From a virus (taxonomy: Duplodnaviria; Caudoviricetes), in IMG/VR virus record IMGVR_UViG_3300047481_000568, positions 245-64,244 of that record: 64,000 nucleotides of DNA. The stretch is one strand, 5' to 3'. The position numbers and the translations under genes were made by a program. Positions 1 to 64,000 of this stretch are shown piece by piece. How positions within the stretch are numbered: position 1 is the first letter of the stretch; each line of letters starts with the position of its first letter. The notes under the pieces are model-generated. The model did not search any database and was not told where the DNA came from. It worked only from the letters and a program-made list of their open reading frames with translations.

Positions 1-109
1 CATCCCATGTATCTTTCAATGAATTATGCCCGACTAACGCCATGACATAACCGTTGCACCATTGCGTAAGCAGTGCCAATTCCTCGTCGCTGATTTCAGC
101 AGTGGTCAT
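1..109 (-). CDS. hypothetical early protein (runs off window edge)
   Basis: ATG at 109 overlaps the stop of the upstream gene; frame MTTAEISDEELALL... is open to position 1. Confidence 0.6.
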   Translation of the reverse strand, partial: MTTAEISDEELALLTQWCNGYVMALVGHNSLKDTWD

Positions 110-447
110 TGCAAGTATGGATTGTGTCTTTCCCATTGTTCCCTCTTTCGTCGTTGATTCTGAATTGAGTCTAACCTTGCGACATCGCTTCGCAACGACA
201 TTACAAGAGTTTCTAACTCGTTCAATTCATTTCGCAGTTGTTTGACTGCTTCAAACAAGTTTTGTTTTTCGCTCGCTGGTGGATACGCCTCGGATAAGTC
301 GGTGTTCTTTTCTTTGATTGAATCCAACATTATTTCTAATGCATACCGTGACATGGTTACCGACTGCTCGGACGCTGGTGTCCAAGCAAACAAGATTCCC
401 AACTCATCTTGAATCTCATCCATTAGTTCATTTAGTGTTTTTGGCAT
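106..447 (-). CDS. hypothetical coiled-coil protein
   Basis: ORF track 106..465; start refined to MPKTL, preceded by GAGAGGGA. Confidence 0.7.
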   Translation of the reverse strand: MPKTLNELMDEIQDELGILFAWTPASEQSVTMSRYALEIMLDSIKEKNTDLSEAYPPASEKQNLFEAVKQLRNELNELETLVMSLRSDVARLDSIQNQRRKREQWERHNPYLQ

Positions 448-574
448 TGCGTTCCCTCTCTGCATCTTGTTTGATTAATTCATTCCATTCAAGCATTGCT
501 TCAATCTCGTAACCAATCCATGCGAACATGGGCAGAATCACTAAGGGTGAAAGCATGATTAAAATGTTAAGCAT
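428..574 (-). CDS. small membrane protein (48 aa)
   Basis: Read by hand: MLNILIMLSPLVILPMFAWIGY...; fills the gap between neighbours with overlapping start/stop. Confidence 0.6.
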   Translation of the reverse strand: MLNILIMLSPLVILPMFAWIGYEIEAMLEWNELIKQDAERERNAKNTK

Positions 575-887
575 CTTTACCCCATTTATTCGTTATTTCG
601 TAATTGTTTGAGGACAGCGAAACAACTATTGATTTGTTATCTACAGTTATGTTTTCATTTACTTTTACAACATTGTCAAGTACATCAGTTAAGCAAATAC
701 TCATTTCAGCAAGTTTTTCTTGCATCAAAATAATTTCCCAAGGTGTAAGTGGTTCACCACTAAACACATCTTTAGTAAAATCGTTGATGTACCTTCTGAA
801 CCCAACAAACAGAACTTGTAGTTCTGTCATTTGAATGTCGCTCAAAGTATCCACATTGGCGTATTTGTATTTCTTTTTCTTTAACAT
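567..887 (-). CDS. hypothetical protein
   Basis: ORF track; start coupled to upstream stop. Confidence 0.7.
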   Translation of the reverse strand: MLKKKKYKYANVDTLSDIQMTELQVLFVGFRRYINDFTKDVFSGEPLTPWEIILMQEKLAEMSICLTDVLDNVVKVNENITVDNKSIVVSLSSNNYEITNKWGKDA

Positions 888-1114
888 TACAACACTTCCT
901 CCATGTCCGTTGCAGTTTCTTCCATAATTTCGCTTTCTACCTCTTCTGCGTAATCGTTCTTAAAGTCGCAGTTGTTATTTGCCCATGTGTATTTTTCATC
1001 CACCGACCAGTCTTTCCATTCAGTTGGGTAGGTCAGACCTTCAGGCATTATGTAATTCTTGTAGCGAACAAATGTTATTTTGCAAACTTCCTCTACCGTA
1101 AAGGAAAGCCTCAT
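887..1114 (-). CDS. hypothetical protein
   Basis: ORF track; ATGA overlap with upstream gene. Confidence 0.7.
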   Translation of the reverse strand: MRLSFTVEEVCKITFVRYKNYIMPEGLTYPTEWKDWSVDEKYTWANNNCDFKNDYAEEVESEIMEETATDMEEVL

Positions 1115-1353
1115 AGTGCCTCTTTCTTCTCTAACTGGGCATAATACTTTTTTGCTTCTTCAATTAAGTTTGTTCCATTTGCAAGGTCTAACGAACCCAG
1201 CAAACCTTCTTCTGCCAAGTTGGGCAATTCGTCACCAGTTTCTTGAATGCGTTCGTCAATCCACATATCAAGCAACTCGTGTGCTTTCAAGTGCATTGCC
1301 ATGTCTCTGTCGTTGTCTGACAGTGTGTAAAAGTATTCCAAGTATTCCGTCAT
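1111..1353 (-). CDS. hypothetical protein
   Basis: ORF track; ATGA overlap, GAGGAGG RBS. Confidence 0.75.
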   Translation of the reverse strand: MTEYLEYFYTLSDNDRDMAMHLKAHELLDMWIDERIQETGDELPNLAEEGLLGSLDLANGTNLIEEAKKYYAQLEKKEAL

Positions 1354-1607
1354 GATGCTTCCTCCTCGTCACCAATCTCATTCCATGCTTGAACAATGTG
1401 TGTAACTAAATCCAAGCATTCGCCGTCGGTGTAAATCTCACCATTTGCAAAGCACGCACCGATCACCATGTCAAGTGCAGTTCCGTCTTTACCTTCACCA
1501 TCAGCGATTGCTTGTTCCAGTGCTCTTTTTATTGCTATTTTCAGTAAGTCTGAACTTGCATAACCCATCGTGTTAAAAAACGGTGAGTATTTGTTTGGTT
1601 GTTCCAT
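1350..1607 (-). CDS. hypothetical protein
   Basis: ORF track; AAGGAGG RBS. Confidence 0.8.
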   Translation of the reverse strand: MEQPNKYSPFFNTMGYASSDLLKIAIKRALEQAIADGEGKDGTALDMVIGACFANGEIYTDGECLDLVTHIVQAWNEIGDEEEAS

Positions 1608-1625
1608 TGTTTCCTCCTTGACAAC

Positions 1626-1656
1626 AGATTAGTTGGTGAGTGTTGCAGATTGCAAC
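1626..1656 (-). promoter_or_regulatory. sigma70-type early promoter with overlapping inverted repeat
   Basis: TTGCAA-N18-TAATCT; inverted repeat GTTGCA-N3-TGCAAC at 1642-1656 covers the -35 box. Confidence 0.55.
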
Positions 1657-1677
1657 CCGACATTACAAAAGTTTTTC

Positions 1678-1734
1678 AATAAAAAAAGCCTGTTTGCTAC
1701 TAGCCCTGCACGGCGTTCACAAACAGGCTTCTTT
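1678..1734 (-). terminator. intrinsic terminator
   Basis: 11-bp stem AAGCCTGTTTG/CAAACAGGCTT followed by a T run on the minus strand. Confidence 0.7.
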
Positions 1735-1735
1735 T

Positions 1736-1770
1736 CGGGCAACCCTGAAGGAGGGTAAAGGGTTACCTCG
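1736..1770 (-). ncRNA. 3'-UTR hairpin with anti-Shine-Dalgarno loop (candidate regulatory RNA)
   Basis: Stem GGTAACCCT/AGGGTTGCC (one U-G pair favours the minus strand), loop TTACCCTCCTTC. Confidence 0.4.
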
Positions 1771-1773
1771 GTC

Positions 1774-2013
1774 TTACCACTTAGATGCTAAGTAGTTGTA
1801 AGTCTCTTTGCTCACCGTGTCGTGGTGAAACGGGTCATGCATTGTTCCTCTAATCATTTCTGTTAAATCAGGTCGGACACTTGCGAGCACATTAAAAAAT
1901 ACTTGACCGTACCTCCAGCCAGTGTCGGTGTTAGCACCTAACTGGTTGTTGTACTTCGTTACCATCTCAAGAAACTCGTCGTAAGTTTTACTGGTCTTCG
2001 TCTTCATACTCAT
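1774..2013 (-). CDS. hypothetical protein (WRYGQ...DPF motif, common in phages)
   Basis: ORF track. Confidence 0.75.
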   Translation of the reverse strand: MSMKTKTSKTYDEFLEMVTKYNNQLGANTDTGWRYGQVFFNVLASVRPDLTEMIRGTMHDPFHHDTVSKETYNYLASKW

Positions 2014-2287
2014 CTTCCATCAAAAAACCTTCCAAATGAAATGCTTCAATTACAGTCCATGCATCAACCAAAGTTTGGTCACCTTTGTAAAACATTCCTT
2101 CAGGTAATTGCAGCATGATTTTTTCGTTTTCGTCTGTTTGCATTTTGCAAGCACGAATTGCTTCAACACACATTGGAACATACGCTTCAGGCAACGGTGG
2201 ATAACAATTTGCAGACAAGTGCCAACGAACAACTTGTTCAATATCGTCAGTTGCATCCAACATTCCAAGCAATGACATCAATCCCAT
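1988..2287 (-). CDS. hypothetical protein
   Basis: ORF track; AAGAAGGAA RBS. Confidence 0.75.
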   Translation of the reverse strand: MGLMSLLGMLDATDDIEQVVRWHLSANCYPPLPEAYVPMCVEAIRACKMQTDENEKIMLQLPEGMFYKGDQTLVDAWTVIEAFHLEGFLMEDEYEDEDQ

Positions 2288-2370
2288 TAGTTTCCTTCTT
2301 TCTTTTTAAGTAAGTAAGCCAATCCCCAGTACATGAGGATGAGCCAAAACAACAATGACCGAACAATCAT
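2287..2370 (-). CDS. 27-aa single-TM peptide
   Basis: Read by hand: MIVRSLLFWLILMYWGLAYLLKKKEGN; ATGA and TAATG coupling on both sides. Confidence 0.55.
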   Translation of the reverse strand: MIVRSLLFWLILMYWGLAYLLKKKEGN

Positions 2371-2576
2371 TGTTGCGTCGGGCAATCGTCGTACTGGCGT
2401 TCACCGTCTTCACACCCACACCAGTTGAATATCTCTACTTGTGTGAAATGTGTTAATTGTGCAAACACGCCCATTGGGTAACTCAACTGTGATGGGTCAT
2501 TGGCACAATCTGTACACACACCATTATCTGTGTGTGGGCAGAAACCCTGAGCAATTATTTCTTTTGTAGTAATCAT
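2367..2576 (-). CDS. small Cys-rich hypothetical protein
   Basis: ORF track; CPH, CxxC, CxC motifs. Confidence 0.7.
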   Translation of the reverse strand: MITTKEIIAQGFCPHTDNGVCTDCANDPSQLSYPMGVFAQLTHFTQVEIFNWCGCEDGERQYDDCPTQQ

Positions 2577-2821
2577 TCTTCCTCCTCATTCATTTGTATA
2601 AGAGTTTCCATTACTTCCCAGCCAAGTTCTACTGAACGGTCATGCAATCCCTTTGCAATCATGTCCAACATTACAAGACTTTCTTCTTGAGATAGTTCGG
2701 GGCGAAGCGTTTGGACATCTTCCCATGACCATTTGATTACAACCTTGTCGTAATCTTCGTGGTAAACGATAGGTGAGTTAATCAGTTGGATATGGGTATC
2801 GCCTGTGTTCTTTTTTCTCAT
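2573..2821 (-). CDS. hypothetical protein
   Basis: ORF track; GAGGAGG RBS, ATGA overlap. Confidence 0.75.
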   Translation of the reverse strand: MRKKNTGDTHIQLINSPIVYHEDYDKVVIKWSWEDVQTLRPELSQEESLVMLDMIAKGLHDRSVELGWEVMETLIQMNEEEE

Positions 2822-3105
2822 GAGATATCACCTCCTCGTGCCTCATATGCCTCAACTGCGTCGGTCAATGTCTTTCGGTAGTCACCATGCTCTGCATGAA
2901 AGCCTTCAGGTCGTGCAATGACATTCCAAACCACATATGGATGAATCGGGTTAGACCCATCAAAACAGATTGCAAGCCAACTGGCGAAACAATCGCCAAC
3001 TACCCTGTCAAACCTTTTTTGACATTTGATGACAACAGCAGTTGTATTGACAACAGTTCCCTCTGTCACCTCATTCATTGTTTTGTCTAAATTAATAACT
3101 TGCAT
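2818..3105 (-). CDS. hypothetical protein
   Basis: ORF track; GAGGAAG RBS. Confidence 0.75.
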   Translation of the reverse strand: MQVINLDKTMNEVTEGTVVNTTAVVIKCQKRFDRVVGDCFASWLAICFDGSNPIHPYVVWNVIARPEGFHAEHGDYRKTLTDAVEAYEARGGDIS

Positions 3106-3433
3106 TTTCTTCCTCCTTTTGTCCCATGCTTCTTTGTTTATTCCATTGTGATTGATTATAAGCCTTGTTCAGTTTAGAAATCACATTTGTTTGAATAAAC
3201 ATCAAACGACCAGTTTTTAGTTTGCGTAAATGTCCGTACCGAATAAGTGAAGCAACTGCTCGCTTCACATCCGATGGTTTGTACATCTTCAAACAAAAAA
3301 CAAGATACTCGTTCACAGAAAATGTGCCGTCACCAATGCGTGACTTAAACATTGCGTAATTCAACACTTTGTAACTCACGCTGTTGTATCGCACATGATC
3401 TCGGATAATTATTTTCACAGTATGTTGTTCCAA
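3092..3433 (-). CDS. basic protein, possible winged helix
   Basis: ORF track; SDVKRAVASLIRYGHL resembles a wHTH recognition helix. Confidence 0.55.
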   Translation of the reverse strand: MEQHTVKIIIRDHVRYNSVSYKVLNYAMFKSRIGDGTFSVNEYLVFCLKMYKPSDVKRAVASLIRYGHLRKLKTGRLMFIQTNVISKLNKAYNQSQWNKQRSMGQKEEENASY

Positions 3434-3642
3434 TACATAAGTGTGTCATCTGAAACAGGTTTGACTGGTGCTTCGGCTTCTTCAACATCCCAAGGATAAT
3501 CCCAATCCAAAACTTGGATGTCAATTACCTTGCTACGGTCATAGGACTCATTGCCTAAGTCTCGTGCTTCTTCCAGCGTTTCTGCTTCAATGACATAACA
3601 CATTGCGACTTCTATTGTTTGGTGAACTATAAATTGCTTCAT
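3415..3642 (-). CDS. hypothetical protein (IEAETLEEA motif)
   Basis: Start refined to MKQFI after AAGGAGGAAACAAA. Confidence 0.75.
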   Translation of the reverse strand: MKQFIVHQTIEVAMCYVIEAETLEEARDLGNESYDRSKVIDIQVLDWDYPWDVEEAEAPVKPVSDDTLMYWNNIL

Positions 3643-4043
3643 TTTGTTTCCTCCTTGTGACACAACGATACCAAATCTAGAAATGCAACTGCCGTGTCTT
3701 TGGCTGATGATGTATGTTTCTCATCAGGGTAAGCAAGGCTGGTTGCTTTCTCAAACTCTTTTTCAAATGGGCTGTGAAACTCGTCTTTCTTTATTCCATA
3801 ATAACGATTGCATCCACCGTTGCCTTCATTCTCAACGAACATGACTGGTTTGCCATCTTTGTACAGTTTGGCTTCCCAGTGGTTGCCTCTGCGATGGTTG
3901 CGGGAATGAGTGATTACAAGTGCGTAGGGTTTTAGTGGTGTTAAGTTTGTTGGAACACACCAGTTTGACCACACATCGTTATTCAACCGTGTTTGTATTT
4001 CTTCTGTTGGTGTTACTAACTGCTTCTTTGTTTTTGTTGTCAT
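3639..4043 (-). CDS. hypothetical protein (VENEGNGG motif)
   Basis: Start refined to MTTKTK after GAGGAGGAAACAAA. Confidence 0.8.
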   Translation of the reverse strand: MTTKTKKQLVTPTEEIQTRLNNDVWSNWCVPTNLTPLKPYALVITHSRNHRRGNHWEAKLYKDGKPVMFVENEGNGGCNRYYGIKKDEFHSPFEKEFEKATSLAYPDEKHTSSAKDTAVAFLDLVSLCHKEETK

Positions 4044-4063
4044 TTTGTTTCCTCCTCGTAATG

Positions 4064-4092
4064 ACATTACACAACTATTTCTTCTTTGACAA
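4064..4092 (-). promoter_or_regulatory. sigma70-type early promoter
   Basis: TTGTCA-N17-TAATGT directly ahead of the RBS; near-duplicate at 4872-4900. Confidence 0.75.
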
Positions 4093-4097
4093 CCTGA

Positions 4098-4421
4098 CTA
4101 CTGAATAAAATCCAAATCAATGGAATAAAGATGGACAAGTTCGCCATCTTTGGTTTGCATGGCGTAGTAAGCACCATCATCGTCTTGCTCACCAAGTTCG
4201 TTTACACAATGAACAAACTCCATGTCTGCAACTTCTTCTGCATCATAAAAGTTGTCATTGTTGTTGGCTGGAATCTTCAAACCTTCTGCTACTAAATCAC
4301 AACGCATTCTTACTAACATCTTTTCCTTCTTTCTAATAAAACGACCCTGTTCTAGGGTTTCTTTATTTAATAATTTAAACATATTTACCGACCCCATCAA
4401 AGAATCTGCACCAACGCTCAT
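4098..4421 (-). CDS. hypothetical protein
   Basis: ORF track; GGAGG RBS, ATGA overlap. Confidence 0.7.
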   Translation of the reverse strand: MSVGADSLMGSVNMFKLLNKETLEQGRFIRKKEKMLVRMRCDLVAEGLKIPANNNDNFYDAEEVADMEFVHCVNELGEQDDDGAYYAMQTKDGELVHLYSIDLDFIQ

Positions 4422-4672
4422 GCTGTTTCCTCCACTAGTTCGTAAGACACGATAACAAAGTCTTCAACAAAATCTTGGCTGTAAAGTTGTTCTAACTCGT
4501 TTATGTCTTTGCAATAAAAGAACACACCTTCGTCAATGCGACGCTCTTCTTCTGTAAAGTTGTCTTCATCTACCCACTCAGCAAACTTGATGAAGGCATT
4601 GAATGCTTTATCAAGTGATTCATCAGCGTAGTAAACGCAACAGTTTGCACCAATGTATTTGGTCTCGTTCAT
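4418..4672 (-). CDS. hypothetical acidic protein
   Basis: ORF track; GAGGG RBS. Confidence 0.75.
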   Translation of the reverse strand: MNETKYIGANCCVYYADESLDKAFNAFIKFAEWVDEDNFTEEERRIDEGVFFYCKDINELEQLYSQDFVEDFVIVSYELVEETA

Positions 4673-4674
4673 TG

Positions 4675-4851
4675 TTATCCCTCTAAAGCGTTTATTTCGT
4701 TTGAAATGTCTTCCATGTCAAACCCGTAGTGCTCGTTCAACAATTCTATTGCAACGGCTGTTGCCTGCTCTTCGTCTTTTGCTGAAACAGTTGTTTGCAA
4801 AGTAAAGTAGTCACCTGCGAACTCTACTGTCCATATATTTTTTCTTCCCAT
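4675..4851 (-). CDS. hypothetical protein (58 aa)
   Basis: Start refined to MGRKNIW after AAGGAGGAAACAAG; the longer track ORF overlaps whiB. Confidence 0.75.
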   Translation of the reverse strand: MGRKNIWTVEFAGDYFTLQTTVSAKDEEQATAVAIELLNEHYGFDMEDISNEINALEG

Positions 4852-4871
4852 CTTGTTTCCTCCTTGTATTG

Positions 4872-4900
4872 ACATTACAGAACTATTTTGCGTTTGACAA
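4872..4900 (-). promoter_or_regulatory. sigma70-type early promoter
   Basis: TTGTCA-N17-TAATGT, overlapping the 3' end of whiB. Confidence 0.75.
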
Positions 4901-5164
4901 CCTCTGTTGTCGTTTAATTTTTGCTCGTTGTTTTTGGGTCGTTCCTCCCCATACACCAACGCAGTTGTTGTCCAATGCGTATTCAAGGCAAGCCTTTTTG
5001 ACCACGCAAGTCTCACAGAACCATAACGCTCGTTCAGTGGATTGACCTTTCTTGATGACGAACACATCTTTAGGCACATCTCTACAATTTGCCCACTTCC
5101 TCCACACTGGGTTTTGTTTCTCAATCACTGGATTTAAAAACCAATCAAGAGTTGTAGCAGTCAT
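4883..5164 (-). CDS. whiB: WhiB family Fe-S transcription factor
   Basis: W..ANC...C..C.V...C plus GVWGG turn motif and basic C-terminus. Confidence 0.92.
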   Translation of the reverse strand: MTATTLDWFLNPVIEKQNPVWRKWANCRDVPKDVFVIKKGQSTERALWFCETCVVKKACLEYALDNNCVGVWGGTTQKQRAKIKRQQRLSNAK

Positions 5165-5488
5165 TTAATCCTCCTCAATTTCGTTGATGAACATAAAACA
5201 CGCACCGTCATCATCCGTTGCTCTAAAAGAACAACCAATAGGTGCGATGGCATCCATTGCGTCAAAAAGTTCTGTAAGCATTTGGTTCACATCATCAGGG
5301 TCGGCATTGTCCCAGTCTTCTGTGAAAATGTCTTCCCATGTGTTATAAAAATCTTGGGCAAAGTTTGTGTTGGTTTCGTACAAAACTTTAAACAAATTAT
5401 TCGTCAAATCCTGTGGTCGCAAAGTTCCTTCAGAAACTATTACGCCCTTCCAATCGTCGCCTAGTTGGTTAAGTTGAAATAATGTCAT
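5165..5488 (-). CDS. hypothetical protein (SEGTLRPQDL motif)
   Basis: ORF track; GGAGG RBS. Confidence 0.75.
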   Translation of the reverse strand: MTLFQLNQLGDDWKGVIVSEGTLRPQDLTNNLFKVLYETNTNFAQDFYNTWEDIFTEDWDNADPDDVNQMLTELFDAMDAIAPIGCSFRATDDDGACFMFINEIEED

Positions 5489-6048
5489 CGGAGTGCCTCC
5501 TGTAATTCTTCATAATCAGAATCTAACCACTCTTTGAACAACTCAACATCTTCTGTTTTAACTGCAACAGTCATTGCAGTACTGAACACATTGCTTGTGC
5601 GATCAGCAATTAACGCCACCGAACATGGAACTGTTATTTTCATGTCGCATAAATCTTGACACCATTGATTGAACTTCTGTTTTCGCCTTGCAGTCTCATC
5701 ACTCCAACCACCAGTTGTCCAACCATCCATCACCATGTCCCACCCTTTGAGTTTTGTTTCGGTGTATCCTCGCCAAGCATCTGTTGAAACCCAACTGTGC
5801 GAAACCCATTCAGGGTCAATGGTGTCATCGTATGCCAAATCATCACCGTATTCTGTCATGCGAATATGTTTGCCGATGTAGTACAGGCGAACACCGTTCA
5901 AGGTGATAATTCGCAAAGTTGATGCGTACTGCATATCGGATTCTTCACACAAACGACACAACGGTGCTTCTTGTGAATGACTCCAACCAATATCGTCTGA
6001 CGGATACTTTTCGTTGCAGTCGCAACAAGTCTCTAAGTTGTCTTCCAT
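5485..6048 (-). CDS. hypothetical protein with N-terminal zinc finger
   Basis: CxxC...CxxC; AAGGAGG RBS. Confidence 0.8.
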   Translation of the reverse strand: MEDNLETCCDCNEKYPSDDIGWSHSQEAPLCRLCEESDMQYASTLRIITLNGVRLYYIGKHIRMTEYGDDLAYDDTIDPEWVSHSWVSTDAWRGYTETKLKGWDMVMDGWTTGGWSDETARRKQKFNQWCQDLCDMKITVPCSVALIADRTSNVFSTAMTVAVKTEDVELFKEWLDSDYEELQEALR

Positions 6049-6057
6049 AACTCCTCC

Positions 6058-6204
6058 TTAACTTTTTAAGTTTGCAATTAAATCTTTTAGTTGGTTCTCA
6101 TTAACCAGCGTAGAGAGAACACCAATCAATGCTTCTACGGCGTTGTCACCAAAACGATTACGGACAACTGTGTTTAGTTCGTTGAGTAGTTCTGCTTCGC
6201 TCAT
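6058..6204 (-). CDS. hypothetical protein (48 aa)
   Basis: Read by hand: MSEAELLNELNTVVRNRFGD...; ATGA overlap with upstream gene. Confidence 0.65.
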   Translation of the reverse strand: MSEAELLNELNTVVRNRFGDNAVEALIGVLSTLVNENQLKDLIANLKS

Positions 6205-6491
6205 ACGCCCTCTTCATACTTCTCGTAAGGGACAACCATTTCCCAATCAGACCACGGTTCTTCGGTAACGAAATAACCAATGCGATTAACACGGTTGCGA
6301 CCAGCAACTATGTATGTACCATCTGCACCATCTACCCAAGTCCAAACATGGTTATGGGGTTGCATATAAACAAACTCAACTTCTTGCCCATAAGTTTCAA
6401 ACAGGGTTGTTTCATCTTCAGATATGAAGTGGTTGGTTATTGGCTTGTACCATTTTTCCCACACTTCAACTTCATCACAAATTGTTGTCAT
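6201..6491 (-). CDS. hypothetical protein (VWTWVD...NRIGYFVT motif, common in phages)
   Basis: Start refined to MTTICD after AGAAGGAGG. Confidence 0.8.
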   Translation of the reverse strand: MTTICDEVEVWEKWYKPITNHFISEDETTLFETYGQEVEFVYMQPHNHVWTWVDGADGTYIVAGRNRVNRIGYFVTEEPWSDWEMVVPYEKYEEGV

Positions 6492-6519
6492 TGTGTACCT
6501 CCTTCTATAGGTAGTTATG

Positions 6520-6548
6520 ACATTACAGGTCGGTGACCTCTTTTGCAA
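6520..6548 (-). promoter_or_regulatory. sigma70-type early promoter
   Basis: TTGCAA-N17-TAATGT; the TAA of the -10 box is also the stop codon of the upstream gene. Confidence 0.7.
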
Positions 6549-6693
6549 CTTTCTTTTTAGAAGTTTCTACTAAAGGTTTCCAGTTGGATTGATGGCTACT
6601 GTTACCGCATCTATGCATTGGTGGTTCGGACAGTTTTACAAATACGGTCAAAACCTCGTCACAGTCGGGGCAGTTGTAGTTAATTGTCGGCAT
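6523..6693 (-). CDS. small zinc-ribbon protein (56 aa)
   Basis: Read by hand: MPTINYNCPDCDE...HRC; AGGAG RBS. Confidence 0.7.
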   Translation of the reverse strand: MPTINYNCPDCDEVLTVFVKLSEPPMHRCGNSSHQSNWKPLVETSKKKVAKEVTDL

Positions 6694-6705
6694 TTCACTC
6701 CTGAG

Positions 6706-7257
6706 TTATTTGCAGGATGTCGCCCATGCGTACCAGCCACATCCATGTTTATCTTGTCCATACTTCCACACTTCTAGGGCAGAAAGCAAGTTTAAATATG
6801 GGTCATATAAATCGCGTATGTTATTTACCGCGTTTTGGCTCTGTAGGTAACCTTTGGGGTAATATGTCGTGGACTTGACCCAAAAGGCATTTAATTGGGT
6901 TAGACCCAATGAGCCTTTGATGCCATCTACCGTGTTTGGGTCATCACTGTTTAGGGCTTTAGGCAAACACCTACTTTCTCGGAACATAATCATGTCCAAA
7001 GTCGGTAGTTCTTTGACTGCCCAACCAGCATCTACGGCTGTTTCCCACCACTGTGGGCATTTAGCGTCTGGAGGTATTACTAACCTTTTTTTAGCGGGGA
7101 CTATTGCCAGTGAAGCCATTGGTGGCTCAACCATTACATAACTTTTTGTTTCGGGTGCTTTCTGTGTACTAATTTCTTTTGGGGTCGTTATGCCTATGAC
7201 AATCGCTGTAAGCAAATTTGAAAGAGCCATAAAGACTACGAAAGGAACTTTGAACAT
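6706..7257 (-). CDS. membrane-anchored or secreted lytic transglycosylase (SLT/lysozyme-like fold)
   Basis: Hydrophobic N-terminus; IMFRESR (catalytic Glu), GLTQLN, DPYLNL, GWYAW motifs. Confidence 0.8.
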   Translation of the reverse strand: MFKVPFVVFMALSNLLTAIVIGITTPKEISTQKAPETKSYVMVEPPMASLAIVPAKKRLVIPPDAKCPQWWETAVDAGWAVKELPTLDMIMFRESRCLPKALNSDDPNTVDGIKGSLGLTQLNAFWVKSTTYYPKGYLQSQNAVNNIRDLYDPYLNLLSALEVWKYGQDKHGCGWYAWATSCK

Positions 7258-7278
7258 TCATCATCCTTTGGTCGGTTA

Positions 7279-7309
7279 ATAAAAAAGACCCTACAAATTA
7301 CATAGGGTC
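7279..7309 (-). terminator. intrinsic terminator
   Basis: GACCCTA...TAGGGTC stem followed by TTTTTTATT on the minus strand. Confidence 0.7.
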
Positions 7310-7330
7310 GTGCCTGCTAAAGGCTTACTA

Positions 7331-7756
7331 CTAGTTTACCCCATCAAGGTGGTTAAACAACCTGCTATGAACATTTTCAATGTCCGTCAAACCCTTGCCC
7401 ACTTTGGGATACAGAGATTTATCTAATTTTTTATTAAAAACTTTTTCATGATTTGAGACACAATCAACACAACGGCAACTTTGCCTAAATCGTGCAACAG
7501 TGCCATGACGGGCAAGATACTTGTCCGTTTTGTTTAAATAGGATGATCGCTCTTGTGGTGTTAAGCCACCCCACATTCCGTAAGTTTCTTTTGCGCCTGC
7601 TTTTAAGCACTCTTTCCATACCGGACATGATGCACAAACCGTTACGGCAACGTCGTAATAAACCTGATGATTCTCATGCTCAACTGGTGGGAACCACAAG
7701 TCCCCGTGTAAGCCTCTGCATTGCGCTTTAGATATCCAATTAGGAGTTTCCATCAA
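7331..7756 (-). CDS. whiB: WhiB family transcription factor with C-terminal HGT...CRC..C extension
   Basis: W..KAQC, WFP, C..C.V...C, GMWGG motifs. Confidence 0.92.
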   Translation of the reverse strand: MMETPNWISKAQCRGLHGDLWFPPVEHENHQVYYDVAVTVCASCPVWKECLKAGAKETYGMWGGLTPQERSSYLNKTDKYLARHGTVARFRQSCRCVDCVSNHEKVFNKKLDKSLYPKVGKGLTDIENVHSRLFNHLDGVN

Positions 7757-8066
7757 CCAAAGACTCTCTGTAGAGGACTAAAGCAATAATTGCATAACAA
7801 GCTAAGTCCATTAAAGAATCTTCAATGCCTTCATTGACTAACGCACTGCCCTTTGCAGCGTTCTGTAATCTGACAACTTTGTCATTGGCTCTAATGAGAG
7901 TGCCAATCCATGCTGGAACACCCCATTGTTCTGATGACCGTACATTGCCAAGAGTATCTATACCAATTCCGTAATCTCTTCCTTTCTTGTCATGCAATAG
8001 TGCCATTTCTTCAAGAACTTGAAAAAACATCGGATGTCCATGTAGGTTTTCAAATCGTTTGCTCAT
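7740..8066 (-). CDS. DUF1599 / nucleotide-modification-associated (MazG-like all-alpha) protein
   Basis: KKGRDYG, R..DKVVRL, EDSLMDLACYAII motifs. Confidence 0.75.
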   Translation of the reverse strand: MSKRFENLHGHPMFFQVLEEMALLHDKKGRDYGIGIDTLGNVRSSEQWGVPAWIGTLIRANDKVVRLQNAAKGSALVNEGIEDSLMDLACYAIIALVLYRESLVDGNS

Positions 8067-8509
8067 ACGTCAGGCTCCGATTCAAGCCAAGCCGATAAAT
8101 CATCTAAATGATAAAAGATTGGGATACCTACCTTCTTAGCCTCAACAATCTCTCTATCTGCACCTTGAGATAAACCGTCAATGCGTAAAAGGGCATCACA
8201 ACGTCTCATCATCAACAAACAATATTCTGACCAAAATGCTGGTTCGTGAGGGATTACTGTATTCCAAAGCAAAGTCAAATGGGGCAAAATGGGCATACAC
8301 ACACCTGAGGTGTATAAGTCATCTGCAATGCGTATTGCCCTGTTGGTGTTTTCTATAGGGTCAGGAAAAGCATAAGGGGCAGAAATGTAGACATGGGGCA
8401 ACAACAGGTGTGCCAGCATTCTTAGACCACTTCTCTCGTCTTCGCTTAGATTAGGGTCACTAATATCTTCAGAATAATTACGAATTGTGTAACCAGATTT
8501 TTCTATCAT
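8063..8509 (-). CDS. nucleoside 2-deoxyribosyltransferase-like (DUF1937/DUF4406) protein
   Basis: VYISAPY, PH, CDALL, SQGADRE...A...GIPIF motifs. Confidence 0.75.
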   Translation of the reverse strand: MIEKSGYTIRNYSEDISDPNLSEDERSGLRMLAHLLLPHVYISAPYAFPDPIENTNRAIRIADDLYTSGVCMPILPHLTLLWNTVIPHEPAFWSEYCLLMMRRCDALLRIDGLSQGADREIVEAKKVGIPIFYHLDDLSAWLESEPDV

Positions 8510-8531
8510 TGTGTCCTTGTTGTATTACAGG

Positions 8532-8783
8532 TTATTTAACGGCTTTGGTATTCCAGTCTGAGATTGCCCGAATTAAAGAAACCAAATGACCAGTGAGGTC
8601 TTCACCGTCTTCTAGTGCCTTACAGTACTTATTAGTTTGAGTGATGACAGGCTGTGCGTACGCTAGTTTCTGTAAAAGAACATCAACCAATTCTCGTAGT
8701 TCAGCTTTGTCTTCGTTTGCCCGTTCTAAGGAAGTTTGCAAATCTTGGATAACAGCATATTCGTACATAGTGTCTATTGCCAT
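8532..8783 (-). CDS. hypothetical coiled-coil protein
   Basis: ORF track; GAGGA RBS. Confidence 0.7.
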   Translation of the reverse strand: MAIDTMYEYAVIQDLQTSLERANEDKAELRELVDVLLQKLAYAQPVITQTNKYCKALEDGEDLTGHLVSLIRAISDWNTKAVK

Positions 8784-8840
8784 GATTTCCTCGCTTTCTA
8801 TAGGGTACGTATCAAATGTACCTTATATTTACGGGGTTTG

Positions 8841-10277
8841 TCAATTATCCTCGCTTAAGTCCAGTATTTCCGAATACATTGCATCACTTTGTTGGGCGTT
8901 AAAACCCCCACCTGTCAAGCGTTTCGTTGATTCACCAACGTTTGCACCGAACAATCTGCTCAATACCCCACTACTGCCTCTTGCCTCAACTTCCAACCTA
9001 ACCATGTCTCTTGTGTCAGATATGTCTTTGAACTTCTCAACAAAAGAAAATAACCTATCAATCTCGTCTGAAAGTGCTGGGTCAAGACCCTGACCTTCTA
9101 GTTCTTCAGCAAATCGGGCAAACAAAACACGGCTTACCTGCATCTCTAGCATTGCCCTCAAAGCAGACTGTAATTGGTCTTTTGTTTTGATCTCAATCGG
9201 CAACTTAAAACCACATTCCGCATTCTCACGAAACGCAGGACAACGTGACGACAAATAGCAATTATTACACTGCCTTAAAAGGTTAGAATTATACCTAATT
9301 GTAGATACTGTTTCTATGCTAATTTCGCCATCTTCCCCTTGTTCTGCAAGGGTTTCGGCTAATGGACTTGCATATTGCTCTACGCCCATTATTGGTAAAA
9401 TAACTTTTTCGTCTTCGTGCCGCTTTTCTACCCCCCTTATATCAATATTGTCACCCCCTCGTGCCACATTTTGCAAACTTTGATTTTTCGTGAAATTATT
9501 GATATAAGGGTCATTTTCAGATAGACCCAATTCTTGTTCGTCATCATCTTTTACAGGGTCATAGACCCCAAAAGTTTGACTTTCCCACGCCTTCCAAGAC
9601 TTAATTGCAAGTCTCGCTACCTCATTATTATCGTCTTGAACAATGGCATCCATGTCAATACCCAACCGCATGATGTCGGCACGATGTTTTTTGCGGGAAG
9701 ACTCTTTCTGTTGGGCTGGATACCTGCGTAACCCATGCCCATCCCATACTTGGGTTTCTCCATACCTAACAGCACTAGTCCAAGAACCCACTACAGCCGA
9801 ATCCCAAGCAAGGGTTTCCAAAATGTCGGGTTTTGAAGAAACTGCTATCAATTTTGCATCCCATCTTGTCATGGCGTTTCTAATCTTGGATATGGTTTTT
9901 CCGTTTACGGCTTTATCACTGATCGCTGCTTTTCCGTATTTTTGACATAACCATGACAGGCGTTCCATGTCTTCAGGGTCGTTCCACAGTGGGATGTAGC
10001 GTTCACCCATCCAAGAACCGTCGTAGTCGGGGCGACCAATTACATGGGTCAAAGTTTCGTAATGCTCCCTAACAAAGGCGTCGTATCGGTTAACATCTTC
10101 GTCATTTTCAGATGTATACAAAATTAACTCCCCGCCGTTAAACATGGTGGGCAGGTCTAGTTGTTTCTTTTTTGGTATGGCAAGGTGGGTTAAATTGACA
10201 GCAAACCTTGTTACCCCCGAAGCGATGAGCAACGACCTAAAAGATGATTTTTCTGAGTTTGCAAAGTAAATCTTCAT
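8841..10277 (-). CDS. degenerate TGT/DpdA-like barrel fused to a Cys-cluster and helical C-terminal domain
   Basis: MKIYFA start, IPLWN, SWTSAVRYG recall phage transglycosylase-like barrels; C-terminal CNNC-x5-C-x8-C. The CDS is certain, the function is tentative. Confidence 0.5.
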   Translation of the reverse strand: MKIYFANSEKSSFRSLLIASGVTRFAVNLTHLAIPKKKQLDLPTMFNGGELILYTSENDEDVNRYDAFVREHYETLTHVIGRPDYDGSWMGERYIPLWNDPEDMERLSWLCQKYGKAAISDKAVNGKTISKIRNAMTRWDAKLIAVSSKPDILETLAWDSAVVGSWTSAVRYGETQVWDGHGLRRYPAQQKESSRKKHRADIMRLGIDMDAIVQDDNNEVARLAIKSWKAWESQTFGVYDPVKDDDEQELGLSENDPYINNFTKNQSLQNVARGGDNIDIRGVEKRHEDEKVILPIMGVEQYASPLAETLAEQGEDGEISIETVSTIRYNSNLLRQCNNCYLSSRCPAFRENAECGFKLPIEIKTKDQLQSALRAMLEMQVSRVLFARFAEELEGQGLDPALSDEIDRLFSFVEKFKDISDTRDMVRLEVEARGSSGVLSRLFGANVGESTKRLTGGGFNAQQSDAMYSEILDLSEDN

Positions 10278-10759
10278 CTTTGTTCTTTTTCTGCTCGGTA
10301 TATGGTTTGTACTTCTATTTCTTTAACTAAATCATCCCACAGTTGGTGTTCTCTTTGCTTGTTTTCTCGCCATTCCGGGCGAACAAATGCTGGTAGACCA
10401 ACAAGTAATGATGGGATTGCATCTTCCATTACAAGCTTTACAGTGCGTGGGTTGGAATCCACAAACCAATGAATCTTTCCATAGATTGCATTGAAATCTC
10501 GCACACGATCACGGATGTCTTCGGGTTTAATGGATTCAATAACGTCAATATGGGCATATTTATACCCCTCTAGTTTTGCCCAACCCTCAATCAAATCTGC
10601 TCTGGTTGTACCTGTAGCCATAATAATCAAGTTGCCGTGATATTGGTTGTACAGGGCGTGCCAAAGTTTTCTAGATTCAAGAGCTGGTTGTCGTGCGCCA
10701 ATAGACATTGATTTGTCCGTTGTTGGGTATGCCAACACGTCAAAAGTAACAATGAGCAT
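10274..10759 (-). CDS. HAD-fold-like hypothetical protein
   Basis: Start refined to MLIVTFDVL; C-terminal WFVDSNP resembles HAD motif IV. Confidence 0.5.
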   Translation of the reverse strand: MLIVTFDVLAYPTTDKSMSIGARQPALESRKLWHALYNQYHGNLIIMATGTTRADLIEGWAKLEGYKYAHIDVIESIKPEDIRDRVRDFNAIYGKIHWFVDSNPRTVKLVMEDAIPSLLVGLPAFVRPEWRENKQREHQLWDDLVKEIEVQTIYRAEKEQR

Positions 10760-11280
10760 TAGTTTTTGCCGACGTCTATGTCGTATATTCCAAGTTGTTT
10801 GCGTTCCTTGTGGGCGACATATGACGCACAAGGGCAATACATGCACAAGTATTGACGTTTGTTTAAAGGCACGCCAGTTTTGCGACCAATGGTTTTGGAT
10901 TCGTCACACCAGTCAATGCAAGAATCTTTTGGTCGGTCATGTTTGTTAAAACAACGCATAGCATCCACTTTAAGTTCATCACGAAAATCGCTGATGTATA
11001 AATCATGTGATTTCAATTCGTTTTTGATGGCTGTTTCAGCATCAAGTTTGCTTGCAGTTTCTTTATCGGTTCGGAAGATCATTCCACGCCAATTTTCGTG
11101 GTCGGGATTCCTTGCTTTGTGTCTTTCAAGAATGTCAATTAATTCCATGTCGTATTCTGGTACGCCCTCGTATGGGCGCATTTTGTACATCACTGCCCCA
11201 CTCTTTTTACCCGATGGCTCTTCTCGCCAGCATACAAGTAGGCGATGTTCTTGCTCATTAGTAAACTCTTTGGGTTCCAT
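10759..11280 (-). CDS. hypothetical protein with C-terminal Cys cluster
   Basis: ORF track; C..H, C..WC, C..CPC. Confidence 0.8.
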   Translation of the reverse strand: MEPKEFTNEQEHRLLVCWREEPSGKKSGAVMYKMRPYEGVPEYDMELIDILERHKARNPDHENWRGMIFRTDKETASKLDAETAIKNELKSHDLYISDFRDELKVDAMRCFNKHDRPKDSCIDWCDESKTIGRKTGVPLNKRQYLCMYCPCASYVAHKERKQLGIYDIDVGKN

Positions 11281-11303
11281 TTAATGCTACTTTCTTAGAT
11301 TAT

Positions 11304-11648
11304 TTACAGATGTGGTCTTGTGTCCTCAGGGTCAATCGTACCACTTTGGTGTAGTTCCTCTTGCACATTTGGGTGTAAAACTAGCAGTTTTCTAAGGGTG
11401 TTGGCGTCATTTGATGACAGTTTACTAGGATCAACTGATTCATGTAATAGTCCTAAAGACTGAGAATAATGCCCTATTGTGGCGTCGCTAAGGGACGTAA
11501 GATGTTCAAATGCTTCGGTTGTTTTTGGGTGTATTTTCTGTGTTTTAGCGGGGTGCATTGCTACAGATAGTTGTTGAGACAGGTGTGAACTTAAATCATT
11601 ATTTATTTTGTTCTGTTTGTAGTCGTTTAAATTAACGATTTTGCCCAT
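11304..11648 (-). CDS. hypothetical protein
   Basis: ORF track. Confidence 0.75.
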   Translation of the reverse strand: MGKIVNLNDYKQNKINNDLSSHLSQQLSVAMHPAKTQKIHPKTTEAFEHLTSLSDATIGHYSQSLGLLHESVDPSKLSSNDANTLRKLLVLHPNVQEELHQSGTIDPEDTRPHL

Positions 11649-11654
11649 AGCGGA

Positions 11655-11924
11655 TTACCAACCGTCGGTGTTTTTGTCAAACTTTCTTGGGGCTTCCACG
11701 CCGTCATTGTCTTTTGCCACTTGCTCTGATTCGTAAGCATCGTTGTCCATCATGTCTTGGGCTACAGACTCAATCAAACCGTAATTCATGTGGTCATCCA
11801 AAGGTGTGTCGTAGGATGGAATGCGCCCACTGCCCTCTAACTTTTGGCGAGCTTTCTCTAAATACATAGAGTTAAAATCAACTTTGCGATTTGTGTTATG
11901 TCGCTCGTCTTTACCTTTAGCCAC
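11655..11924 (-). CDS. hypothetical protein, N-terminal MAKGKDERHNxNR motif (copy 2)
   Basis: GTG start at 11924 inferred from identity with the neighbouring paralogous N-terminus. Confidence 0.75.
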   Translation of the reverse strand: MAKGKDERHNTNRKVDFNSMYLEKARQKLEGSGRIPSYDTPLDDHMNYGLIESVAQDMMDNDAYESEQVAKDNDGVEAPRKFDKNTDGW

Positions 11925-12105
11925 TATATGACCAAGCCTCATTGCCATCTTCGTCAATTACTTTTTTGTATACCGTTTTATCATATTCTTGTTCTGAATC
12001 AAACCGATTGGGTTTGCCATACAGAAAGTCATTAACGTCTGAAAACGTTACTGGTTTAAGAGGTTGTCGGTTTTTATTATGTCGTTCGTCTTTGCCTTTA
12101 GCCAT
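11917..12105 (-). CDS. hypothetical protein, N-terminal MAKGKDERHNxNR motif (copy 1)
   Basis: Start refined to ATG 12105 after AAGGAG. Confidence 0.75.
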   Translation of the reverse strand: MAKGKDERHNKNRQPLKPVTFSDVNDFLYGKPNRFDSEQEYDKTVYKKVIDEDGNEAWSYSG

Positions 12106-12445
12106 TGGGGTCTCCTTGCTCGTAATCCATGTCCGTCGGTGATTCATATTGAGTATCGTACGCATAATCTGCCGCATCATTATCGTCTGCAGAAAACGTA
12201 GTTTGAGAGTTTGTGTGGTGACCCTCAACCAAATCGTAGCCATGTCGGTCTGCCTCAGCACGCCGAAATTCCAAATTGTTTGCTCCTAAAGCATACATGG
12301 TTGCAGCAATAGGTTTTCCTGTTGAGCGACTCCGCCAATGAAACGGGATCATGTTTAACCCCTGAGATACACCCTGTGAATCAATATGGGTGACTTTTCC
12401 GTCTGCGCCAATATCAATAAGGTCAGGTCTGTCTTCGTTAGCCAT
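12098..12445 (-). CDS. hypothetical protein, acidic tail
   Basis: ORF track; TACAAT-N6-ATG. Confidence 0.75.
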   Translation of the reverse strand: MANEDRPDLIDIGADGKVTHIDSQGVSQGLNMIPFHWRSRSTGKPIAATMYALGANNLEFRRAEADRHGYDLVEGHHTNSQTTFSADDNDAADYAYDTQYESPTDMDYEQGDPNG

Positions 12446-12472
12446 ACCTACATTGTACCAAGGATTTCTTGG

Positions 12473-12796
12473 TTAGCTCCACTTCTTTATTTCGCCGTAT
12501 TGAACCATCTGCTCATTTAACATATTGGCGTGGGCTAAAGCCTCGTGATGGCGTTCGTAAGGTTGAGTCACATTGGCAGGTATCTCAGTTTTGTCTCTTT
12601 TGCCCAAAGTAGTTCTGCGATGTATGCGATATTCGCCGTTGGTTTCGGGCACAACAAAGAAATGACCACCTGGAACGCCTTTGGCGTGATGCATGACTGT
12701 CTTTGGGTCAGGCGTAGTGTCCACGTATTCTTTTACGCGGAATTTGTTACGCGATTTAGCCCAATTAGGACGACGATCTTTATCTGAGTAAGCCAT
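12473..12796 (-). CDS. hypothetical basic protein
   Basis: ORF track. Confidence 0.75.
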   Translation of the reverse strand: MAYSDKDRRPNWAKSRNKFRVKEYVDTTPDPKTVMHHAKGVPGGHFFVVPETNGEYRIHRRTTLGKRDKTEIPANVTQPYERHHEALAHANMLNEQMVQYGEIKKWS

Positions 12797-12801
12797 AGGG
12801 C

Positions 12802-13002
12802 TTACGATCTTAGATTTGGATCGTTTTCAGCCAGTGGTGATCGTGGGACAAAATTGTATTGCTCGTTAAGCACCATTGTTAGTTTGGTGGGGCAGTGCAT
12901 GTCAAGCTCACCACCACGATTTGGGGTTGTGTTTTTAAAAGTGCCGTCAGTAGCACCAAGCCGAAGATCGGCATTTTGAGAACGAGATGTGTTTACAGCC
13001 AT
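12802..13002 (-). CDS. hypothetical protein
   Basis: ORF track; TAAACT-N6-ATG. Confidence 0.75.
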   Translation of the reverse strand: MAVNTSRSQNADLRLGATDGTFKNTTPNRGGELDMHCPTKLTMVLNEQYNFVPRSPLAENDPNLRS

Positions 13003-13025
13003 AATATTAGTTTACCACTTTCTTT

Positions 13026-13862
13026 TTAAGCTCTAAAGTCACTTGCACCTGGACCGTTGATTATTGTGTTTGATCCAGTATTTTCTACTTTTATAGAAGG
13101 TTGAGGGCGAGAAGAGGTAGGAGCTGCAGGAGCTGCTGGTGTTCGTTTTGTAGTAGGTTTAGGTTTAGCGTTTTTGCGTCCAGTAATGCCTTCTTTTGCA
13201 ATACGTTCTTTTTGTTCTGAAGTTCCACTTTTTTGAATATCAGACCTAAGTGCCCTTCTTGCTTTTGCCGTTTCTCTATCTCGTTCTCTTTGTTGTGGAG
13301 TTTTTACACGTGTTGGTTTATTTGGTGCTGTTGCTGGTTCTGGGGTACTACCAGTAGCGGTAGCGGTGTTACGGTCTCCAATTAATTGGGCACCTTCACC
13401 AACTGCAGAAAATACGTTAGCACCTTCGGCTATATCTTTAATATCGCCAGTATTGGTAAAACTCCTGTCTTCTAAATAACCAGAATTTTGGTTGTTTATG
13501 ATGGTCATTTTGCCTGCAAGTTTTTCATAAGCGTCCATGTCATATTCTCTGCCATCTGCGTCGTATACAGCCCCTGGTTTTCCTGACTCTCTTTGACTTC
13601 TTTGACTTCTTCCTCCTCCCCTCCTCTCCAATGGGTCACCCCACATAAGATTTTGTTGATTAAGTGGAGAAAAATATGATGCACCTAAATCAGCCGCTTG
13701 TGCTTGTTTTCCTGGAATTCCAAAATCTTTTCCACCAGCACCACTACTGCCTACGCTGCCCAGTGGTTTTCCTGGGTTTCCCATATCCATATCTCTTGGG
13801 TTGCGACCCGTGGCGTTGTACAAAGGTGCGACGGGATTGTTGCCAAACTTGTCAGAAGCCAT
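13026..13862 (-). CDS. low-complexity protein with shared 45-aa module
   Basis: G/P/K/R-rich; INNQNSGY...AEGANVFSAVGEGAQLIGDRNT shared with 14194..15510; TAAACT-N6-ATG. Confidence 0.85.
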   Translation of the reverse strand: MASDKFGNNPVAPLYNATGRNPRDMDMGNPGKPLGSVGSSGAGGKDFGIPGKQAQAADLGASYFSPLNQQNLMWGDPLERRGGGRSQRSQRESGKPGAVYDADGREYDMDAYEKLAGKMTIINNQNSGYLEDRSFTNTGDIKDIAEGANVFSAVGEGAQLIGDRNTATATGSTPEPATAPNKPTRVKTPQQRERDRETAKARRALRSDIQKSGTSEQKERIAKEGITGRKNAKPKPTTKRTPAAPAAPTSSRPQPSIKVENTGSNTIINGPGASDFRA

Positions 13863-13879
13863 GGCTACAGTTTACTCTA

Positions 13880-14194
13880 TTACCAAAGGTTGTTCATAGA
13901 ATAACGGCCCGAACCTGTAAAGGCATCGTCATTCATTTGTGCCCTGGTGAGCATGTTTACTGCTCCAGACACCCATGAACGATATGTTGGGGCGTTTCTA
14001 TCAACAGACAAAATGTCCATAACTCCAAGTTCTTGCTTGTTAAAACCCCTACTCTGTGGCATCAGTTGTTGAGGAACTGCTGGGCGAATTTGACGAATAG
14101 TTTCTGGATCTGAAATGGCAGATTCCAAAGCCATGTCTACAAGCATTTCTTCACGAGTTTGCCATGGTCGTGTGCGAGCAACGTTTTGAGACAT
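13880..14194 (-). CDS. hypothetical protein
   Basis: ORF track; TAATG coupling. Confidence 0.8.
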   Translation of the reverse strand: MSQNVARTRPWQTREEMLVDMALESAISDPETIRQIRPAVPQQLMPQSRGFNKQELGVMDILSVDRNAPTYRSWVSGAVNMLTRAQMNDDAFTGSGRYSMNNLW

Positions 14195-15510
14195 TACTTC
14201 TTTCTAGAAGTTGGGCGCCCACCACGACTTGCGTTTTGGGCACGTGGGTGTGATGAAGCAGTTCCTGAGGTGCTGGCTGTAATGCCACGACCACCACTGC
14301 TTGTTGCTTTACCTGTTGTTGTTGCAGTTATCGGTTGCCCAGCACCACCAGTAATATTTTGCGTAGTGTTACGATCTCCAATCAGTTGAGCGCCTTCTCC
14401 AACTGCTGAAAACACATTGGCACCTTCGGCTACGCCACTGATAGAACCAGTCATGGTCAGACCTCTGTTAACTTGGTAGCCAGAGTTTTGGTTGTTAATA
14501 GCTCTTGGTGAATCCGGTGTTGGATCAGGCAACTTCTTACCGCCGCTCGGTGGTGGTGGTGGTGGCGTTGAACCTCCACCACTCCCACTTGGTGGTGGTG
14601 GTGGTGGCGTTGATGTTGCGGCAGGAGCACCAGGTCGTGAAGTAAACGAACCTATACGACTACGCAAGCGGCTCATAAATCCAGGTTTGTCTGCTTTTGG
14701 CATTTCACCATCTTTAGTTGGCGTAACCATTACCGTTGGCTTTTGACGTGGTGTTGGGTCTGATGGCATTTCACCTTTGTCACTTGGGTCTTTACTGATG
14801 TCATCACGTGCATCGTTACGATTTGCATTTGCTAATTTCCTAATGCGTGCTGTGCGAGCTTCATCTTTTTCTCGTCGTGTTTCAGGCATTTCTGTTGTAA
14901 TGTCATTTTGTCTAAAAGCAGGACCAGATTTTCCACTTGTACCTTCTGCACCTGCACGAAGTTTTGATGGTTCTACAGGACCAGCTTTTGCTCGTTGTTC
15001 TGCAACAGAACCAAAAGTGTAGCCAGGATTTCCTGGTGGTGGATTCTTTTCTCGTTGTTCTGCAACACTTCCAAATTTTGGACGATCTTTAGACGATGGT
15101 TTAGGAGTACGTTGTGTGGATGTACCGGAACCAGTGTTATCTTTTGAACCTGCTGGACTTGGTGGACCTTGTTTATCGCCTTCACTTGCAGGTTGAGAAA
15201 TTGGGTTGCGTTCTTTAGCTTCGGTTACAGCATCTTTTGCTTTAGCACCTGCGGCTTCTACAGCATCAACTTTTTTAGACGTACTCTTCTTTTTTGTTGT
15301 TTTCTTTTTGTCTTTGGCTGTTTGTGCGGATTCTTCAAGTGCTTTTTTGTTTGCAGGTGTCATGCTTTTTGCAGCAGCCTTTCGTGTTTTAGTAGCCATT
15401 TCTGTATTTCCAGACTTCTCTTGACGCCTAGCTTCAGATTCGTAAGCTGCCCCAATTTTTTCAAAAGGAGTTTTAGGTGTACTTTTCTTCTTTTTAGGTT
15501 TGTCAGCCAT
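14194..15510 (-). CDS. K/P-rich disordered protein with shared 45-aa module
   Basis: Internal repeats FGSVAEQR x2 and STPPPPPPSG x2; module shared with 13026..13862. Confidence 0.85.
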   Translation of the reverse strand: MADKPKKKKSTPKTPFEKIGAAYESEARRQEKSGNTEMATKTRKAAAKSMTPANKKALEESAQTAKDKKKTTKKKSTSKKVDAVEAAGAKAKDAVTEAKERNPISQPASEGDKQGPPSPAGSKDNTGSGTSTQRTPKPSSKDRPKFGSVAEQREKNPPPGNPGYTFGSVAEQRAKAGPVEPSKLRAGAEGTSGKSGPAFRQNDITTEMPETRREKDEARTARIRKLANANRNDARDDISKDPSDKGEMPSDPTPRQKPTVMVTPTKDGEMPKADKPGFMSRLRSRIGSFTSRPGAPAATSTPPPPPPSGSGGGSTPPPPPPSGGKKLPDPTPDSPRAINNQNSGYQVNRGLTMTGSISGVAEGANVFSAVGEGAQLIGDRNTTQNITGGAGQPITATTTGKATSSGGRGITASTSGTASSHPRAQNASRGGRPTSRKK

Positions 15511-15564
15511 TGTTAAATAAACTCCAAAGAATGCAGATGTAGGACTACTTTTAGTTTATCAGGT

Positions 15565-16053
15565 TCAACGCCAAGTTGGTTTTAAAGTTTTTAGTCCTGC
15601 ACGACGTTCTAAATCAATATATTCTGGATTCTCAGCATAGAGAGTTCGTGGAATACCACGAGGACCAACTTTGCCATCATTGGTAAGAACCACAGGCATG
15701 GCTCCGGGTGGGGCAAACTTTACTCCTGCGTCTTGATAGGAAATACCTGTCCACAAATTAAACTGATCAGGCCAAACGTAATCTCCTGGGTTTACTCGTT
15801 CGCCTTTATGCACACCACGAGAGTACTGTCGGGCATTTTTACGACTCAGTGTTCCTAAAGTCTTGTCCTGTCGGCGGTTAGACGACATGGTGCCAAGGTA
15901 TCCGTCTGGATACGTAGTGTCTTGCATCGTACGGTAGCCAGCAAGTTGGTAATCCTTGTTGTTCCTAAAGACAGGTTCTGGGCCAAATACGGGTAGCGAC
16001 GAAGATTCACTAACTGAGTTGGGGCTTTGCCAATCAGAAAAAGCTTGTTTCAT
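15565..16053 (-). CDS. hypothetical protein (YPDGYLGT...RGVHKGER motif)
   Basis: ORF track. Confidence 0.8.
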   Translation of the reverse strand: MKQAFSDWQSPNSVSESSSLPVFGPEPVFRNNKDYQLAGYRTMQDTTYPDGYLGTMSSNRRQDKTLGTLSRKNARQYSRGVHKGERVNPGDYVWPDQFNLWTGISYQDAGVKFAPPGAMPVVLTNDGKVGPRGIPRTLYAENPEYIDLERRAGLKTLKPTWR

Positions 16054-16181
16054 TGATTTCCTGCCCTACTGTGGTCAAACGAAGTCATAAACCCTCCTGC
16101 AGCACCTGAAACTGACGAGATTGGACGTGGCTTTACCTTACTAACAACCTTTTTAGTAGTTTTCTTTTTTTTAGTAGCCAT
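16050..16181 (-). CDS. small basic protein (43 aa)
   Basis: Read by hand: MATKKKKTTKKVV...; overlaps both neighbours in coupled fashion. Confidence 0.6.
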   Translation of the reverse strand: MATKKKKTTKKVVSKVKPRPISSVSGAAGGFMTSFDHSRAGNQ

Positions 16182-16590
16182 TTCCTGTTTCTTTGTTCCA
16201 ATCATCCGCAGTCATGTTTCTTTTTGGAAGTTTGATATCATCAGGGTTTTTAATACGAGATTTTTTTGTATATTCTGTGTTTGACGTCATTGGTCCTTTA
16301 ACATTTTTTGATTTATCGTTTATAAACCTATCATCCCTATCAGGAATCGTTTTATCACTTATTTTGTTTGGTCGTTGTTTGGAATACATAATCTGTTTAG
16401 AAAGGTCACTACGACGCCCATCATGGTCGTAGTCGTCAGGTTTGTCTGGTAAACCACCTGTTTTAGTTGGTGGTTTTAGTGGAGGCTTTTTACCACCACC
16501 AGAAGTACCTGTAGACAAGTACATGGGCTTGGTTAGAGCGTAGTTAGCCCTAGGTCCTGCAATAGTCGTGCCTCTGTGGTTAGTGGGCAT
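16171..16590 (-). CDS. low-complexity basic protein
   Basis: ORF track. Confidence 0.75.
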   Translation of the reverse strand: MPTNHRGTTIAGPRANYALTKPMYLSTGTSGGGKKPPLKPPTKTGGLPDKPDDYDHDGRRSDLSKQIMYSKQRPNKISDKTIPDRDDRFINDKSKNVKGPMTSNTEYTKKSRIKNPDDIKLPKRNMTADDWNKETGNGY

Positions 16591-16592
16591 GT

Positions 16593-16802
16593 TTACTCAG
16601 TCCAAACGTTGATTTTTCCAGCGCCTGTTGGTCGTGGAATGCCGTGCGGAGGAGCATCATCTCCTCGTGTTTCATCAACGTCAGTCATTGTCACTTTACG
16701 TGAAGGATTATGTGATTGATCAATTTGACGACGGGCTTTTCTACCTTTGTACTCCGCCATATCAACAACATTTTTCTTCATGCTTGGTTGAATGTAGCCC
16801 AT
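16593..16802 (-). CDS. hypothetical protein with HNPSRKV motif
   Basis: Start refined to MGYIQP directly after the upstream stop. Confidence 0.7.
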   Translation of the reverse strand: MGYIQPSMKKNVVDMAEYKGRKARRQIDQSHNPSRKVTMTDVDETRGDDAPPHGIPRPTGAGKINVWTE

Positions 16803-16803
16803 A

Positions 16804-17217
16804 CTAAATCTCTGGTACTCCACTATGGTATTTATCAATACCTTCAAAACCACCTTCAAGGTATGCTCTTTCCGTGCCGCCTGGTTTAGCATCTTGTTTA
16901 TATGTCTGATTAGAGCGTAAACGGATGTCTTCTTCTTTTTTTGCCTGTGCGTATTGTTTTCCACGTTTTGCAGACTCTTCACGGTATGCAGGGTCGTTAA
17001 TGCCAGACTTCTCAATGGCCTTCTGGCTTTTCTTTGCGGCTTTGCGTGATGCTTTAGTTGAAGCAGGTGGCTCGCTAGAAATTTTGACTCTCTTTGTTGG
17101 AGCAGGAGGTTCACCATAAATTTTTTGTTCTTTTACTGGTGGCGGTGGAGGTGCTGTTACACCGTGTGGATCGTCATATCGTCCGCCGTGGGGTTTTCTG
17201 TGAAAAATAATGCCCAT
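16804..17217 (-). CDS. low-complexity P/K-rich protein
   Basis: ORF track; GAGG RBS. Confidence 0.75.
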   Translation of the reverse strand: MGIIFHRKPHGGRYDDPHGVTAPPPPPVKEQKIYGEPPAPTKRVKISSEPPASTKASRKAAKKSQKAIEKSGINDPAYREESAKRGKQYAQAKKEEDIRLRSNQTYKQDAKPGGTERAYLEGGFEGIDKYHSGVPEI

Positions 17218-17219
17218 GT

Positions 17220-17510
17220 CTACCTCAGTACTGGTTTAAAAGAGATTGCTGAAATGCTTTCTCCGTTCTCTCCAATAATATCATCAAACCCAATAATGAA
17301 GTAAAGATCAAGACCTCGTGGGGCAACAAAACCACGGGCGATTGCAGCCGCCTTTGCTGCTTGGTTTACAGCGCTTGCGCCAATAGCGCGAATCTTTGGA
17401 AGATGCCCAGCGATGATAGATCGGGCAAGAATAGAGCCAACACTTTGAGGGTTGCTACTACCTGATACTTTTAAAACATCTTCAACCTTTTGATTAAGTT
17501 CTTGTGACAT
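17220..17510 (-). CDS. spoVS: SpoVS (Alba-like fold) family protein
   Basis: LKVS..SNP.SV, IRAIGASAVNQA.KA.AIARGFVAP.G.DL signature. Confidence 0.9.
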   Translation of the reverse strand: MSQELNQKVEDVLKVSGSSNPQSVGSILARSIIAGHLPKIRAIGASAVNQAAKAAAIARGFVAPRGLDLYFIIGFDDIIGENGESISAISFKPVLR

Positions 17511-17555
17511 ATAGACTCCTGTTTGTAAATCATACGGAAGGCCTATATTACCACG

Positions 17556-17918
17556 TTATGCAAAATTGGCGGATTTCAACAATGCGACCATGTCTTCTAA
17601 ACGCATAACTGCATAGGATTCACCTAAAGCCGCTGCCCCTTTTCCTGGGCGCTTTACAACCAATAAAGGTAATCCTTTTGGCAGTTTAGACGCTTGGGTT
17701 ACAGTGTCATTTAGCCATTCGCTTAACTTAAAAGACTTTTGATTCTTGCATTGAATTGCTACCTCGGTAGAATCGGGATGCTTAACACCATGAATATCCC
17801 CAGAATCATTCTCCCCAGCCAAGGCGGTTCTTCTGGCATTAATGAAATCTTGTTCTTTTAGGTAACCGACAATCGCAGTTTCAAATGAAGTACCCTTTGC
17901 TTTATGTTTGTTGCCCAT
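17556..17918 (-). CDS. Holliday junction resolvase (Hjc-like PD-(D/E)XK)
   Basis: KGTSFE, GDI, IQCKN, LVVKR motifs. Confidence 0.85.
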   Translation of the reverse strand: MGNKHKAKGTSFETAIVGYLKEQDFINARRTALAGENDSGDIHGVKHPDSTEVAIQCKNQKSFKLSEWLNDTVTQASKLPKGLPLLVVKRPGKGAAALGESYAVMRLEDMVALLKSANFA

Positions 17919-18177
17919 AACCCAACTCGTCCATTAATCGTTTTCCTTTATTTGTAATTCTGTAAACACGAACCTTTACACCAGCACGGCTTAATCGTTT
18001 TTGACCAGTTCGCTCTAAATAGCCAGCAGTGTTTAACTGACCGACAAGACACCACCAACCGTTGTGTCCTTGATCTAGTTTTGTGTACTCACCCATCTCG
18101 TCAGTGGTCATGTCTTCATGTTCGTAGAAGGCACTCAAAACCAAATAAGAGCGGCTGTTAATTGTTATTGTTTTCAT
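17902..18177 (-). CDS. winged-helix DNA-binding protein
   Basis: MTTDEM...L..AGYLERTG...VYRIT.KG. Confidence 0.7.
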   Translation of the reverse strand: MKTITINSRSYLVLSAFYEHEDMTTDEMGEYTKLDQGHNGWWCLVGQLNTAGYLERTGQKRLSRAGVKVRVYRITNKGKRLMDELGYGQQT

Positions 18178-18180
18178 AAA

Positions 18181-18342
18181 TTACTCCTCTAAAATGTCGT
18201 AATTGGCATAACTCATCAGTATTAACCTTTTGTCAGGAGACACACCAATCCAAGTTGGGGCATCACTGTCGCACAAACACCCTACGGTTCTACGTTCATC
18301 ATTGGAAAAAACGTGACCACAGGAGTTGCAACGAATGTTCAT
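18181..18342 (-). CDS. small zinc-finger protein
   Basis: Start refined to MNIRCNSC...CLC. Confidence 0.65.
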   Translation of the reverse strand: MNIRCNSCGHVFSNDERRTVGCLCDSDAPTWIGVSPDKRLILMSYANYDILEE

Positions 18343-18344
18343 GA

Positions 18345-18842
18345 CTAAGCAATAAACCTTGCAGCTCTGTTTTCTTTTGGAGCAAGACTGATGCGACGAC
18401 TCAACTCTCTTGACAAAACTTGTGCACCTCGTTCGCACCGTTCAAAAACTGTTTCCACAAGTTTCCGGTATGCACGTGCTTGTGTATACGCTTCTTGTTG
18501 TTTTTGCACCTTTTCTTCTACGTCACGTTTTGCTTTGGCAATAGTAACTAACTCTCCTTTAATTTTGTTTCCCCATTGTTCAATCAAAGTGCAAGCCTTT
18601 GTGTACTCAAATGCGTTTAATTCACGTTCCTCAACAATCTCGGCAGCAATTAATTGTGCTTGAGCGTAGTTAACCCAAGACATAAACTCAGAATACAAAG
18701 TCATCAATTCAACTTCTGAAATGTCACCAAGGTTTCGTGGAACTACTGGAAGTAGGCTGTGTGGTTTTTCAGGCAATGCAAAAGTCTTCAAAAACCTATT
18801 CATCTCTGGTGTTTCTTCTACGATCATCATTTGCTCCAACAT
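18345..18842 (-). CDS. helical protein, possible recombination mediator
   Basis: Long amphipathic helices ending in LSRELSRR; next to RecA and Cas4-like genes. Confidence 0.5.
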   Translation of the reverse strand: MLEQMMIVEETPEMNRFLKTFALPEKPHSLLPVVPRNLGDISEVELMTLYSEFMSWVNYAQAQLIAAEIVEERELNAFEYTKACTLIEQWGNKIKGELVTIAKAKRDVEEKVQKQQEAYTQARAYRKLVETVFERCERGAQVLSRELSRRISLAPKENRAARFIA

Positions 18843-19693
18843 GTGTTCTTATATGGACAGTACTTACAACCATTGCAAGTCGCTGCTTCTGCCCATGCTG
18901 GTCGCATAGGTGGAATCTTTTGTTGTAATGCTACTAACAAAATACGGCAATTGTCAAGTATGGGTTGAACCAAATGGGGCAAATACTTAATTGAAAATTC
19001 TTTAACTTCTTGAGAAGGTTTCCATTCATATATAAAAGTCAAATCATGTATGCCAGTGCAATGCATATATAACATACCTTGACGAACATGACTAGGAAAT
19101 GGTTGGCGAATCTTTTTCCACAAGCCGTCAATGCCCATGTTGGGGTTTTCTTCATACTGTTTGTACAAGTCAAAGTCCTCAAAGCGAACTGTGCCCACTC
19201 CAACGGATTTTATTTCAATTAAAGTTCTTCCCTTTTTGTCCGAAACAATCCCGTCAGCACTTCCTCTAATACCATGTTCTTCGTCCTTGACTGGAACTTC
19301 GGCATAACTTAAGGCAACGGTTAAACCACATTCTGGGCAATGATCCGGAGACAAATCCCACCATAAATGGTGACAAGACCCGCAACGAAAATTACCTTCT
19401 AATACACCTGCTTCCCAAAGCCAAGTTTGCCATTTGTGATGAATAGCATGACCTTCTTCAAAAACATTTAAACGTTGAAAAGAAAAGTTTTCGTCAGCCT
19501 TAACTTCGTTCTTAATTGTGTACCAAGATGCTCTTGGACACCAATCTCTTTTTGCTAGTTCGCTGGGATGAAAAAAAGACGTATCTCTTTTCTTGTCTTT
19601 TTGTTTTTTATTTTTTAACAACTGAATTGCAACAGTTGGCAAAATCCTACCGTTCATCTTAAGTAGGTTTTTGTAATTATGCATGTCAGACAT
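18827..19693 (-). CDS. Cas4-like PD-(D/E)XK exonuclease
   Basis: HPS..WCPR, G.AIH, GSADG, IEIKS, Q..LY, terminal C..C.....C; inserted CxxC/CxxC. Confidence 0.85.
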   Translation of the reverse strand: MSDMHNYKNLLKMNGRILPTVAIQLLKNKKQKDKKRDTSFFHPSELAKRDWCPRASWYTIKNEVKADENFSFQRLNVFEEGHAIHHKWQTWLWEAGVLEGNFRCGSCHHLWWDLSPDHCPECGLTVALSYAEVPVKDEEHGIRGSADGIVSDKKGRTLIEIKSVGVGTVRFEDFDLYKQYEENPNMGIDGLWKKIRQPFPSHVRQGMLYMHCTGIHDLTFIYEWKPSQEVKEFSIKYLPHLVQPILDNCRILLVALQQKIPPMRPAWAEAATCNGCKYCPYKNTCWSK

Positions 19694-20024
19694 CAGTTGT
19701 TATCTCCAAAAAATCATCCTCACCAATGACCACGTAACGACGACCAGCGAGGTCAAACTGCAACACAGGTACACGATCTTCAAGTAACGCACGATCCCTC
19801 AATTCTCTTAAATCAACTTCTTTAAGAGTAATAGTCTTTTTGTTCTCAGTCAACTTGTTTTCAATAAGATATTCATGGCTACGTACGTCATTCTTACGAA
19901 GCCAACCAGCCCCTGAACGGGCGTTTCTAGAACCTTTGTATCTGTCTGCAGTCCTCTTTTCTTGTTTCTTAGAAGACTTCATGATCCTTGTATGTTTATC
20001 AGGATCTCTTCCTAATATGGTCAT
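19686..20024 (-). CDS. small PD-(D/E)XK-like nuclease
   Basis: QE.R.A...G....SGAG...KND....LIENK. Confidence 0.7.
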   Translation of the reverse strand: MTILGRDPDKHTRIMKSSKKQEKRTADRYKGSRNARSGAGWLRKNDVRSHEYLIENKLTENKKTITLKEVDLRELRDRALLEDRVPVLQFDLAGRRYVVIGEDDFLEITTDV

Positions 20025-21043
20025 CTAACCACTTTGTAATACTCTTCAATGTCATGCTTTAGTTCTTTTTGCATAAACAAATCTTCCCTAAAAGCCTCAA
20101 GCATCTTGTCCTTGCCTTGCCACTTTTGACTGCCATAAGCGTAATACGCTCCTGAACGAGTTATCACATCAATAACTGTTGCAATGTTTATCATATCTTT
20201 TAAGGTATCAAAAGAACCTTTAGGGAAACCTGTGGCGTCAGTAAAGTAAAAATCAACAACTGCTTGTTGTGATGGTTTGTACGTTTTGTTTTTTAAAGTA
20301 CGGGCTTTAATAGTTTGCCCTACAATTTCGTCTTTCTCTTTAAGCCATTCATCTCGCCTGACTTCAACACGAACAAAATAACTAAAGTTCTTAGCAAGAC
20401 CGCCTGGTGTTGTCCTACTGTCTCCCCACATTACGCCAATCTTTTGACGCCATTGATTAATCATCAAACCAGTGCATGAACGTTCTTTTTCTACCATTGA
20501 ACGTTTCTGCGCTTCTGATGCTTTGCGGAAAAACTTTGATGTGATGCGAGCACCTAAACCAACTGTGAACTCGTCCATCATTCGTTCTGATTCGTCTGTG
20601 GGTACAAGTGCTGGTAAAGAATCAATCACAATGCAGTCAGCAGCACGATTCTTCATAAGTTCAATGACCAAGTTGTACGCTTGCTCCATACTGTTGGTCT
20701 CAATGACCCACAAACGAGAAAGATCAACACCAATTGATTTTGCGTAGTCGGGCACAAATTCTTCTGCCGCTACCCAAACTGCTGTCCAATCTGGGTCAAG
20801 TGCTTGGTTTGCTGCAATAGTTTTGAATGCAAGTGCCGTCTTTCCAGACGACTCATCACCAATTATTTCTGACCATTGATTGGCAGGCCACCCACCACCA
20901 AGCATCAAATCGTAAGCAAGAATTCCCGTAGTGGTACGTTCTAGTTGCTGGTGCATAGCATCAGCTCTTAAAATTGAAACGTCGTTTTGTTTTTTGTTTA
21001 TCTTGTTGATGATTGCCGATATTGATTCGTAATCAGTTTCCAT
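20021..21043 (-). CDS. recA: RecA-family recombinase
   Basis: TTG...D..LGGG.P, GDESSGKT, IVIDSLPAL, INQ.R, TPGG; start refined to METDYE after GAGGA. Confidence 0.92.
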   Translation of the reverse strand: METDYESISAIINKINKKQNDVSILRADAMHQQLERTTTGILAYDLMLGGGWPANQWSEIIGDESSGKTALAFKTIAANQALDPDWTAVWVAAEEFVPDYAKSIGVDLSRLWVIETNSMEQAYNLVIELMKNRAADCIVIDSLPALVPTDESERMMDEFTVGLGARITSKFFRKASEAQKRSMVEKERSCTGLMINQWRQKIGVMWGDSRTTPGGLAKNFSYFVRVEVRRDEWLKEKDEIVGQTIKARTLKNKTYKPSQQAVVDFYFTDATGFPKGSFDTLKDMINIATVIDVITRSGAYYAYGSQKWQGKDKMLEAFREDLFMQKELKHDIEEYYKVVR

Positions 21044-21053
21044 TTTGTGTTCC

Positions 21054-21410
21054 TCATACTGACCATGATGCCTGGTCTGCTTGTTCATATAAACCGTTCC
21101 ACCCGCATTCAAAACATCTTGGTGCTGGTGTGTGGCCTAGCGTACCACCGTTTGATCTACTAAACACGTTTTTGCTACCGCAGCGTGGGCATGTAAGAGA
21201 CCCTTCACGGCGATGGGCTTCCCCACCTTTCCATGTTCTTATTGCTGTTCCCATATCTGTTTGACCATTTGGGTCTCTTTGTTCTTGAACAGCAACTGTT
21301 GTTGCTTGTTGACGCAATGCAGGAAGAATTACATTCTTAGTAACCGGAGGCAGAGAAGAACTTTCCTGTTGATCTTTGTTACTTAATTTTTTATCCCACC
21401 ACGATGACAT
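21054..21410 (-). CDS. zinc-ribbon protein
   Basis: CPRCGS...RCFECG. Confidence 0.75.
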   Translation of the reverse strand: MSSWWDKKLSNKDQQESSSLPPVTKNVILPALRQQATTVAVQEQRDPNGQTDMGTAIRTWKGGEAHRREGSLTCPRCGSKNVFSRSNGGTLGHTPAPRCFECGWNGLYEQADQASWSV

Positions 21411-21432
21411 GTCGTGTAAACCTCATTTTGTG

Positions 21433-21807
21433 TTAATCGTCTTCGTACTCTTCATCATACTCAATACTTCCAAGCAAGGCAACCTTGCCATTTGACAATA
21501 GTTTTTGAACAAGTGCCATACTGTAGGACAAGATTACCGCTTTGGTGCTCTCTACCATTTCAAGAGACGGTTTTGGAATATCAGGCTGTGTCGTTGACAG
21601 TACTTGAGCAAACCATTCAACAGATTCCACAATCTCATCAAAAATTCCAAAATCGTGTAATGTCTCCCATTGACCTTCAATCAATTGATTTTCCAACTCT
21701 TCAACATCTTTTGAAACTGGGGCAAAACCTAATTGATTTGCAACACTTTGTCCGGTAATGGAAGAAAGCATTAAACAAAAATTTCGTTTGTCAAGAGTAG
21801 TTGTCAT
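21433..21807 (-). CDS. hypothetical protein
   Basis: Start refined to MTTTLD (ATGA overlap with polymerase stop). Confidence 0.75.
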   Translation of the reverse strand: MTTTLDKRNFCLMLSSITGQSVANQLGFAPVSKDVEELENQLIEGQWETLHDFGIFDEIVESVEWFAQVLSTTQPDIPKPSLEMVESTKAVILSYSMALVQKLLSNGKVALLGSIEYDEEYEDD

Positions 21808-23852
21808 TGTTTTGCCTCCGCCCAACTTCGTGCCGAATGACACGAAACTTTTAATGTGACTCCCATGATATCTCTATTATGACCCATGGCGGTGATCAGT
21901 GTGTTTATTGATGTTTCTTCTTGGTCTTCAGGAGTAATGGCAACAAGTTCGTCGTGAACCTGCACAAGCATTTTTGTTTTAGTATCTTTAAAAGCATTGT
22001 CAACATCAATCATGGCTTGTTTACAAATGTCAGCAGCACTTCCTTGAATGATTGCGTTAATTGCTTGTCGTTGTGCTCTTGAAACTAACTCAGACGAACG
22101 AGAAGATAAATCAGGCAATCGTCTGCGCCTTCCACTAAGTGTTGTAACGTACCCTTTTTTGGTTGCTGTAGCTATAGCCGTCTGCTTCCATTTAGTTAGC
22201 CCAGAAAAACTTTTGTAATAAGAGGCCAGAAGTTCTTCGGCATGTTCTGGTGTTATGCCAGTGACTCTCGCAAGTTTGGTTGAACCACCGCCATAGGCTG
22301 TTAAAAAGTTTACGCCTTTACCAATTTGTCGTTCTTCCGAAGTAACTTCACAAACACCTTTTTTAAACACAGCAGCAGCTGTTGCTGAGTGAATGTCTTC
22401 GTTGTGTTTAAAGATCTCAAGTAAACGAGCATCTTGACTGAACATAGCCATAACACGCAGTTCAATCTGATCGTAGTCAGCGACCAACATTGTGTACCCG
22501 TCCGGTGGTACAAACAGTTTTCTAATACTGGAATCACGAGGAATGTTTTGAAGGTTTGGAGATGATGAAGACAAACGCCCAGTGGCTGTCCTATGTAGAT
22601 TGAATGAAGGATGTAGTTTGTTGTTGTTAAGTTTTGGCAACAAACCATCTACATAGGTATTCTTTAGCTTCTGTGTTTCAGACCACTCCAAAAGAAGTGG
22701 TATTACTGGATGCTTACCCCGAAGACTTTCCAGAGACTCTGTGTCCACTGATGGTGCGCCTTTTGGTGTTTTCTTGGTGGGCTTTAAACCTAACCCACCT
22801 TCTCGCTTTTTGTTAAATAAAAACAATTGCTTGTCCTTATTTGAATCTGGATTGAATCCAGGGTAAGCAAACTCTGATAAAAGTAATAAAGTGTCGTTTA
22901 ACTTTGTGTCTAACTCTTTTCGCAAATTCTTTAGGTTATAACCATCTACAGTAATGCCTTCTTGCTCCATGCTCATCAATACCTGAAGCACATCCATGTC
23001 TTGTTCCATTACAGGTAACAACGAAGATTCGGCTTTTAACTTAGCCATCAGCTTTATGTAGAGCATCCATGTCCAGCGAGCGTCTAAGTGAACGTAACGA
23101 GATGCGGCGCCGTAAGTAACTGAGTCAATAGTTTTGCCAAGCTTTCCTTCTTTGTCGTAAGGAGCATGACTACCAAAATTGTGGGCAATCAAGTTAACTA
23201 AAGAAAAACTAGAAATGTTTTCATCGCAAATGTGTTGTAGGACCATCGTGTCTCTATATGGTCCTGGCGGTAATTCTCCATAATACTTTTGAATAGATAG
23301 AGCATCAAACTTTACGTTGTGCCCTACCTTTATTGCATTGCCAAAAAACAATGGGCGTAGACACTCAAACACGTCATAGCGAGATAACTGAGCCGGAGGT
23401 TCTGAGTGAACAGCAGGAATGTAATACTTTGTTTTAGCTGTTGAAACTTTACCGTTCTTTAAGACTTTGCGGTACTCAAGAGGGGGTAATGTCGCTCCGT
23501 CACCACGCTGTTCGGGTACGAGTACCTCTCCTAATTTATGTCCCATTGGGATAGCCCACGAATGCCCATGTGTTGCAATGCCCAACCAGAACACTTCGTT
23601 GCGTAGTGGATTAACTGCAAGGTCTTTAAGATATCGTTGGCGAATTGCTTCAGTAGATCTCTCAACAACATCCTCGCTGGGGTTCTTGAGTGTTGCAATG
23701 TGTTGTGCGCACTCTTTTTGAAAGTGTGCATTTACATCATCGTGACGCTCAAGAACACCCCGCGATTCAATGTCAAAAGCAAACGAGCCAAATTCTGTGA
23801 CTACATCTACTATTTGCTTTAATTCATCAACGGTGTTTACCGTCTTGTACAT
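21804..23852 (-). CDS. polA: family A DNA polymerase (3'-5' exonuclease + polymerase)
   Basis: FDIE, HNVKFD, TATGRLSSSSPNLQNIP, DYDQIELR, R..GK.VNF...YG, QGSAAD, VHDE. Confidence 0.97.
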   Translation of the reverse strand: MYKTVNTVDELKQIVDVVTEFGSFAFDIESRGVLERHDDVNAHFQKECAQHIATLKNPSEDVVERSTEAIRQRYLKDLAVNPLRNEVFWLGIATHGHSWAIPMGHKLGEVLVPEQRGDGATLPPLEYRKVLKNGKVSTAKTKYYIPAVHSEPPAQLSRYDVFECLRPLFFGNAIKVGHNVKFDALSIQKYYGELPPGPYRDTMVLQHICDENISSFSLVNLIAHNFGSHAPYDKEGKLGKTIDSVTYGAASRYVHLDARWTWMLYIKLMAKLKAESSLLPVMEQDMDVLQVLMSMEQEGITVDGYNLKNLRKELDTKLNDTLLLLSEFAYPGFNPDSNKDKQLFLFNKKREGGLGLKPTKKTPKGAPSVDTESLESLRGKHPVIPLLLEWSETQKLKNTYVDGLLPKLNNNKLHPSFNLHRTATGRLSSSSPNLQNIPRDSSIRKLFVPPDGYTMLVADYDQIELRVMAMFSQDARLLEIFKHNEDIHSATAAAVFKKGVCEVTSEERQIGKGVNFLTAYGGGSTKLARVTGITPEHAEELLASYYKSFSGLTKWKQTAIATATKKGYVTTLSGRRRRLPDLSSRSSELVSRAQRQAINAIIQGSAADICKQAMIDVDNAFKDTKTKMLVQVHDELVAITPEDQEETSINTLITAMGHNRDIMGVTLKVSCHSARSWAEAKQ

Positions 23853-23855
23853 TGA

Positions 23856-24575
23856 TTACCGTGCGTCGTTGATCTCGGATGAAATGTCCAAAAGCTCTGA
23901 ACGTGTTGGTATTGAAATGATTTCAGGTGTGTAACAATTGCGCTTAAGCACAGACATATCTTCGTCTGTATAGCCAACCATTGACCACTCTGACAAGTCA
24001 CGCTCACGAACCATTTGAAGAATGGTTTGTGTTTGTGCGCCTTTGCCAGTCTTGGATACTGCCCAATAGTGTTTGGACAATGGACCTTGCTGTGGATTTG
24101 TGTGGAAGTTCTTAAGTTGGTCAATCAAACGAACGCCAACCTCAAATGACTTAACTGATAGGTCTCCGTCTTCGCCAAGTACTGCAATGTTGAAAGCAAA
24201 CTTAGTTGATGGGCGATTACCAGCGTCACAAAGTGGGCAACCTTCAGGATGATCTGCCAAGCAAACAAAAGACTTCTGACCAGCACGGCCATCAATCCAG
24301 TGTGTGCGAAACGATGCATAAGGTTCGTCCTCTAAGAACTTAATAATTTGTGGATCTTCTGTGACTTTAAAACGTTGAGCAAACGCTGAAGTTGATTCTT
24401 GCACTTTTTGTGCTGCACCCCAACCACGGTTGATTACGCTTTTCTTTCCAGGATTAGCCACTGGTGTTTCTACTCGCTCTTTTTGAGTGAGGGATTCTTT
24501 CTTTGTTGCAACCTTGACAGGCGAATCAAACTCTACTTCGTCTGTGTCAAAGTCATCGTCGTATTTATTTGGCAT
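23856..24575 (-). CDS. single-stranded DNA-binding protein (gp32-like)
   Basis: IIKFL, HW, C...CPLC, FAFN, VSKTG.G..T; between helicase and polymerase genes. Confidence 0.75.
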   Translation of the reverse strand: MPNKYDDDFDTDEVEFDSPVKVATKKESLTQKERVETPVANPGKKSVINRGWGAAQKVQESTSAFAQRFKVTEDPQIIKFLEDEPYASFRTHWIDGRAGQKSFVCLADHPEGCPLCDAGNRPSTKFAFNIAVLGEDGDLSVKSFEVGVRLIDQLKNFHTNPQQGPLSKHYWAVSKTGKGAQTQTILQMVRERDLSEWSMVGYTDEDMSVLKRNCYTPEIISIPTRSELLDISSEINDAR

Positions 24576-24605
24576 TTGTCTTTGTCCTTTGTGTGTGTGT
24601 ATTTT

Positions 24606-25031
24606 TTATTTTTTCCAGTTGTCTGTTATGTATTGCTTTAATTTATTCCAGTTCTCAGCTGTCACGGTAGTTGGTGGTGTATCTCCAATTATCGTGTTAA
24701 CTGCTAACACTATCAAGTCTACCTGCTTGCGTGTATAAATCCTCCTCCCTTTTGCCTCTACCCCAGGAAGTTGTCCCCCGTCTGGAGGTGCTGTTCGGTA
24801 TATGGGTTTTGGGATAATTCCTTTCTTCTCCCAAGTTCTAACAGTTATCGTTTTCTTTCCTAAAACTTTAGCTAATTGTCCAATTGTAAACACTTCAGTG
24901 CGTTCTCCCTTAATTACGTAGTAAGAAGATTTAACGCCAAAAAACGGGTCGTCAATCTTCTTTGGCTTACGCTTTGTCCTGTTCTTTGGAGGGCGCTTTC
25001 CTGGGTAATCCTCTACACCTTTAAAGCCCAC
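24606..25031 (-). CDS. MerR-like HTH protein
   Basis: FTIGQLAKVLG....TVRTWE..GIIP...RRIYT. Confidence 0.8.
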   Translation of the reverse strand: MGFKGVEDYPGKRPPKNRTKRKPKKIDDPFFGVKSSYYVIKGERTEVFTIGQLAKVLGKKTITVRTWEKKGIIPKPIYRTAPPDGGQLPGVEAKGRRIYTRKQVDLIVLAVNTIIGDTPPTTVTAENWNKLKQYITDNWKK

Positions 25032-25432
25032 GTTTCCTTCTCCACATAGAATGATTTAACTTTTTCTTGAAGCTCATCGTTATCCCATGCTAGACCAAGA
25101 AGGCGATCTTCGCTGATGGTTTCAATAATTTCTTTAACCGTATCCCAATACCCATTTTCTTTTGCCCAAGCTTCTGCTGCAGACGCATTGAATGTTTTAG
25201 AAATGCGGCGCTCTCTTTTAATCTCACATGCTGGAAGATTGATCCATAAATTTCCTTTGTCGTCTGGCTTGCCATATGCGTCAAGAACTTCTGTCAATTC
25301 TTTTTTAAAACCGTCTAAGCGTTTTTGTGTTGTCTCCAACATTGCTTTATGATTTTGAAATTCGCTAACAAGTTTACTAACGTATGCTTCATCAAAAGTT
25401 GATTCAAGTTGTTGTCTAACTATTTTGCTCAT
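25013..25432 (-). CDS. hypothetical protein, coiled-coil N-terminus
   Basis: ORF track. Confidence 0.75.
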   Translation of the reverse strand: MSKIVRQQLESTFDEAYVSKLVSEFQNHKAMLETTQKRLDGFKKELTEVLDAYGKPDDKGNLWINLPACEIKRERRISKTFNASAAEAWAKENGYWDTVKEIIETISEDRLLGLAWDNDELQEKVKSFYVEKETWALKV

Positions 25433-25433
25433 G

Positions 25434-26978
25434 TCATACCTCGCTGTGTGCTATAAAATCGGATAGTGCTCCCAAAGTAAGTTTATAGTCGCCCTTGGTA
25501 TCATAGCCACCATCTATAAACGCTTTGTTGATATTTCTTTTTTCTTGTAACATTTCGTACTGTCGTTCTTCAATGCTACCTTTCATCACGAATGAAACAA
25601 CATTGACATGAGGAAACTCTGAAGAAAGTCTGATGATACGGGCTTCTCTTTGGTCAAGCTTACCTGCTGACCAAGGCAGATCGTAAGAAATTAAGTAGTT
25701 AGCAATAGGTAGGTCAACGCCGTAACCGCCAGCGTCTGAGGACAAAAACAAACGTGTATTGGGGTCCTGGGTAAATTGTTGTTTAGATGAATCCCTATCC
25801 AACATTGTCATTCCGCCCATAAACAATACGCTGTTAGTCAAGTGTTTAGTAGCCCTCTGAATCAACCTAAGGTTTTCTTTAAAGAATGAAAACAAAACAA
25901 CTTTGTTGTTTGCTGATTGTTCTAAAACATCTGTAATGTATTGAACCACTGCTTCTAGTTTTGGTGTTCCGGAAGTTGGTGGCATTATTCCTTGATTGAC
26001 TAGTTTGTTTGCGTATTCGCTGCCCAAATCTGTTGACGCATCTGCGTACATTTTGGCCGACCAATGAACCAACTCTGGGTTATCACAAAACATTCGCAGC
26101 ACAATTAGTTTAGACATAATGTCTCCTTGTGCTTCTTTGTTGCCTGATGAACCATAATAGTGGCTCCAAATGTCAAAGCCTCGTCCTGTTTGAGAAATTG
26201 CTTTTTGAATTGATTGCAACAAATCGTGTGCAATCTTTCTGTACACAACAGCACCAGCCGTGTCAAAAGGAACTGGTATTACTTGTTGTATAACTTGGGG
26301 TAATTGATCGGCAATGTCTTCTCTAGTCTTACGAATCATTACGCCTTCCATGCTGTCATGGAGTTGTTTTAGATTTCGGTAACGACTTGGTTTTCCAAAC
26401 CTGTCTCTTACGATAAAAGTCCTATCAAAGATGTCAACCTTACCCAGTACTTTGGGGTCAACAAACTCCATAATAGAAAATAGTTCTTCAGGGCGATTTT
26501 CAATTGGTTGCCCAGTTAACGCAAACCGATAATGGTATCTCTTGCCTATTCTTTTTACTAAACGAGAACGTCTGGCTTTAGCCGATTTAATAATCGTGGC
26601 TTCATCCACAACCATTGCATCAAATGTATGTTTTTCAAAATCAGCCAAGTCATTCTTTAAAGACTCAGAGTTAATAATTACGTAAGTAGCGCTAATTGAC
26701 GCTCTCCATTGTTTTTTTCTAGTACTAACTGTTCCGTCTATGACAATGCTGGTGGAGTCGGTAAACTTTTTAATTTCCCGTTCCCATTGATACTTAAGTG
26801 ACGAAGGTACAACAATCAAAGCTTTTTTTATTTCCCCTTGATCTTTTAAAGCTTCTAACGCTGAAAGTGTTGTAATGGTTTTACCAGCGCCCATGACTAA
26901 AGCTAAAAGCATTTGACCGCGATCTACCATCGCATCAGAAGCTTCTTGTTGAAATGGATACAAGTTTCCTTTAAACAT
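25434..26978 (-). CDS. SNF2-family helicase
   Basis: LYPFQ, MGAGKT, VVDEAT, LTGQPIEN, SSDAGGYGVDL, QREARIIR. Confidence 0.93.
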   Translation of the reverse strand: MFKGNLYPFQQEASDAMVDRGQMLLALVMGAGKTITTLSALEALKDQGEIKKALIVVPSSLKYQWEREIKKFTDSTSIVIDGTVSTRKKQWRASISATYVIINSESLKNDLADFEKHTFDAMVVDEATIIKSAKARRSRLVKRIGKRYHYRFALTGQPIENRPEELFSIMEFVDPKVLGKVDIFDRTFIVRDRFGKPSRYRNLKQLHDSMEGVMIRKTREDIADQLPQVIQQVIPVPFDTAGAVVYRKIAHDLLQSIQKAISQTGRGFDIWSHYYGSSGNKEAQGDIMSKLIVLRMFCDNPELVHWSAKMYADASTDLGSEYANKLVNQGIMPPTSGTPKLEAVVQYITDVLEQSANNKVVLFSFFKENLRLIQRATKHLTNSVLFMGGMTMLDRDSSKQQFTQDPNTRLFLSSDAGGYGVDLPIANYLISYDLPWSAGKLDQREARIIRLSSEFPHVNVVSFVMKGSIEERQYEMLQEKRNINKAFIDGGYDTKGDYKLTLGALSDFIAHSEV

Positions 26979-27900
26979 GTAGCCACCATGGGAATACAGA
27001 TGCTTTAGATATTGATTCGTAAACTTCTGCGTCTGTCATATCCCCAATGTCTTTTGCATCTGTATGAGAATACTTTGCCCACAGTACTGGGGTTCTAAAT
27101 GCAGGCAATTTTTCTTTTAATTTTTGAGCCGCTGCAATTCCTGCTGAATCATTGTCTAATGCAATAATCAATTTATTAACATGGTTAGCAAGTAATGAAA
27201 TTTGTGTCTTGCTTATGTGTGCACCAAACGAAGCCAACCCACAACAACCGCCAATTGCTGTGTGTAAACGTACAACGTCAAGTGGGGATTCAACCAAAAC
27301 ACAAGTGTCACAGTCTGCTTTGTCAAGACCAAACAACGTGCTTGATTTAGAAACCCCTACTGGGTAATTCAAAACTTTAGTTTTAGACTTGGATTGCCAA
27401 CCTAAAAGTTCTCCAAAAGGTGACACGATAGGGATAACCCATGCTCTTGAAGAGGTATCCCATCGGATACCATATCTACGGGCCGCATCTCTATCTAAAT
27501 TCCTACTTGCTAATAACTCATCTGAAGGAACGGCAAACTTACTAAACGCCATCCAATCCACAACTGGCTGTTGAGGTTCTACTTCTACTGGGTTAGTTAA
27601 TCTGGTAAGACCATTGTTAATTAGAAATTCATGCACAGCAACAATAGAGTCAGATTCACCTGTTAACTCAGAAACTAAATGAGACAGTGTTCCTTTAGCG
27701 CCGCATGAATAACAAATCCATAAACCATTAGAAGCGTTCATAGACCACGACGGAGATCTATCAGCTTTACCAGTTCTGTTTAGATGAACTGGACACCTAG
27801 CGGAAATTTCAGTGTCGCCAACACGGACGACATCAACACCTAAACTTTTTAAAACATCTGCAATATCAGTAGTACCATGAATCGCTGTCATCATCGTCAT
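26971..27900 (-). CDS. dnaG: DNA primase (CHC2-type zinc finger + TOPRIM)
   Basis: CPVH...CYSC; LVESPLD; ALDNDSAG; KDIGD. Confidence 0.9.
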   Translation of the reverse strand: MTMMTAIHGTTDIADVLKSLGVDVVRVGDTEISARCPVHLNRTGKADRSPSWSMNASNGLWICYSCGAKGTLSHLVSELTGESDSIVAVHEFLINNGLTRLTNPVEVEPQQPVVDWMAFSKFAVPSDELLASRNLDRDAARRYGIRWDTSSRAWVIPIVSPFGELLGWQSKSKTKVLNYPVGVSKSSTLFGLDKADCDTCVLVESPLDVVRLHTAIGGCCGLASFGAHISKTQISLLANHVNKLIIALDNDSAGIAAAQKLKEKLPAFRTPVLWAKYSHTDAKDIGDMTDAEVYESISKASVFPWWLHV

Positions 27901-29125
27901 CGTCCTCTCCTACTTCTGTGAAGTCCATGTTCTTCCAATCCCAGTTAATGCGAATCTCACCCAGTGGTGCTGAACGAGCAAGAACGACACGGATAATTGA
28001 TTGATTATCAATATCAGGGTCTGACTCCACGCCAACAATAAGGTCTGAGTCCTGGGCAAAAGATGATGTGTAGCCAATTGAGTCGGCAGTAATCTTGCGA
28101 GACTTCTTGTTGCCAAGTTTCCATGACAGAACCTGAGTGGTTCCAATAACCGGAATGTCTGCGTTCTGAGCCAAACGCTTTAGAGACCTAGTGATGTTGG
28201 TAAGAGCTTGTGGCGAACCCTTAGGCTCACCGTTCTCATCGTCCATTAAGTACACACCGTCAACAAACAAGATGTCGGGTTTAAATTCTTTTACCTTTGC
28301 AGCAAGTGCACTTACTGTTGTTAGCGAAGATGTATCTTCTGTAACCACAAATGGGTGCATGTTTTTTCGCATGCGCAAAGTGGTAGCAATCTTTTCCAAC
28401 TCGTTGTTAGTCAGCGAGCCACGCAATATGTTTGTGTAGGCAACCTTAGAAACAATTGCGTCGTATCGTGCTGCTTGTTCTTCAGCGGACATTTCAAATG
28501 AAACAAACAAAGGAGACTTGCCATGAAGGTGGGCGGCATTTGCCATGATAAGAGTCATCAATGATTTACCTTTTTTGGCCTCACCTACAAACGTAATAAG
28601 TTGCTGTGGTCTAAACCCAGATGTGATTCTGTCCAAACCAAGTAGACCAGTTGGGATACCACGCAATGCGTTTGGCGTGCTTTGTAATTCTTTGTACTTG
28701 TCAACTCGTGACTCCCATGTCTCAATCAAGTTTATGTCACGCAACCGTGCTGTCTCTGCAGATGCTTTTTGTAAACCATTTGCAAGGTCAAGTAACGCTT
28801 TAGCCGTGTCACCAGATTCCAAAGATGGCATTGCAAGCGCCATAGCCTCAAGCAAATTACGATGACGGTACGATTCATAAACTTCATCAATGAGTGCCGT
28901 GAATGGTTCATCCTCAGCAGTGATTAACCGAATGTCTCCAAACTCTTGACTAAGCGCTCGCTTAGATGGAACTTCGCCGTGGTCTCGCCAAAAGGTAATC
29001 AACCATGACCAAACTTTGGACCACTCTGCTGTGAAGTGGTCTTCTTTTACGCCAGCTTTTAGAGCAACTGATAAATCTTTAGTTTGAATTACCTTGCTTA
29101 TTAAGAGATGTTCTGCACTAGCCAT
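27866..29125 (-). CDS. dnaB: DnaB-like replicative helicase
   Basis: GIPTG..LD..TSG, GEAKKGKS, SFEMS, FVDG.YLM, QDSD; start refined to MASAEH. Confidence 0.92.
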   Translation of the reverse strand: MASAEHLLISKVIQTKDLSVALKAGVKEDHFTAEWSKVWSWLITFWRDHGEVPSKRALSQEFGDIRLITAEDEPFTALIDEVYESYRHRNLLEAMALAMPSLESGDTAKALLDLANGLQKASAETARLRDINLIETWESRVDKYKELQSTPNALRGIPTGLLGLDRITSGFRPQQLITFVGEAKKGKSLMTLIMANAAHLHGKSPLFVSFEMSAEEQAARYDAIVSKVAYTNILRGSLTNNELEKIATTLRMRKNMHPFVVTEDTSSLTTVSALAAKVKEFKPDILFVDGVYLMDDENGEPKGSPQALTNITRSLKRLAQNADIPVIGTTQVLSWKLGNKKSRKITADSIGYTSSFAQDSDLIVGVESDPDIDNQSIIRVVLARSAPLGEIRINWDWKNMDFTEVGEDDDDDDSDSWYY

Positions 29126-29565
29126 TACGCAGACCACGCAGTCTTGGGTGTAACCACCGTGGATCTGAAGCCAATAATTTTTGCGTGCTCTTCATCTGCT
29201 GTATACACCTTCTGTATGGACGGAAAAAACCTGAGGTCGTATGCTAACTCCTCAATTGACTTATACGCCGTTACTACCGTTGATATCCCTTTTCTTACTA
29301 ACCACTTTTCAATGCTGTCAACAAGATAGTCGGGCAACAACGTATAAACAACTATCCCCACGTTATATCTGTTAATTAAATCAATTGCATGTTTGACTGG
29401 TATTTCGTTTACTTTCCAAAAAGATATGTACTGTTCCCAATTCTTTGCAGTCAATGCAACACGTGCTCTAAGTTTAGATAACCCTTCCGGCTCTGATGCC
29501 AGAACGCCCTCAAACATTGTTGCTTGAGAGATTGGAGAAAAGGAAGCTAAATCATTCCCCTGCAT
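29125..29565 (-). CDS. hypothetical protein, possible degenerate HAD fold
   Basis: ORF track; FEGVL motif. Confidence 0.7.
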   Translation of the reverse strand: MQGNDLASFSPISQATMFEGVLASEPEGLSKLRARVALTAKNWEQYISFWKVNEIPVKHAIDLINRYNVGIVVYTLLPDYLVDSIEKWLVRKGISTVVTAYKSIEELAYDLRFFPSIQKVYTADEEHAKIIGFRSTVVTPKTAWSA

Positions 29566-30202
29566 AATGTGGGTCCAATAAACGATAGTCCTTTCCTAAG
29601 AAAGGCAATACGCAACAACACTCGCTAAGAATGGAAGCAACACGTGGTCCGTAAATATCACTTAAACGTGATAACGGAATTTCACTAGTAATGATTGTGA
29701 TTAATTGTTGCTCGTAACGACTATTCAACATAGACGTAATTGCCTTCTTTGTAAAATCAGTCATACGTTCTGAACCAAGGTTGTCCAAAACCAAAACGTC
29801 GTACACGGCGTTGATGTACTTCAACATGTATTCGTCGGAGTACATGTCAGATAAAACATTGTCAGGATTCATCTCGTCGTATGATGCTTCAACAAACTTT
29901 TCAGCCGTTATAAAGAATCCACTTAGTTGGTGGTTTAACACGATCTCACGAAGTAACCCACATGCAACATGTGTCTTTCCACTTCCAGAACCGCCAAAAA
30001 AGTAAAGACCTTCTCCGCATTCTTTGTTGTGTTCAATGTTGGTTAACCATTGACGAACGTATGTAACAACATCTGGACTTCCCAAGTCTGTGTTGTAGTC
30101 ATCTAAAGTTTTTTTAGTGAAGCGTTTAGGTATGTGCGCATTCTTTAAGCGCTCTATAGGTTGTCTGTTGCGCCAATACTTTGCAGAGTGCCATTCACTC
30201 AT
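29552..30202 (-). CDS. DnaC/IstB-like ATPase (helicase loader)
   Basis: IPKRF...LDDY, GGSGSGKTH, LVLDNLGSE, LNSRY....TIITS. Confidence 0.88.
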   Translation of the reverse strand: MSEWHSAKYWRNRQPIERLKNAHIPKRFTKKTLDDYNTDLGSPDVVTYVRQWLTNIEHNKECGEGLYFFGGSGSGKTHVACGLLREIVLNHQLSGFFITAEKFVEASYDEMNPDNVLSDMYSDEYMLKYINAVYDVLVLDNLGSERMTDFTKKAITSMLNSRYEQQLITIITSEIPLSRLSDIYGPRVASILSECCCVLPFLGKDYRLLDPHYAGE

Positions 30203-30593
30203 GTGTACCTTTCATCAATCTCTTGTCAACAGTGTATTCGGAATAATCGTATTTAGACAACGGTGTATCTACTTTTTTCTTTAAAGCATCCAAGCGCGAC
30301 GCAAACCCCTTCCACGTTGGTACATCTGTTGGCAATGGTGTTTGTTTAATTTCGTGAGCAAACACGTCAATCATTTTATAAATTTGTTCTATTGTCACGC
30401 CTTTTTCTTGTAAGTTCTTAAACACTTTCATCAATGCTATTCCGTTAACCGGAGCATTCAATGTCATGTTTTTACTAATTGTTGCGTCTCTAAAATAAGC
30501 CACCAACCCAGTTGTTGAACTTTTCTTTTTAACTGGTGGCTTACTAACAGGTTCGTCAGCTCCTAATGTTTTACCGCCCCAGTCATCAATCAT
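30195..30593 (-). CDS. hypothetical protein
   Basis: ORF track. Confidence 0.75.
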   Translation of the reverse strand: MIDDWGGKTLGADEPVSKPPVKKKSSTTGLVAYFRDATISKNMTLNAPVNGIALMKVFKNLQEKGVTIEQIYKMIDVFAHEIKQTPLPTDVPTWKGFASRLDALKKKVDTPLSKYDYSEYTVDKRLMKGTHE

Positions 30594-30754
30594 TATCCAT
30601 CCAACTTTTTGGCTTTATCAACGATGTACATGACCTTAATCATTTTTCCGTTTTCTACTGGAGTCAAAGACAGTTTAGGCACCAGAACTTCTTTTCCTTT
30701 ATCGTTTATTTCTTTCTCGCTGTACTCCCACATCCATCGCATGCCTTTACCCAT
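30593..30754 (-). CDS. hypothetical protein (53 aa)
   Basis: Read by hand: MGKGMRWMWEYSEKE...KLDG; GGGAG RBS; TAATG coupling downstream. Confidence 0.6.
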   Translation of the reverse strand: MGKGMRWMWEYSEKEINDKGKEVLVPKLSLTPVENGKMIKVMYIVDKAKKLDG

Positions 30755-31322
30755 TGCTGTGTCTCCCGTCGGTAAGTTTTAACTGTCGGTTCCACCGACT
30801 GTCCGTTGAGTATAGATCCAAGCTCTTAGTACCTTTTCTCTTCTTTTGGTTTTCCTTCTTATAATTATTTTTCTTTCTTATTTGGGTGTCACTGGAGTCA
30901 CTCAATATGAGTGTCTCTGGAGTCACCCCAGGGGTGTCACTGGAGTCACTACTAAACACCCCAGTGTCTCTAGAGTCACCCCCATTAATTAAGGCTTCTG
31001 CGGCTGCCGTATTGTACGTAATTACGTACAAATTTGGCATGTTCTTTCCGTATCTGCCCATCTTTACAATCTTGCGGATAACCCCAATCTCAACCAAACG
31101 ATGCATTGCCCTAATTACAGTCCTACGGTTGTATCCGGTGTCCCTTGCTAGAACGTCATATGTCGTAGACAAAGTTTGGTCATGTGTGTTCATGTAACCA
31201 ATGGCACATGTCAATACATGTAACGCCACTGAATCGCCTTTCATGTACTTAACAACCCAAGTAGGTATGGAAATCCAAGGTCCTCCTAGTTTGGTATTCT
31301 CGCCTGCACTTTTTTGTTTCAT
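30747..31322 (-). CDS. replication initiator (N-terminal HTH, lambda O-like organisation)
   Basis: TYDVLARDTGYNRRTVIRAMHRLVEIGVI...NLY; internal iterons; upstream of loader and helicase. Confidence 0.8.
   Translation of the reverse strand: MKQKSAGENTKLGGPWISIPTWVVKYMKGDSVALHVLTCAIGYMNTHDQTLSTTYDVLARDTGYNRRTVIRAMHRLVEIGVIRKIVKMGRYGKNMPNLYVITYNTAAAEALINGGDSRDTGVFSSDSSDTPGVTPETLILSDSSDTQIRKKNNYKKENQKKRKGTKSLDLYSTDSRWNRQLKLTDGRHSNG
30835..30979. repeat. putative replication origin: four 16-bp iterons plus AT-rich tract
   Basis: GTGTCWCTRGAGTCAC at 30886, 30911, 30934 and 30964; adjacent AT-rich, strand-biased tract 30835-30883. Confidence 0.8.
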
Positions 31323-31326
31323 ATAG

Positions 31327-31356
31327 TTGCATCCTCTCTAGTGATCGTGTTATGCT
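31327..31356 (+). promoter_or_regulatory. plus-strand sigma70-type promoter
   Basis: TTGCAT-N18-TATGCT with extended -10 TG; predicted start about 31363, at the base of the first hairpin. Confidence 0.6.
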
Positions 31357-31362
31357 TTTGGT

Positions 31363-31465
31363 AAGTAAACGGTTCCCTTCTCCCGTTTACTATTGCGAGT
31401 TATTTAGTAACTGCGCAAGGCCCACTTGATAGTGGGGGCGTTGGTTTCCCTTCTTACCAACGTCC
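31363..31465 (+). ncRNA. candidate small RNA, four stem-loops, two UUCCCUUCU loops
   Basis: Hairpins 31364-31391, 31393-31418, 31421-31436, 31436-31465; G-U pairs favour the plus strand; dedicated promoter. Confidence 0.6.
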
Positions 31466-32092
31466 TCACTGTGGGTTTAAAAACTCCAATATTTTGCTCT
31501 TAGAACCGCTAACTGTCTTATGTTGCCCATCTATGGTGTAAACAAGCGTATACAGCTCATTAGAGAGGTTAGAAACCAAATCCTGTGTAGGGGGAAGGGT
31601 ATCCTTTTTTGACGCATCCTGGGGCTTCCTAGAGGCCTCTACGGGCTTATCTTCTACTGGTTCCCCAACTGTTAAAGGCACTAAACCATTACACAGGTCT
31701 AGAGTCTCCATATTCTTTGCATTGGCTGTAAGAACAATCTCCTCTACAAACTGTGTAGGTTGGTCAAAAGTAGCGACTTCATCCCATAACACAAGTACTG
31801 TGGCGTCAGGGTAGCTGTCCAGACTATCCTCAATAAGATTGTCTACTTTTACAACTCGGTTCGCAGCACCCTCAACCAGGTGATGAACTTTGTTATCAGA
31901 GTGGACCACTGTAAATGACGCTGAATGTTCTATGAGCCAATCGTAAACACGACTCTGACCATCTGTGGGTTTGCCTGTCCAAAGAACCACAAACTCTTTT
32001 GTGGTCAATGCCACGTCACTTAAACCAGTTTCAATTACATTTGCGCTTGCGTTACCTGTACCTGCTATCAGGTAGTACCTAGACTTTTGCAT
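31466..32092 (-). CDS. hypothetical protein (Rossmann-like N-terminus)
   Basis: ORF track; GGAGG RBS. Confidence 0.8.
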   Translation of the reverse strand: MQKSRYYLIAGTGNASANVIETGLSDVALTTKEFVVLWTGKPTDGQSRVYDWLIEHSASFTVVHSDNKVHHLVEGAANRVVKVDNLIEDSLDSYPDATVLVLWDEVATFDQPTQFVEEIVLTANAKNMETLDLCNGLVPLTVGEPVEDKPVEASRKPQDASKKDTLPPTQDLVSNLSNELYTLVYTIDGQHKTVSGSKSKILEFLNPQ

Positions 32093-32101
32093 GTTGTCCT
32101 C

Positions 32102-32374
32102 CTACTTTAAAGACTTGTTATGTGCCATATCTCCTAGATAAGTCAGACATCGTAGCACCGTGTGGCAGAAGCCAGCAAGTGTTGCAATGATTAAACCTCC
32201 CAACCAAATGTTGTCTACACCGACAACAAAAGAAGCGCCGTAAGAAACTACGACTCCCGCTAAAACTTTAACCCAAGGCATTGCTTCTTTAGGTAAAAGT
32301 AAATCAATTACTTGCAACAGTTTGTAAACGGCTAGTGCACAAATTATATAGTTCACGTTTTTCCTGGTATCCAA
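32102..32374 (-). CDS. small multi-TM membrane protein
   Basis: Three hydrophobic segments; start uncertain. Confidence 0.7.
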   Translation of the reverse strand: MDTRKNVNYIICALAVYKLLQVIDLLLPKEAMPWVKVLAGVVVSYGASFVVGVDNIWLGGLIIATLAGFCHTVLRCLTYLGDMAHNKSLK

Positions 32375-33993
32375 TCGTAGTTAATAGTTTTGTCTATAGA
32401 TGGATCAAGAAGCATAGTGACTGGTAATAGTTTTGGCAACAAATCAACAATAGTATCTTGAGTTTTTTTTCTATTAGTTGAATAAGTTGAGTACGATGCA
32501 TATTGACTGCCAGACCATTGGTGGTCAGCAAAGTTGTTTTGGTAAACAAATCCACCAAAATCTGAATCACCATTAAAGAACGGGCCGTAGGAGTTAGGTT
32601 CAACCATCCACTTAGTTATTGTTGTTGATGTACCAGCCGCTAAACCAAGAATTAGAACCGGGTACAGCATAGCTGTAGTGTTTTGTGTTGGCGCTAAGAT
32701 TACTTTTCTACCAGATGGACTTAGGTTTGCAGGAATGATTTGATCGCTTTGGTTACTTGTTGACCAGTTAGACCATGATGCCGATGCAGATGCCCATTGA
32801 GCACCCCAAATACTTCCGGCAGAAGCTGTTGTTATTTCAATAGACGACCAGTAATCAGTATTGTCTTTTACTGGAACAGCCACTGTGGACATCAAAGCAA
32901 ACTGTGCGGATGAACTTCCTGAATTGGTAACCGTAATGTAATTACCAGATTTAGTGTAAGCAACAGAAGCCGTTTCTGTTGTTAAATTCCATTTTTTAGT
33001 ACCAGATTCAATTACAAACAACGAGTCCGCTACTAAGTTTGCTTTTTCTGCATGGATATTAAATGTGTAACGAGGACTACTTGTTGACTCAATAACATCA
33101 ACTTCAGAACCAGTTACAGCAATCAAATATTGTTTTGTTGCCTCAAGTGTTCCTTTACGTTGACGATAGTAAGCAATGTCTTTTAAGATCTGCCTAATTC
33201 GTGATGTTCCTAAATCTTGAATAGAAACTTCCAAACCAAACATGGTGGCTAGTTGGTCTATAGATTCGGTTTCTGTTTTTTCTGGGTCATATTGTTGGAC
33301 TACAGAATTAAGTAATGTTCTAATTCGGTCAAACTCAAATCCAAAAATGTCTAAATATCGGTAAAGGTATCCTCGCGATAAACCTTCTGGATCTGTATCG
33401 GTTCCGTTGGTGTCGGCAATGCGATGATGAGATGGTATGCGTTCCCACAAAGCATCGGTTGTGTGGTGATCAAAAGGTACTAACTCTTGTAATGTCGCAA
33501 CTCTTTCGTACCAATTGACGCCTGCTGGACCTGTTCCGTTTTGGTTCCAGTGTAAAAATAAAGAGTAGTAAGCCCACGCCCCCGACGGGACGTTATTGTG
33601 TGTTACTGAATAAGTTGTATCTGCATAATTTTGTTCTTTAAGGATTACACCATCAGCAACTGTTTCAGGAGCACCTGTTCTAGAGTAAACAACAACAACA
33701 CCTTTAATAGAAGTTTCTCCTCCTAATTTTGTTGCAGGGTCTTCAATTAAAAATGATGACCATGTTATATTTACAGACGAATGCGTGACTGCAGTTGCTT
33801 TAAAACTTGCGGCAATGTTCAATTCACCAACTGGTGCAATAAACCCATCTGCCCTCAATGAGCTGTCTGAGTCCAATCTTGTTTGCCCAACTGGGGCGTC
33901 TGTGTCTGTACCACGAACATACGAACCAAACGCGTTGGCGTCAGGACTTGCAATTAAGTCAACGCGACGAATCCTAAAAGATTTATATGCCAT
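32353..33993 (-). CDS. baseplate wedge protein (P2 gpI-like domain)
   Basis: LYRYLDIFGFEFD, LATMFG, YYRQRKGT; follows baseplate J. Confidence 0.8.
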   Translation of the reverse strand: MAYKSFRIRRVDLIASPDANAFGSYVRGTDTDAPVGQTRLDSDSSLRADGFIAPVGELNIAASFKATAVTHSSVNITWSSFLIEDPATKLGGETSIKGVVVVYSRTGAPETVADGVILKEQNYADTTYSVTHNNVPSGAWAYYSLFLHWNQNGTGPAGVNWYERVATLQELVPFDHHTTDALWERIPSHHRIADTNGTDTDPEGLSRGYLYRYLDIFGFEFDRIRTLLNSVVQQYDPEKTETESIDQLATMFGLEVSIQDLGTSRIRQILKDIAYYRQRKGTLEATKQYLIAVTGSEVDVIESTSSPRYTFNIHAEKANLVADSLFVIESGTKKWNLTTETASVAYTKSGNYITVTNSGSSSAQFALMSTVAVPVKDNTDYWSSIEITTASAGSIWGAQWASASASWSNWSTSNQSDQIIPANLSPSGRKVILAPTQNTTAMLYPVLILGLAAGTSTTITKWMVEPNSYGPFFNGDSDFGGFVYQNNFADHQWSGSQYASYSTYSTNRKKTQDTIVDLLPKLLPVTMLLDPSIDKTINYDWIPGKT

Positions 33994-35798
33994 TAGACAG
34001 AAGCGACTCCACCACTTGCAGTTACGCTTAATTCAGACAATAACAACAATTTGTTATCTGATGCTTGTACGCCTTCTACAGAAGGGGCCAAAGACGCAAC
34101 GTCAATTACATTGGTTGCTCCTTTAGTAAAGCGCGAAACGCTGACATAATCAACACCATCTATTCCTAGAATAGTTCGGTACAAAGTACCAAGAGTAATT
34201 GTTTGCCCAAATGAAACGTTATCAAAATTAAACAATAATTTGATTGCAGCCTCTACATTATCTTTTACTGCATCTTGAATAAAGCTGGGCAACACTGCTA
34301 CGTTGCATGTAATTTTTACCAAATCCAAGGCAACGCTAGGCATTACTAAAGAGTTAACGCCAACTATTTCTCTTGGAGAAATATAATCATAGATAAAATC
34401 TCTGTAAACCGTGTCTAAAACAATAGGGCTAGTTGTTGGACTAACAACTAAAGTTCCGTCGTACACATCTTGTGGGGTTAGGGCATAAAGTTTAACTTGG
34501 GCGTTTTTGTATGTTGCAGTTGACGCTACACTTGCCGACGCTACGCTTGCCGAAACAAGAGCGTAAGTAAACGTTGTAGGAGTAGGTGTACCTGTTACTA
34601 CATAGGTACCGTCAAATGTATCGTCAACGCCAAACACACCTACGTATTCGTTTGTTGTTAAGCCATGTGCTGAACTTGTTGTTAGCGTAGCCACAGTTGG
34701 CGTCTTAGCTTTGTTGGTTATAACACCTTGTTTTGCTGTAGCACCAGAGACTATTTCTGCTTTTGTTTTAACAATACCCGAAACTCGCAAAAGCAAATCT
34801 TCGTAATCTTGCAAGGATACTGCTCTGTCTTGGGATCTAAATGATGTTGGAATATTTGCTTTAAGAGACACTATGCTTTCAGAATCTGAACCACCAAATG
34901 CACGAATTGAATTTGGGGTAATTACAATTCCGTCATAAGTTGGTCCAAAGGAGTTAGATAGTGAATAAAAAGCAGTTACTGAGTTTGCTTCAACATTTCC
35001 GGCTGCGCCACGGCTCCTACGGTAAGTAATGGTTACAGTAGCATTAGTTGCTGGAATCTTTCCATGAATGCCGTTTCCAAATTGGAGAACAACACTGTCG
35101 TCAGACTCAATGCTTGCTACATATACTTTGTCAGAATTCGTGTTTTCAATTAAACGTGTAACTTGAGAATACGAAACATTTGCTCCTAATACACCTTCTG
35201 CAACATTTACTACAATTGATTCTTTTACAACACCAGTTTTGGACAACGTATACCTTTGACTAAGTTGACCGTTGCTCGTAAAAGTTTCTGTAAAAAACTC
35301 TCCTTCAGTTAGCCTTAAAGTTGCAGGAACTGTTTTGGCATATGTAGTGTACCCAGCAACAGGTGTTCCAGTAGAATTAAAAGCAATTGATTGGTTAGAT
35401 GTAAATATTACAGATTCGGCAGTTTCAACCAGTGGGTTGGCTGTAAATTTAGTGTTTGCTGGAATTAGAATAGGTGACACGTCTGTAGCCAAAGAATTTG
35501 TTGCATTCAAGACTATTGAAGTTTGCGCAGATGTTCTTCCATGAGGAATGTAATCTAATAGACTTGCAATTGCTAACAAAGACGAACGCCTTGTTGCCGT
35601 TTCTAAAAATGACTCCCTGGCCGCTTGGTCTACGTAATAATGCAAAATGTCGCCCATGTATGAAACAAGGTCAACAAACAATACTCCAAAATCCGAACTA
35701 TCTCGTGATGTCCATTCAGGTAAAACGACAGATGCACGATTTAAAAGGTCAGTACGGATAGATTCGTAATCTCGGTTAGTATAATCAAATGTGCTCAT
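33993..35798 (-). CDS. baseplate J / T4 gp6-like wedge protein
   Basis: DYT.RDYESIR..L, PEWT, ESFLETA, FGNG..GKIP, GG.D.ES, RAVS..DY. Confidence 0.9.
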   Translation of the reverse strand: MSTFDYTNRDYESIRTDLLNRASVVLPEWTSRDSSDFGVLFVDLVSYMGDILHYYVDQAARESFLETATRRSSLLAIASLLDYIPHGRTSAQTSIVLNATNSLATDVSPILIPANTKFTANPLVETAESVIFTSNQSIAFNSTGTPVAGYTTYAKTVPATLRLTEGEFFTETFTSNGQLSQRYTLSKTGVVKESIVVNVAEGVLGANVSYSQVTRLIENTNSDKVYVASIESDDSVVLQFGNGIHGKIPATNATVTITYRRSRGAAGNVEANSVTAFYSLSNSFGPTYDGIVITPNSIRAFGGSDSESIVSLKANIPTSFRSQDRAVSLQDYEDLLLRVSGIVKTKAEIVSGATAKQGVITNKAKTPTVATLTTSSAHGLTTNEYVGVFGVDDTFDGTYVVTGTPTPTTFTYALVSASVASASVASTATYKNAQVKLYALTPQDVYDGTLVVSPTTSPIVLDTVYRDFIYDYISPREIVGVNSLVMPSVALDLVKITCNVAVLPSFIQDAVKDNVEAAIKLLFNFDNVSFGQTITLGTLYRTILGIDGVDYVSVSRFTKGATNVIDVASLAPSVEGVQASDNKLLLLSELSVTASGGVASV

Positions 35799-36193
35799 AA
35801 ACTAGAATCCTCGGTAAGGTCAGATGGTAGCACTACAGTAACAGTTGCCTGCTGTCTACCAACGGTGGGTATTTGGTATTCTACTGTCATTCTTATTGTA
35901 GAATCATTGAAGTCACTAGGACCTTCTATCCTTAAGTTGAGAACTTGAACTCCAGAAATATGTCTTTGCATTCCTTGAAGTGCTTCTACTTTGTATTCTT
36001 CAAAAATTAAAGGGTCAAAATTTTCGTACAATAATACGTTTGTATTTGCTCCGTATAACGGAAACATTGGACGTTCAAATACTGATGTAGACAAGTAATC
36101 TACAAATTTTTGTTTTGCAATGTCTTCAGTACTTTGAACTGCTGAAAACTTACCTGAAGTAGTAATATTCATTGGCATTTTTATAATTGTCAT
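35795..36193 (-). CDS. gp25/gpW-like baseplate protein
   Basis: L.T...ER.M.P.YG...L.ENFD. Confidence 0.85.
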   Translation of the reverse strand: MTIIKMPMNITTSGKFSAVQSTEDIAKQKFVDYLSTSVFERPMFPLYGANTNVLLYENFDPLIFEEYKVEALQGMQRHISGVQVLNLRIEGPSDFNDSTIRMTVEYQIPTVGRQQATVTVVLPSDLTEDSSL

Positions 36194-36205
36194 AGAGTTC
36201 CTGAT

Positions 36206-36511
36206 TTAACTAAAAACTTGTACAGAAAGGATAGATCCGTATCCATCTGTTGGGGTACTTGTAGGTGGTTGATTAAGGTTAAGAATAAAAACATTTGTAT
36301 AGTCAGAGTTATCCGTGGTAACTACTACTTGTTCTCCAATTGTTGGTACAGGCCAAACGCCATTTACTTTTTTTCTACCTATAAATGATATATCCAATGT
36401 AAGTTCTGGGCCAAATTTAGACGGTATTCGCACTTTTATTTCACCAGTAGAAGAGTCAGCATAAGAGACAATAGCCCTATGGACATATGGTTGAAAGACT
36501 TCAGTATACAT
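36206..36511 (-). CDS. short baseplate spike (gpV/gp5 OB-fold-like)
   Basis: RAIV...D...GEIKVRIP...VP.IGEQVVV; position between hub and gp25. Confidence 0.75.
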   Translation of the reverse strand: MYTEVFQPYVHRAIVSYADSSTGEIKVRIPSKFGPELTLDISFIGRKKVNGVWPVPTIGEQVVVTTDNSDYTNVFILNLNQPPTSTPTDGYGSILSVQVFS

Positions 36512-37664
36512 ACGCCTCTTCGGTAGTGGCTTTCCATAAACTATTGGAGAGCTTAGAAGGAGGTGGATTTTTAAAAGGGGCTTCCTTAATTAAAGTTAAA
36601 GGGGTTCTGTTAATTGAATCGGTTTTAATTTTAAGTGTTGTAATGTAGTGTTTTTCGTTTAGGTGGTGTGTCGCTTCTTCAATTAACCAATAGCCATCAA
36701 ACTCTGAGTTGTACGAATCTATTAAAACAAGTCTTCCCGGCATTGCGGTAGAGATACCAACAACTTTAACAACGGCAGTCATTCCATAAGAATCTCTATT
36801 ATATTTTCTAACGTATTGCTCTAAGGCGGCTTTAGATGTCGTATTAATTGTTAACTCGTGAGTAAACCTTGAAGGTAGCTTAGTTCCTAATCCACTAGGT
36901 GTGTTTTGAGTAGAAGAGATCCTTAACTCTTTTCCTAAATTGTCCAATGACTTCAACGTCCAATCAACTGCATCTCCTTGAGGGGTAACATCTCCAAAAA
37001 AGCCATTAAATTCATAAATGTTTCCTGGAGCCTTTTCAACACCCTCGTCTGATTCTAGTGTGCGAAGAATTGTAATTGGAGCACTTTTTACGTAATACGA
37101 AAAAGGATCATAAACACTTAAATGAGTGTTGTGAGCTGTTATTGAATAACCAATTTGTTTTGCTGTATTTACCAATAGTTCCCAATCACTAATTCCCTGT
37201 TGTGATATTACAGGAAACACATAATTATTGTTTGGAATTGAATACGAAAAATTGTATTTAGCAGCAATAATTTCTGTTAATTGCTTAATAGTTTTTTTAG
37301 AATATGTTGTGTTTCTTAACGGTTTCATTTGATAACTACTACCAAAGCACACAACTTTAGCCATTTGTATTAATGAATCATTTACAGTTCCCATTCTTGT
37401 TAATGATTCAACTTCAACATAAGCAACATAGCCAGTAAACTCAATTATGTTTGCTTCATTGTTTCCTATTGTTATTCGTACAGGAAGTCCTTTGTAAGCC
37501 ACTACAGCCATTCCTGGAAAACCTCCATAAGTGATAGTAGCTATATCGTGTTTGTTTTCCGAAAAAGTTAACTCAACGTTTCCGATTTGGTTGTCGGGAA
37601 CAGTGCCGCCTTCAATGTCAATAGTGATAATAGCGGAATCGCTAGTAGCGTTAGTAGTAATCAT
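36501..37664 (-). CDS. baseplate hub (gpD/gp27-like)
   Basis: F.GYV, IAAKY, Q.GISDWELL..A..IGY, PG...I..FDGYWLI....H. Confidence 0.8.
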   Translation of the reverse strand: MITTNATSDSAIITIDIEGGTVPDNQIGNVELTFSENKHDIATITYGGFPGMAVVAYKGLPVRITIGNNEANIIEFTGYVAYVEVESLTRMGTVNDSLIQMAKVVCFGSSYQMKPLRNTTYSKKTIKQLTEIIAAKYNFSYSIPNNNYVFPVISQQGISDWELLVNTAKQIGYSITAHNTHLSVYDPFSYYVKSAPITILRTLESDEGVEKAPGNIYEFNGFFGDVTPQGDAVDWTLKSLDNLGKELRISSTQNTPSGLGTKLPSRFTHELTINTTSKAALEQYVRKYNRDSYGMTAVVKVVGISTAMPGRLVLIDSYNSEFDGYWLIEEATHHLNEKHYITTLKIKTDSINRTPLTLIKEAPFKNPPPSKLSNSLWKATTEEAYVY

Positions 37665-37909
37665 GTGGGAATGCGAATACGATCATTTGCTTGCAAGTCA
37701 AATGAAAAATCTATTTGTGGATTTAAATCTAATAATCTCCAATGTTGGGAACTATCTCCATATATTTTTGCTGCAAGGTTTTCAAAAGTATCACCCGGTT
37801 GCACAATATAAATTTGTACAGATGTTTCCGTATAATTTTTCCTTTCAGCCACTACTGTTCCATCTGGGGCTACTGCAAGGCGATACCGAGATAAAGAGTT
37901 AATAGCCAT
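37661..37909 (-). CDS. LysM/gpX-like baseplate protein
   Basis: YIVQPGDTFENLAAKIYGD...W..L.D.NP. Confidence 0.85.
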   Translation of the reverse strand: MAINSLSRYRLAVAPDGTVVAERKNYTETSVQIYIVQPGDTFENLAAKIYGDSSQHWRLLDLNPQIDFSFDLQANDRIRIPT

Positions 37910-39639
37910 TATTCAGTTTTCCTTGTACCGTAAGTTGCGTCTTTAAACAAAACATCGTCTCCAGCAGCAACTGTTTTTTTATATGTTATAGATTGACCAA
38001 CTGGGTATACAGCTCCACCAGTTTCCAAATTTATATAAATAGTAACTTCTACTACAAACTTGTCTTGGTCAAACGGTTTTGGAATAGTGGGTTGCAAATT
38101 AACAGTCCACTTACCTGGAGTTTCATCTTTAATTTTATGCACAATTTTTAAAGCTTTATTGTCTAAGTCATCAGGTTTTAGTTGGGTTGCATCATTGCTT
38201 AGTTCTTCAACTATTTTTCCGGATCCTGTTGCAAGAATAAAAGGTTCTTTTTCTGTTCCCCATGTTTTAAGGAAAGAATCATTAGGAGCACCTTTTTCTA
38301 GGGTGATAGAACCTTCCGCAGATGTTCTTGTTAATTGTCTAGAATTTGATGCCCCAACCACATGTTGATACCACCACATTTTTATTTCTCCAGACCAAAA
38401 AAACGAAGAGACTCCTCCAGTAAGCTCTGTCAGTGAGGTGTTTCTATATTCATTACTTGCATCTGTCAACAACATATCAAAAGAAAAGTTATGTAATGTT
38501 TCAGTAAGGGTTAAATATTTTAATAAATCTTGAGTTGATTTCTGATGTTTAGGAGAGCCTTTATATATAGTTTTTAATCTATCTTCTATTGCATTATGGG
38601 CTAAAGTTTGGGACGTAGTAACCGTCGGCGTATCTGGACCAGTTTCAGTAGTTATTGGATTTGGCGTAGTAAGAATTGTGTTTTGTTTTGAAAAACCAAT
38701 GTATAGAGCTTGAACGCTTAGCTCTACAGTTGCTTGAGTGGGGATAAAGTCTCTAGAAAATTTATGAAAATTTACAGCGCTTTGTAACACAAAACCTTCA
38801 ACCATCATGTTGTTTGAAAGAACGATACGAACTGGTGTTGGAACTAAAAATGCTTGGTTACCTAAATTAGGATTTGATCCTGATTGTCCTGTCCAGAAAT
38901 CAGCAGCTTTTGCATTAAAATCTTTTCGGTCTTGGGCGTCTTGTTGTTTAGCCGTTAATGTAGTTCCTGGGGTTGAAAAAGATTGGGTAGTAGCATTTGC
39001 TGCTGATGCGGCTTTATCAGCAATCTTTTTAATAATGCTTACAGTTTCAGAATTAATTCCTTGTCCTATTACTGCATCTAAAACTAGAATATCAGCAAGA
39101 ACCCCAATTTTGGTTACCCAACTTTGATCAAATTTTTCCGTAGCAAACAAAGAATCTTTATTATCAAAAATTGTTGGCGATGGGTTTTTCTTACCTTCAC
39201 GTAAAATTTTGTTACCTGTTAAATATTGGTTTCTACTGACTTCTGCTTCTCTGTTGAACAAAAGTTTAATGTTAAAAGTTGATTGTCCAGGAATAGGAAC
39301 AGTAAGTTGTCCAGGATCTTGGTTAAAAAAGTATTGAGTATCATAACTATTGCCCGCAACATTACGCACAACGCTCTCTGGTTGAAATTGAAAATTACAT
39401 TTTCTGTTACTAATATTGGTGGAATCTATACCCATATTTTTATAAAACTCATTTAATCTACGAATGTAACCACGAAGGGGTTTATATGTTCCATCTAGCG
39501 TTGACAGATCGTGGGTAGTTGCTCCAGGCCAAATAAACGGAGGGTTGTCAAGATAAGACGGTTTACTTAAGTTATCAAGAGTTGTTTTTACTTTTGAATT
39601 GTATAAATCTTTAGAATCACTAAACAAATTTTGCGGCAT
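37909..39639 (-). CDS. tail tube initiator / minor tail protein
   Basis: FQFQPES, LLFNR motifs; position after tape measure. Confidence 0.6.
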   Translation of the reverse strand: MPQNLFSDSKDLYNSKVKTTLDNLSKPSYLDNPPFIWPGATTHDLSTLDGTYKPLRGYIRRLNEFYKNMGIDSTNISNRKCNFQFQPESVVRNVAGNSYDTQYFFNQDPGQLTVPIPGQSTFNIKLLFNREAEVSRNQYLTGNKILREGKKNPSPTIFDNKDSLFATEKFDQSWVTKIGVLADILVLDAVIGQGINSETVSIIKKIADKAASAANATTQSFSTPGTTLTAKQQDAQDRKDFNAKAADFWTGQSGSNPNLGNQAFLVPTPVRIVLSNNMMVEGFVLQSAVNFHKFSRDFIPTQATVELSVQALYIGFSKQNTILTTPNPITTETGPDTPTVTTSQTLAHNAIEDRLKTIYKGSPKHQKSTQDLLKYLTLTETLHNFSFDMLLTDASNEYRNTSLTELTGGVSSFFWSGEIKMWWYQHVVGASNSRQLTRTSAEGSITLEKGAPNDSFLKTWGTEKEPFILATGSGKIVEELSNDATQLKPDDLDNKALKIVHKIKDETPGKWTVNLQPTIPKPFDQDKFVVEVTIYINLETGGAVYPVGQSITYKKTVAAGDDVLFKDATYGTRKTE

Positions 39640-42281
39640 TAGATTGTCCTCAACAGTTCTCGTTTAAGATCATTATCCAGTAATCGGGCTATTTCTTCAG
39701 CCATACGTCTTGCGTCTGACGGGTTGTTTCCAGTGGAGGTCACGTATATGTTCGGAGCAATTGTAACACTAGTATTACCTGCAACTTGCACATTGGTAGA
39801 ACCCCGTGTTGGTTCATTAGAAACAGGGTCGCCTACAGCAGCAAACATTCCTGGAAGTTCTCCACCAAAATTCCAAGTGTTTCTTTCTGGAAATATGCCA
39901 ACACCTTCTTTTGTTCCCTTTGCTTCCATTGTTGTACCATCTCCAAGGCTGATAGCCACATGGTGTGCTGGAGCTTCTCCATCTTTTCTAAAAAGTAACG
40001 CTCCTTTTTTCTTTTTAGCATCTTCTGGAGACAGTGCCCCACCAGTTTTTTCAGTGTACTTTAAAAGACCGTCGGCGTTTGTATTTCCAAAACCAGGAGC
40101 TTCGTAACCAGATTGTTTAGCTGCCCAAACAACAAGACCACTGCAATCAAACTTGTCAGGATCTGGATTGGATAAATCTCTAGCTGTGTTAAGTTCATAT
40201 GTATCTCCTTGCGCTTTTAACGCTTGGTTTACAAATGCTTCTGCTTTGTTTGTCGCAACAGTTTCTAGTTTTGATATACCTGGTGCAGTTCCTGTACTAG
40301 GTGTTGGTGCGTTGGTTGCACCCAACATTGATTGTTTTCCAGCAACTCCTGCTCCACCTGCAATACCATCATCAAGCAATGATTTTAAGTTAGTTGTTTG
40401 AATTTGTTGTGCGACACTGGTAGTGCCAGCGCTTTGTACAGCATTTAAACCTGCTTGGTATTCAGCCCTAGTTTTTGGAAGTTCTGCAGGTTGTACGTGC
40501 CATGGTTCGCCATGTGAACCGCCAAAAGATTTTAATCCGTATTTTGCTGCATTCTTTTCTACCCAATCCAAATCTCCGGTTAGGTCGGCAGCAAGACCCA
40601 ATTCGTGCATAGATGTTCCTGGAGGGGCAACTGGTGCTCCACTAACATGTCGGTATCGTTTTCCGTTCCAAGATACATCTCCGTTTTCTGATTCTGTGTA
40701 ACGAGAAAGAAACAAAGCTTTCTGATCTTCTTCTGAACGATGACCGTCTGCCAACCCAACGTTTGGATTGTCTTCAAACATTTTTAACAATCTAGTTTTA
40801 AACGATGAATTTAATGGAGAAAATTCTGGTGAATTAACAAGGTCAGCTAGCGGTATCTGCCCGTTTTTAAAAGGGATATTTACACCTTTTGTTTTGTCCC
40901 CAGTAACGGGGTCTCCAGAAGGTGAAGTTGATAATAAATTGGTGCCTAGCCCAGCAAGAGTTAGGCCAAGGGGAGCACCTCCTCCCAAAGTTCCTACAGT
41001 CATTAATCCGCCTGCTGCAATCATTCCGTAACCAGTAAGTTTTCTAAACATGCTGTTGCGTGAAGAGATGTTGGCGCCAACAATTCCACTTAATCTTTCT
41101 TCTAACAATCCCAACGCTTTAGTAACTTTTTGAGTGTTTTCTTCCATTTGTGCAAGATTATCGGCTTGTCGTTTGTAGTAGTTTTCATCACGACCTTCTC
41201 TAACACGAGCCGTTTCTTCAGCCTGTGTTGCAAAACTTTTTTCAATACCCATAACTTGACGGTCTTGTTCTTTAGACGGATCGTACATTGTTGTTTTACC
41301 AGTTTTTTTCTGATATTGAATATTGGCATTTGCATAATCCAATATTTGGTCAATCATGTCTTCAGGCACACCAGACGCCATCAACATAGCCCTAGTGTTA
41401 GATCCTGCTTGACGAGCACCAGCAAGTCTTCCCTCATTAGTAAGTCCAGTTCTTTGAACAATTTGTTGCATGACTTTGTCCATAGAACGTTGTTGACCAC
41501 CAAGACCGTACATGCCAGTGCCCAACATCATTGTCAGTCTGTTGTTAGCAGCAGGTCCTGCAAGAGTTGCTGCTTGTTGCGCAAGTTGATCTGTTCCAAT
41601 TGAGTAACCAGAAAGTGCTCGTAGCCCAGCAAAACCAGCGGCATTTCCTGAAGCGCTCAAACCTGTCTGTGCTTGCATGGTAAGAAGTGTGCTAATGCCA
41701 CCATAACCAAGGCGTTGCCCAGTCATTTCTTGCCGCATGTTGATGTATTGAGTTTGAGAAATGCCTTGTTGCTGTTGGTAGTAAACACCTAATTTGTCTG
41801 CGGACAATGAACGAGCATAGTTATTGTCCATTCTTTGATTCATTGCATCAATGGTGGTTGAAAGGTATTGCATTCCCCTTGCTGCAAGCATTCCTTTTCC
41901 ACCAATTGCGGGCACACCACCGCCACCGCCAGTAGGTGGTTCTTTGTACATTGCAGGAAAATTGATGTTGTTTGTGATCGTGTTAGATCCCGTGCCACTA
42001 ACACTTACCCCATCAGCACGGTCACCATTAACGGTCATTGGCAATTTAACAGCACCAGCTGCCGCTTTACCACCACTGGAAGTTCCAGTTAACCCGCCTA
42101 AACCGCTAATTTCCCTTAAATAATCTAATGTTTTCTTTAACTCGGTGTTGATAGTACCAAGATTATTTTTTAAGTATGCAAAATCAGCTTTAACAGACTT
42201 GATGCCATTAGCCAACTTGTCCATCTGGTCAACGTCAACTTTAAATTTAGCTCGTAAGTCTCCTAAGTTTTTTTCTGCCAT
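39639..42281 (-). CDS. tape measure protein with M15 peptidase and NlpC/P60 domains
   Basis: G/A/Q-rich helical N-terminal part; R...Q...SMHELGLAAD...EPWH; FDCSGLV...HVAI. Confidence 0.85.
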   Translation of the reverse strand: MAEKNLGDLRAKFKVDVDQMDKLANGIKSVKADFAYLKNNLGTINTELKKTLDYLREISGLGGLTGTSSGGKAAAGAVKLPMTVNGDRADGVSVSGTGSNTITNNINFPAMYKEPPTGGGGGVPAIGGKGMLAARGMQYLSTTIDAMNQRMDNNYARSLSADKLGVYYQQQQGISQTQYINMRQEMTGQRLGYGGISTLLTMQAQTGLSASGNAAGFAGLRALSGYSIGTDQLAQQAATLAGPAANNRLTMMLGTGMYGLGGQQRSMDKVMQQIVQRTGLTNEGRLAGARQAGSNTRAMLMASGVPEDMIDQILDYANANIQYQKKTGKTTMYDPSKEQDRQVMGIEKSFATQAEETARVREGRDENYYKRQADNLAQMEENTQKVTKALGLLEERLSGIVGANISSRNSMFRKLTGYGMIAAGGLMTVGTLGGGAPLGLTLAGLGTNLLSTSPSGDPVTGDKTKGVNIPFKNGQIPLADLVNSPEFSPLNSSFKTRLLKMFEDNPNVGLADGHRSEEDQKALFLSRYTESENGDVSWNGKRYRHVSGAPVAPPGTSMHELGLAADLTGDLDWVEKNAAKYGLKSFGGSHGEPWHVQPAELPKTRAEYQAGLNAVQSAGTTSVAQQIQTTNLKSLLDDGIAGGAGVAGKQSMLGATNAPTPSTGTAPGISKLETVATNKAEAFVNQALKAQGDTYELNTARDLSNPDPDKFDCSGLVVWAAKQSGYEAPGFGNTNADGLLKYTEKTGGALSPEDAKKKKGALLFRKDGEAPAHHVAISLGDGTTMEAKGTKEGVGIFPERNTWNFGGELPGMFAAVGDPVSNEPTRGSTNVQVAGNTSVTIAPNIYVTSTGNNPSDARRMAEEIARLLDNDLKRELLRTI

Positions 42282-42293
42282 GATTACTCCTAT

Positions 42294-42447
42294 TTACGCC
42301 TGTTTACGCCAACGGCTCATTGCCGCCCAATAGGTGCGCTGACGCACCGTCATGTTTTGTATGTCGTTGAGCGAAAAGCCCTTGTAAACAGATGCAATAG
42401 CATCGTAATCCCAATATGTACTTACTAGATTAGCCGAATAAAAGGGA
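42294..42447 (-). CDS. frameshifted tail assembly chaperone extension (GT-like)
   Basis: Alternative frame FYSANLVSTYWDYDAIASVYKGFSLNDIQNMTVRQRTYWAAMSRWRKQA has no suitable start; it overlaps the chaperone end at TCC CTT TTA. Confidence 0.7.
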
Positions 42448-43224
42448 GGCCCAGTTTAGTGCGATTGGAAAAGGTTTTTCGCAATGGGCACAGTGGGCTT
42501 CCACCTCCTTGATTTCTGGGCCTGGTTGTGCTTCAAGTAACTTGTCAATAATTGCGGCACGGTCTTTCATGCCAAGACTTTTTGCCCATTTTTCAACGTC
42601 ATTTGGTTTGTTATCATCATCCCACACAGCACAACGAGAAATAAGGATTGTGTTTTGTTCTGGAATGCTCTTGGCTTTTTTGCCAACAATCTGGCTGTCT
42701 TTTCCTGAGACAAGACGAAACTTTTGTTTTGTCCCATTGCGCAATGTTACCACTATTGGTTCTTGTGGGTTGTGTTTTGGTTTTTTAACCGGAAACCCCG
42801 ACATTTCAATTAACACGTCATTTGATTGTGTACAGTGAGGACATTTTATTTCGTATTCACGATTTTCACCGTAGGTTGCACGGACAGTTGCAAGGAATAA
42901 AGAATCCCTATCGCCTAAAATAAGTTCGTCAATAATGTTTGGATTTTCAGATACCTTGATGTTTCCTACAGTGACAACACTTCGTTTTAAAAGTGCTGCC
43001 ATGTATTGAGCATAAAGCAAATCATCATTTGCGTCTAGTGCTGCCAAAGCTTCTTCGTCTTCACCAGTTAGTTCTTTAACTACAGCCGTAGTTTCCCACT
43101 CTTTAGTAGCTTCATTAAAAACACCACAAACTAATTCTAAAGTGGTATTTGGTGTAGCTACTATTCGTGGAACTGGATCGGCTATAGCCGCTGCAATAGC
43201 TGCAGCATCTTGTTGTGTACCCAT
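42430..43224 (-). CDS. tail assembly chaperone (T4 gp26-like, two zinc ribbons)
   Basis: KELTGEDEE, GDRD.L....R.TYG, CPHC, CAHC; between tube and tape measure. Confidence 0.8.
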   Translation of the reverse strand: MGTQQDAAAIAAAIADPVPRIVATPNTTLELVCGVFNEATKEWETTAVVKELTGEDEEALAALDANDDLLYAQYMAALLKRSVVTVGNIKVSENPNIIDELILGDRDSLFLATVRATYGENREYEIKCPHCTQSNDVLIEMSGFPVKKPKHNPQEPIVVTLRNGTKQKFRLVSGKDSQIVGKKAKSIPEQNTILISRCAVWDDDNKPNDVEKWAKSLGMKDRAAIIDKLLEAQPGPEIKEVEAHCAHCEKPFPIALNWASLLFG

Positions 43225-43256
43225 TGTTTACTCCTATGTTTTAAATATGTTTTTAA

Positions 43257-43886
43257 TTAATTTGCTCCAACGATTTTTGTAATATCCTCATCTGTCCAAG
43301 CTACTACAAAACCTTCGTGATGAATGTTAAGTTGTTGAATCATGATGCCATTGTCACCAGCGTTAAGATCGCTAAGACCATAAGCACCAGGCCAGCAGTT
43401 AAACAACTTAAAAGCTAGTTTGGCTTTTCCTGGGTTAACTGCTTTATTAGCAGTAGAACTGTCGTAAGCGTATTGCACTGGAGATGCAGTATATGGATGA
43501 TCAAATACTTGAACAATAACGTTGCAACGATAGTTAGTTTCATTTCCTTTTGAACCGCCTGTTATTCCAGCTGCACCACCGTCAACCCATGAGTGCATGA
43601 ATTGCTGCCATTTATAGAGCTGTGCTTGCTTTGCAAAAGCTCCACGTGCAAATGAAATTGGCGGGAAGTCTGATTGACCAACCATCTTGTGCGGATGGGT
43701 ATTCATTCCACCTTCACGATAAGCAATCAATTCGTTTTGAACTGAAAGCCCACCCATTTGAGCAAAACCTAATTCCCCAATTCCGTCTACCAAGCTACCA
43801 AGAGACCCTGTCTCATCAATAGGTGTAAACCTAACTATAAATTTAAAATTACGAAGAGGGTCTGTACGTTGTGTATGAACTGTCAT
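43257..43886 (-). CDS. tail tube protein (T4 gp19-like)
   Basis: DPLRNFKF, GF....GL, YREGG, NCWP, SDLNAG. Confidence 0.9.
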   Translation of the reverse strand: MTVHTQRTDPLRNFKFIVRFTPIDETGSLGSLVDGIGELGFAQMGGLSVQNELIAYREGGMNTHPHKMVGQSDFPPISFARGAFAKQAQLYKWQQFMHSWVDGGAAGITGGSKGNETNYRCNVIVQVFDHPYTASPVQYAYDSSTANKAVNPGKAKLAFKLFNCWPGAYGLSDLNAGDNGIMIQQLNIHHEGFVVAWTDEDITKIVGAN

Positions 43887-43894
43887 AGTATCTC

Positions 43895-45439
43895 CTAGAT
43901 AGATGTTGCTGTTGAACCACCAGCAAACTGACTGATGGTAATTACAATAAATTCAGCAGGAGTTTGCAAAGCAACCCCAACTTCAATGTTTACTTGTCCG
44001 TCTTCTACTGTAAGAGCCGTATTGTTTGTTGAGTTACAGACAACGTAAAAAGCCTCGCCAGTATTTATTCCTTTCAAACCTCCGGTGCCCCAAAAGTTAG
44101 TAAGAATTGCCGAAACTTTAACAGTCAAATCTGACCACAAGCGTGCGTCGTTTGGTTCAAACAAAGCAAATGCTGTTGCATCTTTTAGCGTTTGTTTTAG
44201 GAAATTAAGTGAACGGCGAACGGTGATGAACTTATCTGATGTGCCTCGCGCTTGCGTACGAGCACCATTAATAATTACGCCAACTCCAGGAACGACGCTA
44301 AATAGGTTCAACTGTTCTGTTTTATACAAAGAACCTTGTTCTGCTTCAGTGAGAGTTGCAACAAGGCCAAATACGTTGCGCAAATCCAAGCCGTAACCAG
44401 CTGGAGCTTTAGCAACGCCTCGTGCTACCTCTGAGCGAACCATTGCACCAACAACGGCTCCACCTGCAAAGGTATTGCGAATTGCTGCAGCACCGGACTT
44501 TGTTGGGTCGTACATTTTAAGGGCTGGACCATAAACAGCTGCATAGCTAGATTGCGTGTATCCAGCAACTGCTGCTGACAACAAAGATTTGCTTGTTGCG
44601 GTTAGTGGTGTGTCTACTACCAAGAACGAGTTACCACGAGAAATCATTTTGGTAATTCCGTTGTTAACAATTGTAGATGAGGTTTGACCAACTAAGTTGA
44701 AGATTAACGATTGCTGATTGGTGTCATAAGCGTTCAATGCCGTTGCCCAATCGGTTGAGTCAATTGAACCAATGCCATCGCTACCGTTTGCAAAAGTCTT
44801 GGTAACTGTGTATGAAGATGATGTCAATCCAGTAATTGTAAGCTCAGCACCTACTGCAACAGTAGCAACACTTGCTGTCGTTACATAGGAAGAATACAAG
44901 TCAAGAACTGTTGTAATGTATCTGTTGCTTTCAGGGTCAACCGACACTCCAGACCATTCTTCTACTTGAACGCCACTAGATTTTACAGTTACTGTAAACA
45001 AAGTGTTTTTTGTAAATTTTGGAGTTGTTGTAGGTGTGACCAATGTGGTGTCGTCAAAAGTGTAATCAACAGTTAAGTTGTTTCCCCAAACACCAACAGA
45101 TTTGGCTTCAAGTGTCCAAATGTCAGCGGCAGCACCTACAGCTGGTGTTCCTTGAATAGTGCTGGTAGCTTTTACAGCAGAACCGTCTGCTACACGTGTG
45201 ACGTAAGCTGATTGACCACCATTTGCAAAAAAATGGTAAACCGCATAACCAAGGTCGTAAGCATTGTCCAACGCCCCAAACAAACTTGTGTATTGTGCCC
45301 AGCTTGTGATTAACGCTGGTGTAGTTGGTCCGCGTTCAGCCGTACCTACAAAAGCTGCAGCGGTAACGCCTGTATTTGCCTGAATGTTGGTAGTAAACGC
45401 CGCTTCCGAAACGTATACTCCTGGACGCTCATATGCCAT
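43895..45439 (-). CDS. tail sheath protein
   Basis: Y.RPGVYV.E, AAFVG..ERGP, FFANGG, KAPAG, VRR, FEPND..LW, PAEFIVI. Confidence 0.95.
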   Translation of the reverse strand: MAYERPGVYVSEAAFTTNIQANTGVTAAAFVGTAERGPTTPALITSWAQYTSLFGALDNAYDLGYAVYHFFANGGQSAYVTRVADGSAVKATSTIQGTPAVGAAADIWTLEAKSVGVWGNNLTVDYTFDDTTLVTPTTTPKFTKNTLFTVTVKSSGVQVEEWSGVSVDPESNRYITTVLDLYSSYVTTASVATVAVGAELTITGLTSSSYTVTKTFANGSDGIGSIDSTDWATALNAYDTNQQSLIFNLVGQTSSTIVNNGITKMISRGNSFLVVDTPLTATSKSLLSAAVAGYTQSSYAAVYGPALKMYDPTKSGAAAIRNTFAGGAVVGAMVRSEVARGVAKAPAGYGLDLRNVFGLVATLTEAEQGSLYKTEQLNLFSVVPGVGVIINGARTQARGTSDKFITVRRSLNFLKQTLKDATAFALFEPNDARLWSDLTVKVSAILTNFWGTGGLKGINTGEAFYVVCNSTNNTALTVEDGQVNIEVGVALQTPAEFIVITISQFAGGSTATSI

Positions 45440-45474
45440 GATAACTCCTATGTGATTGTGATATGGACGAGATA

Positions 45475-46143
45475 TTACTCATTAAAAACTGTTAGTTGAT
45501 GTTCAATTGTACTATTAATTGTGGACACTGGTTTAACCGTTGTAATAGCGGCGAGGTCATCTGGCGCAATTTCCGATGACATTTTTAAAGTATATACCTT
45601 GCGAAATATACGTTTTCTAAAGCCAGATTCTTGGTCCAAAAGGTCTGCGTTGGTCCAATCCAACAGGTCAAACCTTCTTGCCGTATTATCGGCTTGAATA
45701 GTAATAGAATTGTACCTAAAAGGAACGACTCTTTGCAATAATCTAGACGTTAATTGACGATCATGTAGGGCTGTTCGGCAGTAAGTAGAAACTTGATATA
45801 AAAGGTCTACTGGTATAAACTCTACAGATTGTTTAAATGAGTTTGTTGACCCACCAGTAACGCTGGCGCTAACGCTAGGCCAATAATCAAAATATGCTGG
45901 ATTGTCTGACCACCCACCAGCGTTTCCAGAATAAATAGAAACATCGGAATGTTGTCTGTCTGTTGCGTGCAATACGTCAATAAGTTCAATTGTGATAAAT
46001 GGGTAGTTACGTTCAGTTTCTGATTCTGGGTATCTAAAAAACACGTCTACTTCTCTTAAATTATTACGGTCATCAGATACGGTACAGTTAGAAAAACGCA
46101 ATTTAACAGCTTCGTCCTCGGCTAGTAAAAACCCAGTTTTCAT
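45475..46143 (-). CDS. tail terminator / neck protein
   Basis: YPFITIEL...DLLYQV; immediately before sheath. Confidence 0.65.
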   Translation of the reverse strand: MKTGFLLAEDEAVKLRFSNCTVSDDRNNLREVDVFFRYPESETERNYPFITIELIDVLHATDRQHSDVSIYSGNAGGWSDNPAYFDYWPSVSASVTGGSTNSFKQSVEFIPVDLLYQVSTYCRTALHDRQLTSRLLQRVVPFRYNSITIQADNTARRFDLLDWTNADLLDQESGFRKRIFRKVYTLKMSSEIAPDDLAAITTVKPVSTINSTIEHQLTVFNE

Positions 46144-46541
46144 AGTTTATCGCCTAAGTATTCTTTAATTTTAGTATTAATTTGCTTTCCAAGGGTCTTA
46201 TTAACTGTAAGAACTTCATGTCTCAACAAAGATTTAGCAGGTGGTCCATACTCTAAACTTGCGGCTTTTGCATTTGAGGCGCCCGCTACATTATAGTGAA
46301 ACGACAAGTCTTCAGGGTCCCAATCAATACTGAAATCCTTAGCAATAGATGCCCATTCTTTTTCTTTTTCAGGCAATGATTTTTTAATTCGTTTTTCTTC
46401 TTCAATAATTGCTTCCCCAACAATCCTAGTTAAGTGTTCTTCCATGTTTAAGAAAAGGTCTGCAAGGTAAGTAATTGGAGCGGGACAACCTGCGACAATA
46501 GGGGTAGAGGATGCGTTCGTAGATTTGCCAGTCATTGGCAC
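46140..46541 (-). CDS. neck / tail completion protein
   Basis: LEYG.P..LLR motif; position. Confidence 0.55.
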   Translation of the reverse strand: MPMTGKSTNASSTPIVAGCPAPITYLADLFLNMEEHLTRIVGEAIIEEEKRIKKSLPEKEKEWASIAKDFSIDWDPEDLSFHYNVAGASNAKAASLEYGPPAKSLLRHEVLTVNKTLGKQINTKIKEYLGDKL

Positions 46542-46564
46542 TCCTTTAACCCTAGGCGTTGTAT

Positions 46565-46584
46565 TACTTAGCGCACGCTAAGTA
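46565..46584. promoter_or_regulatory. inverted repeat at the 5' end of a putative late transcript
   Basis: TACTTAGCG-CA-CGCTAAGTA just downstream (minus strand) of TAAACT at 46590-46595. Confidence 0.4.
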
Positions 46585-46595
46585 TTTACAGTTTA

Positions 46596-47126
46596 TCAGG
46601 TAAGGGATGGCAACGTAGAGGGCCATGGAAAATCGTTTACAGTTAATGCTGCAGGACCTGGATCGTTAGGCATTTCATCATTGACATAAACTTCAATTCC
46701 CTCAACAACAACCAATACGTCATCCTTTACACGACCACGAACTCGGTACATAGTAACGCTGTAATACCTAGCATCGTACATAAACATGTCGTTTAGATGT
46801 CGTTGGTATTCGTAAGGTTCGTCAATACCAGCATCACGCATGTCAGCAATAGACATAACGACGTTTACTACCTGCACTGGTTGACGACCTTCTGGGATAG
46901 CCCGTTTTGTGTCTTCAGTTTCAGTAACCATCAGTACTGGAACAATGACCTTGTCTTTGTATTTTTTACCATCTGCACCAGACGGTCCTTCGTCATATAC
47001 ATCGTCATATTCGCTACCCTCAGCTGAAAAGGGAATGAAACTAAACCACGCTATGGTTTCTCCAACTTGTCGGTGGTATTGACGATAATTCTTGCGAATA
47101 TGGGCAAGTTCTCTACGACCATCCAT
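46596..47126 (-). CDS. head-closure / head-to-tail stopper protein
   Basis: DDVYDEG, DMFMYDAR.Y.V; position. Confidence 0.6.
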   Translation of the reverse strand: MDGRRELAHIRKNYRQYHRQVGETIAWFSFIPFSAEGSEYDDVYDEGPSGADGKKYKDKVIVPVLMVTETEDTKRAIPEGRQPVQVVNVVMSIADMRDAGIDEPYEYQRHLNDMFMYDARYYSVTMYRVRGRVKDDVLVVVEGIEVYVNDEMPNDPGPAALTVNDFPWPSTLPSLT

Positions 47127-47129
47127 GGC

Positions 47130-47963
47130 TTATATTCCGTAGATAGCAGACGAGTTTATTGTCGTTCCAGGCTCAATAGTTACAAAAACATCGCTAATTT
47201 GCTTGTCTTCAGGTTCCTCAATGTTGATAACACCGTCTCCAATTTCTGGAAAGAGTCGTTCAATTGGGCCGTACTCTCCAAGTTCCTTGGATTTATAGAT
47301 TGGGACATACCTGTTTGTACTTCTAGATACACGGCGAAGATTCATTATTTCAATTCTTTCAAGACCAATATTTAAAGCCTTGGCTTGTTTCTCGTATGCT
47401 TTTGACCAATAGTCAAGTAGGCTTTGAACCATTCTGAACCGTTGGCTTGCCGGGATATGTACGGACTCTGAGGTAGTAACATCAATGTCTCGGCTGTATT
47501 CAGTAAGCAAACCCCACAGTGCTTCAACAACACAACTCATGCCAATGGTGTCAATAACAATCCCAGACATTTTTTCAAGTGGCAAATCCAAGTTGTAGAC
47601 ATGTTGCTCAATAGCATGGGTTGCGTAAAACTCAAGGTCTGAAGGCAAAACCCATTCATAGTAGTAACCTTCAACCAAGATGTTTGCGCCAGCAGTTGGG
47701 GTTTGATTAAACCGCAAAATGCCATTGCGTGCATCTAGTGAGTAATAAGAACTAGCGGAAGTGCTTGAAGTTATAGTTACTGGGGCGCTGTTTGTGTATG
47801 AAGCAACCCATAAAGAGTCTTTGTCAATATTTGGATTTCCTAATTCGTAAGTTCTACCTACTGCATTAAACGATACTTGAAAAAACTTAGGAAAATCTCT
47901 TAAGAACCCTCTAGCAATTGTTGTAATGGTGTTTACGGAAGCAGGGTCAAATACTGTATGCAT
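47130..47963 (-). CDS. head-to-tail adaptor protein
   Basis: ALW.L..E...DID...E.V.IP.SQRF; position after capsid genes. Confidence 0.65.
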   Translation of the reverse strand: MHTVFDPASVNTITTIARGFLRDFPKFFQVSFNAVGRTYELGNPNIDKDSLWVASYTNSAPVTITSSTSASSYYSLDARNGILRFNQTPTAGANILVEGYYYEWVLPSDLEFYATHAIEQHVYNLDLPLEKMSGIVIDTIGMSCVVEALWGLLTEYSRDIDVTTSESVHIPASQRFRMVQSLLDYWSKAYEKQAKALNIGLERIEIMNLRRVSRSTNRYVPIYKSKELGEYGPIERLFPEIGDGVINIEEPEDKQISDVFVTIEPGTTINSSAIYGI

Positions 47964-47980
47964 GATAACAGTTTACTTTA

Positions 47981-48133
47981 TTATTGATCGCCAGAACCAG
48001 AGCCAGGAACTGTGTCTTGCAACTCTTGGTTCATTGCAGGCTGTTGTTCTCTAAATCGCCCCAAGCTAACGCGGCGAACTCTTGTAATGTCTGCAACAGT
48101 TCCCGTGGGAGTAGGAAGAAGTTCTTCGCTCAC
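47981..48133 (-). CDS. hypothetical protein (50 aa)
   Basis: Read by hand: GTG start, MSEELLPTPTGTVADITRVRR...; GTGA overlap with upstream gene. Confidence 0.6.
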   Translation of the reverse strand: MSEELLPTPTGTVADITRVRRVSLGRFREQQPAMNQELQDTVPGSGSGDQ

Positions 48134-48771
48134 AATCCAACAAGCAAAAATGGATTCAAAGGGACATCAGGAACTACAGTGTACACACCTAAGTTTTGCC
48201 AAGACCCGGATTGTTTTACATATAGAGACGATTGTCCCAATGCTGGTGTAAAACTAGTTCGGATATACAAATCTCCGTCTACGCCAACTGCAGGTGGAAC
48301 TCCAGTTCCGCTTCGTATAATTGTAGAAGTTAGTTTTCGTTTATCTACAACGCTGTTGTTGCCAAAAGTTTCTCCAGACTTTCGGTACAAAGCATAAAGA
48401 ACAATTTGGGTAGAAGCTATTACAGGGAAAATAGGGTTTGTTGCATCTGGAGTACCAACCACAGTATTCAATGAAAATACTCCAGAACTATTTTGGGCAA
48501 CAATTAAATCAAAACGTGGGTCAGCAACAGGGGCTGTAAAGTTTAAAGTAGTTCCGGAAACTTGTCCGTAAACGCCATCAATGATTACTTCACCAGCAGC
48601 AACGATTGCTGATCCGTTGACTGCTGCGTTAAAGGTAGCGGATAGTCCAGAAAGAACCGCATAGCGATTGTTGCCAACAATTTCAAAATCTAATGAATCA
48701 GGTTCTGCTTGGTCTAAACTTTGGATTGATACACCAAATTGATTTGCGTTCGGTACTATAAATCCTGTCAT
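48130..48771 (-). CDS. virion structural / decoration protein
   Basis: Beta-rich; V.AG.V.IDG, PRFDLIV, G.DGDLY; in head module. Confidence 0.6.
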   Translation of the reverse strand: MTGFIVPNANQFGVSIQSLDQAEPDSLDFEIVGNNRYAVLSGLSATFNAAVNGSAIVAAGEVIIDGVYGQVSGTTLNFTAPVADPRFDLIVAQNSSGVFSLNTVVGTPDATNPIFPVIASTQIVLYALYRKSGETFGNNSVVDKRKLTSTIIRSGTGVPPAVGVDGDLYIRTSFTPALGQSSLYVKQSGSWQNLGVYTVVPDVPLNPFLLVGL

Positions 48772-48781
48772 TATTTAAACC

Positions 48782-49033
48782 TCAGAGCGTGTCGTAGATG
48801 TTTCCTGTTTTCTTAAGGTAGTTAAACAGTTCACGAGGAAGCTTGTAACGTTGTCCATCAACAAATGAATAGCTTGACTGGCTCCAAAACATAACCCAAC
48901 TACCTTTGACTCTTGCTGATACCAAGTCGTCTTTAGTGTTTGGATCAAGTACTTCCGCCTCATCACGCTCAATTGCGTACAAACTTTGGTCTTGTTCAAC
49001 AAATTCTTTAATTTCTTTTTTAGCACGTGCCAT
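48782..49033 (-). CDS. small head-associated hypothetical protein
   Basis: ORF track; AAAGGA RBS. Confidence 0.75.
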   Translation of the reverse strand: MARAKKEIKEFVEQDQSLYAIERDEAEVLDPNTKDDLVSARVKGSWVMFWSQSSYSFVDGQRYKLPRELFNYLKKTGNIYDTL

Positions 49034-49057
49034 TTTATGGTTCCTTTTTGTGTAGTT

Positions 49058-49088
49058 AAGAATAAAGTGGGGGTATTAACCCCCACTT
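49058..49088 (-). terminator. intrinsic terminator after major capsid gene
   Basis: AAGTGGGGGT-TAAT-ACCCCCACTT stem followed by TATTCTT. Confidence 0.7.
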
Positions 49089-49103
49089 ACATCTTAGAGA
49101 TAA

Positions 49104-50189
49104 TTACGAAGCGCCGATTGCGCCACCCTTGGTGTTAAGTACAACACGGGATTCTCCAGTGATCATACCGAAGCCCCAAATTGCGTACCAAGCAAGACCA
49201 TGCTCACGACCAAAGTCAATGACACCACCGTCACGAAGTTCTACTGGCAATGCAATAGCGTGACCGAAAGCGTTGTCACCAATCATGATGGCGCTGTATG
49301 AAGATGCTGTTGGTGCTTGGTTGCCAGTCGTGCCCGACACAAGGTCTGCAGGACCGCCACCTTGAGCAACTTGAGTTGTCTCAATGAATACTACGTCGTA
49401 GATACGACCAATTTCACCGAGCATGAAGTTGCCTGGAGCAGCATATTTTGTTACTTCAATGAATTCTGGCCAGTCACGAAGCGCACGGCTTTGTGATGGG
49501 TGAACGAAGCACACGTATGTGTCACCAAGACGTGGGATGTTCTGACCAGCAAGAATTTCAACTGCATCTTTAATTGTTGCAGGTGAGAGGTAGCCAGGAT
49601 CGTTGTACGTACCAGCTGCCGAGTACTCGTAAGGAGCAATTGAACCACGTGTTGAACCATTGGTTTTGCGACCAAAGACAACGCTTGGTGGAACTGCTGC
49701 GCCACCACCAAACGGAACAGCGTTCTGATAGAGCGTGTTACGTGCTTGGATGTCCATTGACTGTGCCATGTGACGACCAAGCAAACGGCTTGATGAAGCC
49801 ATTACGTCGTCAAATGATGCGTTAAGCAACAGTTCGGTTACGGCAAGAGCTTGGCCTTGTTCGCCAACTGTGATTTGAATCTGCGATGCTGACAAAGCTA
49901 CTGGCTCAAGACGAACACCTTCAGTAAGGGTCGCGCCGTTTGTCTCGTCAACACCAAGATTGGTGTAACGCATGAAGTTGATTGTCAAACCAGGCATTAC
50001 ACCAAGTTCGGTCTTCTTCACTGCGAATTGTTCAAAACGAAGAACAGGCATTGCTTGGAACAAAATTTCTTTTGACCAAATCTGTTGAATCGCTGGTGAG
50101 AGTGTTGCATCACTTGAGTAACCAGTTGTGCTTACCGAAGTAAGACCTGCACCCGTAATTGCGCCACCCTGTGGGCCTGGAATTGCCAT
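49104..50189 (-). CDS. major capsid protein (N4-gp56-like, HK97 fold)
   Basis: WSKEILFQAMP.LRFEQFA, G.TINF.RY, L.EGV, VHP.Q...LR, GEIGR.Y.V.F.ET, DFGR. Confidence 0.93.
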   Translation of the reverse strand: MAIPGPQGGAITGAGLTSVSTTGYSSDATLSPAIQQIWSKEILFQAMPVLRFEQFAVKKTELGVMPGLTINFMRYTNLGVDETNGATLTEGVRLEPVALSASQIQITVGEQGQALAVTELLLNASFDDVMASSSRLLGRHMAQSMDIQARNTLYQNAVPFGGGAAVPPSVVFGRKTNGSTRGSIAPYEYSAAGTYNDPGYLSPATIKDAVEILAGQNIPRLGDTYVCFVHPSQSRALRDWPEFIEVTKYAAPGNFMLGEIGRIYDVVFIETTQVAQGGGPADLVSGTTGNQAPTASSYSAIMIGDNAFGHAIALPVELRDGGVIDFGREHGLAWYAIWGFGMITGESRVVLNTKGGAIGAS

Positions 50190-50225
50190 AATTTATCTCC
50201 TAAATTTCATGTTGAATATTGGACC

Positions 50226-51029
50226 TTAAAAACGACCTTTATTGGATCGTGAACTTAATAGCCTGTCTCTCATTTTAACATACTGGTCCATTGTCATGTT
50301 TCGGATATCATCCGAGTTCAACGTTTGGTATTCCTGTTGGTTTTCCATTGGTCCAGACACTGGCGAAGTAACCGATACGCCTTTAAGTTGGCGTGGTTGC
50401 GTCGCTTGTTGGACACTTTGAAGTATAGCAGCACTGCGTTGGCGCAAAATATCTACTGAAGCGTCTACCTCTTCAATAGTGTTACCAGCAACAAGATCAA
50501 TCAATTCTGGAATGATGTTTTCTTGTTCCTCGTGAAGCTTTCGCTGACGGTAGGCTTCTAATTCACGCAATTCGCGCTCTTTATCAAGCAATGCTTGTTG
50601 AGACTTGCGATCCTCTTCAATTGCTGCAAACCGAGCTTGCCATTCAGCATCAATGTTTTTAATCTTGATGTTAAACTCATCCTCAGTTTTTGCCAACAAT
50701 TGCTTAGATGTAAGTTCTTCAAACTCACGTTGTTTGCGAACTTCTTCCTCAGCACGAGCCGTTTCTTCAGCTTTTTTAATAGCTGCTTCACGATCCTGTG
50801 CAAGGACTTTGAGTTGCTCTTCCATTGCCTTTGCTCGTGCATCGGCTTCTTCAAGCCGCTTGTACATCTTGTCTTTTTCCTGCTTACGGATGTTTTCAAC
50901 ATCTGTCTCAGAAAAGGTTTTACCCGTTGGGGTAACTTGATTACTTGGGGCTACTTGTTGAGCCGCCTCATTAAACGCATCAACTGCAATTGCAGGGATG
51001 GTGATTTCATCTGTCTCTCGCTTTGCCAT
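50226..51029 (-). CDS. capsid scaffolding protein
   Basis: Coiled coil between portal and capsid; C-terminal I..M.M..Y...R..L. Confidence 0.8.
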   Translation of the reverse strand: MAKRETDEITIPAIAVDAFNEAAQQVAPSNQVTPTGKTFSETDVENIRKQEKDKMYKRLEEADARAKAMEEQLKVLAQDREAAIKKAEETARAEEEVRKQREFEELTSKQLLAKTEDEFNIKIKNIDAEWQARFAAIEEDRKSQQALLDKERELRELEAYRQRKLHEEQENIIPELIDLVAGNTIEEVDASVDILRQRSAAILQSVQQATQPRQLKGVSVTSPVSGPMENQQEYQTLNSDDIRNMTMDQYVKMRDRLLSSRSNKGRF

Positions 51030-51080
51030 AATTTTCTCCTATGTTTTGTTTAGCGAATATTTACTGATGTAGTTAACGAA

Positions 51081-52775
51081 TTATTTGTCTTCATCAGGAA
51101 TACGACGCTGTGCAAACCTTGCGCCATATGCCCGACTAGTCATTTTATTAATTAGATCTTCCTCAATTGGTGGAATACCACCAACACCTGGAAGCGGTCC
51201 GCCCGTTCCCGAACTTCCCGCACTAGATACATTAGCACCTCCAGCAGAAGTCGTTTGCATGCCAGATGCGTCAGGCAATAGGCCTGTAGCAAGCATTACT
51301 GCTTGACCAATCTGTGCACGTACCATATCAAGTGCACCTTGGTCAATTGCGTCGTCCATAAGTTCGTCAAAGATTTCAATCATCTTTTCGTTCGGGAATT
51401 CTTCGCCTAGTGAACGAAGAGCACCTTTTTTAGACTCAATGCCCAATGCCATTTTTGCTTGTGCTTCGTTGAGTTTAATAAGAGCATCAACAGGAAGTGG
51501 TTCTGGCCAATGAATTGTTGTCTTGTAGGTATTTGGGTCCATCGGATCTAACTGTGTTAGTTGATCTGCTTCCGGCATTGCCGATTGTGATGGGTCGTAT
51601 ACCAAAAGTTCTGGCATAAATACTGATGCTGTTCTGATGATAATTTCATTAAGTTTTTCTAAACCGTTAGTGAAGTGCACTTTTTTCATTTGATAACGGT
51701 TCATCAAAGGTTGATATTGAATTGCTAGAGCAACGCCAGAAGTGTTGGATACTGGTTGAAATTGTCCTAGTGCCGTTTCTGGAACACCAGTAATTTCATG
51801 CATTGCTCGTTTAATCAATTGAATGTATTCAAGTGCTCCAGCCATTTCTCCACGAGATTCAAGGTTAAATACTTGTGCATCTTTTGGAAGACCAGCCCAA
51901 ACTTTCTTTGGACCTCGCTCAAGTTGACTTGCTTTTGCACCAGTAATAATTGTTACTGGAGCAGCATGGTAATTGATGATGTCTGAAACTTCAGTCATCT
52001 TTTCGTTAAGTTCACGGTTTAATTGAATTACATCCCAAATGTCTGATTGACCCCAAGGTGACGAAGTAATCGTTATGTTTGGGATGTGGACAATAGGGAC
52101 GGTACCAATGGGGTTTGGATACGAATCAATTAGTTCGTCGTTTACGTATTGCTGAACTAGTTCATCAGTAAGTATTTCCGTAAAGGTATAAACCTGACGA
52201 GTACCTTCTGGAGATGTGCCCCAAAACCGATACTTAAGTTTGAAACGCAACAAGCGTTCACGATCATGTGGATGATATTCAGGAAAACAGTGCGCTGGGT
52301 TAAGAGGCAAAATACGAACACGACCTGGACGAACAACACCAGCACCGTCTGTATATGGTTCATCATACGCAACTTTTACAAAACAATCTCCAGTAACACT
52401 GGCTAATTGCCCCATCTGCCAAAGCAAATAATGTTTGTTGTTTTGGTTATCCCAAATTTCGTGAAGAAGTCGTGGAATAATTGCTTGGTTTTGTTCAGGA
52501 ACTTTAAATTGAATTCCCTTACCAAAACAAAAGTTGGTGATGAAGTCCGACATTGTTCGGACATAATTCATGGTGATGTTGTTGTCGCCCATTTCGCGAC
52601 GGTATGACCAATGGTGTCCTAAGTACCAAGCCCATGCAGCAGAGTAGCGGTTAAGGCGTGGGCCGTGAACTTCAAACTCTTCGTCGGCAAGTTCAACTAA
52701 TCCTAAAGGGCTGATAGCAACTGTTAGATCGCTAGATGCAGCCCTATAAGACGGAGACCAAAAATCAATAGGCAT
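51081..52775 (-). CDS. portal protein (SPP1 gp6-like)
   Basis: NYVR...D, VTGD.FV, G.VPIVHIPN, WG.SDI, SNTSGVAL.IQYQPL. Confidence 0.9.
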   Translation of the reverse strand: MPIDFWSPSYRAASSDLTVAISPLGLVELADEEFEVHGPRLNRYSAAWAWYLGHHWSYRREMGDNNITMNYVRTMSDFITNFCFGKGIQFKVPEQNQAIIPRLLHEIWDNQNNKHYLLWQMGQLASVTGDCFVKVAYDEPYTDGAGVVRPGRVRILPLNPAHCFPEYHPHDRERLLRFKLKYRFWGTSPEGTRQVYTFTEILTDELVQQYVNDELIDSYPNPIGTVPIVHIPNITITSSPWGQSDIWDVIQLNRELNEKMTEVSDIINYHAAPVTIITGAKASQLERGPKKVWAGLPKDAQVFNLESRGEMAGALEYIQLIKRAMHEITGVPETALGQFQPVSNTSGVALAIQYQPLMNRYQMKKVHFTNGLEKLNEIIIRTASVFMPELLVYDPSQSAMPEADQLTQLDPMDPNTYKTTIHWPEPLPVDALIKLNEAQAKMALGIESKKGALRSLGEEFPNEKMIEIFDELMDDAIDQGALDMVRAQIGQAVMLATGLLPDASGMQTTSAGGANVSSAGSSGTGGPLPGVGGIPPIEEDLINKMTSRAYGARFAQRRIPDEDK

Positions 52776-52805
52776 TTAAAACCTCTTTAAGAAAGTAATA
52801 AGATA

Positions 52806-53057
52806 TTACTTCTTTTTTGCTGGGGCTTTTTTGGCAACAGGTTTTGCTGGGGCTGCGGCTACGGCTTTAGTAGCCAAGTCAATCAGCATAGTTGTGTTTT
52901 TGTCACCAATTTTGGTTGAAACAAATGACAGAGCAAGGGCTGCTACTGGAACACAGGCGGCTACTACCTCTGCTGAAACGTCGTATTTTGTGCCGACATA
53001 TGTCAACAAGCCTAGCAAGGCTCCTTTTGCTGTTGCGTCTACATGAGCTGTTTTCAT
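52806..53057 (-). CDS. small two-TM protein with basic tail (holin-like)
   Basis: Two hydrophobic segments, K/A-rich tail; AAGGAG RBS. Confidence 0.6.
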   Translation of the reverse strand: MKTAHVDATAKGALLGLLTYVGTKYDVSAEVVAACVPVAALALSFVSTKIGDKNTTMLIDLATKAVAAAPAKPVAKKAPAKKK

Positions 53058-53085
53058 GGTATTACTCCTTTTGTTGGTTTGTTAA

Positions 53086-53721
53086 TTATACAGGTTTACG
53101 CGATTTACTGCGTACTTCGTATTCTTGCACAAAGGTGTGGTATGGCGCACCCGTGTAAGGGTCAAACTTAGCAGAGATTGCTATGGCTTTTATAGCGTTG
53201 GCTTTTGCTTGAATAACAGTTTGTTTTTTGTTATGTACTAAAGCCTGTAATGCCCCAAGAGCGTATGATGATCCAGTGCCAATTGCGTATAACCCAGTAA
53301 AGTCCGAATACCACGAATAATCTCCATCAATTAAATACAATGTTCCATTGATTGACAAAAGAATAGTTGACCCTTGTTCAGCCATGTGTTCTTTATCGTC
53401 ACGGTCAGGAACTGAATATCCTTGAGAATCAAAGCATTCTCGTAATGCCGGAATGAATTTACTGGTAATAAATTGATCTAGTTTTTTACCTCTGGTGTTT
53501 GGAGTTGGCGTTGGTGGTTGGAATACATGTTGAAGAATGTTAATTGCTCTAAGGTCACCAGCAGTTGCTAATAGGTATTTTCCATTGACGGCCACTTTTC
53601 CAGATCCTTCACGCAAAGTTCCTATCTGTGAAATCAACCCATCAGAGTAAGAATCACTAATACGAGAATCAGCACAAATTACTGAAAACCCATCTCCTTG
53701 AATAGCAATAATTGTTGTCAT
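53086..53721 (-). CDS. HslV / proteasome beta-subunit-like Ntn hydrolase
   Basis: MTTIIAI...ADSR, GKV, AGD, YAIGTGS.YALGAL, A.KFD.YTG; start refined so that Thr follows Met. Confidence 0.85.
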   Translation of the reverse strand: MTTIIAIQGDGFSVICADSRISDSYSDGLISQIGTLREGSGKVAVNGKYLLATAGDLRAINILQHVFQPPTPTPNTRGKKLDQFITSKFIPALRECFDSQGYSVPDRDDKEHMAEQGSTILLSINGTLYLIDGDYSWYSDFTGLYAIGTGSSYALGALQALVHNKKQTVIQAKANAIKAIAISAKFDPYTGAPYHTFVQEYEVRSKSRKPV

Positions 53722-53726
53722 GTATG

Positions 53727-54896
53727 TTACGCACTGTATTCTTTGCCGTGGTACATAGCCCAACCATCGTAAATTGGAATTACTTCGTAAGCAAACTTAT
53801 GTGCTCCAGTGTCTTCATAGGTGACAATACCAAGACCCTGTTGCCAATTTTCGTAACGAGTCAATGGTCGTCCGTCTAGATCTACGCCACCTTTAGTAGA
53901 AGGGATAGCGCCATCAATACGAGCGAGACAACCAGGCGACGCCGCCATGATCGTGCGAGGACCGTCAAAGTCTTCTCTAGTTTTATAAGCAGTTTCAATT
54001 CTGTGAATGTGTCCATAAATTACGCTCGTTTTCTCCGCATTTAAATAAACGTGTGCTGTTGATCCTGATGATTTAACTCTATCTCCATGTATTACTCGTA
54101 ATTTTTCATTAATCCAAAAATCCGATGCTGGATAACCAGGACGGTACTCAACACCAAATTCATCCATTCTGCATAGATAGGGAACACTTAATACTGGCCA
54201 AGATTCTGGAATGTTTCCTTTTCTTAAACCGTATGCGGCTCCAGCATTGGTAAGCAAGTACTTAGGCATTCTTTCTTCGTGGTTACCTGCCAGCCAAACA
54301 ATTTGTGCGTTGGGAGCAGCGCTTCGCATCTCTGCACAAAAAGCAGTTGCTCTATCAATTGATGCTTGTGTTGTTTGTGCGTACGCTGGGTATGTAAGAT
54401 ACTTCCCCATTTCCGGCAAATCTAAATTGTCACCAACACAAACGATCACGTCTGGCTTTACTGTTTTTATTATTGCCAACGAAACAGAAATTGCTTTCTC
54501 ATCATGAGTGGCTTCTAATTCTCCAGACCTTCCACGATAGAAACCTATTTGCAAATCAGGAACAACAACGCATGTTTTAAATCCAGTAGCTGGTTTAGAT
54601 GATGCTTTATTTACTGGAATTTTAAAAGATGGTCCTTGTTTTACTAAAGGCCACTCTGGACCAATTTCCCATTTAGGAGACAATTGAACAACAACTGTTT
54701 CTTGAGTTTGTGGTTCACCTTCTTTATCTTTAGAGAAGCGTTGTGTAACAGTAACCTTTTTAAGGTCACCTATTTCAGATACATCAATGTCTTTTTCAAG
54801 CAACACATCTGCTAAAGAACTAATCAATTTATCTTTGCGTTGTTTCTTTTCTTGTTCAGACGTAATATTAGTTAATTTGCTCTGTAGGTTACTCAT
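53727..54896 (-). CDS. calcineurin-like metallophosphoesterase
   Basis: PDLQ, GDNLD, GNHE, HG, GHIHR. Confidence 0.88.
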   Translation of the reverse strand: MSNLQSKLTNITSEQEKKQRKDKLISSLADVLLEKDIDVSEIGDLKKVTVTQRFSKDKEGEPQTQETVVVQLSPKWEIGPEWPLVKQGPSFKIPVNKASSKPATGFKTCVVVPDLQIGFYRGRSGELEATHDEKAISVSLAIIKTVKPDVIVCVGDNLDLPEMGKYLTYPAYAQTTQASIDRATAFCAEMRSAAPNAQIVWLAGNHEERMPKYLLTNAGAAYGLRKGNIPESWPVLSVPYLCRMDEFGVEYRPGYPASDFWINEKLRVIHGDRVKSSGSTAHVYLNAEKTSVIYGHIHRIETAYKTREDFDGPRTIMAASPGCLARIDGAIPSTKGGVDLDGRPLTRYENWQQGLGIVTYEDTGAHKFAYEVIPIYDGWAMYHGKEYSA

Positions 54897-55186
54897 TGTT
54901 TTTTCTCCAAGTTATTAGGGAAGCATAAACATTGGTCATCTGTTCCCGCTTTAAAACAATGACGTTTATGGTTGAGTGTGGTTCTTGATATTGAAAATCC
55001 TTCTGTAATTAATGCTTTATGTATTTGGCTTGTTGAAGCTGGGCTTTGTAATGCAGTTATAAAAGCCTGCGCTGTTTCTTTGTCCAATCGTTTGTGGATC
55101 TTACCCAATGGACAAGGTGCTTCAACCTCTTGCGACATCACTGCTAATTTTGAAAGCAGTGTTTTTTCTTGCGTACCTTTGGTCAT
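54893..55186 (-). CDS. small Cys/His-containing HTH-like protein
   Basis: C...ISRTTLNHKRHC...CLC; coupled to the phosphoesterase gene. Confidence 0.65.
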   Translation of the reverse strand: MTKGTQEKTLLSKLAVMSQEVEAPCPLGKIHKRLDKETAQAFITALQSPASTSQIHKALITEGFSISRTTLNHKRHCFKAGTDDQCLCFPNNLEKKQ

Positions 55187-55326
55187 TTTGTTTCCTTTTT
55201 GGCCAACCTGTTTTTCTTTTCCAACAACAGCTTGTCTATCAAGTTTACTAACGTTTCTTCTTCCATTTTTCCTGGATAGACTTTTCGTAAAAAGTAAACA
55301 ATTAGATCAATGTCTGAAACCCGCAT
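55183..55326 (-). CDS. hypothetical protein (47 aa)
   Basis: Read by hand: MRVSDIDLIVYFLRKVYPG...; ATGA coupling downstream. Confidence 0.65.
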   Translation of the reverse strand: MRVSDIDLIVYFLRKVYPGKMEEETLVNLIDKLLLEKKNRLAKKETK

Positions 55327-55332
55327 ATAGGC

Positions 55333-55361
55333 ATACTATCAACTCAATGACGTGCCGTCAA
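55333..55361 (-). promoter_or_regulatory. sigma70-type promoter, leaderless geometry
   Basis: TTGACG-N17-TAGTAT-N6-ATG. Confidence 0.7.
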
Positions 55362-55377
55362 CAAAGTGCTGTAATGT

Positions 55378-56145
55378 CTACTTTAGGCCTAGGAGTTCTT
55401 TTACCTTTGGACCAACAACAGAGTCGGCGTTAAGTTTGTTTGCAACCTTGAATGCTTTAACAGCTTCTTGGGTCTTTGGACCAAGATCTCCATCAATTGC
55501 GCCATTGTAAAACCCTTTATCTTTAAGAGCTTGTTGAAGTGCCTTATTTGCATCTTGAGGAGCCTCAGTTGCTGGGGCTGCTACCGCATTTGCTGCAGGT
55601 GCTGGTTGCCCATTAGCAAAAGCAACTACTGCTGGAGGTGGAGTATCACCACATACATAGCGCAAATGCCAGGGTTCCGAGGGAACCACTTCCCATGAAA
55701 ATCCAAAATCTTTGACGTTGGCAATCAGCCAATTAAGACGCTTTGGTTCTCCTGCTGAATGCACATCAACAGCAATACCAAGATTATGGTTTGACTTTCC
55801 CGGAGTGGCAAGCATTGCCATACCCTTTTTTAAATACCAGGTTTTTCCTTCAAATGATTTTGTGCTTGTTCCTGCAATCGGTTCCAAAACGTAGCGCTGC
55901 TTAAAACCCGCCAATTGCGACTCGTAAGAGCGATAGAGGTCGCCCGATGATGTCGGCTTGAGTTCAAGTCCGTCTGCTTTGGCTTTGGCGACCATCGCGT
56001 TCCATGCGTTTGCTGCAAGCCAGTGGAGTTTTCCTCCTCCTGGGATTGGTCTAAGTAAAGATTCGGGCAGTTTTCCAGGGTCAACTCCTTTAAGGTCGGC
56101 AGGCATCTTGATTGGAACAATGTAATTCCATGCAACTTTACTCAT
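55378..56145 (-). CDS. endolysin: M15 (VanY-like) peptidase + C-terminal peptidoglycan-binding domain
   Basis: YRSY..Q, PG.SNHNLG.AVD, EPWH; LQ..L...G......DG..GP.T..AV..F. Confidence 0.9.
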   Translation of the reverse strand: MSKVAWNYIVPIKMPADLKGVDPGKLPESLLRPIPGGGKLHWLAANAWNAMVAKAKADGLELKPTSSGDLYRSYESQLAGFKQRYVLEPIAGTSTKSFEGKTWYLKKGMAMLATPGKSNHNLGIAVDVHSAGEPKRLNWLIANVKDFGFSWEVVPSEPWHLRYVCGDTPPPAVVAFANGQPAPAANAVAAPATEAPQDANKALQQALKDKGFYNGAIDGDLGPKTQEAVKAFKVANKLNADSVVGPKVKELLGLK

Positions 56146-56444
56146 TGTACATCCTTTGTTTTAGATTTAACTGGTTTCTTTGATTCTTCTTTTACTTCAG
56201 AATCCTTGCCGTCAACTTTGTTAAAAACATCATTAATTTCTGAAAGCGTAAGTTTTCCGTCATCTAGGAAAGAACGAGACAATCCTTCTACAACAAAAGC
56301 AACACCAGCGATACCAGCCATAAAACAAGCCTTCCACAAAGGCACTCCAGCAATTGCGCCTGCACCAATTACACCCAAACCAGATGCGGCAAAAGTTGCA
56401 AGTATTCTAAGAAGAACATTAATAAACAAATCTTTATTTTTCAT
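56142..56444 (-). CDS. holin-like membrane protein
   Basis: Two TM segments, DDGKL...EI motif, charged tail; adjacent to endolysin. Confidence 0.7.
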   Translation of the reverse strand: MKNKDLFINVLLRILATFAASGLGVIGAGAIAGVPLWKACFMAGIAGVAFVVEGLSRSFLDDGKLTLSEINDVFNKVDGKDSEVKEESKKPVKSKTKDVQ

Positions 56445-56646
56445 AAGCGTGCCAATCTATGTGTTTATCTAGTTTCTTTCCTACTTTTTTGACGCTCTTT
56501 GTCAACACTTTCATTTCCTCCATGACCTTGTTGTGGTCATCTCTATTCGTTTTTGAAAGGGTGCCCAAAATCTTTATTACCCAACCAATTCCTGTAGCCA
56601 AGACAGGAATGGATGCGGCGATAACTATTGCCCAGGCGTCAGTCAT
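56434..56646 (-). CDS. single-TM coiled-coil protein of the lysis cassette
   Basis: N-terminal TM; NRDDH...LDKHIDWH. Confidence 0.65.
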   Translation of the reverse strand: MTDAWAIVIAASIPVLATGIGWVIKILGTLSKTNRDDHNKVMEEMKVLTKSVKKVGKKLDKHIDWHAYEK

Positions 56647-57808
56647 TGCCCAATTGCTTCCTTGACGGTTTGCGACTGATAGAAACTGATGTTGTTCGTG
56701 CGTATTTTTTTGGAATTCCAGTAGGAGAACCTACTGGGGCATCTGGATCAAGTGGTCGTACAAAACTAGATGGACCAGCTTTGTAATTAGATTCTCTAAA
56801 TGCTGGAGTTAATTTGTGACGCAACAACCCCACTTGTCCACCATACCCAAGTTCTTCGTCAAGAAATCTGGAATCACTTGCGTCTGCATCGTAAGACTTA
56901 AAAGTTCCTCTATTACCATGGGAATCTTGCATTGTCCAAGTATTTGGTTTTACTTGGCTTGGCGTTGCCCATACTGGTGCTTGTGCTGTTTTCCCAGCGC
57001 CTACTCGTTGTTGCACCCGTTTGACAGGGGTTTGCTCGCTGATACTCCCCGTTTCAATATAATTTTTAGGGTTGTCAGCGTCAAATTCTTTTTCACCAGG
57101 GCGAAGTACTCTGTTCATTGTTCTCTTTGTGTAATTAGTGTGCGTCAACATTGGTACCATTTTAGCTGCGCCGATTGCTTCAGGATCTTTTTTCCCTAAA
57201 CCAGATAGATCATGAATAAAAGGACCAGCAAGTGTTGTTGAAGGCAAGTGCACATCGGACCACATATTAAAACGAATAGCGGGAACTAATCCTTCTGCGC
57301 GTGCTGCGCTTGCACCCTTACGAGCCTGCATGATTGTAAGTGCTCCTGCAAATTGTGGGTTTTCTGCCCAATATGCAGAACGAATCTTTTGCGCTCTAAT
57401 TACAGCATTATCTTTTCCTTCTTTGTGAATGCCTCCATGACCACTTTCTGCATTGCACAGTTTTTCGCATTCTGCTGTTTTGCAACCAGCGCACGCATCA
57501 AATATCCCACTGGTGTCAGCGTGTGCTAAAGACACTCCCATTTCGTGAACTACATTAATTTTAGAATTTGGATGAGTTGCATTTTTAGCTATTTTTGCGT
57601 TGAATGCATCATCGTCAGGGTCCATGCCACTAACCATGGTTAGACCTTTGCCACCAGGTTTGTTATAGCCAGGAATTATTTTAGAAGTTTTAAATTTATT
57701 CCAATCCTTAAAAACAGCCTGTCGGCTATTTCTTGTTGACATTGCTTGGTTGTATTCAGATTCAGACACTGAGTTTATGATGTCTGTTAGCGACGGTAAC
57801 TTAGCCAT
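56639..57808 (-). CDS. Gp88-like Cys-cluster protein
   Basis: C..C....C...C, RFN..SD, YTK motifs; start refined to MAKLPS after GGGAG. Confidence 0.55.
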   Translation of the reverse strand: MAKLPSLTDIINSVSESEYNQAMSTRNSRQAVFKDWNKFKTSKIIPGYNKPGGKGLTMVSGMDPDDDAFNAKIAKNATHPNSKINVVHEMGVSLAHADTSGIFDACAGCKTAECEKLCNAESGHGGIHKEGKDNAVIRAQKIRSAYWAENPQFAGALTIMQARKGASAARAEGLVPAIRFNMWSDVHLPSTTLAGPFIHDLSGLGKKDPEAIGAAKMVPMLTHTNYTKRTMNRVLRPGEKEFDADNPKNYIETGSISEQTPVKRVQQRVGAGKTAQAPVWATPSQVKPNTWTMQDSHGNRGTFKSYDADASDSRFLDEELGYGGQVGLLRHKLTPAFRESNYKAGPSSFVRPLDPDAPVGSPTGIPKKYARTTSVSISRKPSRKQLGND

Positions 57809-57812
57809 GGTG

Positions 57813-58346
57813 TTAACTCCCGTAGTCGTATTTGTCTTTGCGACCTTTTTCAACGTGCAATGCACGCCTACGAAGATCGGTTTCTTTGCTCAATCGTCCT
57901 TCTTCTTCTGGTCGCTCAACATCACGAACACCCGAATCCAAATGCGGAGACTGTGTACCAAATGCGGAATCAACTGGGTCCATGGGTTCTTCTGAGAACT
58001 GTTGATTAGATAGAGCAGTTGGCTGCAAACCCGAACCCGCTAAATTCTTTGGCATAGCATAGCCAGTTGGTTGATAAACCGAAACACCAAGTGTATTCTT
58101 CAAATACGAGTTAAGTACAAACGGGTGTCGTCGTTCCCGTAGTTCAGCAGATGCTGGTGGGGTGCGCAAAACAAGGGTTTGAAAAATACCTTTTCTGCTT
58201 TTGTAACCACGTGGGTTATACGCACCTGAAGGACTTAACCCGTAACGGGGCGCAATACTTTCAGATAGTTCCTGCGTTCCTGTGAGACCGCTGTCTCCAG
58301 ATTCAAGACCGCCGGACTCAGATGCGGAAGCTGTTCCGCCTTCCAT
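57813..58346 (-). CDS. hypothetical low-complexity protein
   Basis: ORF track. Confidence 0.75.
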   Translation of the reverse strand: MEGGTASASESGGLESGDSGLTGTQELSESIAPRYGLSPSGAYNPRGYKSRKGIFQTLVLRTPPASAELRERRHPFVLNSYLKNTLGVSVYQPTGYAMPKNLAGSGLQPTALSNQQFSEEPMDPVDSAFGTQSPHLDSGVRDVERPEEEGRLSKETDLRRRALHVEKGRKDKYDYGS

Positions 58347-58348
58347 TG

Positions 58349-58756
58349 TTAGTCGCTAACAACAGTTACGTTTGGACGGTTCATGTGGCCACCGCTGTTG
58401 TAGGAATACTCCCACTTCGGCATGTCGTCGCCAGCCATAGCACCTTCCACAAACTCGCTAAGCACCGATGGTGCTTCAACCCACGAAGCCGAACCTACGT
58501 GTGCACGCTCGCGCATAGTATCTGCGGCATGCTTATAGAACATCTCAGGGTTGTTTTGGTTCATTCGCATTGGCGATGGAGCTGTGTCCTCGTATGCGCC
58601 TTTGGCAAAATCGTTTGGAACGTCGGTGTCTGTAGCAACGCCTTCTTCAAAGCGAAGCGGACCCTTGTTGCCTGGAATGCTTGGGGCGTACTCGCCTTCA
58701 AACATAATTTCGTTACGACCTGTTTCTGGGAACATAGGTGCTGGTGATACTGTCAT
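58349..58756 (-). CDS. hypothetical protein (GPLRFEEG.ATDTDVP motif)
   Basis: ORF track; AAGGAG RBS. Confidence 0.8.
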   Translation of the reverse strand: MTVSPAPMFPETGRNEIMFEGEYAPSIPGNKGPLRFEEGVATDTDVPNDFAKGAYEDTAPSPMRMNQNNPEMFYKHAADTMRERAHVGSASWVEAPSVLSEFVEGAMAGDDMPKWEYSYNSGGHMNRPNVTVVSD

Positions 58757-58796
58757 GTGTCACTCCTTAGAGTTAATCGGATATTAAAGAATACCA

Positions 58797-60353
58797 TTAT
58801 TTAAAGAACGGGTTTTCCCCAACTTGGATTGTAGGCATGGTGTCATGCAGGGTTGTAGAACATGCCAAAGCAAGGGAATCTGGGTAGTCGTCAAAAGCTC
58901 CTTTTTCGTCAGGGGCTTCTGCCAACATATACGGACCTTTGTAAACTTTTTCCAAATCGTTCATTTGTTGGTTAAATCGTTTCCACATTTTAGTGCGTCG
59001 GGCTTTAGAATGCCCAGGAATAATAAGTTGTTCTCTTTGGATTAATTCGGTCAAATGCACCCATCGTTCATTTTGGCTTTTTGAGTCAGATGGTGTAGCC
59101 GTTACTTCTATGTGGGGCAAAAGGATTTGAAGACGTTCGGCAACCGCACCACCAACACCTTGGGCATCTACAGCAACTTTACAAACTTCATAATTACGCA
59201 AAAAATCAACAATTTGAAAGTATTGACTTTCCCATTCTTGGTCGTTTATTTCTAACCAATTTAAAATTCTGTGTTCATAGAAACCAAACGGATCTGGATG
59301 GTCCCAATCCACCCACACGACAGTCACTACCGTAGAGTCATTAGAACGAGCAACGTCAATTCCGGCAACTACAGGTGTTCTCCACCATTGTTTAACCAAC
59401 GGCATAGACGGTTCATACAGTCTTTCCATGCGCTCTTCGGTGACAAACATACCTTTTTCAAGCATCCAACGATTGCAGTAGGACATTTGAAATTCATCAG
59501 AATCTTCACCAATTCGTAGTTTTTCTTTGGCAATAAACTTTAGGTAGTTCTGGTTGTACTTGGAAGCAACTTTCCAGTCGTATTCAAAATGACAGTCTCT
59601 CATGCTCCTTTTACTGCTGGTCATTCGTCGTTTGTTGTATTGAATCATCTTGTAGAAATACGATTTGGTTCGGGAAGCAGTACCAGTTAGCATGATGCTT
59701 CCGTTGTTAAACGCCAACATCGGTTTAATAGATTTGGCAATCACGTATTCGTCAGCTTCTTGAGCCTCGTCAATTAACACAAAGTGATACGTTTTAGATT
59801 CAATCTTGGCTTTGGGGTTACAGGTTTGCATACGGCACAACGACCCAGCATTCTTTAACGCCAGAATTTTTCCCTTACCTCGTGTGCCACCAGCCTTGGT
59901 ACTGTCGTCAATTTCTGGATCTAACAAGAATGTCAAAGCATGGTCTGATGTCAAACGATTAACTATGCGACTAAACACCGTGTCGGCTTGGTCTTCAACG
60001 GGAGCAAATACACCGCACCAAAAACCCTTACTGAACTTAGACAACCATGTTGGATATACAGGAGCTAACTTTGGAAGAATGACCATCATGGATGCAAGCA
60101 CATTAGAAATGACTTCTGATTTACCGCTTTGGCGAGTTGCAACTAGCGTTATTTCTTCGCCGTCACCCAGCACAATAGATTCAATTACACGATAAGCAAT
60201 TGGAATTTGATAGGGAAAAAACTCAACATCACAGAATTGTTCTGTGAACAATACCAGTTTTGTGACGAGTTGCTCTACAAACTCAGCCGAGGTTTCGTCT
60301 AATTCTTCAACTAAATCCTCTGGTAATTGTTCGTCAATTAGTGTTTCGCTCAT
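58797..60353 (-). CDS. terL: terminase large subunit
   Basis: FPYQ, RQSGKS (Walker A), LIDEAQ (Walker B), TGT, GIDVA...DSTV, DDYPDSLALA. Confidence 0.95.
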   Translation of the reverse strand: MSETLIDEQLPEDLVEELDETSAEFVEQLVTKLVLFTEQFCDVEFFPYQIPIAYRVIESIVLGDGEEITLVATRQSGKSEVISNVLASMMVILPKLAPVYPTWLSKFSKGFWCGVFAPVEDQADTVFSRIVNRLTSDHALTFLLDPEIDDSTKAGGTRGKGKILALKNAGSLCRMQTCNPKAKIESKTYHFVLIDEAQEADEYVIAKSIKPMLAFNNGSIMLTGTASRTKSYFYKMIQYNKRRMTSSKRSMRDCHFEYDWKVASKYNQNYLKFIAKEKLRIGEDSDEFQMSYCNRWMLEKGMFVTEERMERLYEPSMPLVKQWWRTPVVAGIDVARSNDSTVVTVVWVDWDHPDPFGFYEHRILNWLEINDQEWESQYFQIVDFLRNYEVCKVAVDAQGVGGAVAERLQILLPHIEVTATPSDSKSQNERWVHLTELIQREQLIIPGHSKARRTKMWKRFNQQMNDLEKVYKGPYMLAEAPDEKGAFDDYPDSLALACSTTLHDTMPTIQVGENPFFK

Positions 60354-60368
60354 TCATACAAGGATACA

Positions 60369-60620
60369 CTACATCTCAAATAACGATAGTTGGTCCGGAT
60401 GAACTTCTGTTGGGCGCACTAGTCCTTTGTGGTATTCATAAAGATCTTCAACGCAAATTAAAAAATTGTAAAGGTCGTCAACGTCAGCAATCAAACGGTA
60501 ATCTTCTCGTTTAATTATGTTGTTGCGAGGAAACGATCCAATATCGTTTGCCATCTTTCGTAACATAGTTACGACTTTGTCCATTTTTAGTTCTTCTGGT
60601 GATCTACATGTGTCGGTCAT
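60369..60620 (-). CDS. hypothetical protein with C-terminal QLSLF motif
   Basis: Start refined to MTDTCR after GAGGA. Confidence 0.7.
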   Translation of the reverse strand: MTDTCRSPEELKMDKVVTMLRKMANDIGSFPRNNIIKREDYRLIADVDDLYNFLICVEDLYEYHKGLVRPTEVHPDQLSLFEM

Positions 60621-60858
60621 TTTTCCTCTTTTCAATTTCCGACCATACCACAGCAATAGCTTCTATGCATGAAGCAACCTCCGCTGATGGCGCATCTTTA
60701 AAGCGCCAATTATCAAAGGAAGCGCCCAAAGACATAATGGAATTATCCATCCATGTATACAAAGATGAAGTATCTAATCTCTCCGCACGAAGTTGTGCAC
60801 GAGTTCTTTCTTTTTCCTCAGTCAGCAACTTAGTAGTTTTGAACAATCTCAACGCCAA
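60604..60858 (-). CDS. hypothetical protein
   Basis: ORF track; GGAG RBS, TTG start. Confidence 0.7.
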   Translation of the reverse strand: MALRLFKTTKLLTEEKERTRAQLRAERLDTSSLYTWMDNSIMSLGASFDNWRFKDAPSAEVASCIEAIAVVWSEIEKRKNDRHM

Positions 60859-61124
60859 TCTCCAATCTCACTAGTAGGTGTTGTCATCATCCTACCTTCA
60901 AGAACGCTTAGCGTCCCTTCTTCTTCATCTGTAAACTTTCGTTTTTTACAAACACCAACTTGTGTAATGTACTTTCCTGTTTTAATTTGAATCCCTTTTC
61001 CAACACGCCAATAGCCTCCCAGTTCACGAAGCCAACCAATAGCTAATTTAGGTGTTGAACTGGTTGCAGTATCACGAACTATCCAATAGACAAACCAAAA
61101 ACCGTAAACCGTGTTGATAGCCAT
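60849..61124 (-). CDS. hypothetical protein
   Basis: Start refined to MAINTV; TAGGCT-N7-ATG. Confidence 0.7.
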   Translation of the reverse strand: MAINTVYGFWFVYWIVRDTATSSTPKLAIGWLRELGGYWRVGKGIQIKTGKYITQVGVCKKRKFTDEEEGTLSVLEGRMMTTPTSEIGDWR

Positions 61125-61140
61125 GTTGTGTAGCCTAGCG

Positions 61141-61743
61141 CTATTGTTGCTGTGGTATTCCAGTACCCGATTCATAATCTTCTTCTGAAAGAGGATTAGC
61201 CTTAGGAATTCCTGGGATTGGAGGAACGTTCCCGTAATCACCTTTTTGAATTTTTGCACCAAACGGAGTGGCTGATGGGTTTTTAAATTTATCCATGTCT
61301 GTTGTGTACCCACCAGAAAGTCCAGACGTGTTTATAGTTTTTCCTTTAGACAAAGCGGTCATAAACCGTTTTGCAACAAACGCTGGAACATTGTTAAAAA
61401 CGTAATAAGGTCCATTTTTCCTGCCTGCTTGTCCTCTCCAAGTTACATAAATGTCACCATTTAACGTTTGTTTATCAAAAAAGTATTGAGCATTTAAGAT
61501 TCTTGTGCTACTTGTACCATTAGTATTTGCCCCTAAGTTTTTAAGGTCGTGACCATTGTTTGGTGTTTGGTCTGTTGCTGCCCACTGTTCAAAGCGTTCT
61601 TTTTCACCTTGAATTACATCCTTAGTTTCTGGAGTTGATTTGGCAAAAGCTTCTTGAGCATCTTTGTATTGTGCGGTAGACGAGAGGCTTTGTTTAACGC
61701 GAGCACGTGCCTCTCGTGATATTCCTCTTGGTGGTCTAGCCAT
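61141..61743 (-). CDS. KTSC-domain-like protein
   Basis: STRI..AQY...IYVTW...YVFNNVP......F..A.SKGK.IN. Confidence 0.75.
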   Translation of the reverse strand: MARPPRGISREARARVKQSLSSTAQYKDAQEAFAKSTPETKDVIQGEKERFEQWAATDQTPNNGHDLKNLGANTNGTSSTRILNAQYFFDKQTLNGDIYVTWRGQAGRKNGPYYVFNNVPAFVAKRFMTALSKGKTINTSGLSGGYTTDMDKFKNPSATPFGAKIQKGDYGNVPPIPGIPKANPLSEEDYESGTGIPQQQ

Positions 61744-61763
61744 GGCTCATATTATAGAATAAA

Positions 61764-62846
61764 CTACAAGGCTAGTATTTTAAGCATTACCTTGTGCCAA
61801 TCGGCACCAGTTTGGGTCATTGTAAAGTTTTCTTTTAGTATTTCATAATTGACGTCGGCTTCGTCTTTGCGAAGTTGTGGATTGATTAATTCCTTTAAAT
61901 GGTATTGCCATTCTTCAGCACTCCGAGCCACTCTGCCAATACCAGCGTTCGCTAGATACTCGTACTCCGGAGAATAGGAAGATACAAAAGGTACTCCAGA
62001 AGCAGCGTATTCAAGTCCTTTTATGTAGGACTTAGCGTGGTTAAAAGGTAAATCATTAAGAGGAACAATTCCAATGTCTATCTTGTTAAACAATTTAGGG
62101 TATTCCCTAATTGGACATAATGGAGTATCCGTGCATCGTTGTTTATCTATTTTTAGCTGCTCCCTAGCTAAGGGCGAATTTCTAGTATGACCAGAATGAT
62201 GAAACAATAAGTTGTTTTTCTTCATAAATGGTCCAATCCAAGAGGACAAAGTTTCTAAGTCTCTAGACCTCCATGGAGTTGCGCCCACCCAACCAATTGT
62301 CGGTCTACTAGCTGCTCTATCTTTTCTACGCACCCACCGAGGTAGATCAATACCGTTTCGTACAAGGTAAACGTTTTTGTATTTTGCTTTGTAGTAATCG
62401 TACAAAAATGGTGTTGATGTTACTATTGCGTCTGCTTGAGCAATAATAGAGTTGTAATGATCCCGATTATTTTCTGAATTTCTTTTTGGGTCAGTAACAG
62501 CATAAGCTTGATTAGTCTCGTCTAAACCATCAAAGAAGTCGTCAATATCTACAACTATTTTTTGACCAAGGGCCTTAGCAATCGGCATTGCTGATGCCAC
62601 TTCTTTTCTCATAAGAAGTTTGAACACCAAAATATCCCAACCATGTACGGCTTGGTTCTCATTCAAAATCATTCCAAAACCGTGTTCTTTATTAAATTGT
62701 GGCAAACCGATACCAGCACGCCAACCATGTTTTTCTAATTCGCGCATTGGCAATAAACATCTATACCAAGCACATCCGTTAGGCTGTAATGGTTTTGTTC
62801 CGAATGCCCAATCGTGTGTTAAAAATCCTATTGTGTTCCGTCTCAT
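61764..62846 (-). CDS. GT-B (family 4-like) glycosyltransferase
   Basis: YRC..P, VDIDD, ADAI.TSTP.L, IGWVG, DIGIVPL...FN..KS.IK.LEY.A.GVP. Confidence 0.88.
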   Translation of the reverse strand: MRRNTIGFLTHDWAFGTKPLQPNGCAWYRCLLPMRELEKHGWRAGIGLPQFNKEHGFGMILNENQAVHGWDILVFKLLMRKEVASAMPIAKALGQKIVVDIDDFFDGLDETNQAYAVTDPKRNSENNRDHYNSIIAQADAIVTSTPFLYDYYKAKYKNVYLVRNGIDLPRWVRRKDRAASRPTIGWVGATPWRSRDLETLSSWIGPFMKKNNLLFHHSGHTRNSPLAREQLKIDKQRCTDTPLCPIREYPKLFNKIDIGIVPLNDLPFNHAKSYIKGLEYAASGVPFVSSYSPEYEYLANAGIGRVARSAEEWQYHLKELINPQLRKDEADVNYEILKENFTMTQTGADWHKVMLKILAL

Positions 62847-62852
62847 GTACCT

Positions 62853-63017
62853 TTATTCGTCTTTAGATAAATATGCACTTCCTAGCGAGAGCACTATAGC
62901 AGCAACACTGATCCAAATGCCAGTTGTACGAGTACTTCCAGATAGGGTTATCAACACCAACCCGGTTCCGGCTAGGGTCCAAATTAGACCTTTTAATTCT
63001 TTTTTAACATTTTCCAT
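62853..63017 (-). CDS. small two-TM protein (54 aa)
   Basis: Read by hand: MENVKKELKGLIWTLAGTGLVLITLSGSTR...; GGAG RBS. Confidence 0.7.
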   Translation of the reverse strand: MENVKKELKGLIWTLAGTGLVLITLSGSTRTTGIWISVAAIVLSLGSAYLSKDE

Positions 63018-63130
63018 AAAACTCCATATACGCTAGTTTTAATAAAGTCCGCTGTCAGGTAGCCCATGTGGTGTTTTGTCGCCTGTAATAGCCTCCTAGA
63101 GGCCTCTAATGCGATCTTAATTAGTTAACC

Positions 63131-64000
63131 TTACCCAACCCGTATGCGAACTGGGACACTTAATAATACAGCACCCACGCCAACGATGACACGGCGATCA
63201 CCCACTGGCACTCTGGAACCCATGGGAACATACACATCAAATACACCTTCAAAAACATTGAGTTCTTTTTCAAATGCTTTTCTAACTTTTTTGGGCGCTT
63301 CTTGAACTGCTTTTGAAATTGCTAACCCATCTTCTGACGACACCTCAGACGCAACCACGGCATCAAATATTTCTGTTGCTTGTTCTCCGTCAATGCTTTC
63401 CAACACTTTTGGACTTGTTGCAAGTTCTGTTGCTTGTTCTTCATTGACTCCGCCTTCTTGTTCAATAATCAAAGTAACTACTTCAGCAACCTGTTCTTTA
63501 GAAATAGTCTCCGATTCAAGAATGTTTACAACTGCTTCAAACTTTTCAGCATCAAGTTTTGTTTCTAAAACAGCCGTAAATGTTTCAATTAAAACTTCAT
63601 CAGTTACTTTTTTATCAAAGATGACGTCAAGAACGGTTTCTAGTTTTTCAGCGTCAAGTTCTCCTTGAAGAACTTCTTTGGCTAATTCAACTGTCTCTTC
63701 ATCTGACAGTTCATCATTGAATACGGCATCAAGAACCGATGCTAACTTTTCTCCAGACAAATCAAGTTCTGAAAGACTATTTATAACCTCTTTTAGTTCT
63801 TCAGTAGAAGCATTTTCTAAATTTTCAATAAAAGCTAACACTTGTTCATCTGTACTAGTTGGTGGTAGAGTAGTGATTGATGAATCATCTACTTGTTCTG
63901 ATCCTGTATCTGCTGTATCTTCCTGCGGCTCTGATATGTCTTCTGGCTGCTCTGTTTCGTCGGGAAGAGTATCGTCTACGCGATCAGGAGCGGTTGTCTC
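63131..64000 (-). CDS. large acidic repeat protein with hydrophobic C-terminus (5' end outside window)
   Basis: Frame open from 64000; T/P/E/D linker, acidic helical repeats, C-terminal VIVGVGAVLLSV. Confidence 0.75.
   Translation of the reverse strand, partial: ETTAPDRVDDTLPDETEQPEDISEPQEDTADTGSEQVDDSSITTLPPTSTDEQVLAFIENLENASTEELKEVINSLSELDLSGEKLASVLDAVFNDELSDEETVELAKEVLQGELDAEKLETVLDVIFDKKVTDEVLIETFTAVLETKLDAEKFEAVVNILESETISKEQVAEVVTLIIEQEGGVNEEQATELATSPKVLESIDGEQATEIFDAVVASEVSSEDGLAISKAVQEAPKKVRKAFEKELNVFEGVFDVYVPMGSRVPVGDRRVIVGVGAVLLSVPVRIRVG

What the first reader, a model, noticed from the sequence alone, without database searches (positions are those of the whole stretch)
31327..31465. 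Lone plus-strand small RNA candidate with twin UUCCCUUCU loops between the structural and replication modules
Seen: the whole 31363-31465 gap is tiled by four hairpins. The first (AGUAAACGG/CCGUUUACU) and last (GGGCGUUGGU/ACCAACGUCC) have unrelated stems but nearly identical 10-nt loops, UUCCCUUCUC and UUCCCUUCUU. G-U pairs in hairpins 2 and 4 favour the plus strand, opposite to every protein gene, and TTGCAT-N18-(TG.)TATGCT places a start at the base of hairpin 1, divergent from the initiator gene. Established: sRNAs with repeated C/U-rich loops (actinobacterial 6C RNA, staphylococcal RsaE and RNAIII) pair with G-rich ribosome-binding sites. Inference: an undescribed phage sRNA that targets AGAAGGGAA-type RBSs (I saw no exact match at a phage start, so probably host mRNAs) or sponges a protein. 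It may also be antisense to read-through into the initiator.
Basis: partly seen in the sequence, partly recalled or inferred. Interest (0 to 1): 0.8.

Follow-up and report, generated by a model that had tools for sequence, protein, structure and literature searches.

The report
Conserved phage small RNA, anti-SD-like loops
Between the tail genes and the replication genes of an uncultured phage lies a gene for a roughly 115-base folded RNA, kept in dozens of related phages, whose exposed loops resemble the part of the ribosome that recognises messenger RNAs, so it probably controls translation.

Summary
Window 31363-31477 (+) folds into three hairpins, not four.

- **Loops.** The two 10-nt loops differ at one base.
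- **Conservation.** A covariance model finds the element in 40 of 86 related loci. It always lies on the strand opposite the genes, just upstream of the replication-initiator gene.
- **Covariation.** 39 of 41 pairs show compensatory changes (0 of 500 shuffles reach this).
- **Strand.** G-U pairs and folding energies favour the plus strand.
- **Promoter and size.** A TGnTAnnnT extended -10 sits 6-9 nt before hairpin 1 in every lineage. The predicted RNA is always 105-117 nt.
- **Loop motif.** Stems differ completely between lineages, but the last loop keeps CC(C)UUCUU. A sister clade carries a loop identical to the 16S rRNA 3' tail.
- **Known families.** No Rfam family matches, including 6C, RsaE and ctRNAs.

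Best reading: a new phage sRNA family, placed like lambda oop, that pairs through anti-Shine-Dalgarno-like loops with purine-rich ribosome-binding sites, as 6C and RsaE do.

Expression, the 3' end, the targets and the host are not shown. The one RNA run available did not cover the element.

The parts
31327..31332 (+). -35-like hexamer TTGCAT. It overlaps the complement of the initiator gene's ribosome-binding site (TCCTCTC at 31332-38).
   Evidence: Read. Invariant in 13 of 13 close variants. TTGnnT-like hexamers stand 17-18 nt before the -10 in the other lineages. It has only 3 of 6 matches to the E. coli consensus and the promoter scan did not call it.
31348..31356 (+). Extended -10 element TGtTATGCT.
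   Evidence: Invariant in 13 of 13 close variants, while the spacer and the bases after it vary. In the other lineages the letters differ but the TGnTAnnnT form is kept: TGgTACTCT, TGcTATTAT, TGcTATCAT, TGtTATAGT, TGcTATATT, TGtTAACAT, TGtTACGCT. TANNNT is the preferred SigA -10 in M. smegmatis (PMC6448022, passages).
31363..31477 (+). Predicted small RNA of about 115 nt, from about 7 nt after the -10 to the foot of hairpin 3.
   Evidence: Fold (-54.0 kcal/mol). Covariance model R1 scores 151.6 bits here; the next best place in the window scores 13.4. The same architecture, 105-117 nt long, is found in 17 of 17 lineage representatives. The ends are inferred, not mapped.
31364..31391 (+). Hairpin 1: 9-bp stem, 10-nt loop UUCCCUUCUC (31373-82).
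   Evidence: Compensatory changes: G-C to A-U in L004 and a stem rewritten at three pairs in L010. In the multi-lineage alignment 9 of 9 pairs show changes on both sides.
31393..31418 (+). Hairpin 2: 10-11 bp with bulged G31413 and a small variable loop.
   Evidence: U-A changes to C-G in L010. 9 of 10 pairs show changes on both sides across lineages.
31419..31477 (+). Hairpin 3: outer stem 31419-25/31471-77, 5' bulge UUGAU 31426-30, inner stem 31431-45/31456-70, loop UUCCCUUCUU 31446-55.
   Evidence: The outer stem covaries in 3 of 7 pairs among close variants and in 7 of 7 across lineages; the inner stem covaries in 14 of 15. The loop core CC(C)UUCUU is kept in all lineages.
30747..31322 (-). 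Context: gene for a putative replication initiator (191 aa, helix-turn-helix). The RNA gene points away from it.
   Evidence: The HTH_36 match is weak: E = 1.9e-4, 21.6 bits, below the cut-off of 25. A DnaC-like loader and a DnaB helicase follow. Four 19-nt direct repeats lie inside the gene at 30884-30980. Synteny is kept in all clades.
31466..32092 (-). Context: last gene of the tail/baseplate module (208 aa, no family match). Its last 12 nt, including the stop codon, are complementary to the 3' arm of hairpin 3.
   Evidence: Homologues sit at the same place in relatives.

Best explanation
Window 31363-31477 (+) is the gene for a small non-coding RNA of about 115 nt in an uncultured myovirus.

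**What it is (inferred from comparison).**
- It is transcribed by host RNA polymerase from an extended -10 promoter, TTGCAT-N18-TGtTATGCT. This promoter lies back to back with the ribosome-binding site of the replication-initiator gene.
- The RNA runs against all the protein genes.
- It folds into three hairpins. Hairpin 1 and the long bulged hairpin 3 display almost the same pyrimidine-rich loop, UUCCCUUCU.
- That loop resembles the 3' tail of 16S rRNA, the anti-Shine-Dalgarno sequence.

**How it most likely works (inferred, not shown).** The loops act as seeds that pair with purine-rich, GAAGGG-type ribosome-binding sites and block translation initiation. The actinobacterial 6C sRNA and staphylococcal RsaE and RNAIII work this way. 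Having two or three near-identical loops gives redundancy or lets the RNA bind more than one site.

**Targets.** They are probably outside the phage, in host mRNAs. In some lineages they also include a phage gene or the neighbouring initiator's own ribosome-binding site.

**Position.** The RNA sits as oop/pO does in phage lambda. It will therefore also be antisense to any late-operon transcript that reads through into the initiator gene.
For: **Structure.**
- z = -4.48 in the window.
- Among 13 close variants, 99.2% of cells are paired and 11 pairs change on both sides; 0 of 500 shuffles reach this.
- Among 18 sequences from about 8 lineages, 94.9% of cells are paired, 39 of 41 pairs change on both sides and the covariation score is 0.657 against 0.194 in shuffles (0 of 500 reach it). 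Slid controls give 41-48% paired.

**Family.** Model R2 finds the element in 40 of 86 related loci at E <= 1e-5. Every hit is on the strand opposite the genes and at the same place. Several hits were not in the training set.

**Strand.**
- In the close set, 56 cells are G-U on the plus strand, which would be A-C on the minus strand. Only 3 go the other way.
- In 17 representatives the plus strand folds better in 13, with 47 G-U pairs against 18.

**Promoter and size.** TGnTAnnnT is kept in form, though not in letters, 6-9 nt before hairpin 1 in all lineages. RNA length is constant at 105-117 nt.

**Composition.** The element is a G+C-rich island: 0.48-0.67 against 0.41-0.49 for the loci.

**Loops.**
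- The stems are rewritten completely between lineages, but the hairpin 3 loop keeps CC(C)UUCUU: UUGCCCUUCUUGA, UUUUCCCUUCUUGA, UGAUUUCCCCUUCUUUGAU, GUUUCCUUCUUUGA.
- One to three loops per RNA are of this kind.
- A sister clade has loops containing ACCUCCUUUCU. These are the last letters of the 16S rRNA tail, GGATCACCTCCTTTCT, as found in a Bacillaceae genome.

**Phage ribosome-binding sites.** The phage's own genes use standard purine-rich sites.

**Possible targets.**
- In relative G004 the only extra AGAAGGGAA lies 5 nt before the ATG of a gene.
- In L219, L193 and L205 the hairpin 3 loop has 7-8 nt of perfect complementarity to the initiator's ribosome-binding site. In L155 it has 11 of 12.

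**Precedent.** The C-rich loops of 6C sRNA bind the G-rich ribosome-binding sites of panD and dnaB without a chaperone (PMC6486639, passages).
Against: - **No expression evidence.** The one metatranscriptome run that was offered holds only 30973-31136.
- **Weak promoter by E. coli rules.** The promoter has 7 of 12 consensus matches and the scan did not call it. The TTG-N-TGnTAnnnT pattern is not enriched in the window: 8 found, 11.3 expected.
- **No terminator.** No lineage has an intrinsic terminator after hairpin 3, so the 3' end is undefined.
- **No target in the window.** Complementarity to the initiator's ribosome-binding site there is only 4 nt perfect, or 6 bp with one G-U. Other phage start regions pair no better than expected for any purine-rich site.
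- **No perfect target in a near-complete relative.** A 99%-complete relative has no 9-nt loop complement outside the element.
- **The G004 site is a single case.**
- **Strand signal is not universal.** In 4 of 17 representatives the minus strand folds better.
- **Alignment bias.** The multi-lineage alignment was fitted to the model's structure, which favours pairing.
- **Host unknown.** The 16S tail was checked only in a Bacillaceae genome.
Confidence: 0.5

Rival explanations
1. Lambda oop/pO-like or plasmid countertranscript-like control in cis. The main job is done by the promoter and by full-length antisense pairing. Transcription from the plus-strand promoter collides with late-operon transcription that reads into the initiator gene and its internal origin. 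The RNA also pairs, by loop-loop kissing, with the complementary hairpins of that read-through transcript and triggers RNase III cleavage. Together these set the level of initiator and of transcription through the origin.
For: - The position matches lambda: a short RNA transcribed away from the initiator gene, overlapping the 3' end of the upstream gene, with iteron-like repeats inside the initiator gene (PMC3985674, abstract and passages).
- No terminator-like site was found in 30500-32500 between the tail gene and the initiator in the window. No sigma-70-like site lies in the gap itself; the five minus-strand sites called all lie inside coding sequence. Sense transcripts probably cross the element.
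- Hairpin 3 is a 22-bp stem with a bulge, as in many antisense RNAs.
- pMV158 RNAII and related countertranscripts control rep genes from the same relative position (search listing and abstract).
Against: - In pure cis-antisense pairs the loops are free to drift, because both partners change together. Here the loop motif is the most conserved part across lineages whose stems share nothing.
- Two or three loops of one RNA carry the same motif.
- L155 has a standard minus-strand terminator between the tail gene and the element, which limits read-through there.
- No ctRNA family of Rfam matches.
- No oop-like terminator is present.
Confidence: 0.2
2. The functional molecule is the minus-strand mRNA leader. 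Its hairpin loops show Shine-Dalgarno-like purine tracts (AAGAAGGGAA). These bind the 16S tail and serve as ribosome standby sites or 5' stabilisers for the replication-module message.
For: - All genes are on the minus strand.
- The minus strand also folds well, z = -4.00, and folds better than the plus strand in 4 of 17 representatives.
- AGAAGGGA can pair over 8 positions, one of them G-U, with the end of the 16S tail found.
- The sister clade's loops are a perfect Shine-Dalgarno complement on that strand.
Against: - The G-U asymmetry favours the plus strand: 56 cells against 3 in the close set, and 47 against 18 across lineages.
- The plus-strand promoter form and its fixed distance to hairpin 1 are conserved.
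- No promoter-like site lies in the gap or at the 3' end of the upstream gene. The nearest minus-strand sites called are inside coding sequence: 31040-31011 in the initiator gene and 32439-32411 about a kilobase upstream.
- In the sister clades a divergent operon shows that plus-strand transcription starts in this gap.
Confidence: 0.1
3. Decoy or sponge. The pyrimidine loops imitate the 16S rRNA 3' tail. They soak up a protein or nuclease that recognises it, or an RNA-binding protein that prefers C/U-rich loops, rather than pairing with mRNAs.
For: - One RNA carries several near-identical loops.
- The sister clade carries a literal copy of the 16S tail.
- The loops are conserved independently of the stems.
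- No perfect RNA target exists in a 99%-complete relative.
- Phage RNA mimics that defeat host systems are known (search listing).
Against: - No candidate partner protein was identified.
- Loop letters vary between lineages (CCCUUCUU, CCCCUUCUUU, CCUUCCUUCUU, UCUCUUCUU) more than a tight protein site usually allows.
- The minus-strand GGA-in-loop reading, a Csr-type sponge, fails: GGA is absent from the hairpin 3 loops of L153 and L155.
Confidence: 0.1
4. A DNA-level or priming element. Either single-stranded DNA hairpins or repeated sites of the replication origin, or a transcript that primes replication, as proposed for the RNA-based origins of some actinobacteriophages.
For: - It is next to the replication module.
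- G-T wobble is also tolerated in DNA hairpins.
- Precedent: a transcribed non-coding region just after the tail genes is necessary and sufficient for replication of many Cluster A mycobacteriophage prophages (PMC7157519, abstract and sections 7 and 15).
Against: - A better origin candidate exists: four 19-nt direct repeats inside the initiator gene at 30884-30980.
- The phage encodes its own initiator, loader and helicase.
- Spacing of the two loop motifs varies from 67 to 73 nt between lineages. Compensatory stem changes are not expected for double-stranded protein sites.
- The anti-Shine-Dalgarno-like loop motif has no rationale in an origin.
- The promoter form is conserved.
Confidence: 0.07

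Closest known systems
6C sRNA (B11) of Actinobacteria
   Same: - A small, stable RNA of about 100 nt with three loops, two of them C-rich.
- The loops pair with single-stranded G-rich ribosome-binding sites, including that of the replicative helicase dnaB, without a chaperone (PMC6486639, passages).
- The phage's capsid and helicase are closest to Streptomyces phages, so the host may be an actinobacterium.
   Different: - No match to the Rfam 6C model, even at E <= 10 in the window or E <= 1 in 8 relatives' loci.
- The loops are mixed C/U (CCCUUCU) rather than runs of C.
- It is phage-encoded and tied to the initiator gene.
- Its last hairpin is a long bulged stem.
RsaE/RoxS and RNAIII of Firmicutes (features recalled; RNAIII is also mentioned in PMC6486639)
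   Same: Repeated C-rich motifs in loops pair with G-rich Shine-Dalgarno regions, independently of Hfq.
   Different: No Rfam match. Different fold, size and genomic setting.
Phage lambda oop RNA and its promoter pO
   Same: - A short RNA transcribed opposite to the main transcript, from a promoter next to the initiator gene that contains the iteron origin.
- It is antisense to the 3' end of the upstream gene.
- In lambda, pO dampens transcription into the origin (PMC3985674, abstract and passages).
   Different: - No intrinsic terminator here.
- Only 12 nt of overlap with the upstream gene within the folded RNA.
- Three hairpins with conserved pyrimidine loops.
- Found in a lytic-looking myovirus; no lysogeny gene was seen among the proteins scanned.
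Plasmid countertranscripts that control rep genes (CopA of R1, recalled; RNAII of pMV158, search listing and abstract)
   Same: A small, highly folded RNA made from the strand opposite the initiator's message, close to its ribosome-binding site. Its long stems carry bulges.
   Different: - Whether the initiator message includes the complementary leader is not known.
- The loops are deeply conserved, not specificity-determining and variable.
- No Rfam ctRNA family matches.
RNA-based replication origins of Cluster A mycobacteriophage prophages
   Same: A transcribed non-coding region placed directly after the tail genes in actinobacteriophages (PMC7157519).
   Different: Those phages lack an initiator protein. 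This phage has an initiator with internal repeats, a loader and a helicase. No sequence or structure comparison with them was possible here.

Membership tests
6C RNA (Rfam RF01066) | Matches the family's covariance model at its gathering score | tested here: not met
   There was no 6C match in window 30500-32500 at E <= 10. There was none in 8 relatives' loci (56 kb) at E <= 1.
6C RNA (Rfam RF01066) | Stem-loops whose loops carry conserved cytosine runs (six conserved C) | tested here: inconclusive
   The window loops have CCC plus single Cs. Other lineages have CCCC or CCCCC in one to three loops. The theme is similar but the pattern is not the same.
6C RNA (Rfam RF01066) | Loops pair with G-rich ribosome-binding sites of mRNAs | not testable with these tools
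   The host is unknown. The only phage-internal perfect site is in relative G004.
RsaE/RoxS and other Rfam sRNA families | Match to any curated covariance model | tested here: not met
   The best overlapping match is folP RNA at 15.9 bits against a gathering score of 99, E = 5.3. Nothing overlaps the element.
Lambda oop-type antisense RNA | Promoter beside the initiator gene, firing away from it, with the RNA complementary to the 3' end of the upstream gene | tested here: met
   This holds at sequence level only. The promoter is at 31327-56 and the RNA at 31363-77, overlapping the stop codon and the last 12 nt of gene 31466-32092.
Lambda oop-type antisense RNA | Ends at an intrinsic terminator | tested here: not met
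   There is no plus-strand terminator-like site in 30500-32500. No lineage has a U-tract after hairpin 3.
Lambda oop-type antisense RNA | RNase III-dependent cleavage of the sense transcript | not testable with these tools
   This needs an experiment.
Plasmid ctRNA (countertranscript) families | Lies antisense to the leader of the rep mRNA | tested here: inconclusive
   The scan called no promoter-like site in the gap. The five minus-strand sites it called in 30500-32500 all lie inside coding sequence. A leader made by read-through is therefore likely, but the 5' end of the message is unknown.
Plasmid ctRNA (countertranscript) families | Match to Rfam ctRNA models | tested here: not met
   No match.
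Csr/Rsm-type protein sponge (read on the minus strand) | GGA motif in every hairpin loop | tested here: not met
   GGA is present in the window's minus-strand loops. It is absent from the hairpin 3 loops of L153 (AGGGU) and L155 (AGGGC).
Intrinsic terminator of the late operon | G+C-rich hairpin followed by a U-tract on the coding strand | tested here: not met
   The scan finds none at the element on either strand.

The most novel reading that the evidence does not exclude
The RNA is a phage-made imitation of the 3' tail of 16S rRNA. By offering one to three free anti-Shine-Dalgarno-like loops per molecule, it does one of two things:
- it competes with ribosomes for Shine-Dalgarno-led host messages, which would favour phage messages that start differently; or
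- it acts as a decoy for host factors that attack or bind the ribosome's anti-Shine-Dalgarno tail.

Either way it would be host-translation takeover or defence evasion by rRNA mimicry. The sister clade, whose loop copies the 16S tail letter for letter, would be the clearest form of this.
Probability: 0.2. Interest if true: 0.85.

Novelty: new variant of a known kind. Interest (0 to 1): 0.62.

Why it matters
Few phage-encoded regulatory RNAs are known outside model coliphages and prophages of pathogens. None that I could find in the paper searches is described for this group of uncultured, probably actinobacterial, aquatic myoviruses.

This element is an RNA family supported by covariation and found in 40 loci. 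It has a fixed place beside the replication initiator and a loop motif that looks like the ribosome's mRNA-recognition sequence.

If it pairs with ribosome-binding sites, it would show phages copying the logic of the 6C and RsaE class of regulators to reprogramme translation. If it mimics the 16S tail as a decoy, that would be a new kind of takeover or counter-defence.

It also gives a ready covariance model for annotating these phages, and a lambda-oop-like layout to test in a very different phage.

Tried and rejected
- **Close DNA relatives among cultured phages.** None were found (blastn). No cultured phage has a homologue of the initiator (tblastn). Streptomyces phage BRock, the nearest cultured relative by capsid (59%), has only a perfect palindromic hairpin in the matching gap and no element.
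- **Expression.** One metatranscriptome run (X1, contigs) was offered. When laid on 30800-32000 it covers only 30973-31136, inside the initiator gene. It says nothing about the element.
- **Host.** The scan of bacterial genomes with the initiator alignment returned only a helix-turn-helix match in a Niallia genome. No tRNA gene is in the window. The host stays inferred from protein similarity to Streptomyces phages and from leaderless-looking gene starts in sister clades.
- **Second copies in the window.** None were found (R1, filters off).
- **Twin-loop pattern in viral contigs.** Only those of this phage family have the loops in hairpins.
- **The initiator's own ribosome-binding site as the general target.** Perfect complementarity ranges from 3 to 8 nt and is only 4 nt in the window. 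I rejected it as a general rule and kept it as a possibility in some lineages.
- **Ranking the window's 104 start regions by duplex energy with the loops.** The probes included closing stem bases, so the energies are inflated, and no start region stands out convincingly. The best is 25031-24606, GGAGAAGG. I did not use this as evidence.
- **Promoter enrichment.** The promoter-form regular expression is not enriched in the window: 8 found against 11.3 in shuffles.
- **Sequence conservation.** The element is not more conserved in sequence than the flanking genes. In L010 it is 77% identical, against 84% and 81% for the genes. Conservation lies in the pairing.
- **Sister clades.** The L222-L229 loci have a hairpin whose loop copies the 16S tail, inside a larger fold and upstream of a divergent operon. 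The L166-L170, L230, L231 and L238 loci have no such loop. R2 detects neither group, and neither is counted as a member.
- **L181.** It shows a perfect 29-bp palindrome through the hairpin 3 loop at a contig end. I treat this as an assembly artefact.
- **Closed or unused tools.** Supplementary files of papers were not consulted; Supplementary Figures S7 and S8 of PMC6486639, on the C-rich loops of other sRNAs and the dnaB leaders, may bear on the 6C comparison.
Full report
**Setting.** The window is almost the whole of a 64,244-base virus record judged 68% complete. All long reading frames lie on the minus strand.

The genes identify a myovirus: terminase, portal, major head protein, tail sheath, and baseplate J and P2-I-like proteins. 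After the gap at 31323-31465 comes a replication module. It holds a 191-aa helix-turn-helix protein (a weak HTH_36 match, below the cut-off), a DnaC/IstB-like loader, a DnaB helicase, a second helicase and a family A DNA polymerase.

The head protein is 59-60% identical to those of Streptomyces phages of the BRock group, and the helicase 32%. The window is about 41% G+C. The host is not known. An actinobacterium with low G+C is my inference.

**The observation.** The plus strand of 31323-31470 folds at -48.5 kcal/mol (z = -4.48; 0 of 200 shuffles as good). The minus strand folds at -44.0 (z = -4.00).

- Hairpin 1 is 31364-72/31383-91.
- Hairpin 2 is 31393-31403/31407-18, with G31413 bulged.
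- The apical part of the last hairpin is as stated.
- The two 10-nt loops are UUCCCUUCUC and UUCCCUUCUU.
- AGAAGGGAA occurs nowhere else in the window. Two occurrences are not in themselves unusual, since 12 of 100 shuffles have as many.

**Relatives and the corrected fold.** Searches with the initiator protein and with loop patterns gave 13 distinct close variants from viral and metagenome contigs.

- AGUGGG is part of a 15-bp inner stem, 31431-45/31456-70.
- CCCAC (31421-25) pairs with GUGGG (31471-75), beyond the stated end.
- That pairing covaries: CCUAC/GUAGG in three variants and GUUCAC/GUGAAC in L010.

The element is therefore three hairpins, 31363-31477. The third is a 22-bp stem with a 5-nt bulge (UUGAU). 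Its 3' arm covers the stop codon and the last 12 nt of the tail-module gene 31466-32092.

On this structure, 99.2% of cells are paired and 11 pairs change on both sides. No shuffle out of 500 reaches this, and sliding the partners drops pairing to 37-52%.

**Which strand.** In the close set, 468 cells are Watson-Crick on both strands. Another 56 are G-U on the plus strand, and so A-C mismatches on the minus strand. Only 3 go the other way. About five independent substitutions create plus-strand G-U, and two create A-C. Four further G-U pairs are fixed.

Across 17 representatives of about eight lineages, the plus strand folds better in 13, with 47 G-U pairs against 18. This favours the plus strand but not overwhelmingly. 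In four representatives the minus strand folds better.

**A wider family.**
- An alignment of initiator homologues and one of the baseplate protein two genes upstream brought in 29 and 80 loci.
- Gene order is kept throughout: baseplate protein, 90-aa gene, 208-aa gene, gap, initiator, 132-aa gene, loader.
These lie at the same place and on the opposite strand, at E = 0.002-0.3.
- In those lineages the stems share no sequence with the window and are G+C-rich. The element is 0.48-0.67 G+C, against 0.41-0.49 for the loci.
- An 18-sequence alignment across lineages gives 94.9% paired cells. Changes on both sides occur at 39 of 41 pairs, and the covariation score is 0.657 against 0.194 in shuffles (0 of 500 reach it). 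Slid controls give 41-48% paired. This alignment was fitted to the model, which biases it towards pairing.
- A second model, R2, finds 40 of 86 loci at E <= 1e-5, all on the strand opposite the genes at the syntenic place. The hits include members that were not used to build it.
- Of the 48 loci that contain an initiator homologue, 38 have the element. Seven have a related but larger fold, and three have neither.

**Promoter and size.** The window's TTGCAT-N18-TGtTATGCT is invariant in the close set, while the spacer and the bases after the -10 vary. Other lineages have different letters but the same form. A TTGnnT-like hexamer, 17-18 nt and TGnTAnnnT end 6-9 nt before hairpin 1.

From that point to the foot of hairpin 3, the predicted RNA is 105-117 nt in 17 of 17 representatives, always with three hairpins. 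TANNNT is the preferred -10 of the housekeeping sigma factor in M. smegmatis (PMC6448022, passages).

Evidence against:
- The E. coli-type scan does not call this promoter.
- The form is not enriched in the window.
- No lineage has a U-tract after hairpin 3.

The 3' end must therefore come from processing back to the stable stem, from factor-dependent termination, or the RNA runs on as an antisense transcript.

**The loops.** The loop of hairpin 3 keeps its letters where everything else changes:
- window: UUCCCUUCUU
- L153: UACCCUUCUUU
- L155: UUGCCCUUCUUGA
- L157: UUUUCCCUUCUUGA
- L160 and L162: UUUUCCUUCCUUCUUGA
- L204 clade: UGAUUUCCCCUUCUUUGAU
- L201, L202 and L219: GUUUCCUUCUUUGA
- L216: UUUUUCUCUUCUUUG

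One or two further loops of the same kind occur in hairpin 1 or 2, depending on the lineage (window UUCCCUUCUC, L204 UUCCCCUU, L194 UCCCCCUUC and UCCCCCUUUC).

In the L222-L229 clade a hairpin in the same gap has loops such as UUACCUCCUUUCUA. These contain the last eleven letters of GGATCACCTCCTTTCT. That pattern is present 17 times in a Bacillaceae genome and lies at the 3' end of its 16S rRNA. The window's loop differs from that tail at two of nine positions.

The phage's own genes use ordinary purine-rich ribosome-binding sites such as UAGGAG, AAGGAG and GAGGAGG. The loops are therefore anti-Shine-Dalgarno-like.

**What it probably does.** Deep conservation of a loop motif, repeated within one RNA, over stems that are free to change, points to a seed that meets an outside partner. 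It does not point to a purely cis-antisense RNA, whose loops change together with their target.

The best-documented RNAs of this design pair through C-rich loops with G-rich ribosome-binding sites. The 6C sRNA does so at panD and dnaB without a chaperone (PMC6486639, passages). I therefore take translational repression by loop-to-site pairing as the most likely mechanism (about 0.5).

Targets are open.
- The window has no other perfect loop complement. Four of five close relatives have none, and a 99%-complete relative of another lineage has none either.
- In relative G004 the one extra AGAAGGGAA lies 5 nt before the ATG of a gene with no homologue in the window. This is a single case.
- Complementarity to the neighbouring initiator's site is 7-8 nt perfect in three lineages and 11 of 12 in L155. 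It is only 4 nt in the window.

**Known relatives.** No Rfam family matches, including 6C, RsaE and the plasmid ctRNAs.

By position, the closest known case is lambda's oop RNA and promoter pO. That is a short RNA made against the main transcript, beside an initiator gene that holds the iteron origin. It is antisense to the end of the upstream gene, and pO tempers transcription into the origin (PMC3985674, abstract and passages).

The window fits this layout. Four 19-nt direct repeats lie inside the initiator gene at 30884-30980. The scan calls no promoter-like or terminator-like site in the gap itself, on either strand. The sites it does call in 30500-32500 lie inside the flanking genes.

An oop-like or countertranscript-like role is thus the main rival (0.2), and it may coexist with trans action. 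The minus-strand reading (Shine-Dalgarno-like loops in the leader), a decoy role, and a DNA or priming role are less likely, for the reasons given under the rivals. The RNA-based origins of some actinobacteriophages are a precedent for the last (PMC7157519).

**Verdict.** One hairpin is re-drawn and the 3' boundary moves to 31477. The interpretation as an undescribed plus-strand phage sRNA is well supported by comparison. Its function is inferred.

It is not a member of any curated family. It works, I think, like the C-rich-loop regulators, from a lambda-oop-like position.

Paper searches found no description of such an RNA in phages. These searches cover open-access text only.

Noticed in passing
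window 30884-30980 (inside the initiator gene 30747-31322): Four direct repeats of 19 nt (GGGTGTCACTGGAGTCACT and variants, spacing 23-30 nt). They encode the repeated S-D-T motif of the protein's middle part. A 10+10 palindrome lies at 31012-31031. Together they look like an iteron origin inside the initiator gene, as in lambda gene O.
   Followed up: partly
window 31181-31224: Two 18-nt direct repeats (CATGTGTGTTCATGTAAC / CATGTCAATACATGTAAC), 26 nt apart, near the 5' end of the initiator gene. Their meaning is unknown.
   Followed up: no
L222-L229 (e.g. L223 6475-6900, strand opposite the initiator): In a sister clade the gap holds a larger fold of about 130-150 nt. Its apical hairpin loop contains the 16S rRNA 3' tail letter for letter, and its long outer stem pairs a GGGGGAGGGC tract with GCCCUCCC. 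The family model R2 does not detect it.
   Followed up: partly
L166 1723-2850 and L223 6206-6645 (strand opposite the initiator): The sister clades carry a divergent operon between the tail gene and the initiator. It encodes small lysine-rich proteins (55-89 aa), and in L166 a Dps/ferritin-like protein of 151 aa. The first gene has a TAnnnT hexamer 6 nt before its ATG and no ribosome-binding site, so it looks leaderless.
   Followed up: no
G004:C1:12300-12700 (locus L253), minus strand: In the relative of the L153 lineage, AGAAGGGAA sits 5 nt before the ATG of a gene (MNTFITKKQTDF...). That gene overlaps the stop of a 51-aa cysteine-rich gene. Neither has a homologue in the window.
   Followed up: partly
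window, start regions of the structural genes 42281-51029: Six structural genes (starts at 51029, 50189, 45439, 43886, 43224 and 42281) share nearly the same ribosome-binding site, (A/U)UAGGAG followed by 6-8 nt and ATG. The sites of the replication and small early-looking genes are more varied.
   Followed up: no
L155 about 2800-2835 (gene strand): This lineage has a standard terminator (GGCCCTT GCA AAGGGCC followed by TTATTT) on the coding strand, between the tail gene and the element. The window clade has none.
   Followed up: no
L181 6022-6087: The contig ends in a perfect palindrome centred on the hairpin 3 loop. This is most likely a fold-back assembly artefact at the hairpin.
   Followed up: no
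L254 4855-4901 (Streptomyces phage BRock, gap between gp125 and gp124): A perfect 15-bp A+T-rich palindromic hairpin lies in the gap after the large tail genes. No pyrimidine-loop RNA is present.
   Followed up: partly
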